Source of the DNA: a virus | IMG/VR virus record: IMGVR_UViG_3300045988_175974 | Direction: 5' to 3' (one strand) | Length of the DNA stretch: 64,000 nt | Shown: positions 1 to 64,000 of the stretch, one piece after another | Layout: each line of letters opens with the position of its first letter | How positions within the stretch are numbered: the first letter of the stretch is position 1 | Translations under genes and position numbers: made by a program | The notes under the pieces: generated by a model | Seen by the model: the letters and a program-made list of their open reading frames with translations, nothing else | What the model was told of the DNA's origin: nothing | The model's database searches: none

Positions 1-61
1 GAACTATACCCTTTGGTACCGAAAACTATACCCTTTGGTACCGAAAACTATACCCTTCGGT
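1..61. repeat. Three tandem copies of a ~21-22 bp direct repeat GAAAACTATACCCTTTGGTACC. The array may continue left of the window. Related copies lie at about 144-166 and 348-368.
   Basis: Read directly: 1-20, 21-42 and 43-61 are near-identical units. Confidence 0.8.
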
Positions 62-180
62 AAAAGACTTTAGTAAGAAGGTAAAATACTTTAGTAGGAT
101 TTTACCTCAAACTTGGCCACAGATGTAGTGACTTGTTTGTTCCAAAAACTATAACCCTTTTGTACCTTTTGGTACGAAAG

Positions 181-338
181 TCACTACATTTATGGCTAAG
201 TTTTCATCGTAACCATCAGAAAATGAGTCATTTAACCATTTGGTATAGTGAAGATTATATTGGCGTAACGTATTTCGTAGCACATAAATAGCTATAAATC
301 AATGTTTTACGACATAAACTTAGCCATAAATGTAGTGA
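181..338. repeat. Perfect 20-bp inverted repeat, TCACTACATTTATGGCTAAG (181-200) and its complement (319-338), flanking an AT-rich 118-bp spacer.
   Basis: Arms read directly. A partial third copy (ATGTAGTGA) lies at 123-131. Confidence 0.8.
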
Positions 339-408
339 GTTGGTACCGAAAACTATACCCTTCGGTACTATTTCGGTACCTCGTCGAGGTAAAAGACTTT
401 AGTAAGAT

Positions 409-483
409 TTTACCTCAATCTGACTTTTCGTTTACCTCAATCTGACTTTTCGTTTACCACAATCTGACTTTTCGTTTACCTGC
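409..483. repeat. 3.4 tandem copies of the 22-bp unit TTTACCTCAATCTGACTTTTCG. Candidate centromere (parS/parC-like) or iteron array.
   Basis: Units at 409-430, 431-452 and 453-474, with a partial unit at 475-483. The array is immediately downstream of the parA/RHH operon. Confidence 0.8.
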
Positions 484-530
484 ATTATCCGTTCTTGTGT
501 CTATCCAGATACTCGATAACGGATGCAGGG

Positions 531-1079
531 CTACATTACTCTATTTCGCTCCACGAACTCGTGTATCGCCTGCAAAGCCAATTCCTTGAGAGTCTTCTTC
601 TCAATCTTTTTCAGCATCATCAACTGGAAGTAATCTTCCATCGGAACGTTAACAACAATACCGTTGGTCGCACTCTTATCTCTTATAGCCGCCAAAGCCT
701 TGTTAGGAACTGGGGGTGTATCTGCAGACTCCGAACTTTCCTGAGTCTGCTGTGGTTCATCCTTTGGCTGTGCTGGTGCTTCCGGCTTTTCTTCCTTCAT
801 TTGCTCTGCCTGAGCCTCCGACTTTTCTTCCTTTGGCTGTTCTCTCTTTGGCTGCTCTTCTTTTTGCTGTTCTTCCTGCACATCTGGCTTAGGCTCCTCA
901 ACCTGCGGCTGAGACTCTTCCGGTTTCTGTTCCTTCACCTGCTCCTCGGTTTGCTCTTCCTGCTGCTGATTAGTATCAGGTGTAACAGGTACCAGAGGAG
1001 TACCACCCTGCTCTTTATCTTCACGAATAGACTCTGCGGTCTTCGCTACTTTCGTTTTTCCAAACTGAAATTTCGACAT
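531..1079 (-). CDS. ParG/omega-like ribbon-helix-helix centromere-binding protein with a long E/Q/K/P-rich disordered linker.
   Basis: The gene lies directly downstream of parA. The C-terminus GIVVNVPMEDYFQLMMLKKIEKKTLKELALQAIHEFVERN has a strand-helix-helix pattern. The central ~110 aa are low complexity. Confidence 0.5.
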   Translation of the reverse strand: MSKFQFGKTKVAKTAESIREDKEQGGTPLVPVTPDTNQQQEEQTEEQVKEQKPEESQPQVEEPKPDVQEEQQKEEQPKREQPKEEKSEAQAEQMKEEKPEAPAQPKDEPQQTQESSESADTPPVPNKALAAIRDKSATNGIVVNVPMEDYFQLMMLKKIEKKTLKELALQAIHEFVERNRVM

Positions 1080-1141
1080 AACTCTTTCTAAATCTATAAA
1101 TCCATAAAACCAGTAATAAATCTCATATACCCATAACGAGC

Positions 1142-1984
1142 CTACTGCTCGCTATAGGTATCAATAATCTCCTTGGCAAACGCTGCATAGCTTTGCGCTG
1201 CATCACATTCAGGAGCATAGGTAAAGATGTCCTGAATCATCGCCTGGGCTTCCACTATCTTGGTACGACGAGGAATTTCTGTCTTGAATACATAATCGCC
1301 ATACTCATCATCTACGTGCTTCGAGAACTCCACGCTTGCCTTGGTACGCTTATCCACCATCACTTTGAGCAAGCCGCGCAAATCGAGATTTGGATTGATT
1401 TCTGCCTTCACCTCTTCTGCCCATTTTATCACACTTGACGAACCGAAGGTAGGCAGGGCTTCCAACTGCATAGGGATGATGATGCCCGTAGCTACTGCCA
1501 TCGCATTCTTGGTAACGAGATTCATAGCCGGTGGGCAGTCGATGATGATATAGTCGAAGGCATCAATCACGCTCTGCTCGCCTCCCTGATCTTCTGGAAG
1601 AGATACAGGCAAGCCGAATATCTTAACCAATACCTTCAGCGGATTCAGCTCTCTCAACAGGAAAGGTTCTACGTTCAGCATATCCTCCGACGATGGGGCG
1701 ATATAGAGATTGCCGCCGTAGTCCTGATCACCTACCCTCACCTGATACACTGGGAGAGAAGTCTTGTTTACCAAAGCCTCATACATGGTACCGTGCTTGT
1801 CGGTGCGATCACGCCAGCCGCAAAGCAAGGACACGTTAGCAACCTGAGCATCCAGGTCAACAATCAACACACGAGAACCATTTTCTCTAATAAGACCACA
1901 TGCCAAATTGTGTGCAGTGGTGCTCTTTCCTACTCCGCCCTTGTCATTCACAATAGCAAGGACCTCCTTTAATTTTTCTGCCAT
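1142..1984 (-). CDS. parA: ParA/Soj-family partition ATPase.
   Basis: Deviant Walker A motif KGGVGKST near the N-terminus. The 280-aa size is typical of type Ib ParA. A DCPP Walker B-like segment is present. Confidence 0.85.
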   Translation of the reverse strand: MAEKLKEVLAIVNDKGGVGKSTTAHNLACGLIRENGSRVLIVDLDAQVANVSLLCGWRDRTDKHGTMYEALVNKTSLPVYQVRVGDQDYGGNLYIAPSSEDMLNVEPFLLRELNPLKVLVKIFGLPVSLPEDQGGEQSVIDAFDYIIIDCPPAMNLVTKNAMAVATGIIIPMQLEALPTFGSSSVIKWAEEVKAEINPNLDLRGLLKVMVDKRTKASVEFSKHVDDEYGDYVFKTEIPRRTKIVEAQAMIQDIFTYAPECDAAQSYAAFAKEIIDTYSEQ

Positions 1985-2348
1985 AGCCTATTCGATATTT
2001 TAAATTCTTAAATCTAGTGCAAAATTAATAAATATATCTCATACTACCAAACTTTTTATTCTAAAAAACAAACTTAGGTACGTATTTTAATATTTATTTA
2101 TATATCTACATACCAATTTATCTATTTATCTACCAATTTACGTACATAAGAATATATGTAGGTAAATACATAGATAAGTAAGAATGAACGTAATTAAGTA
2201 TGTAAATAGATAGATAAAAATGAACGTAAATAAATAAAAACATAAATAGATAGATATATAAATAAGAAAGTACAAACGTATCTATGTACGTATGAAAGTA
2301 CAAAAGTACGAATATACATTTCGTCCACCTTATAATATATATATATAA
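1985..2348. promoter_or_regulatory. Very AT-rich repeat-laden region upstream of parA. Candidate par promoter/operator or origin-associated DNA.
   Basis: Repeated TAAATAGATAGAT, GAATGAACGTAA and AAGTACAAA motifs. No credible ORF. Confidence 0.35.
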
Positions 2349-2382
2349 ATCGCCTGGATATTACAAGCAATACCCAGGCGAT
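2349..2382 (-). terminator. Intrinsic terminator-like hairpin after the lipoprotein gene.
   Basis: ATCGCCTGG (2349-2357) pairs with CCAGGCGAT (2374-2382). A T/A-rich tract follows in the minus sense. Confidence 0.55.
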
Positions 2383-2393
2383 CATCCTATTTT

Positions 2394-3383
2394 TTATATC
2401 TCATAGTCATTCCCCTCACTATTCCAGGCATCCTCTACCGTTACGCTCACCCCCTTCTGGTGATGATAGAAGCTGCCGGAGATGGTCGTAATCTTATTAC
2501 GCTCCAGCTTTACGTCAGGTACTAATATATCGGCATACGGCTTATCGCTACCTTTTCTGCCCACTAGGAAGGAAACATCAGACGTATATCCTTCTGCTGG
2601 CACCAGCACATAATAGGCGATACTTTTATTCTGCTTGCCCGCATTCACGGAAGCATCATAGACTCTCTGATTTTTCGCTGCCTCAGTTACATCAAAGGTC
2701 TGCCACGCAAAAGCCTTGTATTCGTCCAGACTGGTAGTAATATCCCCGGCATCATCAGGATATACATCTGTAGGCGCTACCACAAGCTGCGCCACGATTC
2801 TATCCAGCGCAATGCTTGCCGACTGCTTGCCCACTCCCACCGTAATATCCTGCACCGCTCCGAAAGTATCCGAAGTCTTGGCAGAGGTCAGTACTGCCGG
2901 AAGACTCTCGCCAACTGTCGTGAGCACATTATCACTCACAGCCCAGTCAGCACCCCCGGCATCCAGCAGGGTAGGGGAGACGCTTCTGGTGGCAATCACT
3001 TTTAGGGTGTGCTCGCCATAATCGAGGGTCAGATCCGGCTCGGCAAAGTCCTCGGCATCGCTCGTCTGGTGGAGCACCTGCAGCAGGGTTCCCGTCTCCT
3101 TGTCGTAGTCGAAAATAAAGAGATCAGTAAGCACCTTGCCTTCTGCGGTGAGGGCCGCACGGGTAAGGGCAGGGGATGAAGATGCCTTGCGGCTCTGCAT
3201 CGTAGAGGAAGAAACGGAAAGGGTAGGGGAGATGGATAGCTTCACGTGTCCCTTTGCTTTTACCGCAGTCTGCTGACCGTTCTCAGGGTTCAACACTCCA
3301 TCGCTTTGGGCGCAAGAGCCGAAGCCCGCACTCGCTGCCATCATCAGTAAGGTGGTGGCAAATAAAAACATTCTAGTTTTCAT
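2394..3383 (-). CDS. Lipoprotein (329 aa from ATG 3383), possibly fimbrillin/Mfa-like beta-rich fold.
   Basis: Signal peptide MKTRMFLFATTLLMMAASAGFGSC with a lipobox Cys. The TTG start at 3434 in the ORF track lies inside a hairpin and is unlikely. Confidence 0.6.
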   Translation of the reverse strand: MKTRMFLFATTLLMMAASAGFGSCAQSDGVLNPENGQQTAVKAKGHVKLSISPTLSVSSSTMQSRKASSSPALTRAALTAEGKVLTDLFIFDYDKETGTLLQVLHQTSDAEDFAEPDLTLDYGEHTLKVIATRSVSPTLLDAGGADWAVSDNVLTTVGESLPAVLTSAKTSDTFGAVQDITVGVGKQSASIALDRIVAQLVVAPTDVYPDDAGDITTSLDEYKAFAWQTFDVTEAAKNQRVYDASVNAGKQNKSIAYYVLVPAEGYTSDVSFLVGRKGSDKPYADILVPDVKLERNKITTISGSFYHHQKGVSVTVEDAWNSEGNDYEI

Positions 3384-3533
3384 AAGCCAAAAATTTAAAA
3401 GGTTTGAGTTTATAATTTTGTCGCAGCAGGGCAAAATCCGTGGATTTTCCCTGCTGCTATAATAATTGTTCCATAATGTATATCTAAATAACGCAAAGGG
3501 TGCAGGAATATTACACCCCTTGCGATATTTTTT

Positions 3534-3656
3534 CTACTTGAATGCTCCAGCCAGAAGTGGCAGGAAGAACACTGCCACACCGATGGTAGAGAAGAGCAGC
3601 ACGGCTACACCTACGAAGGCGAGGGCTGCAAGGGAATAAGTAATTGCTTTCTTCAT
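3534..3656 (-). CDS. 40-aa hydrophobic membrane peptide MKKAITYSLAALAFVGVAVLLFSTIGVAVFFLPLLAGAFK.
   Basis: Hand-translated; too short for the ORF track. It shares a 22-bp upstream motif with the lipoprotein gene. Confidence 0.35.
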   Translation of the reverse strand: MKKAITYSLAALAFVGVAVLLFSTIGVAVFFLPLLAGAFK

Positions 3657-3730
3657 AATGCTATAATCTTTAAATGTATTAAAATTAAAGTTTATAATTT
3701 TGTCGCAGCATTAGTGATGTTCCACCGATG

Positions 3731-3916
3731 TTATAACGAAGACTTCTTCTGCGCCTGTAAGGTCGCAGCCTTGATAGCGCGGAAGGTCTCTGTAACATAT
3801 CTACTGCCTCCATGCTTCCTGATCCAGTCGTGAACGTCATCGGGCACCACATATTTGTGGACGCTGCCCTCTGCTGCTGGTCTGCCTTTCTTATTTGATG
3901 TTTTGATATTCTCCAT
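3731..3916 (-). CDS. Small basic protein of unknown function (61 aa, starts MENIK).
   Basis: ORF co-oriented with its neighbours. The N-terminus MENIK is shared with the next gene upstream. Confidence 0.45.
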   Translation of the reverse strand: MENIKTSNKKGRPAAEGSVHKYVVPDDVHDWIRKHGGSRYVTETFRAIKAATLQAQKKSSL

Positions 3917-3953
3917 TTTCTTTGTGAATTTAAGAAGTTACTATAAATATCTT

Positions 3954-4427
3954 TTATTTATCTTCATTCTCTATCTGCTCCAGCTTCATATATACCAGCG
4001 TATTCTTGTCGTAATACTGGCGAGGAGCAGCACAGGAATAATACTGGTTCTCACTCTCCTTGATACATAGCGCTGCATCTACGATACGTTTGCCGAAGCT
4101 TTTCAGGGCATGAGTCTTGCCGATGATGATAATACCAGACTGGTACACCTTACGAACCTCGACAGCAAAACGATGCAGGGCAGCTTTTGTATTCTTCTCC
4201 TCCTTCATTACCTTCTCCAATACTTTCAGGTGATCAGCAGGACGTGGGTTTCTGCGCAGCTCGACAATACCCTTCTTTTTGTAATTGATGCAGACGGAAT
4301 ACTCGCCAGGCTTCAACTTATCCAGATGAGCCTCCAGCAGGTCGTAACGCTGGAGCACATCACGGGGAGCGATGCTGATACTATCTTTCGTGGCGGAAGA
4401 TTCCGCCTGATTCTTAATATTCTCCAT
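3954..4427 (-). CDS. Hypothetical protein (157 aa from ATG 4427, starts MENIK).
   Basis: The ORF-track start is a TTG at 4472. The ATG at 4427 is preceded by a conserved 26-nt leader motif. Confidence 0.5.
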   Translation of the reverse strand: MENIKNQAESSATKDSISIAPRDVLQRYDLLEAHLDKLKPGEYSVCINYKKKGIVELRRNPRPADHLKVLEKVMKEEKNTKAALHRFAVEVRKVYQSGIIIIGKTHALKSFGKRIVDAALCIKESENQYYSCAAPRQYYDKNTLVYMKLEQIENEDK

Positions 4428-4478
4428 AAAAATCCGCTTCGCCGTGCTGCGGTAGGGCTGAAATATACACAAAACTTT

Positions 4479-5045
4479 TTATCTCCAATAAAGCACTACA
4501 TCTTCGTCTGTCCAGTAACGGTGGCGGCAACCTATTAGATAAGCGGCTATTTTCTCGTCTCCGCTCGCTATACGAAAACCTTCAAAAAGGTCTTCAAAAC
4601 ATATAAGACCGTCGCAGGAATCCTCAACAATCGGTTTTTTACCTTTGTATGTGATTGTAAGATCAACCGTCCCGTCCTTATATGCGTGTTCGTGAAATTT
4701 CACGTCATCGTCGTTCAGATCTTCCAGTTCCTCTTCTGCTTTCGGTCCGAAAGCGTCAAGATACTTGGCACTACATTCGATATACTCGCTTTCTTCCAGC
4801 TCCTTGAAATAGAAAGTGCCACCAGATTCCGTAGGCAATACGTCACCGCAAACGGCATATTGCTTACCTGTTGAAGTACTGAACATAATGTCAGCCCAAA
4901 CGCCTGAATCTTCGTCTTCATACTTTAATCCGAGGATGTCTTCCGCCTCGCTTGCGTACTCGTTGCAATCTCCCACTTCGTTCAAGATTCCGAAAGGTTG
5001 AGAGAAGTTACTGCTGCAAATATCGGAATTATTTACTGTAATCAT
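4479..5045 (-). CDS. Strongly acidic hypothetical protein (188 aa).
   Basis: Long ORF rich in D/E. It has the same 26-nt leader motif 9 nt upstream of its ATG. Confidence 0.55.
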   Translation of the reverse strand: MITVNNSDICSSNFSQPFGILNEVGDCNEYASEAEDILGLKYEDEDSGVWADIMFSTSTGKQYAVCGDVLPTESGGTFYFKELEESEYIECSAKYLDAFGPKAEEELEDLNDDDVKFHEHAYKDGTVDLTITYKGKKPIVEDSCDGLICFEDLFEGFRIASGDEKIAAYLIGCRHRYWTDEDVVLYWR

Positions 5046-5126
5046 AAGAAATTCGCTTCACCGTGCTGCGATAGGGCTGTTAATATCTTAAAATTCTATA
5101 ATAATTCGGGTGAAATGATACACCGT

Positions 5127-5148
5127 ATTGTTTTATTTCTTAAATTTG
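5127..5148 (+). promoter_or_regulatory. Candidate plus-strand Bacteroidota promoter (-7 box TAAATTTG at 5141-5148; weak -33 ATTG at 5127-5130).
   Basis: TAnnTTTG match read directly in an otherwise gene-free 315-bp gap. Confidence 0.35.
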
Positions 5149-5329
5149 CACTCGTCTTCGGAAGGCTTTTAATCGTACCTTTATGGATATTGATTCAATC
5201 GAACCTTTATGGAATAGAAAGAAAAATAAAACTTCCGTTGACGGTCAGACTCTTCAAAGTCTGCGGATTTAAACGCTCTTATAGAGCCAAATTTCTACTA
5301 TAGTAGATTCGAGCCGGAAGGCTCGCGGT

Positions 5330-5354
5330 GCCCCGGCTTCGGTCGGGGCTTTTT
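5330..5354 (+). terminator. Plus-strand intrinsic terminator: GCCCCG, 8-nt loop, CGGGGC, then TTTTT.
   Basis: Stem 5330-5335 pairs with 5344-5349, followed by a T-run at 5350-5354. In the minus sense no U-tract follows. Confidence 0.5.
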
Positions 5355-5360
5355 CGTGAT

Positions 5361-5684
5361 TTACTTCATTTTTACATTTATTGTACTAATAACATATCGC
5401 CATGTAGAACAATCTTTTTTACTACCAAGAAGCTCCGAAAACAGATCATCAAACGTTCTATAAAGATAAATCATACCTTCATCCAAGTCAACTAAGTGTC
5501 TTTTTAAAAGACCCATAAGACGGGTTTTATCCAATCGCTCAACCATCCAATCTTGACACCAGGATAAGTCACTATCATGTCTCAATATGTAATCGCAAAG
5601 AGGTTCAAATGCTCCAAAATATTCAGTACCAAACAAATTCTGACCGCTTTTCATGTCCTGTACTTCAACTTTATAAATAAGCAT
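5361..5684 (-). CDS. Hypothetical protein (107 aa).
   Basis: ATG-initiated ORF co-oriented with its neighbours. Confidence 0.5.
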   Translation of the reverse strand: MLIYKVEVQDMKSGQNLFGTEYFGAFEPLCDYILRHDSDLSWCQDWMVERLDKTRLMGLLKRHLVDLDEGMIYLYRTFDDLFSELLGSKKDCSTWRYVISTINVKMK

Positions 5685-5724
5685 ATCTTATGACTTAACC
5701 GTGATGTCGAGGGCTGAATGATTA

Positions 5725-6252
5725 TTACTTAAAATCTACACCTTTGAGCGGATCATTATCGCCGCCGTTCTCAATCTCGATACCTTCCGGCTTTTCCAGA
5801 AGGAGCTTTCTTGTCGCCTCCAGCATCATAATGGTGTGGATGGTGGCCTGCCTTGCGTGATAGTCTGAGCCGGCATCATCCACATACTGCTTATTCATGC
5901 GGACCAGCGTATTCAGAAAGTCAGCACACTCCTCGCGACTCGGATTGTTCACGTGAACCTCGCAGGTAACAGCCTTCAGAAAGTACTCCATACCCTTTTT
6001 CAGCAAGGTTCTTATTCTGCCCGTATCAGGATGCAGCCCTATCATCTGGTGAATCTTGATTCTCAGGCTGCACCCACGGCGAGGGAAGCCGATGCGGTAA
6101 TCATCGCCCACCTCCTCCTTTTCCTCGTCGATGTAATCTACCTTTGCAATAAAACCGCAATCCTTATCAGTACAGACGAGGAAGTCACACTCACCGCGCT
6201 TGTGATTTCGCAGCGTGTCTATAATAAACAGTGGAATTTCTCTTTTTGCCAT
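5725..6252 (-). CDS. Hypothetical protein (175 aa).
   Basis: ATG-initiated ORF, tightly packed with its neighbours. Confidence 0.55.
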   Translation of the reverse strand: MAKREIPLFIIDTLRNHKRGECDFLVCTDKDCGFIAKVDYIDEEKEEVGDDYRIGFPRRGCSLRIKIHQMIGLHPDTGRIRTLLKKGMEYFLKAVTCEVHVNNPSREECADFLNTLVRMNKQYVDDAGSDYHARQATIHTIMMLEATRKLLLEKPEGIEIENGGDNDPLKGVDFK

Positions 6253-6265
6253 ATCTCCAAGTATT

Positions 6266-6490
6266 TTATGATTCTTTGTAGAGCTGACAATACAGCTCCG
6301 ATCTCATGCGCTTGATATAAAAGACTACTTCGCCCGGTGCAGGCTGATAGTCTGACTTTACAAACATCGCATTCTCGCCGTCTGTGGCTACATACTTCTC
6401 CATCCCGAAGGTATTTTTCGGGATGCTACCCTCATAGTAGCTTTTGGCTACAGAGGATAGTTGCAAGGGTGATAATATCATTTTTTCCAT
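6266..6490 (-). CDS. Hypothetical protein (74 aa).
   Basis: ORF filling the gap between neighbouring genes. Confidence 0.45.
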   Translation of the reverse strand: MEKMILSPLQLSSVAKSYYEGSIPKNTFGMEKYVATDGENAMFVKSDYQPAPGEVVFYIKRMRSELYCQLYKES

Positions 6491-6514
6491 ATTCTATAAA
6501 TAATATATATGATT

Positions 6515-7882
6515 CTACAATTTGTTCATAACGTAACGGATAACACGCTCGGTATATTCCTCAAGACCGAATTTCTTGCCATACTTGCGAAGGTCGGCAA
6601 GTGAAATCTCGGTGGCCTCGTGACCGATGGCAGCCTCGTAGCGGTTTTTGAAGTTCTGAGTACCTGGGCGACAGTTGCCGGAAGCCAAAGACTCTTCAAA
6701 GGTGAACATGTGATTTCCTAACTTCTGATAAACGAGCTGCTCTTTGCTTCTGGCATTCAGCAGACTAAGAGCCTGCTTGTTTCGTTTCTCCGCATTGATA
6801 CGCTGTGCCTCCTTCAAAGATTTAGCTACGATGTGCTCACCCCTTACCAGGAAGCCCTTCACGGTCTTAATATCAGTGATAGCCTTGCCCTGCTCAATCC
6901 ATTCGCAAGCCACGCCCTGGCGCTTGATTTCGCCTCGTACAAAGGTAATCAGACCGCCCACCTCGTAGATGGAATATCCCTTCTTCAGATTCAGGGTGAA
7001 GGAACGGCGCACCATAGTGAATTTGCATCTTTTGCTATATCCGTCGTAATCGTAAGACTCGCTGCACTCTACTCCATTCTTATCGCTGATATGAGCATTA
7101 AGGGTACCGATATTCTTTCCTGTATTCAGCAGAGATATAACCATATCAAAATTAACGGGACCTAAATTATCACAGATACAGATCTGAGCATTGATATAAG
7201 CCAGCTCCTTGGCTCTCGCTTTCGCAGCTTTCTTCGCTGCCTTCTCTTCCTCCTTCTTCTCTGCTGCTTTACGTGCAAGCATATCCAGATACTCGTTTTC
7301 GTTGGCAAGACTGTTCTTTTCCAGATACTTCTTGAATGCCCTCTCAGCGAAACCGATATACTTGTGAACCTTGGCTGCACGTTTGATTGCATCCTTCTCG
7401 CACTCACCGATACGGATAGAACCACCCAGGAACTCCACCTCATTTTTGCCCTTCAAGTAGTCTGTACAACGCATCCAGGTAGCGCAAGCTACGGAAACGG
7501 AAGAAATCACGTAGTTATTGATGCAGCAGTGCTTATAATCGTTCTTGCGCTTATAAGCCTTCTCGATGTCAGCGAGGAAGTTTGGGGCGATGATGAAGAA
7601 CTCATCAGCATTGAAATCTACAGGCGCATTCTCTTTTACGAAATAACTTCTGAAATAAAACTCACGCTCGGTATATACATCCATCTTATAACTATCCGCA
7701 AGCGGAAGATTAAAAAAGCAGCAGGAAGCAACGCCCCAGCGAACACGCTCATCCATACCAAAAGGATGGATAGATACCTCACGCCCCTTGTGCTCGTCTG
7801 CCTCGTCAAATCTGAACGAACCAAAGCATACGTCAGCGTCTTCACGAACTCTGTTCTTAAACTCCTTGAAAGTGATAATCAT
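6515..7882 (-). CDS. Hypothetical protein (455 aa) with a central K/E/A-rich coiled segment.
   Basis: Long ORF. A TAnnTTTG box (TACCTTTG, plus coordinates 7975-7982) lies upstream. Confidence 0.6.
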   Translation of the reverse strand: MIITFKEFKNRVREDADVCFGSFRFDEADEHKGREVSIHPFGMDERVRWGVASCCFFNLPLADSYKMDVYTEREFYFRSYFVKENAPVDFNADEFFIIAPNFLADIEKAYKRKNDYKHCCINNYVISSVSVACATWMRCTDYLKGKNEVEFLGGSIRIGECEKDAIKRAAKVHKYIGFAERAFKKYLEKNSLANENEYLDMLARKAAEKKEEEKAAKKAAKARAKELAYINAQICICDNLGPVNFDMVISLLNTGKNIGTLNAHISDKNGVECSESYDYDGYSKRCKFTMVRRSFTLNLKKGYSIYEVGGLITFVRGEIKRQGVACEWIEQGKAITDIKTVKGFLVRGEHIVAKSLKEAQRINAEKRNKQALSLLNARSKEQLVYQKLGNHMFTFEESLASGNCRPGTQNFKNRYEAAIGHEATEISLADLRKYGKKFGLEEYTERVIRYVMNKL

Positions 7883-8104
7883 ATTCTCTGCTCATGCCCT
7901 TGAGACTTATTTGGCTATCTGGCACAGCCGGTTATTATTATTGTTTTTATTTATCTTCTTGTTTTTATCTGATGCAAAGGTACAAAGAATTTCTGAAACC
8001 ACAAAATAAAATGCACTTTAATTACGTATTTAGGTGCATTTTTAACGTTTATTTTATTTGCAAAGTAAATTCTCGCCACCTTTTTATCTTCTTTTCTTCT
8101 CTTG

Positions 8105-8166
8105 TCGCCCACCAGGGATTCGGACCCTGAAGGATGAAGCATATCATCCTCGGCCAACCATAGGCG
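8105..8166 (-). other. 62-nt tRNA-like element: acceptor-like and T-arm-like stems, no D-arm, non-canonical loops.
   Basis: Minus strand reads CGCCTAT...GGATGA-TATGCT-TCATCC...CAGGG-TCCGAAT-CCCTG-GTGGGCG-A. It is too short and too atypical for a functional tRNA. Confidence 0.3.
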
Positions 8167-8371
8167 AAATTGCTGCTGCTATCCTCCCGGACCGCAGACA
8201 GCTTTTATAGTAAACTTAAAACAAATGCGGACGCTTCCGCCAAACAATTAAAATCTTAAAGTTATGTTTAAAATAACGCACCCTGCCGTGGTGTCGCTCC
8301 ACGCTTGCCGGTCTGCCGGACGGGGTAGGGGAAGGCTCTCAGGCTTCCCCTGTATGAATGATGGGGCATCA

Positions 8372-8956
8372 TCAGATAGCCTCGAACACCGGAGCGGCTG
8401 CCGCATCACTTTGCGTATGGCGCTTCATGTAATCAGCCTTAAACTCTTCCTCGGTCATACCTTCAAATCTAAGCATGCCCTCCCAGTGACCTTCGCGGAT
8501 ATGCTCTGCCTTAAACTCCTCGTAGGTATGAGGAACGCAATCATCAGCAACCCAGAAGGCCTCGTGTTGCAGTTCGATGCCATCGCCAATCCAGCACCCC
8601 GATAAACTGTCATTCTCTTCATCCGGAGTCTGCTCGCTCTCCTCCATAAGCTCATCGAAATGCTCGATGGCATACTTGATCATCGTGCGGATGTCCTTTG
8701 CCCAAGAGCAGGTATCGTCCGACTTGATATTGCACTCCTGCAGCACCATCTCCACAAGCTCATCGATACCCTTGCGACTCATGATGTAAGCATCGTGATA
8801 GAAATCGAAAGGGATAACGTGGTCCAGCTTCCATCCCTTCTCCTCGTTGATGGATGGTCTGCCGTATGCCTTGCGGCTCTCTTCTGTCACCTGCACTTCG
8901 TTCTCTACATTCTCTATAACGTTCATACCGTTCTTATTATTATTCTTTGCTTCCAT
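8372..8956 (-). CDS. Acidic hypothetical protein (194 aa).
   Basis: ATG-initiated ORF. GC-rich hairpins follow its stop (8270-8370). Confidence 0.55.
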   Translation of the reverse strand: MEAKNNNKNGMNVIENVENEVQVTEESRKAYGRPSINEEKGWKLDHVIPFDFYHDAYIMSRKGIDELVEMVLQECNIKSDDTCSWAKDIRTMIKYAIEHFDELMEESEQTPDEENDSLSGCWIGDGIELQHEAFWVADDCVPHTYEEFKAEHIREGHWEGMLRFEGMTEEEFKADYMKRHTQSDAAAAPVFEAI

Positions 8957-9019
8957 AATTTCTAATTTTTAAAATGATTCTATAATATGTGATTGATAAA
9001 GCGCCCTATAATATAGAGC

Positions 9020-9343
9020 TTAATAATTGCCCTCTACGTACTGCACTCCCTCCTTGCTGTAATCTCGGAAGAGCTTCTTTTTGATTGCACGTCCGGAAAT
9101 CTCCAGCTTGTCAGGGATAAAAAGGCGCTGATCCGTATCGCAGTGGTCGCAGAATACCCATAAGCCGGTATCTTCCTCCTTCGTATATACCAGGATGCCC
9201 GCCGTCTTCTTGAAGGCTCTTGCTGTAGCTGCCATAGCGCCTTTCAGTTTCTTTTCGTCTATCTCGTTACTCCACCAGCTAACCGCAATCGGTTTTACTA
9301 CCTTGTCGCCAACGGTCAGTACATAAGTATATTCTTTTTCCAT
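9020..9343 (-). CDS. Hypothetical protein (107 aa).
   Basis: ATG-initiated ORF co-oriented with its neighbours. Confidence 0.5.
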   Translation of the reverse strand: MEKEYTYVLTVGDKVVKPIAVSWWSNEIDEKKLKGAMAATARAFKKTAGILVYTKEEDTGLWVFCDHCDTDQRLFIPDKLEISGRAIKKKLFRDYSKEGVQYVEGNY

Positions 9344-9375
9344 GATTCTAATTTATTCTATAATCTATAATAATA

Positions 9376-9675
9376 CTACTGATAGCTATTGAACTCTACA
9401 AGTTCCAGTGAACCGCCTTCCAGTTTGCTCTGGATTTCACGCACAACTGTAGCACCGGCAAACTTCACATCGTTTTGAAAATCTTCTATCTGCTCCAGCA
9501 CCGGAACTTTCTCGCCATTCGTAGCCCAACGAAAAATATGCTCCCTGATACCTTTTTTGATAGCTACCAGCATTCGGCGGGTGCCCGCCTTGTCGGATGA
9601 TCCGACGTAATATCTAATCATTGAGCCGCGAGATTTCCAGTTGTCGCAAGTGCTCAGAATATAAATACGCTTCAT
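9376..9675 (-). CDS. Hypothetical protein (99 aa).
   Basis: ATG-initiated ORF co-oriented with its neighbours. Confidence 0.5.
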   Translation of the reverse strand: MKRIYILSTCDNWKSRGSMIRYYVGSSDKAGTRRMLVAIKKGIREHIFRWATNGEKVPVLEQIEDFQNDVKFAGATVVREIQSKLEGGSLELVEFNSYQ

Positions 9676-9781
9676 ACGATTTTCTAGTTTATTCTATAAT
9701 CTATAATGATGTTTTATCCAGCCTGTGCGGATTTCCGCACAGGTAGGATTTGTGATTCCCGAAGCCCTCTATAATGAGGGC

Positions 9782-11266
9782 TTACGGCTTCTGAATATCT
9801 CGCCATACCTTGCGAGCCTTGCACTGCGATACGCTGCCGATTGCCCAGCCCTTATGCTTTGCGGCTACCTGATTAAAACGGTACCAGATGTTTATATCTG
9901 TGAACTCAAAGTGCATCGTACCTTTTTTATAAAACTTCACGCGGAACCAATCAAAATAGAACCATTTGCCGAAGTCGGTGCAGCGGTGTACAACATTCTG
10001 CTCAAATGGGCGGGCGTACTCATCAGTTAGCGGCTTGCCGTTTAGGAAGCTCATCGCCTTGTAGAAATCTTCCATTTCCCGTTGGCGGCCGTCGGATGCG
10101 TAAAAGCTATAATCAAGATACCCGCGGTAATTCATTTCACAATCCAGGTAATCAACAATAAACTTTTGGTTCACCATATAGTTGCTATTCGTCTTCCACT
10201 TCTCGCCCGCTGTCGAATTTTCAGCGGATAGGCTGCAAATGGTGTCGAATGCCTTAACAACGCACTCCTCCATGATGTTTCCGATGTTCTGTAATACGGA
10301 AGACACGACCAGATAGATATTTTTCAGGTTGAAAGGGCGAGCCTCGGAAGTCTCCACAAATCGGGCGATCTTCTCCTGTAATACGTTGGTAGTGTACTTC
10401 TGCATATTGAGCAACTGGAAGACGTTGTGCCACGCAGCGTGCTGCAACTCCTTGCGGAAGCGGTCGCGGGTGATGTTTTGAAACTTGTTGCCTCGGCAGT
10501 CATCCCCGTGAGCGCCAAAATGAATGCGGCAAGCCGTGAAGGTTTTTATATCTTCGTTTATCTTTTTGCTTGCCTCCTGCACTGCGTCAAACTGCGCCAG
10601 GGCTGAGTTGTAACGCTTCACCATATCGCGCACAGCATCGTATTTGATTACGCCTTCCTGACCGTTGCCCATATCGTCCCAGCCTTCCGGTGTCTCGTCA
10701 AATTCCAGGTCCTCGAAATCCTCTGTTTTGTCGGATGGCTTATAAAGACGAATAAGCGAGATTTCCGCATCTGTTCGGCGGTCGGCGGTCGAAGTGTTGA
10801 ACACATCGCCTAAATCCTCACGGCTTCCATAAAGGTCTGTCAGATCCTTTAATTTCTTGTCGTCGCCATAAAAGCTTTTAAAGCGAGAAGAAGGGCAGAG
10901 GGCTAAAATCGTGCAACCATCCGGCGCAATCTCCCAGGCGTGCAAAATATGCTTTTCTACCGTGGTAAATGGCGGGTTCATGATAATATAGTTTATATCT
11001 GCCACCTGCTCACGCTGCACTGTCAGAAAGTCAGGCGCGATCACGTTACACTCATTATATAAGGCGCTCCGCAGTACGTCGTTTATCTCGCAAGCTTTTA
11101 CGTATCTTGCGCCGTCCTGCTTGCAATATCTTACAATATCGCCGGAACCTGCAGAAGGTTCTAATATTACGGCATCCGCCAGGCTCTCGCCCTGGGTCAT
11201 CATATCGAAGACCTCGCGGGGTGTGGTGTAAAAATCACGGTTAAATATATTTTGATAATCTATCAT
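9782..11266 (-). CDS. N6-adenine DNA methyltransferase (494 aa from ATG 11266) with a large C-terminal extension.
   Basis: SAM motif I ILEPSAGSGDIV and catalytic motif IV IIMNPPF. The N-terminal 95 codons in the ORF track overlap the upstream gene and a hairpin. Confidence 0.8.
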   Translation of the reverse strand: MIDYQNIFNRDFYTTPREVFDMMTQGESLADAVILEPSAGSGDIVRYCKQDGARYVKACEINDVLRSALYNECNVIAPDFLTVQREQVADINYIIMNPPFTTVEKHILHAWEIAPDGCTILALCPSSRFKSFYGDDKKLKDLTDLYGSREDLGDVFNTSTADRRTDAEISLIRLYKPSDKTEDFEDLEFDETPEGWDDMGNGQEGVIKYDAVRDMVKRYNSALAQFDAVQEASKKINEDIKTFTACRIHFGAHGDDCRGNKFQNITRDRFRKELQHAAWHNVFQLLNMQKYTTNVLQEKIARFVETSEARPFNLKNIYLVVSSVLQNIGNIMEECVVKAFDTICSLSAENSTAGEKWKTNSNYMVNQKFIVDYLDCEMNYRGYLDYSFYASDGRQREMEDFYKAMSFLNGKPLTDEYARPFEQNVVHRCTDFGKWFYFDWFRVKFYKKGTMHFEFTDINIWYRFNQVAAKHKGWAIGSVSQCKARKVWRDIQKP

Positions 11267-11378
11267 TTTATTTTTTGCTTTTTTGATGAGTGAAAGAAAA
11301 ATTTTTCTTGCGGCGTATTTTTTCGGTGATGATTTACGCACGCTATAACGTAGGATTTCCGAAGCTTTGAGGGGGTAG

Positions 11379-11402
11379 GGGTGAGGGATTGAACCCTCAC
11401 CC
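11379..11402 (-). terminator. 9-bp GC-rich hairpin (GGGTGAGGG / CCCTCACCC) downstream of the J-domain gene.
   Basis: Read directly. The minus-sense loop TTCAAT resembles a T-loop, but no other tRNA arms are present and no U-tract follows. Confidence 0.35.
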
Positions 11403-11421
11403 GGTGCCCTCGGCTCTCGAT

Positions 11422-13917
11422 TTATGCGGCTTTGCCGTTGTTCGCCTCTGTGCCCTCGTCCCAGGTATAAAGGGTCTGTAACTCCTCGGCACTTAAAACG
11501 ACCTTTGCGCGGTTCCTGGCGCATCGGCGGATCTGTGAGTGCTTCGCCCAAATCTCCGGTGCTGGCTTATTCCCTAGCGCCTCGGAAGTGTTCAGCTCTC
11601 GCAGCTCGTCGATAAGGTCGCGAACGTCAACGCCGCAGGCGCAAAGGGCGTATAGTTCAGCGAGAGCCGCGCGCCCGTGCTCGTTGGCATACGTGAGCCG
11701 TTCAACGTCTTCCGCCGCTGCTCGCAGCATTGAGAGATCAACGCCAGAACCGCCGCCGTTTTTTGGTCGGCTCTGTGCGGTTTTGCCCGTCTGCTGCTCT
11801 GCTGCTGCCTCTTCGCTTGCGTCCTGCCCTGATTCCAGGACGTTTAATCGCTCCTGCATCTTGGCGAGGGTATCGGACAGGTTCGCCACCTGCTCAGTTA
11901 CTTTCTTTATCTGATCGCGAAGGATGGCGGCGGCCTCCTTGCGTTTTTCTGCTCTGTGCTCTGCCTCAAATTTGGCGGTAGCTTTCGCCGCTTCTGCTGC
12001 TGCCTGTTTTAATGCCTTGTTTGCCTTTTCGGTTGCTGATACGATAGCACCGACCAGGAAAGAGAGGGCAGAAGCAAGAACGCCGACGGCTTCCACCTGC
12101 TCGCAGGTTTTCGCATCCGCTGCGCTCTGCTGCTCTTCTGTTGCTTCCTCGGTATCCTCTACCGTCTCGGCGGTTTCATTCTGCTGTACGTCATCCGGTG
12201 CGGTCTCTGCTTCGCTCTGTTCAGTCATCCCGAACCACTCGCGAAGGGCTGCCACCGCCTCGGCTGTGGTTGCTTGCCACTGCTGCGCCTCCTTGTTCCA
12301 TCGTGCGCCGTGCGCTTTTATCTGCTTGCGGTTTTTGTAGGTTGTGTGCTGATCGCCTACGACTGCCACACCCTCGGCAATCTCTACAAGTTCCAGCCCA
12401 TCGGCTGGCGCTGCGGTCAGATCCACGCCCTCGGCTGCCTTCTCGCTCTTCGCTGCATTCTGGCTGCGGTCTGCCTTGTGTGCGGTCTGCTTGCCGTTCT
12501 TCTGTTCCTCTTCCCACTGCTTGCGCTGCTTCTCGACCTCCTCGGCATCCTTGCGAAGCTCTGCGAGTACATCGGCGGCAAACTGCAAGATTTCCACATC
12601 CTTATAACTGTTATAACCATAATTTGAGATCCGAATACCTACGGCTGCGAACTTGTCGGCGCGCTTCTGCTGAACCTTAGCACCGCCGCCGTTAACGCCA
12701 TAAATGCATCTTTCACCGTCATAAATGGAAGGCTTGCCAAGGTACACTTTTTCGCCATTCGCTACAATCTCGGCGGCTTCATTAATTGAAATCTCTTTAT
12801 AATGACACGTACCATCTACAGGCACACAGAAAACATTCGCGCCCAGGGCTTTTTTAATTGCCTGCCAGGTCTTGCCGTGTTTTGCCTCGAAAACTGGCGC
12901 GGCTGCAGCCTCTACTGCTGCCTTTGTGGTTTCTTCGCTGATGGTGTAAACCTTTAAGAAAGCATCTAAAACACAATTTAAAGACGTTGTTTTACGATAC
13001 CAGTAACGCGAACTTTCTAAATCATAAATAATTTGTCGCTGTGCTTCGAATTGTTCGTAATACTTACTTTTCGCCTCTCTCTCTTCCTCGCTCAGATTTA
13101 ACCAGGCTTTCCCGATTTCTCTGTGATAGAATCCGAGGATTTGACAGCAGCGCAAAGTATCTTCTGCGGTAATAACTACCGCATCGTTTTTATTAGTCAT
13201 CCCCTCAAACTGCGGGAAAACCTCGTAAATCTTTGCCATTACTTCAGCTTTTCCGAGGTCTGAAAATGTGCGGGTGAACTCGAAACGACCTGCCGAGATT
13301 TGGCCGTATTGATTGCGCCATGCTCGGGTGCTCTTCATTTCTTCGTCGTGGCCGTAGTCCTCGTAAGGGCTACAGGTGTGATAATGAGAAATAAACAGGT
13401 TTAATTCTTCCACCTCTTCCACCTGCTGAACGGTTGGGCCATCGGTCCAGAAGATTTCAGCGGATGCGCTCCAAATCTTGTTTTTTAATAATACTCTAAA
13501 CTCAACGCCCGGAAAATACTTGGTTAAAATCTGCTTAATATTATATTTAACCGCTGCGAGGTAGTCGGCAGATGGTTTCGCGATCCATCCGTCCGCAGGT
13601 GCCACGGTCTTTAGTTTACTGCTCCACTTTGCGATAACTTCGCGGAGTGCTTCGGCTGCCTTGCGCGCCTCTTCCTCTTCCTCGCGCTTGCGTTCCTCTT
13701 CTGCCTTGCGTGCTTCCTCTGCTTCCTTGCGTGCTTCCTCCTCGGCTCTTGCCTCTTCCTTTGCGCGCTCGAAGTTCTTAATAATACCGTTATACTCTGC
13801 CATCATTGCTTTGAACTCCTCAGGGTCTCCGCCCTTGTCCGGGTGCATACTTACACAATAAGCGCGGAACTGCTTTTTTATTTCTTCGGCTGTGGTTATA
13901 TTATTAAAATACTTCAT
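11422..13917 (-). CDS. 831-aa J-domain (DnaJ-like) protein with E/A/K/R coiled-coil regions and a GC-rich C-terminal half.
   Basis: N-terminus ...FRAYCVSMHPDKGGDPEEFKAMMAEYN carries the HPD tripeptide. A KAHGARWNKEAQQW motif occurs in the C-terminal half. Confidence 0.75.
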   Translation of the reverse strand: MKYFNNITTAEEIKKQFRAYCVSMHPDKGGDPEEFKAMMAEYNGIIKNFERAKEEARAEEEARKEAEEARKAEEERKREEEEEARKAAEALREVIAKWSSKLKTVAPADGWIAKPSADYLAAVKYNIKQILTKYFPGVEFRVLLKNKIWSASAEIFWTDGPTVQQVEEVEELNLFISHYHTCSPYEDYGHDEEMKSTRAWRNQYGQISAGRFEFTRTFSDLGKAEVMAKIYEVFPQFEGMTNKNDAVVITAEDTLRCCQILGFYHREIGKAWLNLSEEEREAKSKYYEQFEAQRQIIYDLESSRYWYRKTTSLNCVLDAFLKVYTISEETTKAAVEAAAAPVFEAKHGKTWQAIKKALGANVFCVPVDGTCHYKEISINEAAEIVANGEKVYLGKPSIYDGERCIYGVNGGGAKVQQKRADKFAAVGIRISNYGYNSYKDVEILQFAADVLAELRKDAEEVEKQRKQWEEEQKNGKQTAHKADRSQNAAKSEKAAEGVDLTAAPADGLELVEIAEGVAVVGDQHTTYKNRKQIKAHGARWNKEAQQWQATTAEAVAALREWFGMTEQSEAETAPDDVQQNETAETVEDTEEATEEQQSAADAKTCEQVEAVGVLASALSFLVGAIVSATEKANKALKQAAAEAAKATAKFEAEHRAEKRKEAAAILRDQIKKVTEQVANLSDTLAKMQERLNVLESGQDASEEAAAEQQTGKTAQSRPKNGGGSGVDLSMLRAAAEDVERLTYANEHGRAALAELYALCACGVDVRDLIDELRELNTSEALGNKPAPEIWAKHSQIRRCARNRAKVVLSAEELQTLYTWDEGTEANNGKAA

Positions 13918-13996
13918 AACTTTCTATTTTTTAAATGTTTGTGTATATTGTTTTTTGTTTTGCCGTGAGCGCCTAGATTTTAGGCGCTCATCCTCT

Positions 13997-14221
13997 TTAT
14001 GCCTCGTAGCTCTTTACTACTACAGCGTAGTTATAACACGAATCAAAGGGATCGCTTTCCAAGATATACGCTTTTTCCTTGCGGTTATAAGCATATCCTT
14101 TGCGCTTCAGATCTGCTAACTTCTTGCGCTTATCGTACAGCCCTAGTCGGATATTATCTTTAAGGGTCCAGGAACCATCCTGTAAAATAACGTAAAACTC
14201 AAATAAATATATCTTTTTCAT
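13997..14221 (-). CDS. Hypothetical protein (74 aa).
   Basis: ATG-initiated ORF co-oriented with its neighbours. Confidence 0.45.
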   Translation of the reverse strand: MKKIYLFEFYVILQDGSWTLKDNIRLGLYDKRKKLADLKRKGYAYNRKEKAYILESDPFDSCYNYAVVVKSYEA

Positions 14222-14251
14222 AATTCCTTAATTTTAAAATGTTTGTGTAAC

Positions 14252-14527
14252 TTAGAAATTAATTGCGAGCAGAAGGAAGCAAGAAAGAGCTATCGCCCCA
14301 ACTCCCAGATACTGCCAGCCGGTGAGCGTGACCGCCTCGGAATCATCGCCGAATAGGTGGCGAGTATTAAGCCAGCGCCAGGCGATGCGGGCGAACCTGC
14401 CCGCCATCCTTGCCGCTTTTATTGTGCCCTGAATCAAGAACAGAGCGCAGAGTGTGAAGAACTCAACGAGGGCGGCGAGCACCTCGACAAAAGAAATATT
14501 ACTGCTATGTATTGTTTTTGCTTCCAT
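14252..14527 (-). CDS. Small membrane protein (91 aa, 2-3 hydrophobic segments).
   Basis: Hydrophobic stretches VLAALVEFFTLCALFLI and LGVGAIALSCFLLLAI. Confidence 0.5.
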   Translation of the reverse strand: MEAKTIHSSNISFVEVLAALVEFFTLCALFLIQGTIKAARMAGRFARIAWRWLNTRHLFGDDSEAVTLTGWQYLGVGAIALSCFLLLAINF

Positions 14528-14555
14528 GATCTTATATATTTATATTGTTGTATTA

Positions 14556-15404
14556 TTATAAACTTTCATTTATCAGACGATACCAAAACGAAAAAGGCTT
14601 TGTGAAATGTGGCTTTTGCGCTTTTTCAAACTCAGAAGGGAAAAAGTACGAAAGTACTGCCATTGTATTAATAGCAACAAAAGCCATGAAATCAAGGCCA
14701 ACAGTTAGCACAAGGACCGAGCCAAGGAGTGCGCCACAGATGCTGCCGCAAATGCCCAGCGCCTCGACGATTGAAGCTATCGCAGACACCGCAACGTAAA
14801 CAGACAAGAGACCAACCGCGAAGAATACAACCAGACTAAAGACAAACGCCGCCTTTTCTGCTGCTGCCTTTGCGCCGTTCTTCATCTTTGCCAGGATGCC
14901 GGCGAGCTTGGAAGGCTCGCAAGCTGTTGCGTTTTCTTCGTTATCTTCGCCCTCGCCGTTCTCTTCGTCCTTCGCAGACTCTATGCAATGAATCATATAA
15001 ACGTTGCCGGCGTTGTCTGCCTCACTGTCTACAAGTTCGCCAGGATTAATTCCGCGAGCCTCGCAAGCTTTGATATATTCCCAGGCTAAATCTACTAAAA
15101 TCTTGGTTTTGCCTGTCTTCTCGATGTCCTCGATTGCTTCGGCTACCGTTTCATCTTCGCGTGCCTTCTGCTCCAGCATCTCGCCTGCGATGAAGTCGGC
15201 GCGGTCGTATCTGCTTGCTAAGTATTTGTTGCGGTTGCGGTCGATGAAGTAGTAACGGCCGTTACACTTGCGAAAGCCGATAATAACCTCGTATTCGTTC
15301 GCACTGCTGATATTGTAAGCCTGCACGCCCTGGTAATTAAGATCGAAAAACAAATCATTGTTCACAATCTCCTTCAACTGCTTGATATTATTATTCTTTC
15401 TCAT
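14556..15404 (-). CDS. Hypothetical protein (282 aa) with a C-terminal multi-pass membrane region.
   Basis: Soluble N-terminal half. The C-terminal ~90 aa are hydrophobic (FVFSLVVFFAVGLLSVYVAVSAIASIV...). Confidence 0.55.
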   Translation of the reverse strand: MRKNNNIKQLKEIVNNDLFFDLNYQGVQAYNISSANEYEVIIGFRKCNGRYYFIDRNRNKYLASRYDRADFIAGEMLEQKAREDETVAEAIEDIEKTGKTKILVDLAWEYIKACEARGINPGELVDSEADNAGNVYMIHCIESAKDEENGEGEDNEENATACEPSKLAGILAKMKNGAKAAAEKAAFVFSLVVFFAVGLLSVYVAVSAIASIVEALGICGSICGALLGSVLVLTVGLDFMAFVAINTMAVLSYFFPSEFEKAQKPHFTKPFSFWYRLINESL

Positions 15405-15640
15405 AACTTTATTATTTTAATGTTTGACTTTGTTTTTGTTTTATGCTGCAAAAGTACAATTAAAACTTAATACTGCAAAATAATTTCGCCGAAAAGTTCA
15501 TTTTAACTTTAATATTTAACCTTTATAAACATTAAATGTATTAATCTTTTATTTAACTACTTAATTTATCGTTTAATACTTACTTAATATATCACTTAAT
15601 AAACTGCATCGTTTTAATTATACGTACCTTATTATATATA

Positions 15641-16135
15641 GAGGAAGAGCAAGGGGAGAGAGAAGAACGGGGCGAAGGATGCCGCCGCCATCTTCGCCCG
15701 TTCCTCGCCTCTCTTCTGTTCTGTCTGCTGTCCTCACCGTCCACACCATCGCCAGCCGCTCACCACTTCGCCACCATCGCATCAGCAACCAGGACGAGAG
15801 GAAGGGCGGCCACCCCGTCCGGTTCTGGGCGATGTCATCGCCACCACCTCGCCACACCTCGCCACCGATCGACAAGCAGCCACAAAACAGCAGGGCAGCG
15901 CCTCGGGCTGTCGGGAATCCTGCCCGCCTCGTCCTCGTCCCCGTCCTCTTCCCCTCCGTCAGGGGGGTGAGGGTAGGGCAGCGAGCCAGCCAGGGCGGGC
16001 GAGCCCCTCTCGCTCACCCTGCCGACCCTCTCCACCCTGCCGGGGTGCTTTCTCATATATGCGGACACCTCCGGAGAGGGGAGGGGGGCGTGTCAACATA
16101 GCAGAGCGGCGAGGCTCGTCTTCGAGAAAGTTTGT
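15641..16135. other. GC-rich, strand-asymmetric, hairpin-rich non-coding island. Candidate structured RNA or origin element.
   Basis: It sits in a 1.1-kb gene-free gap with AT-rich flanks. Nested complementary segments are visible by eye. The ORFs here translate to P/R/S/G-rich nonsense. Confidence 0.4.
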
Positions 16136-16316
16136 TTCGGGATTTTTTTTACGGTTGTATCGCTCTAAATATCAATTATTTAATTTCTCCGCTAGGCTAT
16201 GCCGCGCAAAGCCTGTGTATCGAGGAAACGATAATGACACTTAAAGTATGAAAGATAACTAATTAAAAGCCAAATAGTTAGAGGGGAAAATTATTAATTT
16301 GTTTTAGTATGTTTAT

Positions 16317-16404
16317 AAAGCTTTTGCCCTTACAGGGCGAAGGAAACCGCACGCCTATACCCAGGGTGATACCCTGGGCTAGGAGCTTCTGCCCTTGCAG
16401 GGCT
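16317..16404 (-). repeat. Family A triple-hairpin intergenic repeat, copy A1.
   Basis: AAAGCTTTTGCCCTTACAGGGCG...TACCCAGGGTGATACCCTGGGCTAGGAGCTTCTGCCCTTGCAGGGC. Confidence 0.85.
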
Positions 16405-16496
16405 TGCAGGTTAATAAACTAGCAAATGCTTCTACAGCGTGCGGCTTGCGTATTTCTATCTTTTCGTTCAATCTTCGAGCTTCTTTCTTCTGCCGA

Positions 16497-17210
16497 TTAG
16501 TCCTCGAACATCGAGAAGGCTTCTGGACCTTCCAGCTTAAAGGCGGTCTCTACGTACACCAATTTATTGATGCAGTTACGATAGGCATGATAATAAGCTC
16601 GGCTTTTATTTAAGATATTAGACAAGGAACCTTCCTCTCTTACATCTCCATCTTCTATGCCGGCATTGGATAGCGTACCTTTTACGATTTCAAAACGATC
16701 TTCTATCATTGTATTGTAGCGAGCCAAAGGTGCAAGGGTCTCTTCAAGACCCATCGGTACTGACTGGAAGACCTGATTGCCGAGACTAATGCCGCCACCT
16801 GCTACCTTGTGGAATACCTGGCGATAAACCTCGAATACCGGACGAACCTTGCGGGCGATGAAGAACTCAAGGCATGGAACACTAAGCATATAAGTGTTTT
16901 GTGGGCGACCTCCCACATTTCTGCCATCATCTTGTGCGTCATCAGACTTTTTGCCATTTTGGGCAAAAACTCCATCGGTTTTTTGCCCATTTGGGGTAAA
17001 AACTTGATAATCAATACCCTCAACAAACAATTCGTTTGTACGAAGTGCTCTTACCGCCTTACCTTTTTCCTTATAAGCTAATGCCCAAACCTCATCCAGA
17101 TTCACCGGAAACTCCTCCTTGCTTCTTGAAAGGTTCAACACTTGGATAAAGTATGCCTTTATCTCACTATCACTACTCTGCTTTGTTAACTGAAACTTAT
17201 TGTTTACCAT
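16497..17210 (-). CDS. Hypothetical protein (237 aa). A possible phage DNA-binding or antirepressor-like N-terminal domain.
   Basis: The segment PVNLDEVWALAY...KAVRAL...EGIDYQVF loosely resembles KilA-N/antirepressor-type domains. The assignment is weak. Confidence 0.35.
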   Translation of the reverse strand: MVNNKFQLTKQSSDSEIKAYFIQVLNLSRSKEEFPVNLDEVWALAYKEKGKAVRALRTNELFVEGIDYQVFTPNGQKTDGVFAQNGKKSDDAQDDGRNVGGRPQNTYMLSVPCLEFFIARKVRPVFEVYRQVFHKVAGGGISLGNQVFQSVPMGLEETLAPLARYNTMIEDRFEIVKGTLSNAGIEDGDVREEGSLSNILNKSRAYYHAYRNCINKLVYVETAFKLEGPEAFSMFED

Positions 17211-17283
17211 GATTTCTTACTTTTAAAATGAATACATACCTAATTTTTAACCTTTTGGTAAAAAAGTACCCAAAGAAAAATTA

Positions 17284-17487
17284 TCAGTTCGCAACAGATG
17301 CTTTAGGTTGGAACGTAGAGCGTAAACAATCGCACAATACTTCTACTCCCATCGTATAGGAAGTAACTCTGTCGTCGCTCATCTGAGAGAAATCGGGTGG
17401 TGCAGTGGCAAGCTGCTCGATTACTGCCGTGGCTGCCTCCTGAAGGTCAGCTTTACCCATTGGTAGGGTAATGGTTGTTTCTTTCAT
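17284..17487 (-). CDS. Hypothetical protein (67 aa), first minus-strand gene of the divergent control region.
   Basis: ATG-initiated ORF divergent from the XRE gene. Confidence 0.4.
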   Translation of the reverse strand: MKETTITLPMGKADLQEAATAVIEQLATAPPDFSQMSDDRVTSYTMGVEVLCDCLRSTFQPKASVAN

Positions 17488-17837
17488 TTTTTATATATAT
17501 TTATTAGACATGCGCACATTATTAATTTAAAAGAAGCAGTGCGCCTCGCCCCTTGTCTAATGGCATACATATCAGGAAAATGAATAACCCTTTAAATAGC
17601 CACGCCAGCGACATTACATCGCAAGCAGGGGAGTGCGCACTGCAATATTGCGTATGCGACATCTCTGTATCAGAGACACAGCATGTGCTTCGATACAATA
17701 TTCATTTCCGATATGTTTTATTTTTTAGACGGTGCAAAGATACTGAGTTTTATCGAAACAACCAAACATTTTTCGAGAAAAATTCATTTTTACGTGAATA
17801 TTTCTACAAAAATCTTGTTTATATCAATATTTCTTTG

Positions 17838-17845
17838 TACTTTTG
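17838..17845 (+). promoter_or_regulatory. -7 promoter box TACTTTTG for the XRE gene.
   Basis: TAnnTTTG match 34 nt upstream of ATG 17879. Confidence 0.5.
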
Positions 17846-17878
17846 CAGCGAAATATAAACAATAAATTCAATTTATAG

Positions 17879-18298
17879 ATGAAGAAACTAGATATTAAAC
17901 GTGCTCTAAGCGAACACAATATGACACAGGCAGACCTCTATCAGAAAATCGGTATGTCGCCGCAAGCCATCTGCATGATCATCAAGAACAACAACCCCAC
18001 CGTTGCCAAGCTGATGCAGATAGCTGAAGGCATCGGCTGCGACATCACCGACCTCTTCTATCCCGACCCTGCGGAAGAGGCAGAAGAGAAAGAGACTCCT
18101 GCCGAAACGGAAAACAGTGGTGAAACTCTGGACGCTACGCTACGGGGCGATTTGCCGGAAGGTGTCATCGAAAGAGACGTGAATTTTGTGCAGCAGGCAG
18201 AAGAAAATCAGCAGCAGATGATTCAGACTTCCACCTTCTGCCCTCACTGCGGAAAGAAAGTAAGGGTAGGAGTGGTGCTGCTTCCCGAAGAAGGATAA
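17879..18298 (+). CDS. XRE/Cro-CI-family helix-turn-helix regulator with a C-terminal CxxC zinc-ribbon-like tail. Candidate phage repressor.
   Basis: HTH segment NMTQADLYQKIGMSPQAICMIIKNNNPTVAKLMQIAEGIGCDITDLF, with C-terminal CPHCGKKV. It is one of only two plus-strand genes. Confidence 0.8.
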   Translation: MKKLDIKRALSEHNMTQADLYQKIGMSPQAICMIIKNNNPTVAKLMQIAEGIGCDITDLFYPDPAEEAEEKETPAETENSGETLDATLRGDLPEGVIERDVNFVQQAEENQQQMIQTSTFCPHCGKKVRVGVVLLPEEG

Positions 18299-18351
18299 AT
18301 GATGAATATTGAATAATTAATAATGTATAACACTTTAAACGGAATGAAGAA

Positions 18352-19206
18352 ATGAAACAGAATTTTCTAACTATGATGAAGCGTTCCCTGATGGCTATCT
18401 CTGCAGTGGTGGTCATGGGAATGATTACGGCATCGCTCACGGCTTGCAGCAGCAACGAGGACGAGAGTGAGAAGAATGCGGCTAAGGTGAAGGAATATCT
18501 TGCCGGCAACGAATGGACCATCAACAGCACCAGCGGTACTTATTCTTACTATAAGAACCACATGGTTTATTACGAGGGTAGCGGCAGCATGAGCTCGGGC
18601 GGTCTCTTCGGAGAGCCTAACACTGCCTTCGGCTACTGGCAGATGGAGGGCGACAAGCTTACTACCCGCTTCGAGGTGGGTACTCCAGAAAGCTTCAATA
18701 TCAAGAATCTGCTGAACGGAACTCTATCGGGTGTGCATCTGCAGGAGAGCAACAAGATTACGGGCAGCAGGGTATCTATCAGCATCGATATGCGTCCGCT
18801 GATTGTGGGCACCCTGCCTAACGGATATGAATGCCAAATGAGATGCGGCAAGTCGATGGATGATATTTCTGACGAGACGGACCACGATGTGGCGCTGAGG
18901 GGCACCTGGTATTGCGTCGTAACCTATACCAATGCCGAGGATGGAAAGAAGAGGAACTGCATGGCTTCCATGACGTTTAACGAGGATGGCACCATGCACA
19001 TGGTGATAGAGAGCGTCAGCGATCATACTGCTACCTACACCACTAAGAACGGAAAGGTTACTATCAATGGTTTCCTGAGCAAGAGCGATGTGGTTACCTT
19101 CTATTACAAGAACCTTTCTGGTATAGAGATTAAGCTGTATAGCTGCGAGAACGGCTATCTCTCGTCTATATGGTTTAAGAATAGGGAAGATGCAGAGCGA
19201 TATTAA
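18352..19206 (+). CDS. Lipoprotein (284 aa) co-transcribed with the repressor-like gene. Candidate moron or superinfection-exclusion factor.
   Basis: Signal peptide plus lipobox AVVVMGMITASLTAC. Confidence 0.7.
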   Translation: MKQNFLTMMKRSLMAISAVVVMGMITASLTACSSNEDESEKNAAKVKEYLAGNEWTINSTSGTYSYYKNHMVYYEGSGSMSSGGLFGEPNTAFGYWQMEGDKLTTRFEVGTPESFNIKNLLNGTLSGVHLQESNKITGSRVSISIDMRPLIVGTLPNGYECQMRCGKSMDDISDETDHDVALRGTWYCVVTYTNAEDGKKRNCMASMTFNEDGTMHMVIESVSDHTATYTTKNGKVTINGFLSKSDVVTFYYKNLSGIEIKLYSCENGYLSSIWFKNREDAERY

Positions 19207-19256
19207 TAAGGAGAAAGAATAAGGAGGAGATATATCAGCAAGGCCGAAAATAGAGC

Positions 19257-19294
19257 GGGCGAGGGGACTATCACTAGTGCCCTCGCCCTTTTTT
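19257..19294 (+). terminator. Intrinsic terminator of the plus-strand module.
   Basis: GGGCGAGGG (19257-19265) pairs with CCCTCGCCC (19280-19288), followed by TTTTTT. Confidence 0.7.
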
Positions 19295-19385
19295 AATTCA
19301 GATTTCATGAAAAAAATGAAAAAACAGCATTCTGCCTTTTTTTCTTATTTTGGATACATCAAATTCCTAGATGTTTGCCCCAGGG

Positions 19386-19922
19386 TTAGCCTTCATCCTT
19401 GCCGTCACCGCCACCTGCGCCCTGGCTGGTGCCGCCGCCAGTGGTCTGAGAGCCGGATGGCTTGCTGCCAGTGCCCTGAGAACCGCCGGATGGGGTCTGA
19501 GTGCCGGATGGCTTGCTGCCCGTGCCTGACGATGGGGCATCAGCCTTGATTTCGCCCGTGATGTCGAGGTCGCCCAGCTTCACCTTCAAATCGTCCGTTA
19601 TGAGGGAGCGGAGGTAGCTAAGTGGATTGCCGATCTTGTGCTGGCTCTTGTATGCCTTCATCACAAGCCGGTAGTTATCCGTACCTTTCGGGTTTGCCTC
19701 TGAAGGCTTGTTAGCCTTCCACCACGCCGTGCCGAGCTTTGAACGTGAGACGAAGGCTTTCTTTACTTCCTGCTGCGCCTCTGTGTTGGAGTAGGTGTTT
19801 ACGTGACGGACTGCTGAGTACATCTTGCCAGTCTGCTTGTTGAGAGCAATATAGGTGCCCTCCTTGCTACACAATTTGCCACTGATGGAGGTGAACAAAT
19901 CGCTTGGTTGAATCTTTGCCAT
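19386..19922 (-). CDS. Hypothetical protein (178 aa) with a G/S/T/P-rich repetitive C-terminal tail.
   Basis: Tail contains SGTGSKPSGTQTPSGG / SQGTGSKPSGSQTTGGG repeats. Confidence 0.55.
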   Translation of the reverse strand: MAKIQPSDLFTSISGKLCSKEGTYIALNKQTGKMYSAVRHVNTYSNTEAQQEVKKAFVSRSKLGTAWWKANKPSEANPKGTDNYRLVMKAYKSQHKIGNPLSYLRSLITDDLKVKLGDLDITGEIKADAPSSGTGSKPSGTQTPSGGSQGTGSKPSGSQTTGGGTSQGAGGGDGKDEG

Positions 19923-20038
19923 AATGTTTACATTTTATAGTTCAACAATATGCTCCTTATGAGAGCGTTCACACTAACAAAGATGGCTCGGAAGTTTGCT
20001 CTAAACAGGTAGCGTGGACCTCAGAAAGCCGATTCCAA

Positions 20039-20082
20039 CTCTTCGGAGATTCTTCGGAGATTCTTCGGAGGTTCTTCGGAGG
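20039..20082. repeat. Four tandem 11-bp units TTCTTCGGAG(A/G).
   Basis: Read directly. The array lies between a minus-strand promoter (20152-20188) and the ATG at 19922. Confidence 0.85.
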
Positions 20083-20151
20083 TTGTTCGCAAAACGATTT
20101 TCCTCTTTCCATCCTATCTCCTAGCGTTCGCCTTCGGGTAATCTTATGATG

Positions 20152-20188
20152 CAAAGGTAGGGAAAGTTTTCGGGATGGGTGGGACAAA
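20152..20188 (-). promoter_or_regulatory. Minus-strand promoter: TTTGTCCC, N21 spacer, TACCTTTG.
   Basis: Plus strand shows CAAAGGTA at 20152-20159 and GGGACAAA at 20181-20188. Confidence 0.5.
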
Positions 20189-20306
20189 ACGCAGGGCGAG
20201 GAAAATATTTCTTCTGAAAAATATGGATATTCCGTTTTTTCTTCGTACCTTTGCAGCGCCATAGCCCTCCGATGGGCTATAATCTTAAAGTGTATTAAAA
20301 AACAGC

Positions 20307-20346
20307 GAAGCCCTGCCGTCCGAGAGGATAGCAGGGCTTCTTTTTG
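20307..20346. terminator. Bidirectional intrinsic terminator hairpin.
   Basis: GAAGCCCTGC (20307-20316) pairs with GCAGGGCTTC (20331-20340). T-runs follow on both strands. Confidence 0.65.
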
Positions 20347-20358
20347 TGGGGTGGGGGG

Positions 20359-20488
20359 AGCTTTTGCCCTTACAGGGCGACAGGCGTGCGACTACCGTTA
20401 CCCAGGGCGATTGCCCTGGGCTAGGAGGGGCTGCCCTTTCAGGGCGCATGGGTGAAGGAGGGGCTGCCTTTTCAGGGCGCATGGGTGA
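20359..20488 (-). repeat. Family A repeat, copy A2, with its 33-bp terminal module tandemly duplicated (20423-20455 and 20456-20488).
   Basis: Read directly. A third partial unit overlaps the stop codon of the 153-aa gene. Confidence 0.85.
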
Positions 20489-20496
20489 AGGAGGGG

Positions 20497-20958
20497 TTAG
20501 GCTTCTGCTTGCTTCATCAAGGCTAATATCTCCTTGGCTCTTGCCTTGCACTGCAGGCGGAAATTCTCGAAATCTTCAAACTCGGCGGCTATGCTGCGCT
20601 CTTCTATCTCGTTGCAGGAGGACGGCATGTTCTGTACCATCAGCGCATTGTTGACGATGGCTTCTACATCGTCTTTGCTATATCGGCTCCTCACTAACGC
20701 CGTTACCAATGGACCATAATAGGTGGCGGCGCTATCGGCTACGCTGTCTCGCTGGGCTATATAGCTCAAGATAGAGGCAAGGGCTTCATTGAGCATGTTC
20801 TGCACTGGAAGGGCCAAGAGGATTTCTTTGGCGGATGCCTGGGCATTTACGCTTACTACACTAGGATTTTCTTTACCCGATGTAACGACTACATTCAGGT
20901 ATTTCTTCTCTTTTCCTACGGATACGGAGAAATAGGGGTTTGTGGGTTTCTTTTCCAT
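20497..20958 (-). CDS. Hypothetical protein (153 aa).
   Basis: ATG-initiated ORF with a consensus promoter upstream. Confidence 0.55.
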   Translation of the reverse strand: MEKKPTNPYFSVSVGKEKKYLNVVVTSGKENPSVVSVNAQASAKEILLALPVQNMLNEALASILSYIAQRDSVADSAATYYGPLVTALVRSRYSKDDVEAIVNNALMVQNMPSSCNEIEERSIAAEFEDFENFRLQCKARAKEILALMKQAEA

Positions 20959-20998
20959 GATTATCGAAATTTTAAATGAGATTTATATATTGTTAGGG

Positions 20999-21035
20999 CA
21001 AAGATACGGCTATTCTATTATTTGGTGCGGACAAA
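20999..21035 (-). promoter_or_regulatory. Minus-strand promoter: TTTGTCCGC, N20 spacer, TATCTTTGCCC.
   Basis: Plus strand shows CAAAGATA at 20999-21006 and GCGGACAAA at 21027-21035. Confidence 0.5.
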
Positions 21036-21151
21036 ATGCGGTTATGCTATCCTGATAAGCCCATAACTGCACTATTTCGGTAGAAATAAGAATATTCGGA
21101 AAAATATTAACAGCGTTTTTCGCTAAAATTTACACTAAAAAAAGAACACTA

Positions 21152-22573
21152 TCAGAATATCCGATAATCTGGTTTGATTCTAATACTCTCGTAATGTCCT
21201 TTTACGTAAAAATATTTCCAAAAGTTATTACCTAGGTTGATGATGTTTCTCTTGCGTATCATATAGGTTTGATGATGCACGCAGAAGCCGAGATAAGAAT
21301 TGATTACCTGCTCTATTCTCTCCAGGTCATAATAGGTGATATTTCTGTTTTCGTCGAGCTGCTTTCTGAATCCGGAAACACGCTCCTGGAATCTGCCTAT
21401 GGTTCTCGAACTGACGTAGGTGCGACCGGGCTTGATATAGCCTCCTACGAACAGTACTCCGTGGCTAACAGGCTGCAAATATTTCTTGTCATTATGTATA
21501 TGGATTCCATAAATTGAGGTGACGGCTACGAGCCGGGGAACTACCTGGAGTATCTTATACTTATCATCGCAGATAATGAGAAAATCATCGACGAATCGGA
21601 TGATTCTGAAATTAGCTCCACGCATCAGGAAGAGAAGCCAGATGTCGAATAGGATGGATAGATAGAAATTAGCAAATTGCTGGGTAGTGTGATTGCCGAT
21701 AGGTCCGCCCAGGTTGCGGTCTATCGTGAACATTGATTTGCTTTTCGGTAGTTTTTGCCATTCTTTAGGATCGCCATTGATGATGCAGTCGTCTTCGGGG
21801 TGATGAAAAATAACGGTCTTCACGGTTCTGAGAAGAATTTCCTTGTCGCCTCCGTTGTAGTGCCTGCGGATAAAACGCTCTAGCAGGTACCATAAGAGAT
21901 TTCTGCGAATAGACATGAAGAAGCTTACCAGGTCGCCCTTGAATACCCAGGCTTGCTGGGTGTAATTCTCCGATACCTCCCTCATTCCTTTTTCCGCAGC
22001 CCTGACTGCTGCCAGTGTTCCGAATCCCTTGCGGCAGTTGAAGGAGATATTTCCCATCTGCCGGAATCGCTTCTCAAACAGTGGTTCCAGGCGAATAATG
22101 ATCCAATGATGCACGATACGGTCACGAAAATCCGCTGCGAAAACTTCTCGCAGTTTCGGGTATTTTACAAGAAAACAAATGGATATGGTTGGCAGGTATA
22201 TTGCCATGTAGATTTCGTAGGCTAATTTAGGTAAGTCTTCTGTGGCTATTTTCATATATGCGATAGTGTGAGGGGATGACATCTTTCCCCGCTTACAGTC
22301 AAGATAGGCTTCGCAAACTGCCTTGATAGCTTCTCTGAATCCCCCGTATGCCACTGCCGCCCTCACCGTTAAGCCGTTGTACTTGTTGTTGCCGTTAGTG
22401 TTGCCGTCGTTGGAGTTCACGTTCCACGCGTTGTTGCGGCTGTTCTCAGTACTAGCCCAATAGTTCGCGGATTTCTGCGGTATTGCATCTTCGTAACTTG
22501 CATGATCGGTAGAGCCGCCACTGCAAGTAAACCGCCCATTCAGTAAGATTCGACCTAGTTCTCTTCTGCTCAC
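21152..22573 (-). CDS. DGR-type reverse transcriptase. The ORF runs from GTG 22573; the true start is uncertain.
   Basis: Motifs include KRGK...PKLREVFAADFRDRIVHHW, GNHTTQQFANFYL and the catalytic box IRFVDDFLI. The TR lies within the first 97 codons. Confidence 0.85.
   Translation of the reverse strand: MSRRELGRILLNGRFTCSGGSTDHASYEDAIPQKSANYWASTENSRNNAWNVNSNDGNTNGNNKYNGLTVRAAVAYGGFREAIKAVCEAYLDCKRGKMSSPHTIAYMKIATEDLPKLAYEIYMAIYLPTISICFLVKYPKLREVFAADFRDRIVHHWIIIRLEPLFEKRFRQMGNISFNCRKGFGTLAAVRAAEKGMREVSENYTQQAWVFKGDLVSFFMSIRRNLLWYLLERFIRRHYNGGDKEILLRTVKTVIFHHPEDDCIINGDPKEWQKLPKSKSMFTIDRNLGGPIGNHTTQQFANFYLSILFDIWLLFLMRGANFRIIRFVDDFLIICDDKYKILQVVPRLVAVTSIYGIHIHNDKKYLQPVSHGVLFVGGYIKPGRTYVSSRTIGRFQERVSGFRKQLDENRNITYYDLERIEQVINSYLGFCVHHQTYMIRKRNIINLGNNFWKYFYVKGHYESIRIKPDYRIF
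22348..22473 (-). repeat. DGR template repeat (TR).
   Basis: 126 nt collinear with the VR. Translates as the Asn-rich YWASTENSRNNAWNVNSNDGNTNGNNKYNG. Confidence 0.85.
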
Positions 22574-23052
22574 GCCTCACCTCCTTTCGGGGCTAGCGAC
22601 AAAACAGAACCCTCGCTAGCGGGTAACGAACCTCGCCATGCCATTAACTGGTTCTGGATACCCTTTACGTGACTTTGCGCCTTCTTGAGAAGGTCTTTTG
22701 AGATAAGATGATTTTTCTCTAACAATACAAAGTCCTGTCTGAGATTCTTGACAAACACGATTGCCTGACCTATATACCATCGTCTATCCTCTGTAGAGAA
22801 ACTTACATCTGCGCTGCCGATTGAGGTTGCGAGATTATCTGCTTCTTCATATAGAGAGTCAGTGAACCGACGAAGGTTGCGCGGAGCATTCTTAGCGATG
22901 CCGATGATGACAAACTTCAGATTGCCCACAGCCCGGTAAACCGGCAGTTGTGCCAAGGTCAGTTTGCGTTGAGCCTTCTTGTGTAAGGAGTTTTCTATCG
23001 CATCCTGCGAAATCAAAACTCCACTATCGTTAATGTCTTTTATTTTCTCCAT
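22570..23052 (-). CDS. avd: Avd-like accessory variability determinant (four-helix-bundle type, 160 aa from ATG 23052).
   Basis: It lies between the VR and TR. The protein is basic and predicted helical. Its stop overlaps the RT GTG (GTGA). Confidence 0.6.
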   Translation of the reverse strand: MEKIKDINDSGVLISQDAIENSLHKKAQRKLTLAQLPVYRAVGNLKFVIIGIAKNAPRNLRRFTDSLYEEADNLATSIGSADVSFSTEDRRWYIGQAIVFVKNLRQDFVLLEKNHLISKDLLKKAQSHVKGIQNQLMAWRGSLPASEGSVLSLAPKGGEA

Positions 23053-23060
23053 ATTGGCTG

Positions 23061-23092
23061 CAAAGATAACAAAAATCCGCCAGACTGCCAAA
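23061..23092 (-). promoter_or_regulatory. Promoter for avd-TR-RT: TTTG, N20 spacer, TATCTTTG.
   Basis: Plus strand shows CAAAGATA at 23061-23068 and CAAA at 23089-23092. The leader before ATG 23052 is very short. Confidence 0.45.
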
Positions 23093-23145
23093 AATTCCGG
23101 GAAGTTTTAATGTAATTACACATAAAATGGCGATTTTTGCGACAA

Positions 23146-23181
23146 AATTCCCCCTGCAAGCTGGCGCTTGCAGGGGGAATT
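23146..23181 (-). terminator. Perfect 16-bp stem with a 4-nt loop, downstream of the VR and target-gene stop.
   Basis: AATTCCCCCTGCAAGC, TGGC, GCTTGCAGGGGGAATT read directly. Confidence 0.6.
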
Positions 23182-23254
23182 GCATAAAAGATGATAGCTC
23201 CCTAAAATGTGCGGCGTTTTTAAAAAACGCCGAAGTGAGGTCTTAGGCTATCGC

Positions 23255-26200
23255 CTAAAGGCTGAAGGTGAATGCCACTGCCGCCCTCACCGAGAAGCTG
23301 ATGTACTTGTAGTAGCCGCCAGTGTAGCCGTCGTAGGAGTACACGTGCCACGCGTAGCCGCGGCTGCTCTCAGTACTAGCCCAATAGACCGCGGATTGAT
23401 ACATCATAGCAACAGGGCAGACGGCAGATTTATCCTTAGCTCGCTTCAGCAGATTGGCGAATAACGGCGTTACAGCCTCGCTCTCCGGTCGCTCATTGGC
23501 GTAATCGATGGATGCGGCGGTATTGTTCTGCCATCCCCTACTGTTACCGAAGAAGTTATAGACTCTCGCCAGCTCGCCTTCTGAAGGTAGATACCAGTTG
23601 CCTTTCTTGTACTGCTCATTCAGCGTAGAGGTTCCGCTGACCGATGGCTCGTAAAGATGGCATCCGTATGCAGCAGGGTAATAGAGCTGCTTCCAGGTGT
23701 CAGGATATGTAGCACCCTCATCTGCCTTCTTTTTTACAAGCGCCGCCATACGATTAGACAATTCCTGTAGCGTTTTCGGATAGGACTCATCAAGATAGAG
23801 ACTGATCACATTGTTCGCCCATCGTACTATAGCATCAGTGTTGCTTTTTCCGTCAAACTCGTTCAATCTAGATTTCGGGTCGAGCACCTTGTAACCGTCT
23901 TCTGTTGTAGTATCCTGATACGATTCCGTCGTAATTCTACCGTCTTCTTTCAGCTCACCATCCTCATTCGTATTATAGAGTTCTCGAGTATATCCATTCG
24001 GCAGGTCCGCAATATCACAAATATCGCCAACACCCACAGCAGTACCTATCTCATCAAGCACATCCTGTCCGACCGTATATAGAAGATAATTATTACCATC
24101 TGTATTATCGGTTATTGCAGGAAAGATACCCCAAGGAATGTACGATGAATTGATGGTCTTGTCATCTGACACATAAGAGACGTTCTCGGCAGAATACACT
24201 CTTAACCGGATTTGGCTATCTGAGAGCTTTTCCGACTTGAATACTACTCCTACACACGTCTTAGACGTATCAAGCTCATCATCGAAACTTCCGTCAGAAT
24301 ATGCAAAATCACCGACTCTAGGAATGCGGTTATAGAAACCGACACCTTTAGTATAGGTCAGCTCCGTCCCGTCTGTCAGTTCAATGCGCACCCTTACCTG
24401 GAATTTCAAATCCAGCGAAGCATCAGAAAGTTTTTTTACGTTCAGCGTACCCTTCACATGGTCGGTAAACTCGGCATATTGCCCGGCTTGCTCCGCATTA
24501 TCTCCCACAAACTGATAATCTACGGCAGGGCGATTATTCCTCACCGCGATATTGTTACCAGAAGTAGGAAGAATATCCAGTTTCCACTGGTTCCATATAC
24601 CCGTCTGCTTGATATATTTATCGCCGCCTACTTGAATCTTGCTAATCGTTCGCTTCGGATAAGACACATACAGAGGGTTGCTTGTGCTCTGAATGTTTCC
24701 GTACTTTTCTATCAGGTCGAAGACCTCAGCAAAAGTCAGCAATCCAGCCGAACCGTCAATAAGAATTATCTTACCGCTTATCGTGCTGCTCTTGGCAGCG
24801 GTCAGGTATCTGAGCACATCCGCTCTCATCGAGCGGTAGTTTACTCCCGTAAGCTTCACGGTGGATAATGCGAGCGGACTACCTTCCTGCTTGTACTCAT
24901 AGATAGACGTAACAAGCGCCTCGGAACTGATACCCAGGCTGGAATCATCACATTCGAGCGAAACAAGCTGACTAGCTCCCTGCAAGGAAACCATCTTCAA
25001 AACTGGCAACTCTGAGAGTGACAGCTTCGAGAGATTGGCGGGGAGCGCCACACTTGTCAGTACCTTGCTCTTAGGCAATCGCACATCGTAGATAGCCGTA
25101 TCCTTAACGTTGATGGTATGCAGTCGCACCAGATTGGTTGTATCTAGCGAACCGCCGATCTCCACGCATCCCTTCAGCGACAACTTCTGCACTTGAAGTG
25201 CAGAAACGATAATGTTGTTCGGACGGAACGCAGGAACCATCTTGCCAGTCACCATATCCTTATAGAGCATGGTAGGCTCGGCTATTACCTCCGTTAATCT
25301 CTTGCCGTTAATGGTAACGGAAAGGTTCGGAGAAGTAGAGAGATTACCGATGTTGCCGATGGAGTGGTAGTAATTGATACCCAGGATTGAGAGACCCGTA
25401 TCATTGGAAGTGGTCGTACCCAGATTCAACTCATATTCCTCATCCGGCGCTACACGCACGTGAGGGTCCACGCTGGTCTGTCCCATCATACCGGTAGGGT
25501 AAAGATACTGCGAAGGTTTCACCTTGAACTTATATTCCGTTGCCGAAGTAGCAGAATCAGGAAGGTGGAATGCCTGCATCGCAAAAGTATCGGTTACGTC
25601 TGCCACACCGATATTCTCACTCTTACCGCCATCGAAGAGATTACCCCAGGCTGCGTAGCTCGCCATATAGACCAGTCGCTGCTTCATATACTGCCGCTCA
25701 CCGAGGATAGATGATCCGCACGACTGCGTGATAGGAGCCACACCGCGCGCACCGGAACCGGAACTGATGAATCCGAGCATCGCAGGATATTCGTATCTGA
25801 TACGAGCCTGCTCCGCGAAAGCAATCTCACTGAAATAGCAGTTTACATAGAAGAGATACTTCCACAGACAGCCCCATACGCTCACCTTTGATGTTCCGTT
25901 CCAGCCCTCGATATGGTCGTTTTCTGATACCAGCTTACACATCGCAGAGAAGATGGATTTCAGCATCGACTGCAATTCACGGGTATTCTCGTAAGCTTCC
26001 TCACAGAGATTGAACAATACATTGTTCATACCCTCATACTGCGAAGTAGTCTTGTCGTTGTCGGCATAAGGGTGCATACGATCCACGTAATATTTTTTGG
26101 TAAATCTTCCGTTGTTGTCGGTCGCCATGATGGTATCTACGTCGTCCTGATGCAGCTCCATCAATACGCAGTGCCTGGTCTCGCCATCGATGGTTACATC

Positions 26201-29200
26201 CTTCTCCGTGGCAAGCACATAGTAGGTGTTCTTGGAACAGTTGTCCGTACCTGCCATAAAATGATTGATGAAGGCGTAATGGAAACGGAGGCTCTTTTCA
26301 TCGATATACCAGCCGACGTACTTTTTGAAGTGAGCCACGATAGCGGCAATCAGCTCTTCGTTGAGCTTGGCAAACTGCGCCTTATTAGCAGACGCATTAT
26401 AGGCAGCTTGCGTCATCTCGTAGGTACGGAGATCGATACGCTCGAAAGCGCCGTTCTTCCACAATCCGGCATCTACCCACTTCCTGTTTACGAAATTGTA
26501 TCGTTTCAGGACATAGGCATCATCACCCTGCGTACACCAATACTTGAACTGGGTATTCTTTGCCTCGTCAGACAACTGGAAATCATTGAAAGTGCCAACG
26601 TAATGTTTGATTCTCGGAGCATGCAGATAAATGAAGTTGAATATCTCAGCTATTCTATTGGTCAGATGGTCCTTCGGATATTCCTTGCCGTTTATCACGG
26701 TGGTGGCTCCCCCATCAAAATCGATGCACTGCAATCCGTTGTAGAAGTAACCCTCGTCATCCGGAGAATAGGTAATAACTTCAGGGCAGGTTTTATCCAA
26801 CGTAAACGGAACTCGCATATCCGTCAGGTCGTAGTTGTTATCCGAACCCTCAAACATAGCGAAGTTAGGATAAAGCTTCTTGACATATCCCCACGTTGGC
26901 TTATCCATCTTTCCAGCTCCGAAATTGCCGCCGCCACGGAATACAGGCTTGCTCTCTCCCTCGCCTTGCGTAAAGAAATATACAGGTTCGGTGTACTTGG
27001 CAACTCGTGCCGTAGAGCAGGCTTGCTGAAGCGAGTTCTTGCCCACAACGATGTCGTGAAGGTCGTTAAAGAGACGACAGCAACCGGTAAGGTGTGACTG
27101 CATGGAAGAGGCATAGTTGATTTTCAGCACCAGCTTCACAGCGTAAGGAGTATTGAAACCTACCTGATAGCCAGCACCGCGGTACTTGCCGTTGCCGTCA
27201 ATCCATCCGTCAGGAACCTCTACCGATGGCACACCCGCTACCTCTACGTATCTGTAGAGCTTTGCTTCATTCTTCACCGGATCAGATTTTCCGAGATTAC
27301 CACCGTAAATAGCGACGAATCTCTCTGTTTCCTGCGTCTCGGCATTGGTAACAGGGTCTTGCAATACCCACGTCAGGTTGCTGCCCAGATTTACGAGAGG
27401 TACGATAATAACACCTGCGTCCGAAATCTTGGTCTGGTGATTAGAGTAGAAGTAAGTGTTAGCGGTAGAACCCTGACGCTTATCCTTCATCTTGGTCTCC
27501 TTGCAGATGGTACCAGAAAGTTCCGGAATATAGTTGCCATCCTCGTCATATTGAAAAATCTCCCACCATACCTTCTGCGAACCGCTGTTGTAGAAGTACG
27601 GCTCCACGCCGTGCAGAATCAGCACACGTTTGCCGAGTGCCTTCACCTTCTCAACATCCACTTTCTCGCCCGTGAGAATGTCGTTGCGCTTGCGTGCCGC
27701 ATTCTTCTCCTCGGTGGTCGGCAGAGTAGAAATGTAATCATCAATGACATTCTTGCTCTCCAACTGCATGTTCTGGTAGCATCGGAACGAATAAATATCA
27801 ATATCGGCTGCCTCCTGACCGATGGTGATACCGCCGTTACTCATCGCTCCGGTGCAGAACTCCTCCTTGTTGGATGTAGAGAACTTCACTTCTCTCACCG
27901 GGTCGCCATTCAGAAAAATGCGCGCCAGCGGAATGGTCGTGGCTGCGGTATTCAGTGAATCACTGGTAGGTACCAGTGCATCACCTTTGTTTGGTATCAC
28001 GGCATTATGGATGTTCAGTGCCAGATGTACACGTTCATTTTCTTCAATGTGGAAATCTACCTCCGAGTCGGTGCTGTTGGATGCAGAATAGATATAGCCT
28101 TCCAATGGCAGGAGTTTGAAACCGATGGTATTGCCAGCCACCTGCTCGCAGATTTGGATGATTGCCTTCTTGGTATCGGTGACGTTGCGCACGCGAAGGT
28201 CGAACTCGAAGGTCATAGACGAATCCGGGGTAGTGTAAAACTGAGAGAACGGATTGAACTTGAAGTTGACCGATGATCCGGCAGGCACACGGAGCACCTT
28301 GATACCGTCTTCGGCAGTTACCCAACCGTCATTTACAAAACCGAAATTCTTCCAGGTGCTCGCCACCTCGGCATTGTTTGCCTTGGCATTATAAATCTTG
28401 CGAGGGTCCTTCTCGGTATTGTTGCGCACTTTTGGATTGAGCAGGAATGTGGCTCCTGCGGTAGGCGCATAAGCCTCGGTGTTATCGATGTCGATGCTGA
28501 CATTATCTACGCCCATACAGTCGGTGAGGAAATCCACCTCCTCGTCGCCTACCTTACGGTACGCACGGAAATAGGCAGTAAACTTGTTGGACTGCTCATC
28601 CAATTCAATTTCCACCGTAGTGGAGAGGGTTGACTGAACGCCAGGCTGCACGTCCTGCTCTACACGGAAGTATTCTGTCACCTTATCGGAAGGGAACTTG
28701 TCGGTATAGGAGGTAAGATAGAAGATGGTGGTAACATTACCGCCATCATTGGTGATGCTTCCATCGCTGTTTACCTTCGGGCTATACACCGCATAATCGC
28801 AAAGCTTCACCTGAGTGAAGTTGACCGCCTCCTTTACCAGGTTCTGAATCATCAGATACGGCTTTCTAATATCCACACCTGCGGTCTGGGGATTGATGAT
28901 CATAAAACGGTTCTCCAGAACATCCGATTTCAGCGTGCCACCCAATCCGTCGTCGCAGGTAAGCCAAGCCTTTACCAGTCGCACACCGTGAGTAAAGAGC
29001 TTGTAGGTATCTGTAGGGTCCTTGTAAGTGCTTCGCACGGTGGTTCCGTTCTCGGTAGAGGCAGAATCACGGTTGATGGTCAACACCTGACCATTGCCAC
29101 CGGTAATCTCTATATGCAGGGTTTTCTGCACCTCGCCGTTCACCAGGTAGGCATAAGGGAAACCATTCGCCTGCTGGGTAGCGGCATAGATGGGGGTATG

Positions 29201-29926
29201 GTAATCCTGCCGGCAACTCAAAGAGAGGTTGGCGAGGGTTACGGATGCACCGATCACTACATAGGTAGAAGCCTGGCTCTGCTGGTTGCCATCACCGTCG
29301 AGATAAGTAAATCTCGCCTGCACTCTCACCTGCTGCGTGCCATCGGTGAGATAGGGTCCCAGATCGATGTTCTTATATTCGGTGGTATTGGAATAATCGG
29401 TAGAATCCAATACTTCCTCCAGGGTCGCTACGGTCTGCCAGGCGTTTGTACCGCTCTTGCGCTGTACCACCAGTGTACCCTTACTGCCTACGTTCAATCG
29501 GTCGCCGTTACTGGTACGCACGGCGTGGAAACGAAGGGGAACAATCAGCTCCTTTTTCGCTACTACAAGATTTTTGGTAGAAGAGATGGTAGAGAAGAGA
29601 TAAGCGCCATAGCTATCTCCTTGCACGGTAGAGATAGGCAATGCCTCGTCAACAAGCAGGAGTGCCTTGATACTCGCATCCTCTTTGTCTCCTGCGGCAT
29701 AAGCTTTGTAGTCTGCCTCATTGCGGAATCCCCACAGGTGATAGTAGTTGCTGCTATCGACGGTAGGAGACCAATGGTAGTAACCGACCTTCCTATCGTG
29801 CTCCTTCAACAAAGCCTGTAATGCTTCTCTTACCGCCTTACCCGAATAAGGCAAGCCGTTTCGTGCATCCTTACCCCAGTCTTCGGTAAGGACGTTGATA
29901 ATTTTGTTTTGACTGATTTTTGCCAT
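23255..29926 (-). CDS. Giant tail-fibre or receptor-binding-like protein (2,223 aa from ATG 29926) with a C-terminal C-type-lectin/DUF1566-like DGR-variable domain.
   Basis: Uninterrupted ORF. The C-terminus reads ...GNWYLPSEGELARVYNF...YWASTESSRGYAWHVYSYDGYTGGYYKYISFSVRAAVA. The ORF-track start at 29968 is a TTG. Confidence 0.85.
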   Translation of the reverse strand: MAKISQNKIINVLTEDWGKDARNGLPYSGKAVREALQALLKEHDRKVGYYHWSPTVDSSNYYHLWGFRNEADYKAYAAGDKEDASIKALLLVDEALPISTVQGDSYGAYLFSTISSTKNLVVAKKELIVPLRFHAVRTSNGDRLNVGSKGTLVVQRKSGTNAWQTVATLEEVLDSTDYSNTTEYKNIDLGPYLTDGTQQVRVQARFTYLDGDGNQQSQASTYVVIGASVTLANLSLSCRQDYHTPIYAATQQANGFPYAYLVNGEVQKTLHIEITGGNGQVLTINRDSASTENGTTVRSTYKDPTDTYKLFTHGVRLVKAWLTCDDGLGGTLKSDVLENRFMIINPQTAGVDIRKPYLMIQNLVKEAVNFTQVKLCDYAVYSPKVNSDGSITNDGGNVTTIFYLTSYTDKFPSDKVTEYFRVEQDVQPGVQSTLSTTVEIELDEQSNKFTAYFRAYRKVGDEEVDFLTDCMGVDNVSIDIDNTEAYAPTAGATFLLNPKVRNNTEKDPRKIYNAKANNAEVASTWKNFGFVNDGWVTAEDGIKVLRVPAGSSVNFKFNPFSQFYTTPDSSMTFEFDLRVRNVTDTKKAIIQICEQVAGNTIGFKLLPLEGYIYSASNSTDSEVDFHIEENERVHLALNIHNAVIPNKGDALVPTSDSLNTAATTIPLARIFLNGDPVREVKFSTSNKEEFCTGAMSNGGITIGQEAADIDIYSFRCYQNMQLESKNVIDDYISTLPTTEEKNAARKRNDILTGEKVDVEKVKALGKRVLILHGVEPYFYNSGSQKVWWEIFQYDEDGNYIPELSGTICKETKMKDKRQGSTANTYFYSNHQTKISDAGVIIVPLVNLGSNLTWVLQDPVTNAETQETERFVAIYGGNLGKSDPVKNEAKLYRYVEVAGVPSVEVPDGWIDGNGKYRGAGYQVGFNTPYAVKLVLKINYASSMQSHLTGCCRLFNDLHDIVVGKNSLQQACSTARVAKYTEPVYFFTQGEGESKPVFRGGGNFGAGKMDKPTWGYVKKLYPNFAMFEGSDNNYDLTDMRVPFTLDKTCPEVITYSPDDEGYFYNGLQCIDFDGGATTVINGKEYPKDHLTNRIAEIFNFIYLHAPRIKHYVGTFNDFQLSDEAKNTQFKYWCTQGDDAYVLKRYNFVNRKWVDAGLWKNGAFERIDLRTYEMTQAAYNASANKAQFAKLNEELIAAIVAHFKKYVGWYIDEKSLRFHYAFINHFMAGTDNCSKNTYYVLATEKDVTIDGETRHCVLMELHQDDVDTIMATDNNGRFTKKYYVDRMHPYADNDKTTSQYEGMNNVLFNLCEEAYENTRELQSMLKSIFSAMCKLVSENDHIEGWNGTSKVSVWGCLWKYLFYVNCYFSEIAFAEQARIRYEYPAMLGFISSGSGARGVAPITQSCGSSILGERQYMKQRLVYMASYAAWGNLFDGGKSENIGVADVTDTFAMQAFHLPDSATSATEYKFKVKPSQYLYPTGMMGQTSVDPHVRVAPDEEYELNLGTTTSNDTGLSILGINYYHSIGNIGNLSTSPNLSVTINGKRLTEVIAEPTMLYKDMVTGKMVPAFRPNNIIVSALQVQKLSLKGCVEIGGSLDTTNLVRLHTINVKDTAIYDVRLPKSKVLTSVALPANLSKLSLSELPVLKMVSLQGASQLVSLECDDSSLGISSEALVTSIYEYKQEGSPLALSTVKLTGVNYRSMRADVLRYLTAAKSSTISGKIILIDGSAGLLTFAEVFDLIEKYGNIQSTSNPLYVSYPKRTISKIQVGGDKYIKQTGIWNQWKLDILPTSGNNIAVRNNRPAVDYQFVGDNAEQAGQYAEFTDHVKGTLNVKKLSDASLDLKFQVRVRIELTDGTELTYTKGVGFYNRIPRVGDFAYSDGSFDDELDTSKTCVGVVFKSEKLSDSQIRLRVYSAENVSYVSDDKTINSSYIPWGIFPAITDNTDGNNYLLYTVGQDVLDEIGTAVGVGDICDIADLPNGYTRELYNTNEDGELKEDGRITTESYQDTTTEDGYKVLDPKSRLNEFDGKSNTDAIVRWANNVISLYLDESYPKTLQELSNRMAALVKKKADEGATYPDTWKQLYYPAAYGCHLYEPSVSGTSTLNEQYKKGNWYLPSEGELARVYNFFGNSRGWQNNTAASIDYANERPESEAVTPLFANLLKRAKDKSAVCPVAMMYQSAVYWASTESSRGYAWHVYSYDGYTGGYYKYISFSVRAAVAFTFSL
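23272..23397 (-). repeat. DGR variable repeat (VR) encoding the last ~42 residues of the target protein.
   Basis: 108 of 126 positions are identical to the TR. 17 of the 18 mismatches fall at TR adenines (coding strand). Confidence 0.85.
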
Positions 29927-30058
29927 ATAAAATATGTTTAATTTTTCCAACCTAGATTTTCCGTCCAAGGCTTCTCGTTAAGCCATAGACCGCTAGCGAA
30001 GCATGATAATACCGCTACCGCTGCCATTAACAATCGTCTTCTGAATCTACTCATAAGC

Positions 30059-30529
30059 TTATGATGTTTGTTCCCATTCTCCTGCTACCGCCAATCCGTT
30101 TACGATAGAAACCTGATAGGTACTATTCTCTACGAAATCAGGCTCCGCCACCCATCGCACGCCTGGGGGAAAGCTGATATTTACCTCACCGCTTCCCACC
30201 TTGAACTCCATCATATATTCATTAATGATGTCTGAGTCGCCTTTCTTGAAGGTGATATTAAGATGGGTAACGGTAGGAATCCAGCGGTAGAGCTTGTTAG
30301 GTTCCAGCTCTACCGTTGTTTCCGATGTTTCCACCACCAATCCCACTGCCTGCTTGTAGAGTGCATCGCTCAAAGCCGCACCTTGAATAAGGTAGGCTCT
30401 AGCGGCGGATGCAGGTATCTTCATCTGCTGACCGCTGGCTGCATAGAGCCAGAAGAAATCGACATCAGATACCTTTGAGCCAGTGGTAAGCTGGCTCGCT
30501 ATCTCCTGTATTTTTACTTCCTGTGCCAT
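30059..30529 (-). CDS. Hypothetical virion-module protein (156 aa).
   Basis: ORF located between the giant fibre-like genes. Confidence 0.55.
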   Translation of the reverse strand: MAQEVKIQEIASQLTTGSKVSDVDFFWLYAASGQQMKIPASAARAYLIQGAALSDALYKQAVGLVVETSETTVELEPNKLYRWIPTVTHLNITFKKGDSDIINEYMMEFKVGSGEVNISFPPGVRWVAEPDFVENSTYQVSIVNGLAVAGEWEQTS

Positions 30530-30532
30530 AAG

Positions 30533-30826
30533 CTATTCATTTTTGGGTGAATCACTCGCTGTCTGTATGGCTTTATCGATAGCCATAAAGAAGCAAGGTG
30601 CGGTGGTGCGTTCGGAGAGTTCCTTGATGATTTTTACCTCATCATCAGAATACTCCGTATCAGCACTTCCGTTCCACATCTTTATGGCAAGAGCCTGTCC
30701 TGCCAATCCATATCCTGCCCCCTGAGAATAGATGATATTTGCCATCTGCTTACGGGCGTTAACGACCTGACACTGATTCTTGTCGAGTGTCATAAATACT
30801 TCCAAATGTTCTAATTCTATCTTCAT
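30533..30826 (-). CDS. Hypothetical protein (97 aa).
   Basis: ORF separated by 3 nt from the next gene. Confidence 0.5.
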   Translation of the reverse strand: MKIELEHLEVFMTLDKNQCQVVNARKQMANIIYSQGAGYGLAGQALAIKMWNGSADTEYSDDEVKIIKELSERTTAPCFFMAIDKAIQTASDSPKNE

Positions 30827-30838
30827 ATCTAATTAATT

Positions 30839-33800
30839 TTAACTTATTACATAACATACAATCCACTGACCACCATTGTACCATATCCAACTTACTTGTC
30901 CTCTTGTATCCGAATACCAGGTTGTTGCTGTTTTGAAATTACGAGAATCATAGATACTTTTATTCGTTGAAAGTGTCACCCTACCTCCTTGCTGAATGAC
31001 CGTGTAGCATTGACCAAGTTTTGGGGAGGATGGCAGCGTTAGCGTTATTGCTGACGTATTGTCGCACGCCACCGTGTGATTATACTCAGTAAGAGTGTAG
31101 TTTGATGTAATCCTCACGAAAGACGGTCTTAAACCTATCACATCTCCACCACGTATGACGATAGCATGATTACCCTCGTAAGCGTTTGTTGAATCAAAAC
31201 TACCGGCTTGGTCAGCCCAACGCGTGCGTAAGTCTAATGCCGTACACATCTTTCCGCCTGAGATTGGGTCAGATGGCGTTACTGTTCCCGCAGTTATATC
31301 GACAAGAATACCTGTGCTTACGTTGTTAGATTCACTTGTAGTAGAAACTATCCGAAGCCCTGTATCTAAATAGCTACCGCAAGTTATAAAGTAACCTCCA
31401 CCGTGCAAATAGGAACGATTCATAAACTTCAAATACTCGCTAGACAACCCCATGCCTTCATTTTGCCCAACAGCACCTAAAGAATTTTTATAAATTGAGA
31501 ATCCGGCTATACTTCCGCTTGTTGCGTCAATTCGGCCTGTTACATCCGCATTAGTCATCTTAACCGCGCCATTTCTTTTAACGCTAAATGGAGCTGAAGC
31601 CCCGTCTGATGCGCCAAGCCACAGAGCGTAATCATCAGATGTGGCAGCGTAACGGAACGAACCCCAGAGCGTATCACCATCCATGATGTTAATCTGCTGC
31701 GAATTTGCCATTGTGATAGTGGCATTCGCTGCGAGCAGAAGCTTGGTTGCTACAAGGTCGAAGTTACTTCCTTGTGCCCAGTGTTCCGTATCATTAACAC
31801 TCGGTGACGATGATCGGTAGGATTTTATACAGTAATATACCTGCCCATCCACGACAACTACATCAATGAACTTATCGGTATCTTTAGTACCGTCGGAGTA
31901 ATCGTAACTTCCAGTCTCGAAGCCATCGTGAGTTCGCTGTATCGGACCCTTTGTTCCCCGTGGACCAGAACCGCCCTGTTCACCCCTATACGCAACGGTA
32001 TGCGACAAACACGAACCTTTTAATACTCCGCTATCCGTGAGGCTCTTGTACGTGATGGTGTGAGAGTTCTTTGTGTCCGTTGCTGTACCGACTACGGTAA
32101 ACAAATCATCTACACGGCATCCATTACGCTTGCTGGATGTATCTGAGTCGAACGTCCAGACTGTACCATACGTTCCTGCGTTATTCCATGTACTCTCATT
32201 CCAATCAGTTTTGGTTATGCTGGTTACATTTCCTACGCCCTGCTTGCCTGTGTCTCCCTTCGGTGCTTTGTATGCCCACAGAGCTGGAGAAGACCATAAG
32301 CCTTGCGAAACATTAGGCGTACCAACCTTACCCTCGTAATACGATACATAGACATAGCGGTTATCGTCTGTCGGAGATGGTGGGTCATCCACCCAGCCGC
32401 TTGATAACTTGCCGTTGCTTCTCGATGGCTTGCTAGGTGGTGTGGAAGAGTTGGAGAGATAGAAGACGTACTCGTATCCGTCACCATCTACGCCAGAGAC
32501 GTTTGGAAGAATGGTGAGAGTGATGGTATCAGAATAGCTGGCATTATCCAGTTTTCCGCTAACCTTCACCTTAACAACCTTGCTGCTTTTGCCCAGTGCA
32601 TAACTCTTTGCATACGATACGTTGATAGTTGTGCCGCTGATACTTACGCCCGAAGGGAGACTATCGGCTGATACCGAGAGGCTAGAGCAAAGCTTGCCAT
32701 CTACCACCAGCGTGCAGGATATAGCTTCGGAGAATGCAGCAAGGGAATTTCCTGCACTATCCGTAGGAATCGTCACGATATAATCTGACAGCGTAGCCTT
32801 TGCTGCGTGCTTTCCGAAATGCGCATACTCGGCAGGTTCAGAAAATGCTCCCCAATGACCATTGACAGAAACTCGCTTGCTTACCCATTCGTACAGATTC
32901 ACGGCATCCACACCAGTTGGGTCATCCGTCCAACCGCTAGGAACGTATTCCTTGTCGGTTCGTAGATACTCTGCATTCGTACTCCAATCGCTAGGAGTTG
33001 GGTTGCTTGGAGGAGTGGAATCCACCGTGCGCTTGAAGATATACTCGATACCCTTTCCATCCTTGCCGAAAGATACGATAGGAACCATCTCCTGATCGAG
33101 AAGTGAACCCTTGTTGTCATAAAGTGCAAAAGTGATTCGAGTGTGGTCGGTGGATGCTGTTGCGCTGCCGCCTAATGCCAATGCCGTATCAGCCGTATCT
33201 CCGTAGCCATATTTTAGCTGATAGCCCGAAGGAAGCGCTGAGAGTGCATATCTCTTGTCATCGCTCGATGTAGCATACACTTTACAGCTTACGCTACTAA
33301 CGTTTAGATTTCCATCCTTATCTACCACTACACTATCCACGGAAGGCACTACATCATAGACAATCATATCTGCCGAACGGAGAATAGTAAGTTCCTTGGT
33401 ATATTCATAGCTTACACCTGCATACACACCAACCACCGTGATAGGGATCTTGATAATCTGTTCGAGAATATCCGATGTGATATTGTCTGCATCAATCGTA
33501 ACCACTTTCTCCTTGTCCTGCAAGCTGACAGAAGCCTTCAAACCGTTTACCGCTCCTACGCTTAAATCGGAAATCTCCCAAGGAGTGTTCTGGTACATCA
33601 AACTTACCTTTGTTGTGATAGGCAGACCGATGTATTTTGCGGTCTTGGTGTTCCAGGCGATAGAAGCATTTTCGTTGCTCAAATCGCACACCATAAATGG
33701 TAGCGAGTCGTGATGAATGCGGACAGGGAACTCCAGGTTCTTTGTTACCTTGCCTTCCAGTTCTACCACGATAGTAATAGAACAGGCGGAAATCTTGCGC

Positions 33801-35746
33801 ATAGCATCGTAATCGAAGTCTGCATCATCAGCAGAGCCAGCTACACCATCCTTAATCTTATTAATGCCAGTAAGGAACACCGCACCATTCTCTACCTTTA
33901 CGTCACAACCGTTGCCGATTGCATATACACGATAATGCCCTGCGGTACATTCCATATTCTTCTCATCTTCGAGAAGAAGCAAATTCTCACCCTTATGAGC
34001 AAAGATAGCAGTGGAGATACGGTATTGCTTGACTCCTGCTTCATCGACCGACCACAGACCATTAATCACGTTGCCCAAATCATCCACCGTAATAACGGCG
34101 GCAGGCTGCGACATCGTGACATCATAGGCAGCTACATCGAGTTTCAGGCTATCCAAATCCTTAATCTGAGAGAGCGTAATCACGGCTCCACCGAGATACA
34201 CATTGTTCTGAGCAAAAAGACCATTACCCTTCAGGTTCTCCCAAGTGCCATCAGTCTTCTTCACTCGCAATCCTCCGAGCCAACCATATCTCGTTACTCG
34301 GTTTTCTGCCTGAATCTCCCAAGTATTCACGCCGTCGAGTACCTCGATGTAGCTTCTGCCGCGAGAGCAAAAGTACATACTGCTCTGTCGCTGCTCGTCC
34401 GTGAAGTTACCATATTGAGCGAAATCCATAAAGGCACAAGGATCAGGAGTTCCCTCGGAACGCTTACCGTACTCAAAGACAAACTTGCCTTTCTCTGCCG
34501 TGATAATCTTCTTGACGTAGAAATAGGTCGTGAAGAAACCTCGGTGCATAGTGAAACCGCATTCATCCATCTCACCCTCGTTGTTGGTATCAGAGCCGTA
34601 GGCATTCTCAATATCAGCATAGATACCTCGGCAAATATCACCTACGGACAGAGAACCGTAATCATTCTCTTCTAGTTTCAAATCGATGGTATGGTTGGTT
34701 ACGTCCACACTCTTGATAGTACCATAGCCGTTGGTGTTCCACTGCTCCGCTTTTGTAACGGAAATCTCATTGAAGACGAATTTCGGGGCAGAAATAAACT
34801 GTCGGGCAAAGATGGAATTGGCTTCCATATTGCCGTGCTCGTCAATCTGCGCTCCGTGGCCATACAAACCCTGCTCGAAATTATTGGTAAGGAACTTGAA
34901 TACCGAAAGAACACCTTCTCGTGTCCATTGTCCGGCATTATCGCCAATATCCATACCTGCCAGGAACTTCTGCACCTTTTCAAAGGTAATCGCGCCATGG
35001 GCTACATCATCCTTGTCTTTCGCCAGGAAATGCTTCACGCCAAACTGACCCAGATATAGAGGAGTAACCACCTTCGTGTTATCCGTCTCCAGGCTGAGAT
35101 CATTGGCTACGCCATTCAACTCGCTACCTCCGAGGGATAGCTTCGTGATTTTTGCAACCTTGGCAGTCAGCGTATCAAAGGTGGCAGAGAGGATGGTTTT
35201 GAGGAAGGAGATGGAATCGGTGACGGAATTATACTTCCACCAGGTGCCATCGATACCGCTCGAAAGGGATTCGTCGGTATTCAGTTTTCCACAATCCACG
35301 TGCTGGAGCCAGTCACGCTTGCGGGTCTTGCCATCTGCATCGGTTCTTACTTCAGAGATGATGCCCTGCAGATAGATGTAGTAGTATCTCTCGTCGCCTA
35401 CCAGCTTGTCGGGATTGGCGATGGAGTAGCCGTATAGATCGATGCGCTCGCTCGGATATACCACCACGGCGGTATTGTTGTCGGCGGTGCTCGTGCGGGG
35501 GATGGCTGCATAGATGTACTTCCGCTCGGAATCAGGGAAGACGGAAGGGTAGGCAGCAAGAGGCCAGCGCTGGTAGTTATGACCGGCATCGTACTCCAGA
35601 CCCGGAATGCCCTGCATATAGCAGAGGATGGATGCGCCGGAGACTACGCTACACTGAATGTAATCTGGCTCACCCATCGCATTAAGCTGGATGTAAAGCG
35701 CACTGCTCGAAATCCAATAATTCGTATTCTTTGCTTCTGTTGCCAT
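30839..35746 (-). CDS. Giant tail fibre/spike-like protein (1,635 aa from ATG 35746; an alternative ATG is at 35770).
   Basis: Internal repeats of the type G(I/Y)EY(I/V)F...PP(S)...P...GW(T/V)DDP are typical of phage fibre proteins. The ATG at 35770 is only 8 nt from the -7 box. Confidence 0.75.
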   Translation of the reverse strand: MATEAKNTNYWISSSALYIQLNAMGEPDYIQCSVVSGASILCYMQGIPGLEYDAGHNYQRWPLAAYPSVFPDSERKYIYAAIPRTSTADNNTAVVVYPSERIDLYGYSIANPDKLVGDERYYYIYLQGIISEVRTDADGKTRKRDWLQHVDCGKLNTDESLSSGIDGTWWKYNSVTDSISFLKTILSATFDTLTAKVAKITKLSLGGSELNGVANDLSLETDNTKVVTPLYLGQFGVKHFLAKDKDDVAHGAITFEKVQKFLAGMDIGDNAGQWTREGVLSVFKFLTNNFEQGLYGHGAQIDEHGNMEANSIFARQFISAPKFVFNEISVTKAEQWNTNGYGTIKSVDVTNHTIDLKLEENDYGSLSVGDICRGIYADIENAYGSDTNNEGEMDECGFTMHRGFFTTYFYVKKIITAEKGKFVFEYGKRSEGTPDPCAFMDFAQYGNFTDEQRQSSMYFCSRGRSYIEVLDGVNTWEIQAENRVTRYGWLGGLRVKKTDGTWENLKGNGLFAQNNVYLGGAVITLSQIKDLDSLKLDVAAYDVTMSQPAAVITVDDLGNVINGLWSVDEAGVKQYRISTAIFAHKGENLLLLEDEKNMECTAGHYRVYAIGNGCDVKVENGAVFLTGINKIKDGVAGSADDADFDYDAMRKISACSITIVVELEGKVTKNLEFPVRIHHDSLPFMVCDLSNENASIAWNTKTAKYIGLPITTKVSLMYQNTPWEISDLSVGAVNGLKASVSLQDKEKVVTIDADNITSDILEQIIKIPITVVGVYAGVSYEYTKELTILRSADMIVYDVVPSVDSVVVDKDGNLNVSSVSCKVYATSSDDKRYALSALPSGYQLKYGYGDTADTALALGGSATASTDHTRITFALYDNKGSLLDQEMVPIVSFGKDGKGIEYIFKRTVDSTPPSNPTPSDWSTNAEYLRTDKEYVPSGWTDDPTGVDAVNLYEWVSKRVSVNGHWGAFSEPAEYAHFGKHAAKATLSDYIVTIPTDSAGNSLAAFSEAISCTLVVDGKLCSSLSVSADSLPSGVSISGTTINVSYAKSYALGKSSKVVKVKVSGKLDNASYSDTITLTILPNVSGVDGDGYEYVFYLSNSSTPPSKPSRSNGKLSSGWVDDPPSPTDDNRYVYVSYYEGKVGTPNVSQGLWSSPALWAYKAPKGDTGKQGVGNVTSITKTDWNESTWNNAGTYGTVWTFDSDTSSKRNGCRVDDLFTVVGTATDTKNSHTITYKSLTDSGVLKGSCLSHTVAYRGEQGGSGPRGTKGPIQRTHDGFETGSYDYSDGTKDTDKFIDVVVVDGQVYYCIKSYRSSSPSVNDTEHWAQGSNFDLVATKLLLAANATITMANSQQINIMDGDTLWGSFRYAATSDDYALWLGASDGASAPFSVKRNGAVKMTNADVTGRIDATSGSIAGFSIYKNSLGAVGQNEGMGLSSEYLKFMNRSYLHGGGYFITCGSYLDTGLRIVSTTSESNNVSTGILVDITAGTVTPSDPISGGKMCTALDLRTRWADQAGSFDSTNAYEGNHAIVIRGGDVIGLRPSFVRITSNYTLTEYNHTVACDNTSAITLTLPSSPKLGQCYTVIQQGGRVTLSTNKSIYDSRNFKTATTWYSDTRGQVSWIWYNGGQWIVCYVIS

Positions 35747-35778
35747 TTTTTTGTTTGGATTTTTATTCATTTATAGGG

Positions 35779-35815
35779 CAAAGATAAAGGTTTTTGCGGT
35801 TTTAAGGGGGACAAA
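35779..35815 (-). promoter_or_regulatory. Promoter: TTTGTCCCC, N20 spacer, TATCTTTGCCC.
   Basis: Plus strand shows CAAAGATA at 35779-35786 and GGGGACAAA at 35807-35815. Confidence 0.55.
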
Positions 35816-35962
35816 AAAGCTTTTGCCCTTTCAGGGCGCATTGATGCTGCTGCCATTACCCAGGGTGTTACCCTGGGCTAGGAGCTGCTGCCCCTTCAGG
35901 GCGTATAGACGACGATAAGGGCAGCAGGGCGTATAGGCGATGATAGGACTGCAGGGCGTGCT
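35815..35962 (-). repeat. Family A repeat, copy A3, with extra CAGGGCGTATAG-type modules.
   Basis: AAAAGCTTTTGCCCTTTCAGGGCG...TACCCAGGGTGTTACCCTGGGCTAGGAGCTGCTGCCCCTTCAGGGCG followed by two further CAGGGCGT repeats. Confidence 0.85.
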
Positions 35963-35964
35963 GG

Positions 35965-37014
35965 CTAGAGGTAGGGACTTCCGTTGATGTCGAGCTTGGC
36001 TGTGAAGGAAACAGAGTACATATTCTGCGTGGTATTATCGCTGATCGTTATCTCGTCCTCCTGGGTGATGGTGCAGGAGAGCCAGGTATCTTTTACCTTC
36101 AGCCAGACGTGCTCACTCATCAGAAACTCGTGAAGGTACCAGTAGAGCCAGGCGGTATCGAGGGGGTCGCTCTGATAAAGCCACGACTCACGGTTATTCT
36201 GCTTCTTGATAGCGGACCGGGAGAAGGTATTGAAGGTTTCCTGCACGGCTATTGTATAAGGGGTGGTTTCTACCGAAAGCTTCTTGCTGTAGGCTTTCGG
36301 GATATTGATGCTCTCCAGGCAGCCACGGGCATTGATGAAGCGGAAGGTACTGCGGGTTTCGGCTTCCGAGGATGGCAGAGCATAGAGGGCGTGACCGCCA
36401 ATAGTCTGCGAGCCTTCCTTTGTGATTTTCTGTTCGGAAGAGGTAGGAGCGGTGAGTGCGGTGCTGGATGCCAATATCTGTGAAGAGACATAGGAGACTG
36501 GGTAGGAGAAGGATTCGCCTACAACGGTGACTTCGGGGATAGAAGTTGGCTTTCGGGAGAAGTCTTTTACTGCTGGGGATGGATTGGATAGAATGCGCTC
36601 CATATCCGACATGGCTCCTGCTATGCAGCGAAGGTCAGTATCGGTACCTGCGACAGGCTTCTGGGGATAATAGACCTCGCCTACACCGGTATGCACTTCG
36701 CCGTTTTTGTTCATATACTCATCGTAGGCTTTTATGTACCATCTTACGAGCGGGAAGGTTTTTGTGGTGGCGGTGTACGGGAAATTGTCGAGAGGGATGC
36801 GGAGTGCAGAGGAGACATCCAGGGCTACGTTATTGCCTTCGGTGGTGACGGGTACCGTGAGCTTCACGGTTTCGTAGCTTCCTCCGTTATCAAAGTTTAC
36901 TTCTATGATGACACGGTGGAAGGAGGGGCTATCCAGCGTTTCGGGCTGGATGGTGAAGGTGATGGGGTTTCCGGCAAAAATGGAACCCGATGTGAGATTA
37001 ATTTTCTTTGCCAT
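35965..37014 (-). CDS. Hypothetical virion-module protein (349 aa), translationally coupled to the ACP gene.
   Basis: Its start lies 1 nt after the ACP stop. The sequence looks beta-rich and structural. Confidence 0.6.
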   Translation of the reverse strand: MAKKINLTSGSIFAGNPITFTIQPETLDSPSFHRVIIEVNFDNGGSYETVKLTVPVTTEGNNVALDVSSALRIPLDNFPYTATTKTFPLVRWYIKAYDEYMNKNGEVHTGVGEVYYPQKPVAGTDTDLRCIAGAMSDMERILSNPSPAVKDFSRKPTSIPEVTVVGESFSYPVSYVSSQILASSTALTAPTSSEQKITKEGSQTIGGHALYALPSSEAETRSTFRFINARGCLESINIPKAYSKKLSVETTPYTIAVQETFNTFSRSAIKKQNNRESWLYQSDPLDTAWLYWYLHEFLMSEHVWLKVKDTWLSCTITQEDEITISDNTTQNMYSVSFTAKLDINGSPYL

Positions 37015-37015
37015 A

Positions 37016-37261
37016 TTATTCTTTCTTTTTAATTACGAGATTGGCTATATCCGAAACAAGCTTGCAATCTTTCGCCTCTTCGGGGGTAATCTTGATGTGG
37101 AACATCATTTCTACCTGCTGAATGAGATCGAGGAAATCGATGGATTCTAGCTGAACCTCATCACGAAGATTGGAAGAGGGAGTTACCTCGTGGTTGACCC
37201 ATGAGGTTTTCAGTCTGTTTACGATGGCGATAATGCGAGGAGTTATTTCTTCTTTTTTCAT
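37016..37261 (-). CDS. Acyl carrier protein-like (81 aa).
   Basis: The segment LRDEVQLESIDFLDLIQQVEMMFHIKITPEEA matches the ACP helix II region, with Ser in an (D/E)S(L/I)D context. Confidence 0.7.
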   Translation of the reverse strand: MKKEEITPRIIAIVNRLKTSWVNHEVTPSSNLRDEVQLESIDFLDLIQQVEMMFHIKITPEEAKDCKLVSDIANLVIKKKE

Positions 37262-37263
37262 AA

Positions 37264-38466
37264 CTATGCTTTTGAGATGATAAAGGATGAATTGGTACCG
37301 CCAAAACCGAAGGCGTTACAGAGAATATGGTGAGGTGCATAGAGCTTCGGGCGCATCACCAGATTGAGGGATGGGAAGGCATTCTCCTCGGTCGTTACCG
37401 CGCCAAAGAGACTGCCGTAGGTGAGCATCATCACGGCTTGCACGGCTTGCGATACGCCTGCCATCCAACACTCATGACCGGTTAAGCCTTTCGTGGCTAC
37501 TACGTTCGGACAGATAGGAAAAATCCTTGTGATGGCGTTGGCTTCGGCTTCATCTCCCATTGGGGTACCGGTGGCGTGAGCGAGAACGACATCTATCATA
37601 CCTTCGTCCAATCCTGCGTTCTCAATGGCGTGAAGCATGGATACTTCCTCCTGATAGGTATCGGGGGTAGTGATGGCTTTTCCATTAGACGAGAAACCAT
37701 AGCCGGAAAGAGAAGCGAAGGAATGCACTTTCTCTTCTTTCAGACGAAAGCTATCCGATGGTTCGAGGATGATACAGGCTGCGCCACCTGATGGTGCCAA
37801 TCCGTTTCTACCTTTGCCAAACGGCTGCACCTTATCGGGTGAGAAGACACCGAGGGCATCGAATGCTTCCATGCAGTATTGAGATCCGCATTCCTGCGCG
37901 CCAATCACGATTACCATTTCCGTCTGCTTGCTATTGAGAAGCATCTTGGCAAGACCAATAGCGTGACCTCCTCCGGCACATGCTGCGCTTACGGTAAGCG
38001 ATAAGCCGTGGATATGAAGGATAGATGCCAGGTTCATACTGATAGTGGAGTTGAGCGAACGGAACAATGTTTCTACAGACAATGTTCTGTTATGTACTCC
38101 ATAGCCTATATGATTCACCACCGACCGACTTTCGTAGCATTCAGAATCATTACTTACGATAATAGACACGTTGTGATTTTCAAGAAAATCCTTACTAATT
38201 TTTGCTTCTTTTAAAGCTTCAAATACTGCATCGAGTACATAAAAGCCATGAAGGGGCAGGCATGCTCTCTGCGCACGAGTGAGAATTTCGTTATATTCTT
38301 CTACCCAAACAGGCACATTGCCGCATAAATCGGAATTGTATTTATCGCGGCATTCGTCGTGATGCAATCCGCATTTACCCTTATAAAGGTTCATGGCTAC
38401 TTCTCTGGTACTTCTGCCTAGGGCAGAATGAATACCTGTTCCGGTAATTAATATCTTTTTATCCAT
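37264..38466 (-). CDS. Beta-ketoacyl-ACP synthase, KAS I/II (FabB/FabF-like) type, 400 aa.
   Basis: ITGTGIHSALG; active-site Cys in SAACAGGGHAIG; His motifs HATGTPMGDEAE and KGLTGHECWMAG; C-terminal NAFGFGGTNSSFII. Confidence 0.85.
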   Translation of the reverse strand: MDKKILITGTGIHSALGRSTREVAMNLYKGKCGLHHDECRDKYNSDLCGNVPVWVEEYNEILTRAQRACLPLHGFYVLDAVFEALKEAKISKDFLENHNVSIIVSNDSECYESRSVVNHIGYGVHNRTLSVETLFRSLNSTISMNLASILHIHGLSLTVSAACAGGGHAIGLAKMLLNSKQTEMVIVIGAQECGSQYCMEAFDALGVFSPDKVQPFGKGRNGLAPSGGAACIILEPSDSFRLKEEKVHSFASLSGYGFSSNGKAITTPDTYQEEVSMLHAIENAGLDEGMIDVVLAHATGTPMGDEAEANAITRIFPICPNVVATKGLTGHECWMAGVSQAVQAVMMLTYGSLFGAVTTEENAFPSLNLVMRPKLYAPHHILCNAFGFGGTNSSFIISKA

Positions 38467-38509
38467 TTTATTATTCTTTTTATGTTATAAAACATATTTT
38501 TTTTATCTG

Positions 38510-38598
38510 AAAGCTTTTGCCCTTACAGGGCGACATAAACCACATTCCATATACCCAGGGTGTTGCCCTGGGCTAGGAGCTTCTGCCTTTACAGGGCG
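38510..38598 (-). repeat. Family A repeat, copy A4. Its last hairpin overlaps the final codons and stop of the 949-aa gene.
   Basis: AAAGCTTTTGCCCTTACAGGGCG...TACCCAGGGTGTTGCCCTGGGCTAGGAGCTTCTGCCTTTACAGGGCG. Confidence 0.85.
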
Positions 38599-41438
38599 TA
38601 CACAGTTAACTCTACTTCGCCCATACCCGTCTTGGCATCAATGGTGGTATTCACCTTGTCAATGAGGCATTTCATACCGCCTATGTTCCACCAATCCTGC
38701 CAGTGATTCGGTATATCGGCAACTTGTGCTACGGTGGTGGTGCATCTTACCATGAACTTCTTTCTGTTCAGAAGGAAGTAGGCGTAGGGAAGAATGAAGG
38801 TGTCAAAGAGGCCGCGAGAGCGGATTTTAGTCACTACCTTGCCGTTCTCATCTACTTCATCGGCATTGCAGAGTACCAAATCCTTATACTTCGGATCTTT
38901 TAGCCACGATGGTTCCTTGAAGGCTCGTATCTTCAGAGAAAAACGCTCACCATCACCTACACCTTCCTGCACACCGTTATAATCAAACACGTTGCCCATC
39001 ATATCCAGCGAGTCGCAAGCTAGGGCATACTTACCCGATACGGTGCGCCATTTGGAGGTTCCGAAATGATCGTAGTTGTAATCGTAAGACTGTCGGGTAG
39101 CATCGCTACCACCGCCACGCATCAATGCAACCGCAAAGCCCCATCGTGAATCATCCTGCAACGGAGAATTGCCATCATCGGTATCCGACGGGTCGTAGCT
39201 TTCTACAAGCGATAGGGTTTGCTGCATATAAAAATCGCAGAAAGCAGTGGAAATAGTCTGATTGATAATCTGCTCAACAAACTCATGCTCCATATCCTCA
39301 TCTACATAAGCGCAGAGAATAGGCTGACTATCGGCAATGGTTACACCATATTTCTTGCCGTTATAGGAGTCGATTGCCTCGTGAGAGCCATAGGCAGCCT
39401 CTATCTCTTTGAAATAATTGACATCATTAAACGGAACAGGAGTAAAATCTACCGAAATATCGTGAACGAAATCTTCGTTTTCATCACTGCAATCTCCATA
39501 TTCCACACCCTTGAACTGGCCTACCTCAAAGAGTACCGGTTTCAAGTCGGCTGTCGTGGTTGCATCACTATTCACCTTTACGCGATAAGCGTTGCCAGTC
39601 TTGCGGTCGATATAGCAGTGCTTATCTCCACTACTCAGATTATGGAAGAAATCGATGTAGTCGAGATTATAGACGGTGGAGTTATCGCCACTATCAGGCG
39701 CAGGGTAATCGATGTAATCGTAATCGGTAGAATAACCCATATTCTTGTTTTTGCGGCTATCGAGCACATTCTGCCGCTGATCTTTTGCGTCGCTCTCTGC
39801 CGAATAGCGCATACGTACACCGGTAATCTTTTCGGTCATCGGGACCATGGAGTGGATATTGGCATGGAAAGTTCTCGCCTCGTTGCCGCTCTTGCGTAAC
39901 ACATCACGGGTAAGGTAAGCTGTTACCTTCTTCTGTTCGTAATCATACGAAAACTTGATACCAAAGGCGCTTTCAAGTGAAGAGATAACGGAACTTACGC
40001 TCTCATCAGGGAAATTGCCGCTGTTGGCTACCATATTGAGTACGTTTGCCTGCACCTTGAACTTGCTGATTTTTGCCTCGATGCTGATACCAGTGACCTT
40101 GCCGCCATCATCACGAACCTCGCCAACCTGTATATGCTCGGTGGTGCCTTCGGGTGTGTGGAGTGTTAATTCCTGCACGTCCTTATTCTCTGCCTTCACG
40201 ATGTTTATCTTTCCGCCGCAACCACGGCTTTCCAGCCATGAATTGATATGCTCCTGACTTTGAAAATAACCCGTCTTGATTTCGCCAGCTTTCTTCTTCT
40301 TGGCGATGACTTCGGCATCGTCTTTTCGATAATAAGTGCCATGGTGAGTGTGAAGACCAGGTTGTTTTGCACCCGTAGGGTCTTCCTCGTCGTACTGGTA
40401 GCTGACAGTATCGTAACTGCATACGGTCGTGAAGAAGCAGAGATGCTTCAAATCCTCTATCTCCATCAATGCCTTCTTGTCGAAAGTTACGCCCAGATAG
40501 GCAAAAAGGCAATCGAGGAAATAGAGCACATAGAAGCAGATACCCGACTGCGGACGTTTTGCATCCAATACCCAGTAAGGATAAAGGTCTTCGTTCGTCC
40601 AGGTGCAATCTTTTATGCTGATTACATCACTTGCGGTCTTTCCGTCATCATCTAACCCGTGATGCTTATAGCAGATACGAGCGTTACAATAGGTAGCGGC
40701 TCTGCCTGCACCATCTGTTTCACCATAAGCTGCTGCGGTATTGATATAATTGCCATTGCTGGCAATGACTGGCTCATTTACCTTGTGATTCTGAGGATAA
40801 GAACGCTCTGAAAGCTTCCGTGCATCACCCATATAATGCTGGGTAGATGTAGAAGTGTATTCATTGCAGCTTGCAGGGTAGGAAAAACCTAAGGCTTGCG
40901 GTTCCAAGACCTTGCTTACGCTTACATGGTCTGCCCTAATTTCGTGGTTTTCCGTATGATCATGCTTATGCTTGCCTCCAGTAACAAATACATCTACCTT
41001 TACTACCGGATCACTTTCAATATCCACCCTTACGTTTCCTATCTTCTCGCCGATGATAATCTGGTCCTTCACCGGAATATCTCGGCACTGCAGGTCGCTG
41101 ATAAGCTCGCTGAAACTCTGCGTGCTGGCATCGATATTCATGCTGAGTGAATTGGTTATTTCCTCACCATCCTGCATAACCAGGGTACCGCTGCGGAAAG
41201 GCAGTCCGTCGGCATTGATACGAGTAGGCAGGTGCTCCATGTTGACGGCTCTTACCGCCGCATGCACGTCCTCAATGTTCTTTACCAGCCAACGGTTGCC
41301 GTCTAGCGGAATGGAAAATGGATAGGAGAACATTTCCGTATCGTTGAATACCGGATTCTGATCCTCTATATCTATAGAGAAATCATCGGGCAGAGCCACC
41401 GGCTTATCTTTGATTAATATAGAGAGATGCGAGTTCAT
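38589..41438 (-). CDS. Large virion protein (949 aa), function unknown (baseplate or tail-hub-like by position).
   Basis: Long ORF in the structural module. It overlaps the upstream gene by 4 nt. Confidence 0.65.
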   Translation of the reverse strand: MNSHLSILIKDKPVALPDDFSIDIEDQNPVFNDTEMFSYPFSIPLDGNRWLVKNIEDVHAAVRAVNMEHLPTRINADGLPFRSGTLVMQDGEEITNSLSMNIDASTQSFSELISDLQCRDIPVKDQIIIGEKIGNVRVDIESDPVVKVDVFVTGGKHKHDHTENHEIRADHVSVSKVLEPQALGFSYPASCNEYTSTSTQHYMGDARKLSERSYPQNHKVNEPVIASNGNYINTAAAYGETDGAGRAATYCNARICYKHHGLDDDGKTASDVISIKDCTWTNEDLYPYWVLDAKRPQSGICFYVLYFLDCLFAYLGVTFDKKALMEIEDLKHLCFFTTVCSYDTVSYQYDEEDPTGAKQPGLHTHHGTYYRKDDAEVIAKKKKAGEIKTGYFQSQEHINSWLESRGCGGKINIVKAENKDVQELTLHTPEGTTEHIQVGEVRDDGGKVTGISIEAKISKFKVQANVLNMVANSGNFPDESVSSVISSLESAFGIKFSYDYEQKKVTAYLTRDVLRKSGNEARTFHANIHSMVPMTEKITGVRMRYSAESDAKDQRQNVLDSRKNKNMGYSTDYDYIDYPAPDSGDNSTVYNLDYIDFFHNLSSGDKHCYIDRKTGNAYRVKVNSDATTTADLKPVLFEVGQFKGVEYGDCSDENEDFVHDISVDFTPVPFNDVNYFKEIEAAYGSHEAIDSYNGKKYGVTIADSQPILCAYVDEDMEHEFVEQIINQTISTAFCDFYMQQTLSLVESYDPSDTDDGNSPLQDDSRWGFAVALMRGGGSDATRQSYDYNYDHFGTSKWRTVSGKYALACDSLDMMGNVFDYNGVQEGVGDGERFSLKIRAFKEPSWLKDPKYKDLVLCNADEVDENGKVVTKIRSRGLFDTFILPYAYFLLNRKKFMVRCTTTVAQVADIPNHWQDWWNIGGMKCLIDKVNTTIDAKTGMGEVELTVYAL

Positions 41439-42088
41439 TTTCTGATTTCTATTTTTGCGTTATCGTATAAGTCTATGAGGCGATGGGTAAAGGTGTCGAT
41501 GAGCGCCGTACCAAAGGCATTGATTTTTTGGTGCCCATAGTCGTGAAGGGTGCCATCGGTAATGAAGACTACACTCTGGTCGTAGCTCTCTGCCTCGTTG
41601 CAAGTTACCATGTGGGCATAGTTTCGGGCGATGCCGTAACCTGCCTTGATGGTTGCCTTGCTGCCATTCAACAACTCTATCTTGCAGCCTTCATTCATTA
41701 CGAGGGCGGTAGCGGCATTATGGAGGATGACGTGCGCCTTACCAAGGACGTATATCTTTCGGGAAGAGTAGAGGTGGATTTCCTCGTCGGTATCACCCAC
41801 AAGGACGGTACCTGTAGGCGAGTCTTCATTATAGAAGATTCCACCCAGGTTAATATCTGCCTTAAACTCCGGATATACTGCCCTGAAAGCATCGATTACC
41901 TGCTGCGGTACCTCGGTGATTAAGCCGTGCCAATATTTGCGCCATGCCTCGCACATCTCGGGAATGCTCTGCGTGCTCTTGAAAGCATGCTGGGATTCCT
42001 GGCAGTTGCCACTCTGGGCAAGGATATGGACGCAAAGGGTCTTGAAACGCTGCGTGCGCTGTTCGGGGGTTTCTTTATTCTTTGTCAT
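41435..42088 (-). CDS. Hypothetical virion-module protein (217 aa).
   Basis: ORF with a 4-nt overlap with the 949-aa gene. Confidence 0.55.
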   Translation of the reverse strand: MTKNKETPEQRTQRFKTLCVHILAQSGNCQESQHAFKSTQSIPEMCEAWRKYWHGLITEVPQQVIDAFRAVYPEFKADINLGGIFYNEDSPTGTVLVGDTDEEIHLYSSRKIYVLGKAHVILHNAATALVMNEGCKIELLNGSKATIKAGYGIARNYAHMVTCNEAESYDQSVVFITDGTLHDYGHQKINAFGTALIDTFTHRLIDLYDNAKIEIRK

Positions 42089-42092
42089 TTTT

Positions 42093-43208
42093 TTATGCTT
42101 CGGCTTCCTCTTTGGCTTCTTCTATAGTTTTTGTGAGAATAGCTTCATAGCCAGCAAGCTCCTCTTCGGTCACGATGTCAGAGTAATCCTGGCGAAGTTG
42201 GTCTATGCGCTCCTTGATGCCTTTCACTCTCGTCTGGGTAGATAGCTTATCCTTGCGAAGGATATACTTGATGCGGGCATCGGCTTCAGCCTTGTGCTTG
42301 GCGGCTGCATCACGGGCTGCTTTTACTTCCGGACGGTCGTTGGCAATCTTCTCGGCTACCTGCTCGGCAAAACGAGGGTCACGAGACAGCGCCTTCTCAA
42401 AGAATGGCTTAAACTGGGTGCGGAGAGTCTGAGGGTCGATGGTGAAGGCCTTCTTTGCGTAAGCGATGTATTCAGGGTCTCCAGTCTTCTCGCTCAGTCT
42501 CAGATAGCATTCGCCCATCTCTCTATCTACAGCCTTAAAGATTTCCGGAAGAATATCGCTTTCGATTTCTACGGCTCTTGTGGCTAGTTCGGCAATCTCA
42601 GCCTCGGTATAGATGGCGCTTTTACCCTGCGAGATAGCTTTCTCGTTGGCTTCTGCCATGGTCTTCGCATGCTCTGCCTTGCTTGCCATTTCACTACGGA
42701 GGTCACGCACGGTGTTCACCTGCTCCTGAAGGGCAGTAGAGAGGAACGGACGCAACTGCATCAGGTTGGGCATGGTAGCAGCGATACTTTCGCCGTTAGG
42801 GTTGGCTACGATACCATTATAGGTAAGCGGCTGTACGGTGGTGTCCGGTTTCAGATTAGGGAAGAGAGACTGCTTCGCCTCTTCCATGGCTTTCTTTTTC
42901 TGAAGTTCGGCATAGGCTTCCTGTTCCTGTTTGGTTGGGCGACCTACACGTCGCTTGTCGGCAGCAGATGATGATGCAGCGTTGGCTTGAGAGCTGCTGT
43001 AGCTATTCAGATAGGCGATCATCTGTCGGGTACGGCGATGATAGTCTTTAAACTTACGTGAGTTCTCGATAAACGAGTGTGCATTACTTGCACCTTCCAG
43101 GAGAGACAATCCCTGCTCATAGGCATCTTTCTGCTCCTGGGTAAGCATTCTTGCACCGATGGCAGGTTTCAAAATGTTGATGATTTCCTGTAATGATAAA
43201 TTTTCCAT
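42093..43208 (-). CDS. Coiled-coil-rich protein (371 aa).
   Basis: The sequence is rich in A/E/K/Q helical segments throughout. Confidence 0.55.
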   Translation of the reverse strand: MENLSLQEIINILKPAIGARMLTQEQKDAYEQGLSLLEGASNAHSFIENSRKFKDYHRRTRQMIAYLNSYSSSQANAASSSAADKRRVGRPTKQEQEAYAELQKKKAMEEAKQSLFPNLKPDTTVQPLTYNGIVANPNGESIAATMPNLMQLRPFLSTALQEQVNTVRDLRSEMASKAEHAKTMAEANEKAISQGKSAIYTEAEIAELATRAVEIESDILPEIFKAVDREMGECYLRLSEKTGDPEYIAYAKKAFTIDPQTLRTQFKPFFEKALSRDPRFAEQVAEKIANDRPEVKAARDAAAKHKAEADARIKYILRKDKLSTQTRVKGIKERIDQLRQDYSDIVTEEELAGYEAILTKTIEEAKEEAEA

Positions 43209-43250
43209 AAATCCTTATTTTTGTTGTTTATTTGAAAATTACGAATATTT

Positions 43251-44411
43251 TTAGCACAGAATAGGGGTTACGAAGATACGAGAACCTTTTTGGTTGTTGT
43301 CGTAGCCTTCGCTGCCGCCCTTGTCATTCGATGATGAAGCACTGGAGGCGTTACTCGTCGATGAGGAGGAGCCGCCTTCTGTGGCGCTATCAGCTTTGGC
43401 TGCATCGAGTTTCGCTTGCGCTTCGGCTTCCTCTTTCTTCAGCAACCGATGAATGCTTTCCCTTACGGTAATGGCATCATTGTGCGCGGTGGAGCGGGTA
43501 AGCTTATCGAAACTGATAACTGATGTACGCTCCTTGAGATAGGCAGCTACAAGTTGACGTGCCTTCTTCAGCATCTTGTCGTTCTCGTCGGCCTGCAAGA
43601 GACGAGGAATAAAATCTTCGCCAAACGCTTCTTCCAGATATTCGCTCTGAATAAAAAGCATATCAGGGATGAGACGGACGAACTTATCTCTGTTGCCGTA
43701 AATATCGAGATACGGCTGTAAAGACTCGCAAGTAGGGAAAAGCAAATCACGATGGTAGTAGTAGTACTTACTTTCCTGCCAGAGGGTTACGATTTTCTCT
43801 ATCGCCTCATGCTGCTTCTTCTCGGCTTCGGCTGCATCATCTTTGCCGCTATCTGTTCCTTCATCTGTTCCTTCGGATGAGGAACCTTGGTTGCTGCCAT
43901 CTGAAGGAGTACTGCCCTCTGCACCATCGCCCGCTGCCCCGATAGGCATAGGTGTATTCACTTCCTTTGCCCATCCCTCCAAGAGGGAAAGCAGGTTATT
44001 GAGCGAGGTCATTGCCGACTGGCGGTAGCTTTCCTTGCCCTGCGCTATCTGCTTGTCGGTAGCTACGGCATAGTCGTTGCTGGAGGCTACGTTGATACCG
44101 GAGCCATTGACAGAGAGCGCTTGCTTCTCGATGTTCTGCGCCATCGCATCATTTACAATCATGCGCTGGGCATAAAGCAGAAGCTCATTCCAGGGGTCGT
44201 TGACGTAGGTACCATCAGCAACCGCATCGCAGAAGATTAAGGGTTCTATGCTCGCATACTGCTTGCAGAGACGGTCGTATAGGGATGCTCCCAGGCGAGG
44301 CTTCAAGAAGTCCTTTTCGCTATTGTCGAGCATACCCTGCAGGTTGGCTACCTCGTCCACGGCATTGCTGGGGAGGTGGAGCCTGAGTTCTTGATTCGTG
44401 AAGAGTATCAT
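43251..44411 (-). CDS. Hypothetical virion-module protein (386 aa) with a central G/S/D/E-rich linker.
   Basis: ORF directly downstream of the portal-like gene. Confidence 0.55.
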   Translation of the reverse strand: MILFTNQELRLHLPSNAVDEVANLQGMLDNSEKDFLKPRLGASLYDRLCKQYASIEPLIFCDAVADGTYVNDPWNELLLYAQRMIVNDAMAQNIEKQALSVNGSGINVASSNDYAVATDKQIAQGKESYRQSAMTSLNNLLSLLEGWAKEVNTPMPIGAAGDGAEGSTPSDGSNQGSSSEGTDEGTDSGKDDAAEAEKKQHEAIEKIVTLWQESKYYYYHRDLLFPTCESLQPYLDIYGNRDKFVRLIPDMLFIQSEYLEEAFGEDFIPRLLQADENDKMLKKARQLVAAYLKERTSVISFDKLTRSTAHNDAITVRESIHRLLKKEEAEAQAKLDAAKADSATEGGSSSSTSNASSASSSNDKGGSEGYDNNQKGSRIFVTPILC

Positions 44412-44441
44412 TTTTTTTGCTTTTACGTTATTATATATGGG

Positions 44442-44462
44442 CCCAGCGATAGAATCGCTGGG
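44442..44462 (-). repeat. Family B hairpin, copy B1 (CCCAGCGAT-AGA-ATCGCTGGG).
   Basis: Located 13 nt downstream of the portal-like gene stop. Confidence 0.85.
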
Positions 44463-44474
44463 AACGGGGGCGGG

Positions 44475-46178
44475 TTAAGAGGCTTCTTGTTTCGCCACTC
44501 CGGTCTTCGAGTTATCGAGGGTGGTTAATACCTCTCGGTCTATCTGCCACACCAGGTGCTCGTCCCAATCGTTGAATCGGCTCAAAACTTCCAATGGGCG
44601 TATCATCAACTGCTGCAATGGGGCAAACTGAATCTGTTTTACCAGGAAACGTTCTCTCAGGTCGGTACCGCCCGATGATGCCGTATCGCCAGGAGTATTA
44701 CCGATGAGCTTTGCATCAAGACCCATGGCAAAGAAAATAATACTACTTATTTCCTGCAACTCGGTTTTGTCGGCATTCGCCTGATCATTTGCCTTGGTTT
44801 CGATTTCCACGATTTCCCAAGCTTTGTGCTCTTTCCCATCGCTGCCCGTGAAGGCAGAGGAAATGAGCGCCTGACCTGCATTATCGGGATTGGCGAGCCA
44901 TGTATTGATAGAGGTGAAGATTTCGTTCTGAATCTCACCATGGGTTTTCTTTTTCTTCTCACCCTGCTGCTGATAGAGCCTGCTAATATAGTCCTGGTGG
45001 ATATAGATGACACGACCGATGATGTTGCTGTTGCGCTTCCGGGTGAGGCGATCATCTACGATGGTGAAGGCATACTCAAAAATGCTGCCGGCAAAGATGG
45101 AGTGCCAAAGGGCATCGGCATAGTATGGACCGCCGAAATCTCTTGGTGACATGATGAAGCGGGTAGGGCGTTTCTTGCGGCTTACCTGCTTCTGACGTGC
45201 CTCACGGATATTGCGCTGCAAATCCTTTACGGCTGATGTGGTAGGGAGATAAGGGATAGCCGCTATCTTGCGGTCTTCCTCTTTCTGCACGCCGACGTAT
45301 TGGGTAGGGTCGAGCCACTGATTGCTGACGTAGGCATAGTTGATGCGGTAGTTCTCGTCCATGCGCTCCAGTCGGGTAGTGAAGATGCTGCGATGCTTCA
45401 GACCGATTACCTTCGGGGTCCATTGGGCAGTAGGAACAGCTTTGCCGCTTTCGTCGAGGGAACGCTGATTGAGCTGAAGTTCTACAAAGCATTGTGACAT
45501 CAAAGCCATATCTCCTGCCAAATCGAGGAAGGTCTGCATCAGGTCGTTGTTTTCGATGAAATCGCGAACCTGGGCATTGGTTTCTTCCCATTTGTGGAGG
45601 GCTTCTTTCAGAGATTTCATCTCCTCGCTTTCCTCTTCCTTGGCTTTCAGGTCAGCTATCTGACCACGGAGCAGGACTCCTGCACTCTCGTAGGGGATAT
45701 ATTTCTCTGTGATGTTGCCGCCAACGTACTGGGTGTAATGATACTTGGCTGCGGGACCGCGACCTACCAGTATTTTCTTGATGTAATCTACTCCTGCTGC
45801 TGTGAAAGGCGACATGCGCGAGAGCATCCAGATAAGGTTTGGCAGTCGGTTGGCCATACCCCATTCCATAAAGCCTAAGCCTTCGGTACCTACGCCTTTT
45901 GGTTTGCCCAGGTTCTCGCCGCCACTTGATGCAAAGATAGTGGAAACCTGCTGCCGTGCTGCGGAACCGCCTGCGTCGCCACCACTTGCCGACATACCGG
46001 CTGTGGTTAGGAGCATGCCGTGAACGTAGTCGTTCCAGGAAAAGACTTTACCGCCGCCATTTTTAAGCGGCGTAAAGGCATCCGGGCGAACGGCTACATA
46101 GCCTGCATCTTTCAGTTCCTCACTACGATTTTGGAGCTGCTGCAGGTTGGTTACTCTGTTTTTGTTTTTGCTTGCCAT
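44475..46178 (-). CDS. Portal-like protein (567 aa).
   Basis: The call rests on size, position at the head of the structural operon and general portal-like sequence character. No diagnostic motif was verified. Confidence 0.5.
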   Translation of the reverse strand: MASKNKNRVTNLQQLQNRSEELKDAGYVAVRPDAFTPLKNGGGKVFSWNDYVHGMLLTTAGMSASGGDAGGSAARQQVSTIFASSGGENLGKPKGVGTEGLGFMEWGMANRLPNLIWMLSRMSPFTAAGVDYIKKILVGRGPAAKYHYTQYVGGNITEKYIPYESAGVLLRGQIADLKAKEEESEEMKSLKEALHKWEETNAQVRDFIENNDLMQTFLDLAGDMALMSQCFVELQLNQRSLDESGKAVPTAQWTPKVIGLKHRSIFTTRLERMDENYRINYAYVSNQWLDPTQYVGVQKEEDRKIAAIPYLPTTSAVKDLQRNIREARQKQVSRKKRPTRFIMSPRDFGGPYYADALWHSIFAGSIFEYAFTIVDDRLTRKRNSNIIGRVIYIHQDYISRLYQQQGEKKKKTHGEIQNEIFTSINTWLANPDNAGQALISSAFTGSDGKEHKAWEIVEIETKANDQANADKTELQEISSIIFFAMGLDAKLIGNTPGDTASSGGTDLRERFLVKQIQFAPLQQLMIRPLEVLSRFNDWDEHLVWQIDREVLTTLDNSKTGVAKQEAS

Positions 46179-46272
46179 TTTTGCGTTTCTTTTTATATGT
46201 TATCCTGAATGTGATTGAAAGAGAGAATGGTGGCGATATACGCACACCCGCTTTTTCTCTTGTTTCTGAGTG

Positions 46273-46309
46273 TAAAGTTAGGGCTTTTTATGGTTTTAGT
46301 GGGGACAAA
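46273..46309 (-). promoter_or_regulatory. Promoter: TTTGTCCCC, N20 spacer, TAACTTTA.
   Basis: Plus strand shows TAAAGTTA at 46273-46280 and GGGGACAAA at 46301-46309. Confidence 0.45.
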
Positions 46310-46321
46310 GAGGGGATGGGA

Positions 46322-46340
46322 CCAGCGATAGAATCGCTGG
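46322..46340 (-). repeat. Family B hairpin, copy B2.
   Basis: CCAGCGAT-AGA-ATCGCTGG, 19 nt downstream of the stop of micro-ORF 46359-46517. Confidence 0.85.
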
Positions 46341-46358
46341 GAACGGATGCTCCTCTTC

Positions 46359-46517
46359 TTATTCATAATTGATAATGATCATAAAATCCTTGGCGATGGA
46401 GGAAATAGCGTTACTGATACTTTCTCCGATTTCAAGCCTTTGGGAGTGAGGGTTGGAGTACCAATCACCATCGGCTCTGCCTCTGCTTGCGCAGGTTCTT
46501 ATTCGTATTGCTGCCAT
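46359..46517 (-). CDS. Micro-ORF, 52 aa (MAAIRIRTCASRGRADGDWYSNPHSQRLEIGESISNAISSIAKDFMIIINYE).
   Basis: Hand-translated. It is co-oriented and last in a chain of six compact small ORFs. Confidence 0.35.
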   Translation of the reverse strand: MAAIRIRTCASRGRADGDWYSNPHSQRLEIGESISNAISSIAKDFMIIINYE

Positions 46518-46550
46518 AAAAGATTATCTTTTGTTACGGTGGAAATGCAG

Positions 46551-46682
46551 TTACTCCAGGGGGTAAGGGCTTGGGCGATGATACTTATCCTTATAACGAC
46601 AACCGCCTCTGTCGCCGTGTATCTTGCGATATGCCTTCGCTTCCTCAGTTCGATAGTGGGTGATGATGGCTTGCTTAATCAT
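46551..46682 (-). CDS. Micro-ORF, 43 aa (MIKQAIITHYRTEEAKAYRKIHGDRGGCRYKDKYHRPSPYPLE).
   Basis: Hand-translated. Its N-terminus is paralogous to the next micro-ORF upstream. Confidence 0.35.
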   Translation of the reverse strand: MIKQAIITHYRTEEAKAYRKIHGDRGGCRYKDKYHRPSPYPLE

Positions 46683-46685
46683 ATT

Positions 46686-46862
46686 TTATTCATAACTAAA
46701 GGCAAGGAGATTGTCCTTTGTATGGAAGGTGCCGATACACTGCATCAAGAAGCTGTCACGAAAAAAGATGGTTTTATCCCGATAATCGTTGGTGCCGGTT
46801 TGCTTACGTACTTCCTTGGCGTGCTCTGTTCTCGCCTCGTGAATGGCTAATATCTTAATCAT
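46686..46862 (-). CDS. Micro-ORF, 58 aa (MIKILAIHEARTEHAKEVRKQTGTNDYRDKTIFFRDSFLMQCIGTFHTKDNLLAFSYE).
   Basis: Hand-translated. Its start overlaps the upstream stop in ATGATTAA. Confidence 0.4.
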   Translation of the reverse strand: MIKILAIHEARTEHAKEVRKQTGTNDYRDKTIFFRDSFLMQCIGTFHTKDNLLAFSYE

Positions 46863-46956
46863 ATTCTATTAATACGAAAGGTGGCATATCATTAGGATCA
46901 TCCTCCTCCTCTTCGTGAGGAGGAATGCTGCCTTTATCTATTATAACCTTATTCAT
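46855..46956 (-). CDS. Micro-ORF, 33 aa, acidic (MNKVIIDKGSIPPHEEEEDDPNDMPPFVLIEYD).
   Basis: Hand-translated. It has 8-nt overlaps at both ends. Confidence 0.3.
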   Translation of the reverse strand: MNKVIIDKGSIPPHEEEEDDPNDMPPFVLIEYD

Positions 46957-47092
46957 ACTCTGTTAATATTGCCGCAGCCTTCGTCTGCGAGTTTGTATTT
47001 GGAAGGATATTCGACTCTCCATCCTTGGAGTAGTGAGCCGTGATAACATTCAGAATACCAGGAGGAGTGTTGATTGTTATGATGCTAACCAT
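46949..47092 (-). CDS. Micro-ORF, 47 aa (MVSIITINTPPGILNVITAHYSKDGESNILPNTNSQTKAAAILTEYE).
   Basis: Hand-translated; co-oriented and compact. Confidence 0.3.
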   Translation of the reverse strand: MVSIITINTPPGILNVITAHYSKDGESNILPNTNSQTKAAAILTEYE

Positions 47093-47097
47093 ACTTT

Positions 47098-47247
47098 CTA
47101 ATCATACTCTAATAATATTTTCGGTTTATCTACATCATGCCCTTTGCCCCCTCCACATAGGCATAAAGCGATACCTTTCGGGTGAACAATTATGCCGTTT
47201 TGGGATGGACTATAAGAGCCAAGGATGATAGGACGATTACAAATCAT
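47098..47247 (-). CDS. 49-aa ORF resembling the target-recognition-domain segment of C5 methyltransferases (...IVHPKGIALCLCGGGKGH...).
   Basis: Its start overlaps the methyltransferase stop (ATGA). It resembles the GIAxTLxAxxGG segment of Dcm-type enzymes. Confidence 0.4.
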   Translation of the reverse strand: MICNRPIILGSYSPSQNGIIVHPKGIALCLCGGGKGHDVDKPKILLEYD

Positions 47248-48542
47248 TTCTTCTCCAAAAACTGATGATACATACTTTCCAACTTAGGATTTGAGAACTT
47301 GCCGTTTTCTTTCCAATCGTTGAACAACGTCATTACGTCGGTATGGATGGAAGAAAGCTTTTCCTGCATCTCTTTCGGAGTGTGGTACCAAAGATGCGAC
47401 TCTTTCGTGAAGAGGGTGAGGATGGCTTTCAATGCCATGGCGTTCTCATGGCTCGGCTCTATCTCAAACTGATGGAAGACGCAGGTGTCTTTATCGTTTG
47501 CCTGAAGGAACTTGCTGACGGCTTCATCTTTCAGGAAGAACCTTATATCTACTTCTTCCTGCAACACATCTTCCAACTTTCTCTTCAGCGGAATAGGGTC
47601 TGGGAACTGATAATCGAAGGCTACATCTTTTCTCATTGAGAGACAGAAAACACGGTCACGGTTCTGCGGAACACCATAGTCTTTGGCATTGAGGCGTGCC
47701 CATCGGCTTACGTAGCCGAGAGAAGAGAGTTTATCAAGCCACTTCTGAAAATCGGGCATAAACTTTTCGCTTACCAGGGCTGCCACGTTCTCCTGGAGCA
47801 GATACTTCGGACGCAAAACTTCTACGGCATCGGCTACTCTCCACAATAATGCCGAGCGGGTATCGGAGCCTTCCTTCAAGCCCATCTGCTTGCCGGCTTG
47901 CGATATATCCTGACAAGGTGAGGAATAGGTGAAAAGGTCGATTCCTTGCCCCCCCACATTATTCTTTACCTGTTGCCAGTCGATTTTGGTTATATCGCCC
48001 AAGGCTTTGTCAGCAAACTGCGGAAAGATAAGGTCGTGCATCTGACAGGCGTATTTGTCTATATCGCTCCAGCCTACACATGTCCAACGGAAATCAGGAT
48101 GCTGCTGGGCAAGGACATCGGCTGCCATGAGCTGCGAGTCATAACCGGAGAAGGTGGTGAGAATAAGTTTTTCACCGTGGTTCTTATCTACCGGATAGGG
48201 TGGAAGTTGGTCTTTTGGGAAGAAATCGGCAAAGAAAGAGGTCTGCGTCTCACGCTTTGGCTCTTTCGGATACCAGAGTTGCTGATAGATGGCTGCGAGC
48301 ACATCTACCACGATGGAGTTACCTGCTTGCTTGTATTGCTGACTGGCTGATACTGCCATATCTTCTGCCTTTCCCTTGCTCTTATAGCCAGCTACTCGCT
48401 CGGCTGCCTGGGCATTGGTACTCTGCATCGTGCGAATTACATCATCTCGCACACCCATCAATCGGAAACACTCGAAAGGTGTCAGCTTTCGGATGGCATA
48501 AGACTTAATGGTTTTATCCTTGAAATTGAACTTTGTTATCAT
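47244..48542 (-). CDS. DNA (cytosine-5) methyltransferase with circularly permuted motif order (IX-X precede I-VIII).
   Basis: N-terminus RKLTPFECFRLMG and QAGNSIVVDV (motifs IX/X), then TTFSGYDS (I), SSPCQDIS (IV), LLQENV (VI) and QNRDRVF (VIII). Confidence 0.85.
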   Translation of the reverse strand: MITKFNFKDKTIKSYAIRKLTPFECFRLMGVRDDVIRTMQSTNAQAAERVAGYKSKGKAEDMAVSASQQYKQAGNSIVVDVLAAIYQQLWYPKEPKRETQTSFFADFFPKDQLPPYPVDKNHGEKLILTTFSGYDSQLMAADVLAQQHPDFRWTCVGWSDIDKYACQMHDLIFPQFADKALGDITKIDWQQVKNNVGGQGIDLFTYSSPCQDISQAGKQMGLKEGSDTRSALLWRVADAVEVLRPKYLLQENVAALVSEKFMPDFQKWLDKLSSLGYVSRWARLNAKDYGVPQNRDRVFCLSMRKDVAFDYQFPDPIPLKRKLEDVLQEEVDIRFFLKDEAVSKFLQANDKDTCVFHQFEIEPSHENAMALKAILTLFTKESHLWYHTPKEMQEKLSSIHTDVMTLFNDWKENGKFSNPKLESMYHQFLEKK

Positions 48543-48596
48543 TTTGTTTTGCTCTATAAATCGTTAATCAAAGGCTGTTGTCTAACCATATACAAA

Positions 48597-48968
48597 TCAA
48601 GAGAACGAGTCAGGCTCCAAATTGGCAATATAACAATAACGCTGCACGTCGTTTTCGCTAATGAACATTTGCCAATTCTGTTCGTCGTGGGAGAAATGTT
48701 CATGCACAAAATGAGTGCCATCGCGTCGCCAACAAAGAAGCGACCCTATGCAATGCGGTTTCTCTCTGGCTGGGTGCAACAGTTGAACAATGTTGCGATA
48801 TTCTGCTGTTTCATTCACTTCTTCATCACAAAGGGACACATTTTTGACGCTTATGCCATTTGCTTCATTCTCAAGACAAACTACATCTTCTGTTGTCTGA
48901 CTTTCTATCATTTCAAGAGCCTTTGATGATAAGAATATCACGTTAGGCAGTCTGTTGTTTCTTTCCAT
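48597..48968 (-). CDS. Hypothetical protein (123 aa).
   Basis: ATG-initiated ORF co-oriented with its neighbours. Confidence 0.5.
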   Translation of the reverse strand: MERNNRLPNVIFLSSKALEMIESQTTEDVVCLENEANGISVKNVSLCDEEVNETAEYRNIVQLLHPAREKPHCIGSLLCWRRDGTHFVHEHFSHDEQNWQMFISENDVQRYCYIANLEPDSFS

Positions 48969-48990
48969 AATCTTATTGTTTTTATAATCA

Positions 48991-50097
48991 TTATTTCCCT
49001 CTCCTCATCTTTTCCATTTCCTCATTCTCTTTCGACAACCTTTCCAGGTGTTCGAGAACCAGGGAATAGGATTGAGTGTTGACCTGATCTTCTGTTAGGC
49101 CGGCATACTTTTGCATCGTAGCGGTGGTGGCGGTGTAGATTTCCATCGGGGTTTGCAGCTTCTTATTATCTACCTTCTGCACCTTGAATACATGAGGGTA
49201 GCGATGGGCTAGGGTGTGCATGATGCCACTCCACCAGAAGAGGATAACCTGCCAGTTGGCTTCCGGATATTTGACGAAATAACCTGCGTTCTCGGTAAAC
49301 TGCTTTGACTCGTAATGAAAATCGTATTTCGTGATGCCTGTTGTCGGGTCGACGTACTGGGTGGTGGTGTTGAAGATGGTGGCAAGGAACATGTTTCTGG
49401 CACTGGCTACACTCTGGGCTTGCGTCTGGAGTTGTTCCTCGGTGAACTTATTCATCTGCTTCATCTTTACCAGATTATTGCTTAACTTAGTGTAGGTCTG
49501 CATCATATCACTGGCAAAACGGTATTGCTGCCAGGAGAAGCCATCGAGGTCTTGGTGCGGACCTTGGAAGGCTTTTGCACGACGGTACCACTTGGTTTTC
49601 TGCCGGATAGATGGATAGGGGAAGCGGGTGAGGAAATTACCGCTATCTGCATCCAGCCAGTCGAGAAGACCTGCGCCCTGAGCGATGTACTCAGGGGAGG
49701 TCTTATCATCGGTCTTGGCTTTCGAGGAGAGCCAATAGTTGAGCTGCCAGAGATAGAGGGGGAAGGGGATAGCCGATTGGGTACCAGCGATAGAATCGCT
49801 GGGAACAGGGGTACAGATGGTGAGGAGCTTCTTCAGGAGGCTCTTCTTCTGCGGCTCTATGCTTACCAGGTAGTGCTGCTCATTGATGGGCAGACGAGGG
49901 TCGGGGTAGGCATTGATGCTTATCCCCGCAAAAAGGAAGAAAACGGCTATCTTCACCTTCTGCATATCGAAGGGGTGATAGCGGTCTGCCTTGGATTTCT
50001 CTATCTGCTCCAGCATGATGAGGGCAATCTGCTCTAGCTGGGAAGGGGTGCATTGGTTCCAGCCCTTTGGAATTGTAAGATTTATTTGTTCTTGCAT
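48991..50097 (-). CDS. Hypothetical protein (368 aa). It contains an in-frame copy of the family B hairpin.
   Basis: Long ORF. The hairpin at 49784-49802 encodes ...VPSDSIAG... Confidence 0.6.
   Translation of the reverse strand: MQEQINLTIPKGWNQCTPSQLEQIALIMLEQIEKSKADRYHPFDMQKVKIAVFFLFAGISINAYPDPRLPINEQHYLVSIEPQKKSLLKKLLTICTPVPSDSIAGTQSAIPFPLYLWQLNYWLSSKAKTDDKTSPEYIAQGAGLLDWLDADSGNFLTRFPYPSIRQKTKWYRRAKAFQGPHQDLDGFSWQQYRFASDMMQTYTKLSNNLVKMKQMNKFTEEQLQTQAQSVASARNMFLATIFNTTTQYVDPTTGITKYDFHYESKQFTENAGYFVKYPEANWQVILFWWSGIMHTLAHRYPHVFKVQKVDNKKLQTPMEIYTATTATMQKYAGLTEDQVNTQSYSLVLEHLERLSKENEEMEKMRRGK
49784..49802 (-). repeat. Family B hairpin, copy B3, inside a coding sequence.
   Basis: CCAGCGAT-AGA-ATCGCTGG with the conserved GGGAAC flank. 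Confidence 0.85.
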
Positions 50098-50116
50098 ATT
50101 CTTAATTTTTAAAGGT

Positions 50117-50207
50117 AAAAAAGCTTTTGCCCTTACAGGGCGACTTACTGATTGCTATTATACCCAGGGTGCTGCCCTGGGCTAGGAGCTTCTGCCCTTT
50201 CAGGGCG
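50117..50207 (-). repeat. Family A repeat, copy A5.
   Basis: AAAAGCTTTTGCCCTTACAGGGCG...TACCCAGGGTGCTGCCCTGGGCTAGGAGCTTCTGCCCTTTCAGGGCG. Confidence 0.85.
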
Positions 50208-50240
50208 TGTGGGGTTAAGGTTCTTTTTACCTTTTTACCT

Positions 50241-50855
50241 TTAGAACGGCAGGTCGCTGTTAGGATCATCGTAACCTGGCATTGATGAGTAATCATTGCC
50301 TCCATCTGCTGGCGGTACATAGGCGGTAGCGTTGCCAGCGGCTCCGTAGGCTTGCTGTGGGTACGTCTGCTGCTGGGCGGTAGGCTGTGGCTGATAGAGG
50401 CTGGCGATACGCTTATTCATGCGGGTGCGGATTGCCTTGAAGAGGTGAGAGTTCTCATCGTTGAAATCCTGATTTACGATGTCAGGGTCTTTCTCCTTAC
50501 TATACTCCTTTACCTGTTCTACGAGTTTCGGGAATGCTTTGGCTACTGCCTTGACGTACTCGGTGGAGAATGATATTTGCATTTCGTGGGTAGGCACACT
50601 TTTTTCGGTGTCGCCACGCTCGATATTACTCTGTCGAATCTTATTCTTGTACGAATCTTTAAAAGGTTCGATGTGAACTCTCAACTTAGCCACCTGTCTG
50701 TTAACATTATCTTTTTGATATGTCTCTATTCGAATTTCGTTTACATCGAGAGGAATGCAAACATAAGGACGCTTTGCATTCTTCTCATCGATACCTACTA
50801 AGACCTTTGCTCCATTCAGAGACAAAAGGTCAACATTTCCATTGTAAGAAGCCAT
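50241..50855 (-). CDS. Single-stranded DNA-binding protein-like (204 aa).
   Basis: A Q/P/Y/G-rich linker is followed by an acidic C-terminal tip, DDPNSDLPF, resembling the SSB D-D-D-(I/L)-P-F tail. The N-terminal fold was not verified. Confidence 0.5.
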   Translation of the reverse strand: MASYNGNVDLLSLNGAKVLVGIDEKNAKRPYVCIPLDVNEIRIETYQKDNVNRQVAKLRVHIEPFKDSYKNKIRQSNIERGDTEKSVPTHEMQISFSTEYVKAVAKAFPKLVEQVKEYSKEKDPDIVNQDFNDENSHLFKAIRTRMNKRIASLYQPQPTAQQQTYPQQAYGAAGNATAYVPPADGGNDYSSMPGYDDPNSDLPF

Positions 50856-50874
50856 TTTTTACTTTATTTATTTG

Positions 50875-51429
50875 TTAAAAACTTATTTTCATTCCACCAT
50901 TGGTGATGAGACTGCCGTAACTGATGGCATTGAGGCGACGGAGCCAGCCTGCCTCAAATTCTTTCTGGCTAGGACGCTTGGCGAAGACGCGTGCGATATA
51001 CTGCTTGCGGCGTGCCTTGATGCGCTCGAAGAACTGCTTAGGGGGCTGTGCATTGAGCGCCTTGAGGGTCTTGCTGCCCACGATACCATCGGCGGTTACT
51101 CCTAGCATTGCCTGCACGAGGGTGATGCCTGGGGTACCACTAAGCCATACCCAATCTACCAGGATATTGGCGATGCTCTGGTCTTTGATAGCATCGGCTT
51201 TCCATCGGTTCCAATAACAGCGGCGAAGGATGGAGATAGCATCGGCTTTGGTGATAAGCTTCACGTCCTTTGCGTCTATGCGGCCATCGTTATTCTTGTC
51301 GTAACCTTGGGTCTGCCAGGTTTTGAGGGTTACGCCCATGTTGGTAGGACCGCCCTTATCGTTTGGGTGGTTCACGTAACCTCCCTCGAAGGAGAGAATG
51401 AAATCTGCAAGAGGTTGAATCTTTGCCAT
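50875..51429 (-). CDS. Endolysin: GH108-type N-acetylmuramidase with a C-terminal peptidoglycan-binding domain.
   Basis: N-terminus FILSFEGGYVNHPNDKGGPTNMGVT and C-terminus VTADGIVGSKTLKALN. Confidence 0.8.
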   Translation of the reverse strand: MAKIQPLADFILSFEGGYVNHPNDKGGPTNMGVTLKTWQTQGYDKNNDGRIDAKDVKLITKADAISILRRCYWNRWKADAIKDQSIANILVDWVWLSGTPGITLVQAMLGVTADGIVGSKTLKALNAQPPKQFFERIKARRKQYIARVFAKRPSQKEFEAGWLRRLNAISYGSLITNGGMKISF

Positions 51430-51462
51430 ATCTTTTCTGTTTTATCGTTTTTATTCTGATGG

Positions 51463-51499
51463 CAAAGATAGCAAATGCTAAAAAGATGACGGGGACAAA
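51463..51499 (-). promoter_or_regulatory. Promoter: TTTGTCCCC, N20 spacer, TATCTTTGCC.
   Basis: Plus strand shows CAAAGATA at 51463-51470 and GGGGACAAA at 51491-51499. Confidence 0.55.
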
Positions 51500-51619
51500 G
51501 AAAGCCTCCCTGCGGCTTTTACAGGCGCAAAGAGGCTTCAAAAAATGTTATCCCAATCTTTTTACTTTAAATACTTGCACTCGCTAGTGCGAAATCCATA
51601 TTACCTATATCAAAACAAA

Positions 51620-52120
51620 CTACATCGTAGCGTGAGCGGACATATAGTCCCATATCTTAGTACAATCGTCTTCTTCGGGTTGCCAGTCAGCATCCTGGAA
51701 ATAGAAGAGATAAGCTGCCTTGATGATTTCATCTTCTGTCATATCGCTGCACAGGTCAGCATACATGGCATTAAAGGCAACATATTTATCCCAATCGTTC
51801 ACCTTTTCACGGAACTTCATGCCCTTGGTGGCATTCACTATCTGCGATTTGGTCCAATGCGCTCCGGATCCTACCAACTCACCATTCTCACCTTTCTTGC
51901 TGTACACAAGATGGCAGACATCATGGTTGGCCATTTTCTCACTGTAATGACGATCATAGAACACTGCGTGCTGGTGACGGAGGATGCACCAGTACAATTC
52001 CGGATTTGTTTCCTCCAGGGAGGCGAGGTCGCAGCTCAACTGCTCCATCGCCTCCATCATCTTCTTCTCAGTAGCCACGCCGTGAGCGCGGGCCTGATCT
52101 ATCAACTGAATATACTTCAT
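51620..52120 (-). CDS. Hypothetical protein (166 aa).
   Basis: ATG-initiated ORF co-oriented with its neighbours. Confidence 0.55.
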   Translation of the reverse strand: MKYIQLIDQARAHGVATEKKMMEAMEQLSCDLASLEETNPELYWCILRHQHAVFYDRHYSEKMANHDVCHLVYSKKGENGELVGSGAHWTKSQIVNATKGMKFREKVNDWDKYVAFNAMYADLCSDMTEDEIIKAAYLFYFQDADWQPEEDDCTKIWDYMSAHATM

Positions 52121-52152
52121 CGTCTCTTACCTTTCCTTTTGTTGGTGGATAG

Positions 52153-52575
52153 TCATGCGATGGTGAGTGTTAACGGAGCATCGCACACGAAAGTCTTGCT
52201 GCAGGAGCAGCAGGCTACCTTGACAAGACGGTTTTTCACGCTGCCAAGAGATGTGGTAACGTTCGTGATTGCCGTAGCAGAGAAGACAGGAATGGTGAAA
52301 TCCTGACTTACTACCTGCGAGCGGGTGCAGCAGGAGCCACAGTTGCAAGGCACGTAACTGATAACACCCTCTACATGAATCGTTATGAGATATTGCGAAG
52401 TACCCACGTTGTCAATACTCTTTACAGAGAACTGAGGGTTGAAAACCGGAGTCTCGTCCACACATGAAGGAGCACAGAGCTGCTGCGTGATATTTACATC
52501 ATAATAGGGAGCAGTGGCGGTTGCACCTACTGCAAGCGTAGCCATGATGCAGGCTGGAATTGTTCTTTTGTTCAT
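52153..52575 (-). CDS. Secreted Cys-rich protein (140 aa).
   Basis: Signal-peptide-like N-terminus MNKRTIPACIMATLAVGATATA. Cys clusters CNCGSCC and ACCSC. Confidence 0.55.
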   Translation of the reverse strand: MNKRTIPACIMATLAVGATATAPYYDVNITQQLCAPSCVDETPVFNPQFSVKSIDNVGTSQYLITIHVEGVISYVPCNCGSCCTRSQVVSQDFTIPVFSATAITNVTTSLGSVKNRLVKVACCSCSKTFVCDAPLTLTIA

Positions 52576-52616
52576 AGTCTTTTCTGTTTTAATAGAGCGA
52601 CGACTTCACCGCCGCA

Positions 52617-53039
52617 TTAATGTTTCACCTGATAGCCCTGCGTCTTCTCTACCGGAAGGTTCTTCTGAAGAAGGTCGGCGAGTTCGTCAAGATCCTCCTC
52701 GTCAAAGGTTATCACACCCTCCAGGATAGAGAGCGGTCCTTTGTAGCGAAGCTGCTCTACCACATCGTGCGCCATCTGCGGAATGCTCTCTTCGGGAATG
52801 TTCCCGAAATACTTGGCGAGCATCGGGGTGACAAGCGCATTGACCACAGGCTGAATCATCGGTTCTATATCGGCTTGCAGAGAATAGTTGCCGCTCACCA
52901 GTCCCATGCTGCCGATGGTAGCCTGGAGAGACTGGAGCATAGGCAAGTTCATCAGATTGCCAGCCGCTATCTGAGAGATGGCAGGGCGTGCCCATTCGGA
53001 CACCACCGCTGCCAGGATTTGCGAGTTCTTGTAATCCAT
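52617..53039 (-). CDS. Hypothetical protein (140 aa).
   Basis: ATG-initiated ORF co-oriented with its neighbours. Confidence 0.5.
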   Translation of the reverse strand: MDYKNSQILAAVVSEWARPAISQIAAGNLMNLPMLQSLQATIGSMGLVSGNYSLQADIEPMIQPVVNALVTPMLAKYFGNIPEESIPQMAHDVVEQLRYKGPLSILEGVITFDEEDLDELADLLQKNLPVEKTQGYQVKH

Positions 53040-53069
53040 ATCGTTTCTTCCTTTTATCCGAAAATACGG

Positions 53070-53582
53070 TTACTGATTACAAGCGCATCCACATCCCATC
53101 TGACAAACATTGCCCGATGGAATCATCAACTTAGTAACATTCAAAAGTGAAGCCACCTGCGATTTCAGCACGTCGATATTGGCGTTGGCAGCGGCATTGT
53201 ATGCCATCTGCTCTGCGTTGACCGCCTGCTGTGCATCCTTGTTGGCATCCACCTTGTTTTCGAGCTGGCGAATCTTACCGTCAAGATACTGAGTAACCTC
53301 TACCATCTTCTTGTCGGTATAGTTCTCACTCTTCTGGATAGCAAGTTCCGTCTTCAATGTAGAGTTCTCCTGAATAAGGTTGGTCTCACTCTTGGTTACA
53401 AAGCGTGCATCCGGATCACTCGGATTGGCAGTCATGCCATTGTTGCCTCTGCCGAGGTTAAACAAGGATGCACCGCCACCCAGCAAACTGGTAGCCAAAC
53501 CTGCGATACCAAGTCCAAGGGCGGTATTACCCAATCCCTTGCTGGCAACATCATAGTTGCCATCATTCGTTTTTACCTGCAT
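53070..53582 (-). CDS. Membrane-anchored coiled-coil protein (170 aa) with the Cys-rich tail CQMGCGCACNQ. Possibly lysis-associated.
   Basis: G/A/L-rich transmembrane-like segment GNTALGLGIAGLATSLLGGGASLF, followed by heptad-like sequence. Confidence 0.5.
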   Translation of the reverse strand: MQVKTNDGNYDVASKGLGNTALGLGIAGLATSLLGGGASLFNLGRGNNGMTANPSDPDARFVTKSETNLIQENSTLKTELAIQKSENYTDKKMVEVTQYLDGKIRQLENKVDANKDAQQAVNAEQMAYNAAANANIDVLKSQVASLLNVTKLMIPSGNVCQMGCGCACNQ

Positions 53583-53770
53583 AGTTTTTTGTGTTTAAAT
53601 TCTTCCAATATCGGAATCGTATGCAAAGGTAATAGGAATGAAGTAAACAGAAAAGTGATTTTCATTAGATGTTCTTGCGGATAAATCATGAAGCAGGAAC
53701 ACTAATAGACAGATAAGAAAAAGTACAAACGTGCAGAAGTACATAAGTACAAATGTACTTTGGTACCAAA

Positions 53771-54675
53771 TTACATGGTTTCTTCCAAAGCCTTGATATA
53801 CGGGATGGCTTCGTCCCTGATAATGTCGAGAAAGAGTTGTGCAGAACGCTTCATAGGTACATCCTTCATCCAGTGGGCATTGCTCATCAGTTCTTCTCCT
53901 ATGCCCTGGATAGGACGAGCTATAAGGGTAGGGTGATTCTTCAGATACAGCTTCGGCATAAAAGTAACCAGGTGAGTATCTTCTATGATGGCAAGGTCTT
54001 CGTCTGGGTCGCTGACGATACACTTTACGCTTAATTGGTGAGATCGTTCTGCAAATATTGCTGAAAAGTGTTGAAAACACGTTCGCCTACATCGGGCATG
54101 ATGACACCGTGCTTCAGCAGGTCATCGTATGTTACCTTATCTTTCCTGGCAAGAGGGTGTGTGTTTCGCATGATGGCGCAAATACTGAATGGGATGCAGG
54201 GCTGGCTCTCGATGCCCTCGTTGGTATAGGCTTCGTTCATCGTAAAAGCGAGATCCAGTATGTGGTCTCGCAACAGGCGGTTCAGGCTCGTTGCCTTGGA
54301 AAATTCGGCATTCACTCTTACGTTAGGGTATCGCTCCATGAATATAAGTGCAGCCATACGGATATAGGGTGCGATAAAGGAACCGACACCGATGCGCAGT
54401 TCTCCGGTCATGCAGTTGTTGAGTGCATTGATATGCTCCTTGCAGTCTTCCGTCAACTTCAGTATTTCCTTGGCACGTGGCAGAAGAGCCTCCCCGTTCT
54501 CGGTGAGCATGATGCTGTGCGATGTGCGTATCAACAGCTTGCAGCCCAGTTCATCCTCCAGAGCCTTGATGTGCTGACTGATGGCGGATTGGGTGACAAA
54601 ACATCGGGTGGCGGCGATGCTAAAAGAAAGCGTCTCTGCCACATACATAAACGAACGCAAATGTCTTAGTTCCAT
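53771..54675 (-). pseudogene. LysR-family transcriptional regulator interrupted by a single frameshift near 54031-54045.
   Basis: The N-terminal ORF (54031-54675) has the LysR HTH FSIAATRCFVTQSAISQHIKALEDELG. The frame of ORF 53771-53959 stays open upstream and overlaps the stop of the first ORF. Confidence 0.75.
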
Positions 54676-54723
54676 AATCTTCTACTCTTTTAGTTACACT
54701 ATATATATTAAAATTTTATGCTG

Positions 54724-54731
54724 CAAAAATA
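54724..54731 (-). promoter_or_regulatory. -7 box TATTTTTG upstream of the LysR gene.
   Basis: Plus strand shows CAAAAATA at 54724-54731. Confidence 0.4.
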
Positions 54732-55040
54732 AGAAAAATATTCTATGCGGAAACGCATTTTGCATAAAAAAATCTAATTATGGGATAAGATATTAAAAAA
54801 TGAAAGATATTTGCAGTTTTAAATGCGAAAAGCCCCGGTATCTTGCCTTATTTTACTAAGGATCAATACCGAGGCTTTGATTTATAGAGTGTAAATTGCC
54901 AATGGAACGCATTGGATAGGTGAGCGATTATTCATCATTCTCGCCAAGCATAGCGGTTTCATCATTGATAGATGCTACCTGCTTGCTCCGCTTAGATGAC
55001 TGCCGGGGAGCGGAATTGGTATCGCTCTTGTCAGTTCCGC

Positions 55041-55619
55041 TTACACTTCCCCCGCTGTGCCTGCACCATTGCAGAGAGAATCCCATCCACTTTCTGGTGC
55101 GGCAATCTCATAACGGCCGAAAGTTGTCGGACTGAGGGAACCGCTCAGTGTAACTACACGATCATCTTCTGGTTTTTTGCCCGTGTCTCCTTTAATATTA
55201 CCGGAGTCGTATTTGAAGTCGTGCTGCTTGTCGTAAACGATGATTGATTTATCACCGTCCTCGATGATATAACCACACTTGAGGTTATTGAGACCACGAG
55301 CCACATAAGCAGTATCGGCATTTACGCTCTCAAGAACGTAGTCCAAGGTCTGCTTGAAACCCTTCTGGAAACCGAGGTTCTCCCAGGTGTGACCCTGACC
55401 GCCATCCTGGCACTCAAACTTGTAGAGACCCTTACCTTTCTTGAAGGACGCAGCAGTCAGCGCTGCATAGGTGTTCTTACCTTTCTCTGGTGAGAGAGGA
55501 GCAGCAAGCTCACTCTTGATAAAGACATATACGTTTACGCCAAGACCGCCGAAATTTTCCAAGCAATCGTTCTCGGAAAGCAAATCCTTGATCTCTGGGC
55601 ATGTTACTGTTTCTGCCAT
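55041..55619 (-). CDS. Virion structural protein (192 aa) downstream of the capsid gene; role unknown.
   Basis: The call rests on position and beta-rich character only. Confidence 0.5.
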   Translation of the reverse strand: MAETVTCPEIKDLLSENDCLENFGGLGVNVYVFIKSELAAPLSPEKGKNTYAALTAASFKKGKGLYKFECQDGGQGHTWENLGFQKGFKQTLDYVLESVNADTAYVARGLNNLKCGYIIEDGDKSIIVYDKQHDFKYDSGNIKGDTGKKPEDDRVVTLSGSLSPTTFGRYEIAAPESGWDSLCNGAGTAGEV

Positions 55620-55728
55620 AATTGTATCTTTTTTGATGATTAAACGAAATGGCGGCGGAAGCCATATCCCGCCAGGTCAAGCGACCGCCGCCGAGGATTT
55701 ATAGAGGACTGCCTTTTTGCCTGTTGGA

Positions 55729-55747
55729 CCAGCGATGGAATCGCTGG
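55729..55747 (-). repeat. Family B hairpin, copy B4 (loop variant GGA).
   Basis: CCAGCGAT-GGA-ATCGCTGG, 22 nt downstream of the capsid gene stop. Confidence 0.85.
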
Positions 55748-55768
55748 GAACGGGGGCAGGGGAGGGGG

Positions 55769-57058
55769 TTAACCCTTCTTGAAGAAGGCGGTGATACCCA
55801 TGCTCATACCGGTGGCGGCGAACTGAATCTTCTTCTCCTTGCTGCCAGTGCTCCAGTGAGAGAATACATCGGTAGTGCCCTCTGCCTCCAGGGTAATAAC
55901 CTGGTTAGGAGTTGTGCCTACTGGCTTAGTGTACTCTACGCCGTTTACCTTCACCTTACCATCGGTAACAGGAGAAGCATCCTCCATTGCGGTTGTTACA
56001 ACAAGGTTAGAATTGGTGTAATCACCAGCTACGTACTCTGCTGTTGCAAGGTTGCCGTCTGACATCGCAAAGGCGTATTTGAACGGATTGCGGATACCTG
56101 CGCCCTGAATTGACTGAATCTGGAACTGGATGTCGCGCATATCGTCATCGGTACCCACCTTAACGCCTACGTAAGTCTTGTTACCCTCAGAGTCAACTGC
56201 ATAGACGAAGTTCTTAGGGATGGTAACGTACATACGATCACCCTCACCGAAATCTGCGATAGGGCAGAGTGTTACACGAGAGAGACCTGGAAGCTTGAAG
56301 TTACCGCCGTCCTCGTACTCAACCTTGAAGTTGCCGTGGAACTTGTTAGCGTAACCTGCAGCGATGTACTGAGCTGTCAACTCGCTCATGTAAACGAGAA
56401 CGTTCTGCTTGCGCAGACGGGCATCCCACTTCAGGTGCCATGCCAGGAAGTTGTCGTATGGAGTAGAGTCGTTGTTGTCAGAAGGCTCTGCGATTGACTC
56501 GCAAGGAATCAAGTTGCCATTAGCCTCGCTGATAAGACCATCCTCGATGTCATGCTTGACACAGGTATGGAAACCGTCATACAACGCCATAGCCTGCTGT
56601 GAAGCTGGAGTGCTCTCATCACCCTTGTCAAGACTGATGTCACCATTCCACAAACAAGCGGTAAGGTTATCGGCATAGTTGGCAAGGATAGCAGTAGCAG
56701 CCTCGGTAGCGAGAGGGTACTGACCCTGAGCGTCTGTACCGAATACCGTTTCGCAGTACTTATCGATGTTATCAGTGTAATGATCCCAGGCGAGCTTAAC
56801 TGTGATTGTACGTTCTTTCAGGAATCCTACCTCGCTGTTCACCTTAGTGTGAACGTCCTTACGGCGGGTGGTACCACCCTTGCGGAGCAGAATATGGATG
56901 GTGCGCTTATACTGAACACCGGAAACGATGTCGATACCCAAGCGGTCCATCTCCTCTGCATCGGTGTAACCTGGACCCATGAGGATTTCCTTAGTTACCT
57001 GCTCGGCTACGTGCTGCAAGGCAGTAGTGCCGATAAAATCTTTAGGAAGTGTTGCCAT
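55769..57058 (-). CDS. Major capsid protein candidate (429 aa, HK97-fold expected).
   Basis: It lies immediately downstream of the protease/scaffold gene and has a typical size. No motif-level proof. Confidence 0.6.
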   Translation of the reverse strand: MATLPKDFIGTTALQHVAEQVTKEILMGPGYTDAEEMDRLGIDIVSGVQYKRTIHILLRKGGTTRRKDVHTKVNSEVGFLKERTITVKLAWDHYTDNIDKYCETVFGTDAQGQYPLATEAATAILANYADNLTACLWNGDISLDKGDESTPASQQAMALYDGFHTCVKHDIEDGLISEANGNLIPCESIAEPSDNNDSTPYDNFLAWHLKWDARLRKQNVLVYMSELTAQYIAAGYANKFHGNFKVEYEDGGNFKLPGLSRVTLCPIADFGEGDRMYVTIPKNFVYAVDSEGNKTYVGVKVGTDDDMRDIQFQIQSIQGAGIRNPFKYAFAMSDGNLATAEYVAGDYTNSNLVVTTAMEDASPVTDGKVKVNGVEYTKPVGTTPNQVITLEAEGTTDVFSHWSTGSKEKKIQFAATGMSMGITAFFKKG

Positions 57059-57135
57059 AATTTCAAATAATAATTAAAAAAATGAATAAGAATGTTTTAA
57101 CCTGAATACTTAGTGTTATCCTGATGCTGGAGGGG

Positions 57136-58689
57136 TTACTCCTCGCCTCGCTTGAAACGCTCGAAAGCTGCCTTGCGCTCTGCATTGGTCTTATACTTCG
57201 ATGGGTCAAACTCACGGAGGTTCTGAGCCTTTGCACCCTCACCGTTGTTCTGAGGTGCTGCGCCCTGTGCTGGCTCCTCACCTGGGTTCTCGTTCAACTC
57301 AGCAATCTGAGCGTCCTTGTCGGCGATGGTCTGCTGGGCAGTAGCGAGTGAAGCCTGGGCAGTCTTCAACTCCTCATCTACCTTAGCCTTCTCCTCATCA
57401 GCCTTTGCCTTAGCGTCGTTGAGGGCTTTGATGTCCTCATCTGCCTTAGCCTTTGCCTCTTTCAGATTCTTGATTTCCTCGTCCTTCTGGGCGATGGTCT
57501 CAGCGAGTGCGTCGTGCTTTGCCTGAAGGTCGGCAAGACTCTGCTCTGCTGTGGTGGCTTTCTGCTTTGCATCAGCCACAACCTGCTCCTGCGATGCGAG
57601 ATGAGCTTCGAGGGTGTCGAGCAATGGGGCATTCATGAATGCGCCTTCCTCCTTCACCTCAATCTGCTGACCATCCTGCATACCGCAAGCGGCATTGATC
57701 TTTGGATAATTTGCCATATTGATTTGATTTTTGGTGTTTGTATGTTGATGATTTTCTTGTGTGCGCTTGATAGGCTCGGCTGCGCCGTTGTAAAGGTCGA
57801 AGCAACGCTTTACGCAAGAGAAGAAATCACTCTGATCATCCATCAGGATTCCCTTCACTTCCTCGGCATCGAATACCTTACCATGAAGGTGCTCATCCTT
57901 TGCAGCAGGACAGGCTTTCTTGATGTCAGCTCTGAACTCCACGCCTAACTCGGCAAGTTCTTTTACCAGCTTCTCGCTATCGCCATCATTGGCAATGTCA
58001 CGGAACTCTCGGTTCTTATCGAAACTCTCAGGGTCGTAAAGCTCGTGATAAGTTTCATCGGTAAACTGATTTTTGCTACCATCGGCCTGCGTATAGAAGG
58101 ATGCCATCACACCGATACAACCGATTTCGTCCTTCGGGTGCATGTAGTAACGCTCATCGCAGAGAGATGCGAGATACATACCTGCCGATGCACACATGCC
58201 ATCGATGAAGGCGATGACTGACTGACCCTGCGAACGGGCATAATTGATAGCCTGCTCATAATCGTTCTTTGCCCAAGCGGAACCTCCAGGAGTGTTGATA
58301 ATGAAGATGTGACCTCGACAGAGGGGATGATTGGCCGCATTGATCATCATGTTGCGATGGTCGATAGAACCATATGAGCAACCGCCACCATTTCGGGTGA
58401 TAGGACCATCGACGGTGAGCACAGAAACAAACGGGAAGGTCTGCTCGTTCTCATCCTCCAATGCCCACTGACCTCTCACTTTCTTTCCATCCTCGGAAAT
58501 CTGATATTCCTCCGGGTAATAGATGGAGCCATCGGCTGCCTTCACGGTTACGAAGCCGCAAGTAGGTGCTGGGCGTTCATATACGGCATGCGCATTCAAA
58601 TTCTGCTCCAATGCCTTTCTAATTCCGTGAACAAAGTCAGGCGAAATCATCCACTTCTTTTCGGTCAGAATTTCATAAAGACCTTTCAT
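57136..58689 (-). CDS. S49 (SppA/ClpP-like) prohead protease fused to a coiled-coil scaffold-like C-terminal half.
   Basis: IFIINTPGGSAWAKNDYEQAINYARSQGQSVIAFIDGMCASAGMYLASLCD matches the S49 serine protease core. The C-terminal 170 aa are A/E/K/Q coiled coil. Confidence 0.8.
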   Translation of the reverse strand: MKGLYEILTEKKWMISPDFVHGIRKALEQNLNAHAVYERPAPTCGFVTVKAADGSIYYPEEYQISEDGKKVRGQWALEDENEQTFPFVSVLTVDGPITRNGGGCSYGSIDHRNMMINAANHPLCRGHIFIINTPGGSAWAKNDYEQAINYARSQGQSVIAFIDGMCASAGMYLASLCDERYYMHPKDEIGCIGVMASFYTQADGSKNQFTDETYHELYDPESFDKNREFRDIANDGDSEKLVKELAELGVEFRADIKKACPAAKDEHLHGKVFDAEEVKGILMDDQSDFFSCVKRCFDLYNGAAEPIKRTQENHQHTNTKNQINMANYPKINAACGMQDGQQIEVKEEGAFMNAPLLDTLEAHLASQEQVVADAKQKATTAEQSLADLQAKHDALAETIAQKDEEIKNLKEAKAKADEDIKALNDAKAKADEEKAKVDEELKTAQASLATAQQTIADKDAQIAELNENPGEEPAQGAAPQNNGEGAKAQNLREFDPSKYKTNAERKAAFERFKRGEE

Positions 58690-58793
58690 TGTGGGTAATA
58701 GAATTTTAAAAATTAATGTATGTTATCGTTATCCTGAAAACAAATCTCCTTACCTTGTTATTATGCTAGAAGACTATTGATATTTTCTGAGGG

Positions 58794-58830
58794 CAAAGGT
58801 AATGGAAATGCGTGGGCGTATAGGGACAAA
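58794..58830 (-). promoter_or_regulatory. Promoter: TTTGTCCC, N21 spacer, TACCTTTGCCC.
   Basis: Plus strand shows CAAAGGTA at 58794-58801 and GGGACAAA at 58823-58830. Confidence 0.55.
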
Positions 58831-58871
58831 ATAAGCCTATATGCCGAAATAGCTATGATTTAGGGGAAAAT

Positions 58872-58904
58872 AAAAACCCTGCGATCCTCACGGACGGCAG
58901 GGCT
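58872..58904 (-). terminator. Intrinsic terminator after the 162-aa gene.
   Basis: CCCTGC (58877-58882) pairs with GCAGGG (58897-58902), followed by TTTTTATTTT in the minus sense. The stem-loop is nearly the reverse complement of the 20307-20346 hairpin. Confidence 0.65.
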
Positions 58905-58993
58905 GAAACTCAAATCTAATTTAACATTATTATGAATATAAGTTTTTTTAAAAAAACTAGAAGATAATTAGATACTGATTTTTCTGTAACTAA

Positions 58994-59482
58994 TTAAGAA
59001 ATCGTTATCGGAATAAACTCCGACATCGCCTGACAGATAGCCGTAATACTACGGGTCTCAGCATCGTTCTGACTGGTTACGGAATCGGTGATACCGAAGG
59101 TGCCAGGCAGCGTATGGCACAGATAAAGCGAGTCATCCTGCTTGCGCAAGACTATATAATAGTCCTTTCCGTGCATATTCTTGATGATTTCGGGTATATT
59201 CCCCTTTCCGTCACGGATATTGGCGGTAATCTCGAACTTGAAGACGGTACCGTTGCCACCTTCCTGGGAAGTCTGCTTGGCGGTGATGGCATCTGCCACC
59301 ACGTAATTATCGCCTTCGCTGGTGGCAATATGGAGTGCTTCGCCGGCAAACCTGCAGCCATTCATCTGCAACACCCGCTGCACAATGAACGGGATAGGAA
59401 GGGAACTTTCCCTTGCAGCATAAAAATAAGCATCGGTTACTCCATCAAGAAATAACTCTCTGCAACTATTTGCTTTTTTCAT
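58994..59482 (-). CDS. Hypothetical protein (162 aa).
   Basis: ATG-initiated ORF followed by a terminator. Confidence 0.55.
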   Translation of the reverse strand: MKKANSCRELFLDGVTDAYFYAARESSLPIPFIVQRVLQMNGCRFAGEALHIATSEGDNYVVADAITAKQTSQEGGNGTVFKFEITANIRDGKGNIPEIIKNMHGKDYYIVLRKQDDSLYLCHTLPGTFGITDSVTSQNDAETRSITAICQAMSEFIPITIS

Positions 59483-59556
59483 ATCTTTTCCTTGATTTAT
59501 CTATTATTTAACGTTTATTATATTATGAATTAACACCTATTATATAAGGTGTAAAA

Positions 59557-60288
59557 TCATAGCCACTGCACTTCATCGATGCGATTGGGCTTATCACGGC
59601 TATCTTTATACTGCATATCCACACAGGAATAGCTCTTGAAGAAGCAGTGCTCCGTGCGGAACCATCTGCCGATGATGCGGCGCAATACGTCTTTCTCTTC
59701 CTCGCTGGCTTCTATACCATATCGCATTAAGTACCGCTCCAGCATGGCATTATGGGAGCGGGCGATAACCCTGCCTTTGGACGTACAAAAGTCGAAGGTG
59801 GATAGCGACCATTCTACGAGGCTGCGCTTGAAATCGTTGTTGAGTGAGACCGCCAGCGCACGCATTCCGTTCATATCGAGTGTAAAGGTAGGCTTTACGG
59901 AATAAACGGTATCGACAATCTCTACTTCGCTGGGTAAGCGGATGCAGAGGTAATCATCATTGGCTCCCTTGCCGTCGGTCAGGCGACCGTTGAGCTGCTG
60001 AACCTCTCGGAAGGTGAGCCAGCTTCCGGCATCACGGCGCATCATCACCTTGCCTCCGGCAGGGTGCCTGCCCGTGAGCATATTGCACCATTGCTGCTGG
60101 GAGAAACAGCCGAGGTCGATACGGCTGCTGCGGGCTGGGGCATTGATGAGGGAGTTGCGCATGATGAAGTGCTCGTGCGAGTAGTTACTGAACACTACCG
60201 GCTCATCCTTTGCCAGGGTGAGCTTGGGATCGCGGTGCCGGAAGAACTGGCAGCGGGAGGTGGGGAGACGGAGATAGATATTTGGCAT
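59557..60288 (-). CDS. Hypothetical protein (243 aa).
   Basis: ATG-initiated ORF co-oriented with its neighbours. Confidence 0.55.
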   Translation of the reverse strand: MPNIYLRLPTSRCQFFRHRDPKLTLAKDEPVVFSNYSHEHFIMRNSLINAPARSSRIDLGCFSQQQWCNMLTGRHPAGGKVMMRRDAGSWLTFREVQQLNGRLTDGKGANDDYLCIRLPSEVEIVDTVYSVKPTFTLDMNGMRALAVSLNNDFKRSLVEWSLSTFDFCTSKGRVIARSHNAMLERYLMRYGIEASEEEKDVLRRIIGRWFRTEHCFFKSYSCVDMQYKDSRDKPNRIDEVQWL

Positions 60289-60294
60289 TTTTTA

Positions 60295-61269
60295 CTATTT
60301 TAGAGCGATGCCTTTCTGCTGGGCATAGTAGAGCATGATGGCATCGGTGATGTAGAGAAAGTATTTCTGCATGCTGTTGCCTTCCTTCGGGCGTGGTACC
60401 AGCTTGTCGAGCTTGGCAGTCTGCTCCTCGCTGAGATTAGGGATGAGCTTCATACCGTCGATATAGCAGCCACCTGATTCCGTCTTGGCGATGAAGCTCT
60501 CATTGAACTTCTTGTCTTCTCCGAAGAAGAGGTTGATGGCTTCTATCATCTGATCCTGGGTGAAGCCAGGGAGTTGAGGGTGCAGCTTACGATGCTTGGC
60601 CGAATAGGTCTTCATACGCTTATCCACATAGGCATTGATGCTATCGGCATACTCGCAGTAGAGGTCATTATCCTTACTGTCGATGTCCTTGGTTCTTGCG
60701 AAATTGAAGAACCCCTGCATCTGCTTCAATACCTGCAGAACTCCGTCAAACTGGTTGAACTCGACACTGCCATTAAAGATGATTTTCATATATGACTTCA
60801 CATCTACCACGATACTCTCCAGGGTATCTGTGAGGAAAGTAACCTTATCGAGATTAAGGGCTAGTTGGTCAACTGTCTCCTGCATGCCAGGCTTGCTGTA
60901 ATCTACGTAATAGCGGAGCAACTGACCGAAGTTGAGGAAATCGTAGCTTTCATCACTTCGCACATTTACCTGCACGAGCAGGGAGTACATATTCATTGCC
61001 AGCTTCTTATCCTTCTCCTGGATGGCACGGATGAGCGAAGCCATCTGAGGTGAGTTCTGCGGAACGCGGCTGGCTGCACGGACCAGTTCGTTGCGGTTGC
61101 GCACGGCTTCTGCGAAATCAGGATTGGAGAAAAGACGGTCCAGGGCAGAGGCATATTTCTCTGACGGAACATCCTTGAAGTTGAAAGTATAGATGGTCGG
61201 CAGATTTCTGATCTGCTGCTCACGCTGGGCCAATGCCTGCTGCTGTTGTTTTTTGTTTTTTGTTCCCAT
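60295..61269 (-). CDS. Hypothetical protein (324 aa).
   Basis: ATG-initiated ORF co-oriented with its neighbours. Confidence 0.55.
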   Translation of the reverse strand: MGTKNKKQQQQALAQREQQIRNLPTIYTFNFKDVPSEKYASALDRLFSNPDFAEAVRNRNELVRAASRVPQNSPQMASLIRAIQEKDKKLAMNMYSLLVQVNVRSDESYDFLNFGQLLRYYVDYSKPGMQETVDQLALNLDKVTFLTDTLESIVVDVKSYMKIIFNGSVEFNQFDGVLQVLKQMQGFFNFARTKDIDSKDNDLYCEYADSINAYVDKRMKTYSAKHRKLHPQLPGFTQDQMIEAINLFFGEDKKFNESFIAKTESGGCYIDGMKLIPNLSEEQTAKLDKLVPRPKEGNSMQKYFLYITDAIMLYYAQQKGIALK

Positions 61270-61320
61270 TGCGTTTTATTGCTTTTTTACTCTATTAATC
61301 ATAATCTCCCTTAACGGAGA

Positions 61321-61527
61321 TTATTTACTGCTATAATTCTGAAAGCCTTTCAGCCATGATACGGGTGCGGGATTGATGCACGGGAAAGACGTGTTCACGT
61401 TATAGAGCATAGCGTGAAACTCGTCTATCTCTTCGGCTGTAAAAGGGCAATCTTTATGAATGCGACGTGGCATAGACTGATTGCTTACTTTTTTATTTGT
61501 TATTAAATGCCTCCATTCTTTCATCAA
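61321..61527 (-). CDS. Hypothetical protein (68 aa).
   Basis: ORF that overlaps the 3' end of the ThyX-like gene by 35 nt. Confidence 0.4.
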   Translation of the reverse strand: MMKEWRHLITNKKVSNQSMPRRIHKDCPFTAEEIDEFHAMLYNVNTSFPCINPAPVSWLKGFQNYSSK

Positions 61528-62380
61528 TGATGCGGTTGATCTCGAAGGCTACCTCTTTGGCATTAGGATGCGCCTTGCCGGTGGTTTCTCTGAAGCGGAG
61601 GTCGAGGATATGCTGCCACTCGGTGATGGTGTAGGTGTAAGCTACTACCGTATAGGTATCAAGAGGAAGAATGCCTCTTGCATCCTGTGGCTTCATGCCC
61701 GATTTCAGCAATCGACGATAGAGCCAGTCGGCAATCTTGCAGCCGGTGAGATAGAGGAACTTCTGCCAGCGGGTGCCCTCGTGCAACCAGTGCGGACGGG
61801 CAATCTGCACGCCACCTTTCTTCTCAAGGTTCACATAGCGAGTGCTCTGCTCACTGATGCTGTTAGGCGATGTGCGGTTCAACTCACGGCTGGTGCTGAT
61901 CTGCGTAGTCACCACCAGCGTCATTCGGAGGAGATTGAGTGCTTCCTTGAAATCATATTTCAGCGCCTTCTCAATAAACTCGGCTTCCTTCACATTGAAT
62001 GGGGATAGCATTTCGAATATATTGCCGTGCTCGCAAAGGAACTGCATGTTACTGCTGATCCATACCTTCTTTTCCTGCACTGCATAACTGATGTAAGGCG
62101 ATGCAACGAGGAAAGACCAGAGGTGTTTTGGCAGCCTACTATCGTTCTTCACGAAGAAGTAAAGGGTGCCATGTCGGTACATGGAGCGGTGACCGCTCTC
62201 CCAGAATCGGTTGGCCAACTGCACTGCCTGTTTCTCCAGAAAATCTTCTTTCTTGTCTTCAGGAAGATTCTCGTCAGGCTGCTTACCTTTGCTCTTGTAG
62301 CAAACTCTGCCTACTCGAGCAATCTGTTGAGCGGCGGTCTTCTGAGGCCACCACTCAACACCAGGAATTATCATTTTCAT
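61493..62380 (-). CDS. thyX: ThyX-like (flavin-dependent thymidylate synthase family) protein with a divergent signature motif.
   Basis: The segment RELNRTSPNSISEQSTRYV aligns to the ThyX signature RHRxxSxxxxSxRY, with RHR replaced by RTS. GHRSMYRHG and DARGILPL segments are also present. Confidence 0.6.
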   Translation of the reverse strand: MKMIIPGVEWWPQKTAAQQIARVGRVCYKSKGKQPDENLPEDKKEDFLEKQAVQLANRFWESGHRSMYRHGTLYFFVKNDSRLPKHLWSFLVASPYISYAVQEKKVWISSNMQFLCEHGNIFEMLSPFNVKEAEFIEKALKYDFKEALNLLRMTLVVTTQISTSRELNRTSPNSISEQSTRYVNLEKKGGVQIARPHWLHEGTRWQKFLYLTGCKIADWLYRRLLKSGMKPQDARGILPLDTYTVVAYTYTITEWQHILDLRFRETTGKAHPNAKEVAFEINRIIDERMEAFNNK

Positions 62381-62427
62381 ATTGTTTCTTTATTTGATGT
62401 TTAAAAAACAAAAACAGATAGTTTCTT

Positions 62428-63039
62428 TTAATAGAAGGCGCTAAGAACGCGGATCATGTTTTCTGCTGCCACCCCTCCTTTTTTAAGTTTCTCTTCCGCC
62501 TCTGCTGCCAACTTCTTCGATGGTTCGCCGTTGGAAGGTTGGATGCACCTTACTACATTCAGCGTAGTAGTCAGCAAGCGATAGAGTGATGAATTATTGC
62601 TGATAACGTAATCGAAGGAGTTAATATCCAGCGATACACGATATTCGTCACGGTTGGTTCTTTCAGGAGCGATGCCGCGAGCCTTCAGCGTTTCAGGCTT
62701 GGCTGCCACATAAATACTCATCAGTTCAATATCCGGAAAATGCTCACAGATGCCCAGGAATCCTTTTTCATCAATCACGTAGATGGCGGTATCTTCCACC
62801 TGGGCGAGTTCCGTCCAATATTCGTAGCCACCATATTCGGTGTAGGCAAGCATATCCTCCTTTGGAGTCTTACACTCCTTCACGAAAAAATGCTCCCTAC
62901 CATTTACCTCATCATCTCTCATGGGACGGGTGGTGAAGGAACAAAGCAACGGGATATTCAGGGCGATGGAAAGGATATTTGCCACCGTATCTTTTCCTGC
63001 TCCAGATGGACCCATAATTGCAATAATCTTTTGTTTCAT
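62428..63039 (-). CDS. Guanylate-kinase-like nucleoside monophosphate kinase (203 aa).
   Basis: P-loop IMGPSGAGKDT and the segment FTTRPMRDDEVNGREHFFV are typical of the Gmk family. Confidence 0.7.
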   Translation of the reverse strand: MKQKIIAIMGPSGAGKDTVANILSIALNIPLLCSFTTRPMRDDEVNGREHFFVKECKTPKEDMLAYTEYGGYEYWTELAQVEDTAIYVIDEKGFLGICEHFPDIELMSIYVAAKPETLKARGIAPERTNRDEYRVSLDINSFDYVISNNSSLYRLLTTTLNVVRCIQPSNGEPSKKLAAEAEEKLKKGGVAAENMIRVLSAFY

Positions 63040-63101
63040 ATCTTTTATTTTGTAATATTATTTATATAATATATAAGGAATAGGTAAAGGACACTGGGGG
63101 G

Positions 63102-63167
63102 ACTCGGGAGAATCTTTGGAGAATTTGCGAGGAATCTCCGAAGAACCTCCGAAGAATTTCCAAAGTG
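63102..63167. repeat. Six 11-bp units (two perfect: TCTCCGAAGAA and CCTCCGAAGAA) forming the reverse complement of the 20039-20082 array.
   Basis: Perfect units at 63135-63145 and 63146-63156, with degenerate units on both sides in 11-bp phase. Confidence 0.75.
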
Positions 63168-63260
63168 TCTAACTATTGATTATCAGCCACTTACGAAACT
63201 CCATTTTTCTAAAACTTTCACTACTCAAACGAAGCTTTTGTGTTCCTTTGTAATTTTATT

Positions 63261-63509
63261 TCATCCTCTCAAAACCTTGTTTCCCGTAGGGTAAAACGTG
63301 AGGTTTATCAGGCGTTCCAGCGAAGGGTACTGCCGATTTACTCTATCTCTGAAATCGCTCATATTGCCCATATCTACCGTATATTTTCCCAATGCCATAT
63401 CGAAGTTCATCGGGAACGTCATAGTAATCTGACGGAGGAATTTACCCCCCCCCCAATCATTACATCGAATATTACTTTCATCCATCGCTGACCTTTCTGG
63501 TCGAGCCAT
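63261..63509 (-). CDS. Hypothetical protein (82 aa).
   Basis: ORF co-oriented with its neighbours. Confidence 0.4.
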   Translation of the reverse strand: MARPERSAMDESNIRCNDWGGGKFLRQITMTFPMNFDMALGKYTVDMGNMSDFRDRVNRQYPSLERLINLTFYPTGNKVLRG

Positions 63510-63577
63510 GACCCCTTCGGGATTTTTACATTTCTCTTTGCCATAATTTTTAATCTTTATTGTATTAAAAAGCTTTT

Positions 63578-64000
63578 CTATGTATTCTGATATATCTCTT
63601 TCCAGTCTTCCTTGGTGAGGATGATACCCGAACGCTTGCAGTAGTCGAAGAAAGTTGCCTCAGAAATTTTATTGTAATTGGCAAACTGATTCCATCGCTT
63701 GCGAAAATCCATCTCATTGTGGCCGCAGGTGGAATCAGCAGGACGGAAGCGGGAAACTCTGCGCCATAGGTCGTAGCCCGCTACTCTATCCACGTGATAG
63801 AGCGACATGCCGCATTTAACCCAACCCAGATAACCGCTATTAGCATCCTTTCCGGCACAAATATCTATGCCTTGAGCCTCAATTTTCTCCACCAATCGCA
63901 GAGCTTTGCGGTAGATGATTTCCGGCGTATCTCGTCTATAGGCACCCTGTCCGTTATGCGGATAGTTGCCGCTGAAGCCAGCACCGGTCGGATGACTGCC
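63578..64000 (-). CDS. Hypothetical protein, 5'-partial (continues beyond the window edge).
   Basis: The ORF-track start at 63895 is a TTG. The same frame has no stop for the 35 codons up to position 64000. Confidence 0.5.
   Translation of the reverse strand, partial: GSHPTGAGFSGNYPHNGQGAYRRDTPEIIYRKALRLVEKIEAQGIDICAGKDANSGYLGWVKCGMSLYHVDRVAGYDLWRRVSRFRPADSTCGHNEMDFRKRWNQFANYNKISEATFFDYCKRSGIILTKEDWKEIYQNT

Follow-up and report, generated by a model that had tools for sequence, protein, structure and literature searches.

The viral record IMGVR_UViG_3300045988_175974 of IMG/VR, from which a stretch of 64,000 nts was analysed (the window), carries a gene for a β-ketoacyl synthase (KS) followed by a gene for an acyl carrier protein (ACP), both located among large genes of the tail module (Table 1). 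This arrangement had been proposed by a sequence-only reading of the same DNA, and its open reading frames, coordinates, tail-module location and short gaps, all on the minus strand, were borne out. In this genome, 2 nts separate the KS from the ACP gene, and the start codon of the next gene, p349, lies 1 nt past the ACP stop codon.

Table 1. Genes and spacers at the KS-ACP locus, with positions in the window.
Feature	Position	Strand	Length	Assignment
p1643	30839-35770	minus		Large variable tail-fibre-like protein, downstream of p349
Spacer p349/p1643	35771-35964	minus		Carries one more host-type hairpin repeat (core 35871-35892)
p349	35965-37014	minus	349 aa	Backbone structural-module gene, outside the insertion; straight after p949 in the KS-less sister clade
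ACP	37016-37261	minus	81 aa	PP-binding (PF00550), phrog_5934
KS	37264-38466	minus	400 aa	Pfam N and C domains, FabB structural alignment
Spacer p949/KS	38467-38588	minus		One host-type double-hairpin repeat (core 38566-38587), then an A/T-rich leader
p949	38589-41438	minus	949 aa	Large conserved backbone gene upstream of the insertion site

The upstream gene p949 is 45-97% identical across the clades of related phages that bear the KS and those that lack it, and has no match in Pfam, PHROGs or the PDB. Its AF2 model is unreliable (pLDDT 28, shallow alignment), and its stop codon falls within the first hairpin of the downstream spacer. The AF2 model of p349 (pLDDT 62.6) is nearly all β-strand. 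A Foldseek search of the PDB with p349 returned nothing significant (best E 0.017), with tail-tube and baseplate names among weak matches only. A search of BFVD gave 81 significant matches, all of them phage proteins, including the “Structural protein” of Cellulophaga phage phiST. Hence p349 is a member of a phage structural-protein family, as its appearance had suggested to the sequence-only reading. The same search found its relatives in many Bacteroidota phages and connected them with neither KS nor ACP genes. The product of p1643, with 1643 aa if translation begins at the first ATG and 1635 aa if it begins at the second, which is the likely true start, matches PHROGs of unknown function; its N-terminal ~300-550 aa are conserved and the remainder is variable. 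PHROGs holds no family for the KS and none for p349, and sequence searches of solved structures with p567, p949 and p1643 gave no match.

The ketosynthase and its carrier protein

Both Pfam domains expected of a KS are present (ketoacyl-synt N, 1.5e-24; Ketoacyl-synt_C, 3.3e-19), with scores of 87.4 and 69.5 bits that pass the gathering threshold (cut-offs of 20.8), and FabB structures align over the whole length of the protein (4xox, 1.4e-37; 1dd8, 3.2e-35). Cys163 in the motif SAACAGG, His297 in HATGTP, Lys326 and His331 in ATKGLTGH and the gating loop NAFGFGGTN lie in register with C163, H298, K328, H333 and F392 of FabB. The four residues and the GFGG loop show no variation in 61 phage homologues, among which a dN/dS of 0.12 indicates purifying selection. 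KS variants that only decarboxylate (KSQ/CLF) typically lack the Cys. The Cys-His-His triad recognized by the sequence-only reading is thus upheld by the FabB alignment and by its invariance, and the protein is predicted to be a condensing-active KS of the KAS I/II type, apparently catalytically intact.

In NCBIfam and the PDB, the best matches of the KS are KAS I, and its scores lie below all curated NCBIfam cut-offs, the best being 161.6 bits against 630 for FabB/KAS I, and 158 against 493.75 for FabF. Judged by its sequence, it is a true KS but no orthologue of FabB or FabF, and because it falls below every one of these cut-offs its substrate could have changed. It is classed as a FabB-like elongating β-ketoacyl synthase of the Bacteroidota flexirubin/aryl-polyene-cluster subfamily, with the signature TGHECWMAGVSQ. 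A functional analogue may be ApeR, the FabB-like homodimeric KS of aryl-polyene (APE) clusters, which raises the throughput of aryl-polyene synthesis (PMC8358021). The aryl-stacking Tyr135 of ApeR is equivalent in position to Met138 of FabB (PMC8358021). In the structure alignment, judged against this Met138, the phage KS has Leu138 in place of the Tyr and therefore offers no positive indication that it is specific for aryl polyenes.

The ACP passes the cut-off for the PP-binding domain (1.8e-6; 28.5 bits against 20.8), so that the Pfam searches proposed by the sequence-only reading found all three of the domains that it had named. Ser40, within an E-S-I-D motif, is invariant in the 61 phage homologues, and the ACP is likewise under purifying selection (dN/dS of 0.17). 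It carries a net charge of -2, within a clade range of -9 to +1 (median -4), whereas E. coli AcpP stands at -15 and the ACPs of APE clusters at -7 to -8. Being far less acidic than usual, it might fail to be recognized by the host FabD, KR and DH. Throughout the viral KS lineage, an ACP adjoins the KS on all contigs with a readable flank (contig L386 is cut within the KS), and the sequence suggests that this ACP is dedicated to the KS and that its holo form would need a host phosphopantetheinyl transferase (PPTase).

The close spacing of the genes in the window does not extend to the other phage genomes, in which the KS-ACP spacer ranges from -4 to 363 nts, and the ACP-p349 spacer from 1 to 116 nts, with hairpin inserts. 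The former range rules out a conserved tight translational coupling, and the variable lengths show that the coupling of the ACP to p349 is not conserved. The inserts between KS, ACP and p349 in other genomes are different small hairpins, and not copies of the repeat family (A) that the sequence-only reading had described on both sides of the locus.

Genes for a PPTase, an AT/malonyl transferase, KR, DH, ER and TE were found neither in the window, as the sequence-only reading had remarked for several of these partners, nor in the remainder of the ~105 kb phage genome. The search covered 48 further open reading frames of the window besides 19 others that were scanned individually, and a close relative was tiled to extend it to the remaining genome. 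Since the phage brings no PPTase, malonyl transferase, KR, DH or TE, host enzymes are needed.

Distribution, placement and flanking repeats

The same gene order was found on 61 independent viral contigs of ~50-110 kb in IMG/VR and in ENA assemblies, and gut metagenomes contain near-identical copies by the thousand, on contigs of ~100-108 kb. Across the clade, the KS is 59-95% identical and its divergence parallels that of the phage genes on either side, and the viral KSs form a distinct monophyletic lineage (100% bootstrap in an NJ tree). An assembly chimera, which the sequence-only reading had raised against itself, is excluded by the shared order on the independent contigs and metagenomic copies. 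Some GenBank “phage” records with FabB/FabF-like matches do resemble host contamination, and the fragment MT837464 branches with KSs of bacterial clusters, but in view of the synteny, the parallel divergence and the separate viral lineage an artefact of assembly or of contaminating host DNA can be discounted almost entirely. Among deposited phages, the KS matches other than MT837464 are host-like FabB/FabF of ~25% identity in doubtful records. No relative of the lineage was found among the 50,697 deposited phage genome records searched: blastn matched only the ~90-nt repeats, and tblastn with the major capsid protein (MCP) candidate and with p949 returned nothing.

In a sister clade (L141-L159), p949, p349 and p1643 are present, p949 leads straight to p349, and the KS-ACP pair is missing; nor was it found beside the tape-measure gene in that clade. 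Because the sister clade keeps p949-p349-p1643 without the pair, the insertion consists of KS-ACP only. The trio of KS, ACP and p349 that the sequence-only reading had taken as a unit is therefore dissolved, its 349-aa member being a backbone gene and no part of the inserted cassette. A second location was found in the L062-like group of related phages (~100 kb), where the order is reversed, ACP then KS, after the tape-measure gene. The two arrangements are p949-[KS-ACP]-p349 (site A) and tape-measure gene-379 aa-[ACP-KS]-...-primase-like-ThyX (site B), the latter with the tape-measure flank visible on nine contigs and only the downstream flank in view on two more (L382 and L386). In L062 itself, a p1643-like protein precedes the tape-measure gene. 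The synteny of the KS, the ACP and the 349-aa gene, for which a search had been suggested, is thus shared by the 61 viral contigs but is not kept by the sister clade and the L062-like group. Altogether, the pair is conserved and under selection over more than 70 viral contigs and in at least two genomic positions.

Since relatives hold the pair elsewhere in reversed order and others do without it, its position in the tail module is incidental. It is missing from sister genomes with the same structural module, as would not be expected of a structural component, and KS-ACP is an optional inserted accessory cassette and not part of the tail. This bears on a virion-linked role, in which an acyl or polyketide group would be put on a tail or fibre protein, or the KS and ACP would be packaged or ejected, to aid adsorption or penetration. 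The location between large tail-module genes in 61 of 61 clade genomes, the 1-nt distance to p349 in the genome described here and a plausible late co-expression with virion genes all agree with such a role. However, the sister clade retains homologous p949, p349 and p1643 without the pair, the L062-like phages carry it beside tape-measure and primase-like genes, the spacers vary, no acyltransferase or thioesterase is encoded to move a chain onto a protein, and the widespread relatives of p349 showed no link to KS or ACP. Such a role is quite unlikely, and the virion or fibre acylation and the adsorption adduct that the sequence-only reading had considered are argued against by the KS-less sister clade and by the shifted site; virion acylation is unsupported.

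The repeats on either side of the locus are real (a 53-nt core at 35855-35907 and at 38550-38602), but they do not mark the borders of a cassette as the sequence-only reading had supposed. They belong to a family (D1) of five intergenic copies in the window, the other three at 16356, 20398 and 50159, and being two of five copies they are not specific to the KS-ACP locus. The hairpin core is dispersed in the chromosomes of Segatella copri, and these generic interspersed elements of S. copri type are therefore ruled out as cassette ends. At the empty site of the sister clade lies a short, A/T-rich spacer that lacks the hairpin repeat. No integrase was seen in the KS-ACP phage, and the GC3 of KS-ACP is slightly unlike that of most neighbouring genes. 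The p949/KS spacer, from its sequence, is a possible promoter region. A sigma-70 promoter scan, which does not cover Bacteroidota promoters, remained at background (6 found, 4.4 expected), and a scan of the KS-ACP region for intrinsic terminators found none.

The dispersal of the hairpin repeat in S. copri chromosomes points to the Segatella (Prevotella) copri complex as the likely host, and fragments of the phage were binned with Prevotella MAGs. S. copri ranks among the gut bacteria that are most abundant and most associated with health, and, to our knowledge, few of its phages have been described.

Origin of the pair and related systems

The motifs HECWMAG, AHATxTP, MNSTxxMN and SFDALG are common to the phage KS and to the KSs of L066, L067, L070 and L072. 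The first, which follows the second catalytic His, AHATxTP and MNSTxxMN are derived and missing from FabB and FabF. Scans of genome contigs with patterns containing HECW returned at least 577 and at least 598 KS relatives, of which the best 80 of each were almost all from Bacteroidota, and among the best 80 matches listed an ACP directly follows the KS stop codon in 76 of 80 Bacteroidota loci. The phage KS is ~39-42% identical to Bacteroidota cluster KSs; identity to the query cluster KS is 63-80% for the cellular members of the subfamily and ~39% for the phage copy. In the NJ tree, the viral KSs group with Bacteroidales cluster KSs, with weak bootstrap support (39%) and on a long branch. A profile of the phage ACP also finds its highest score in the partner ACP of the cluster KS. 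The clusters of the nearest cellular KSs contain an O-methyltransferase, two ACPs, KS/CLF, GT/acyltransferases, MMPL and an adenylating enzyme, and in Chryseobacterium the context is TAL-KR-KS-ACP-acyltransferase. KSs of this subfamily are widespread among Prevotellaceae and occur in Segatella oulorum, for example; S. copri itself is not among the best 80 cluster-KS matches listed. A gut Prevotella assembly was reported with an aryl-polyene cluster (PMC8863827). From these likenesses, we infer that the pair originated in the adjoining KS and ACP genes at the core of Bacteroidota clusters of the flexirubin/aryl-polyene type (type II PKS/FAS-like).

These clusters share with the phage the four motifs and the abutting order, KS then ACP. 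They differ in also encoding TAL or an adenylating enzyme, KR, DH, KS/CLF, a second ACP, an O-methyltransferase, acyltransferases and an MMPL exporter, and no starter-unit, KR/DH, acyltransferase or export gene of such clusters was found in the ~105 kb phage genome. In addition, the phage KS stands on a long separate branch and the phage ACP lacks most of the negative charge. E. coli FabB and FabF resemble the phage KS in fold, length and the register of the Cys-His-His triad, the Lys and the GFGG loop, but are only 23-26% identical to it, carry other versions of the active-site motifs and work with AcpP, whereas the phage KS has its own ACP.

Fatty-acid genes were previously reported in phages. 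The order fabG-acpP-fabF was described in silico in three roseobacter prophages (PMC8224337), and acpP alone occurs in many phages (phrog_5934). These reported AMGs are, like the phage pair, host-derived carrier or condensing genes without the rest of the pathway. However, they are of housekeeping type and order, belong to predicted prophages and come without evidence of lineage-wide conservation, whereas the phage pair is of a divergent secondary-lipid-cluster type. The pair could nonetheless be a general fatty-acid AMG that boosts the host FAS II supply of acyl chains for phospholipids and LPS late in infection, when host expression is shut down. The KS is FabB-like with KAS I as its top NCBIfam and PDB matches, the prophages and phage ACPs just mentioned provide precedents, and every other step has to be supplied by the host. 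Against this explanation, which seems improbable, the KS signature is that of the flexirubin/APE subfamily and not of FabB/FabF, to which its identity is low, a dedicated, weakly acidic ACP is strictly inherited together with the KS, which suggests a pathway shielded from AcpP-based FAS, and related phages manage without the pair.

The pair also resembles morons, in that it is a discrete insertion flanked by backbone genes, relatives show the site empty, the distribution is patchy and alternative sites are used. A classical moron is one gene equipped with a promoter and a terminator of its own and is in many cases expressed from the prophage, whereas KS-ACP comprises two genes.

A role in host takeover or anti-defence would not require any product: the pair could act as a malonyl-ACP sink or decoy, titrate PPTase or FabD, or block a lipid-dependent host response. 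The retention of only two mutually binding proteins, the atypical surface charge of the ACP and the long KS branch, fast-evolving relative to the cellular subfamily, would be consistent with this. Yet the Cys, both His, the Lys and the GFGG loop are all invariant, as expected of a true condensing enzyme, and no known defence or counter-defence family was matched in the databases used, which did not include PADLOC. Such a role is considered very unlikely, more so than the virion-linked one.

Proposed role in the infected host

The sequence-only reading could place the pair in no described phage function, and none was found in PHROGs or in the searchable literature, where searches on phage KS/ACP (gut or Prevotella phages) and on aryl polyenes with phages gave no prior description. 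Of the roles that it had considered, only the remodelling of host envelope lipids fits, and the flexirubin/aryl-polyene-cluster origin makes it fit better. The best explanation, to which we give a probability of roughly 0.6, is that KS-ACP is a moron- or AMG-like elongation module taken from flexirubin/aryl-polyene clusters, which alters a lipid or polyene pathway of the host. The cassette would have been carried for long by a ~100 kb phage lineage of the S. copri complex. Upon infection, the phage ACP would be converted to its holo form by a host PPTase and loaded with malonate by the host FabD or by self-malonylation. The homodimeric FabB/ApeR-like KS would then carry out decarboxylative Claisen condensation on acyl or polyenoyl thioesters of the phage ACP, and the product would be processed by the host KR, DH and downstream enzymes. 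The net effect would be to add or redirect an elongation step that sets the rate or the chain length in a host lipid/polyene pathway (i.e., of the outer-membrane pigment type) during infection. The envelope chemistry of the infected cell would be altered, and nothing would be built into the virion.

A further-reaching proposal, which is tentative and rather unlikely, is that the phage lineage directs the synthesis of a lipid or polyene of its own through its private KS-ACP on host enzymes, and thereby changes the outer membrane. Possible payoffs would include superinfection exclusion, concealment of the receptor against the DGR-diversified fibre of rival phages, protection of the virocell against oxidative stress, and the timing of vesicle formation or lysis. 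A variant in which the lipid or polyene product is transferred onto a virion protein is less likely.

The phage lineage is very common in public gut metagenomes yet unstudied, and the hairpin repeat that it shares with its likely host offers a new means of linking uncultured phages to the S. copri complex. As only two genes are involved, the pair is a tractable system in which to study the recruitment of foreign partner enzymes by a minimal KS-ACP module. The conservation and selection of a KS together with a private carrier protein implies that manipulation of host lipids or polyenes benefits the phage, and the preferred explanation, a cluster-derived elongation module acting on a host pathway, would widen the known AMGs beyond the central steps of fatty-acid metabolism to a fragment of a secondary-lipid cluster of the flexirubin/aryl-polyene type. 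If the synthesis of a phage-specific lipid were true, it would amount to phage-programmed secondary-lipid biosynthesis in a dominant bacterium of the human gut.

Identity and conservation of the KS-ACP pair

The beta-ketoacyl-ACP synthase (KS) matches the two Pfam domains of ketoacyl synthases (1.5e-24 and 3.3e-19) and aligns over its whole length with experimental FabB structures (4xox, 1.4e-37; 1dd8, 3.2e-35), with Cys163, His297, Lys326, His331 and the NAFGFGGTN gating loop in register. It does not reach the curated FabB and FabF cut-offs (161 bits vs 630 and 494, respectively), and the two results together therefore point to a genuine yet divergent condensing enzyme. The adjoining acyl carrier protein (ACP) matches Pfam PP-binding (1.8e-6) and the PHROGs family phrog_5934, and ACPs are thus already known in phages.

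The KS is present on 63 IMG/VR contigs, mostly of 50-110 kb. In 61 of them the order p567-p386(DUF6712)-p371-p217-p949-KS-ACP-p349-p1643 (phage genes named by protein length) is kept as far as the locus reaches, and KS identity among the syntenic contigs ranges from 59% to 95%, in step with the divergence of the flanking genes. In addition, thousands of copies with identity above 90% are found in a large protein database, on contigs of ~100-108 kb, and the exact window sequence occurs on 14 contigs. The KS, ACP and p349 ORFs are intact at all loci examined; the four KS residues, GFGG and ACP Ser40 (E-S-x-D) are invariant in 61/61 sequences, and pairwise dN/dS is 0.12 for KS, 0.17 for ACP and 0.15 for p349. 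Synteny, copy number, intact ORFs, invariant residues and low dN/dS exclude a decaying passenger gene as well as the assembly chimera with host DNA considered in the sequence-only reading, whose pair with intact catalytic residues and proposed phage linkage are borne out. No related phage genome was found among the deposited phage genomes searched.

Features of the window
Feature	Coordinates	Strand	Remarks
ParA-type ATPase gene	1142-1984		
DGR reverse transcriptase	21152-22573		matches phrog_1423
DGR template repeat (TR)	22348-22473		126 nt
DGR variable repeat (VR)	23272-23397		86% identical to TR
DGR target protein	23255-29968		2237 aa; Lcl_C lectin-type domain, C-terminus encoded by VR
p1643	30839-35770	minus	1643-aa ORF; 1635 aa if second ATG used
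spacer p349/p1643			194 nt
p349	35965-37014	minus	ORF, 1-nt gap after ACP
ACP	37016-37261	minus	81-aa ORF, 2-nt gap after KS
KS	37264-38466	minus	400-aa ORF
spacer p949/KS			122 nt
p949	38589-41438	minus	ORF, first in transcription order
head-maturation protease	57136-58689		
53-nt double-hairpin repeat	16356-16408, 20398-20450, 35855-35907, 38550-38602, 50159-50211		five copies

Unit of insertion and genomic sites

The ORF coordinates agree with the 2-nt and 1-nt gaps noted earlier. Across genomes, KS-ACP spacing varies from -4 to 83 nt (363 nt in one case) and ACP-p349 spacing from 1 to 116 nt, with assorted hairpin inserts, so that the tight coupling seen in the window is not conserved. Hairpin-bearing inserts of ~60-116 nt part KS, ACP and p349 in many relatives (L007, L010, L015, L030, L036 and L049); in L036 the insert extends to 363 nt and is made up of tandem and inverted repeats. 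The spacers between these genes look like insertion hotspots of small mobile hairpins.

A search with p949 retrieved a sister clade (loci L141-L159; p949 45-50% identical) in which p949, p349 and p1643 follow one another without KS and ACP, the p949/p349 junction being a short A/T-rich spacer. Because p949 is joined directly to p349 in these relatives, the inserted unit is KS-ACP, with p349 belonging to the backbone, and the KS-ACP-p349 trio does not hold as one unit. The predicted model of p349 (pLDDT 62.6) is nearly all beta-strand and gave 81 significant matches in a viral structure library, all to phage proteins and many from Bacteroidota phages, including one annotated "Structural protein" (Cellulophaga phage phiST); the PDB returned only weak tail-tube/baseplate-type matches. 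For p949, the sequence search of solved structures gave no match and the structure model failed (pLDDT 28).

A viral-KS profile search recovered further viral contigs of ~90-107 kb from other metagenomes (L062/L383, L374-L384 and L386; 38-45% identity). Where flanks are in view, this second site reads tape measure, 379-aa gene, ACP, KS, BT4734/PriCT-type primase-like gene and ThyX, with ACP and KS overlapping and their order reversed relative to the window clade. The L062 KS keeps all catalytic residues notwithstanding a 41-residue insertion and joins the window clade with 100% bootstrap support. KS-ACP is absent from the second site in the sister clade too. Profile matches below ~31% identity are ordinary FabF-like genes without an adjacent ACP. 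A 160,875-bp contig (L385, IMGVR_UViG_3300045988_148428) carries KS then ACP at 34% identity, near none of this phage group's backbone genes, and may stem from a separate acquisition or belong to a different phage family.

On this comparative evidence, the tail-module position is not essential for KS-ACP. Being always paired, patchily distributed and found at no fewer than two sites, the single viral KS-ACP lineage shows the pattern of an accessory cassette kept by selection rather than that of a virion component. The virion-centred hypotheses proposed earlier fit poorly with a pair that is patchy, absent from the sister clade and located elsewhere in L062-type phages.

Phage make-up and probable host

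The window also encodes ParA, ThyX, guanylate kinase, a GH108 lysin and DNA methyltransferases, together with a complete diversity-generating retroelement (DGR), whose TR/VR differences lie nearly all at template adenines. In related contigs, a 2092-aa tape-measure protein and a holin are encoded past the high end of the window; the tape-measure gene lies ~25 kb upstream of the fibre/DGR module, with nucleotide-metabolism and head genes in between. The genome remainder encodes a DNA pol III beta clamp, a PAPS-reductase-like protein, an Rv2179c-like exonuclease, a GNAT and several DNA methyltransferases. Neither Pfam nor PHROGs detected a terminase, portal or major capsid protein in the window or in contigs L079-L082, L166, L230 and L310; the phage is very divergent.

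No integrase was seen in Pfam scans of window ORFs and related-contig genes. Seven degenerate, partly overlapping A/T-rich direct repeats of ~40 nt (2127-2322) lie directly upstream of the ParA gene and could be iterons or a partition site, a hint of episomal (plasmid-like) maintenance. Three overlapping 44-nt G+C-rich direct repeats (19432-19526) lie inside a 178-aa ORF (19386-19922), making the encoded segment repetitive. A LysR-family regulator gene (53774-54675, minus) is present as two ORFs (54031-54675 and 53595-54080), apparently through a frameshift near 54040-54076; L081 and L082 have intact 301-aa homologues. The split could reflect a sequencing error, programmed frameshifting or a pseudogene.

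The "family A" repeats, previously regarded as cassette ends, are 53-nt double hairpins dispersed in five intergenic copies and do not delimit the cassette. Their 22-nt core, CCCTGGGCTAGGAGCTKCTGCC, occurs at no fewer than 120 places in reference genomes; the matches listed are almost all in Segatella copri or related Prevotella chromosomes or MAGs, complete isolate genomes included, and often form inverted pairs ~150 nt apart. Because of this dispersal, the repeat is a host-type REP/MITE-like interspersed element common to phage and host; it also explains the sole blastn matches to GenBank 'Bacteriophage sp.' fragments. Since phage fragments were furthermore found binned with Prevotella MAGs, the host is very probably the S. 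copri complex.

Probable cluster origin and proposed function

All of the closest cellular KSs, at 37-42% identity, come from Bacteroidota. Those of rumen Bacteroidales MAGs belong to gene clusters that also encode an O-methyltransferase, two ACPs (one of which passes the PRK09184 cut-off), a KS/CLF fusion, GT2/acyltransferases, FAD desaturase-like enzymes, an MMPL exporter and an adenylating enzyme. The Chryseobacterium context (halogenase, aromatic amino-acid ammonia-lyase, KR, KS, ACP, lipid-A-type acyltransferase and desaturase-like enzyme; KS-ACP gap of 5 nt) fits the flexirubin branch of the aryl-polyene (APE) family. Phage and cluster KSs have in common the derived motifs HECWMAG, AHATxTP and MNSTxxMN, absent from FabB and FabF. 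The ACP starts right after the KS stop in 76/80 of the closest cellular loci (the best 80 among the matches listed), and the phage ACP profile scores highest against that KS-adjoining ACP or the first ACP of a tandem pair.

Among the matches listed, members of the KS subfamily are frequent among Prevotellaceae (for example in Segatella oulorum, Prevotella micans and human-gut Prevotella MAGs), and cellular KSs share 63-80% identity with the query Bacteroidales KS, compared with ~39% for the phage KS, which suggests that the capture is old or the phage copy fast-evolving. An APE cluster was reported in a gut Prevotella assembly (PMC8863827). The best GenBank 'phage' match to the KS, MT837464.1 (L163, 'UNVERIFIED: Bacteriophage sp.', 6.8 kb; 37% identity), groups in the tree with Bacteroidales cluster KSs, not the viral lineage, and probably represents a piece of bacterial DNA within a virome data set.

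Pfam scans were run on two sets of window ORFs, 19 scanned individually and a further 48, and on 49 ORFs from the rest of the genome, which was tiled from the close relative IMGVR_UViG_3300045988_158819. They found no PPTase, malonyl-CoA:ACP transacylase, KR, DH, ER, thioesterase or lipid acyltransferase, extending the earlier remark that acyltransferase, PPTase and reductase partners are missing; the GNAT acetyltransferase was the only acyl-group enzyme seen. Hence, any chemistry past condensation must use host enzymes. The accessory cassette consists of an intact, selected FabB/ApeR-like KS and a private ACP, with no other pathway gene on the phage.

Accessory or auxiliary metabolic genes (AMGs) of phages are a known kind, to which the pair belongs; three predicted roseobacter prophages with fabG-acpP-fabF were termed AMGs (PMC8224337). 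A divergent secondary-lipid-cluster KS-ACP pair that is conserved across a large, abundant gut-phage lineage at two genomic positions was absent from PHROGs, deposited phage genomes and the searchable literature.

In aryl-polyene synthesis, throughput rises and the products shift towards shorter polyenes when the FabB-like homodimeric KS ApeR is added (PMC8358021). The phage KS is likewise FabB-like, but the ApeR aryl-stacking Tyr (site from PMC8358021) is aligned with a Leu. A further caveat is that the phage ACP has lost most negative charge (net -2, vs -15 for AcpP and -7 to -8 for APE-cluster ACPs). Host PPTase and FabD would prime the phage ACP, the homodimeric KS would lengthen acyl or polyenoyl chains, and host KR/DH and tailoring enzymes would complete the product; a flexirubin/APE-type cluster is putative in S. 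copri itself. The infected cell's envelope would end up with a different lipid or pigment chemistry.
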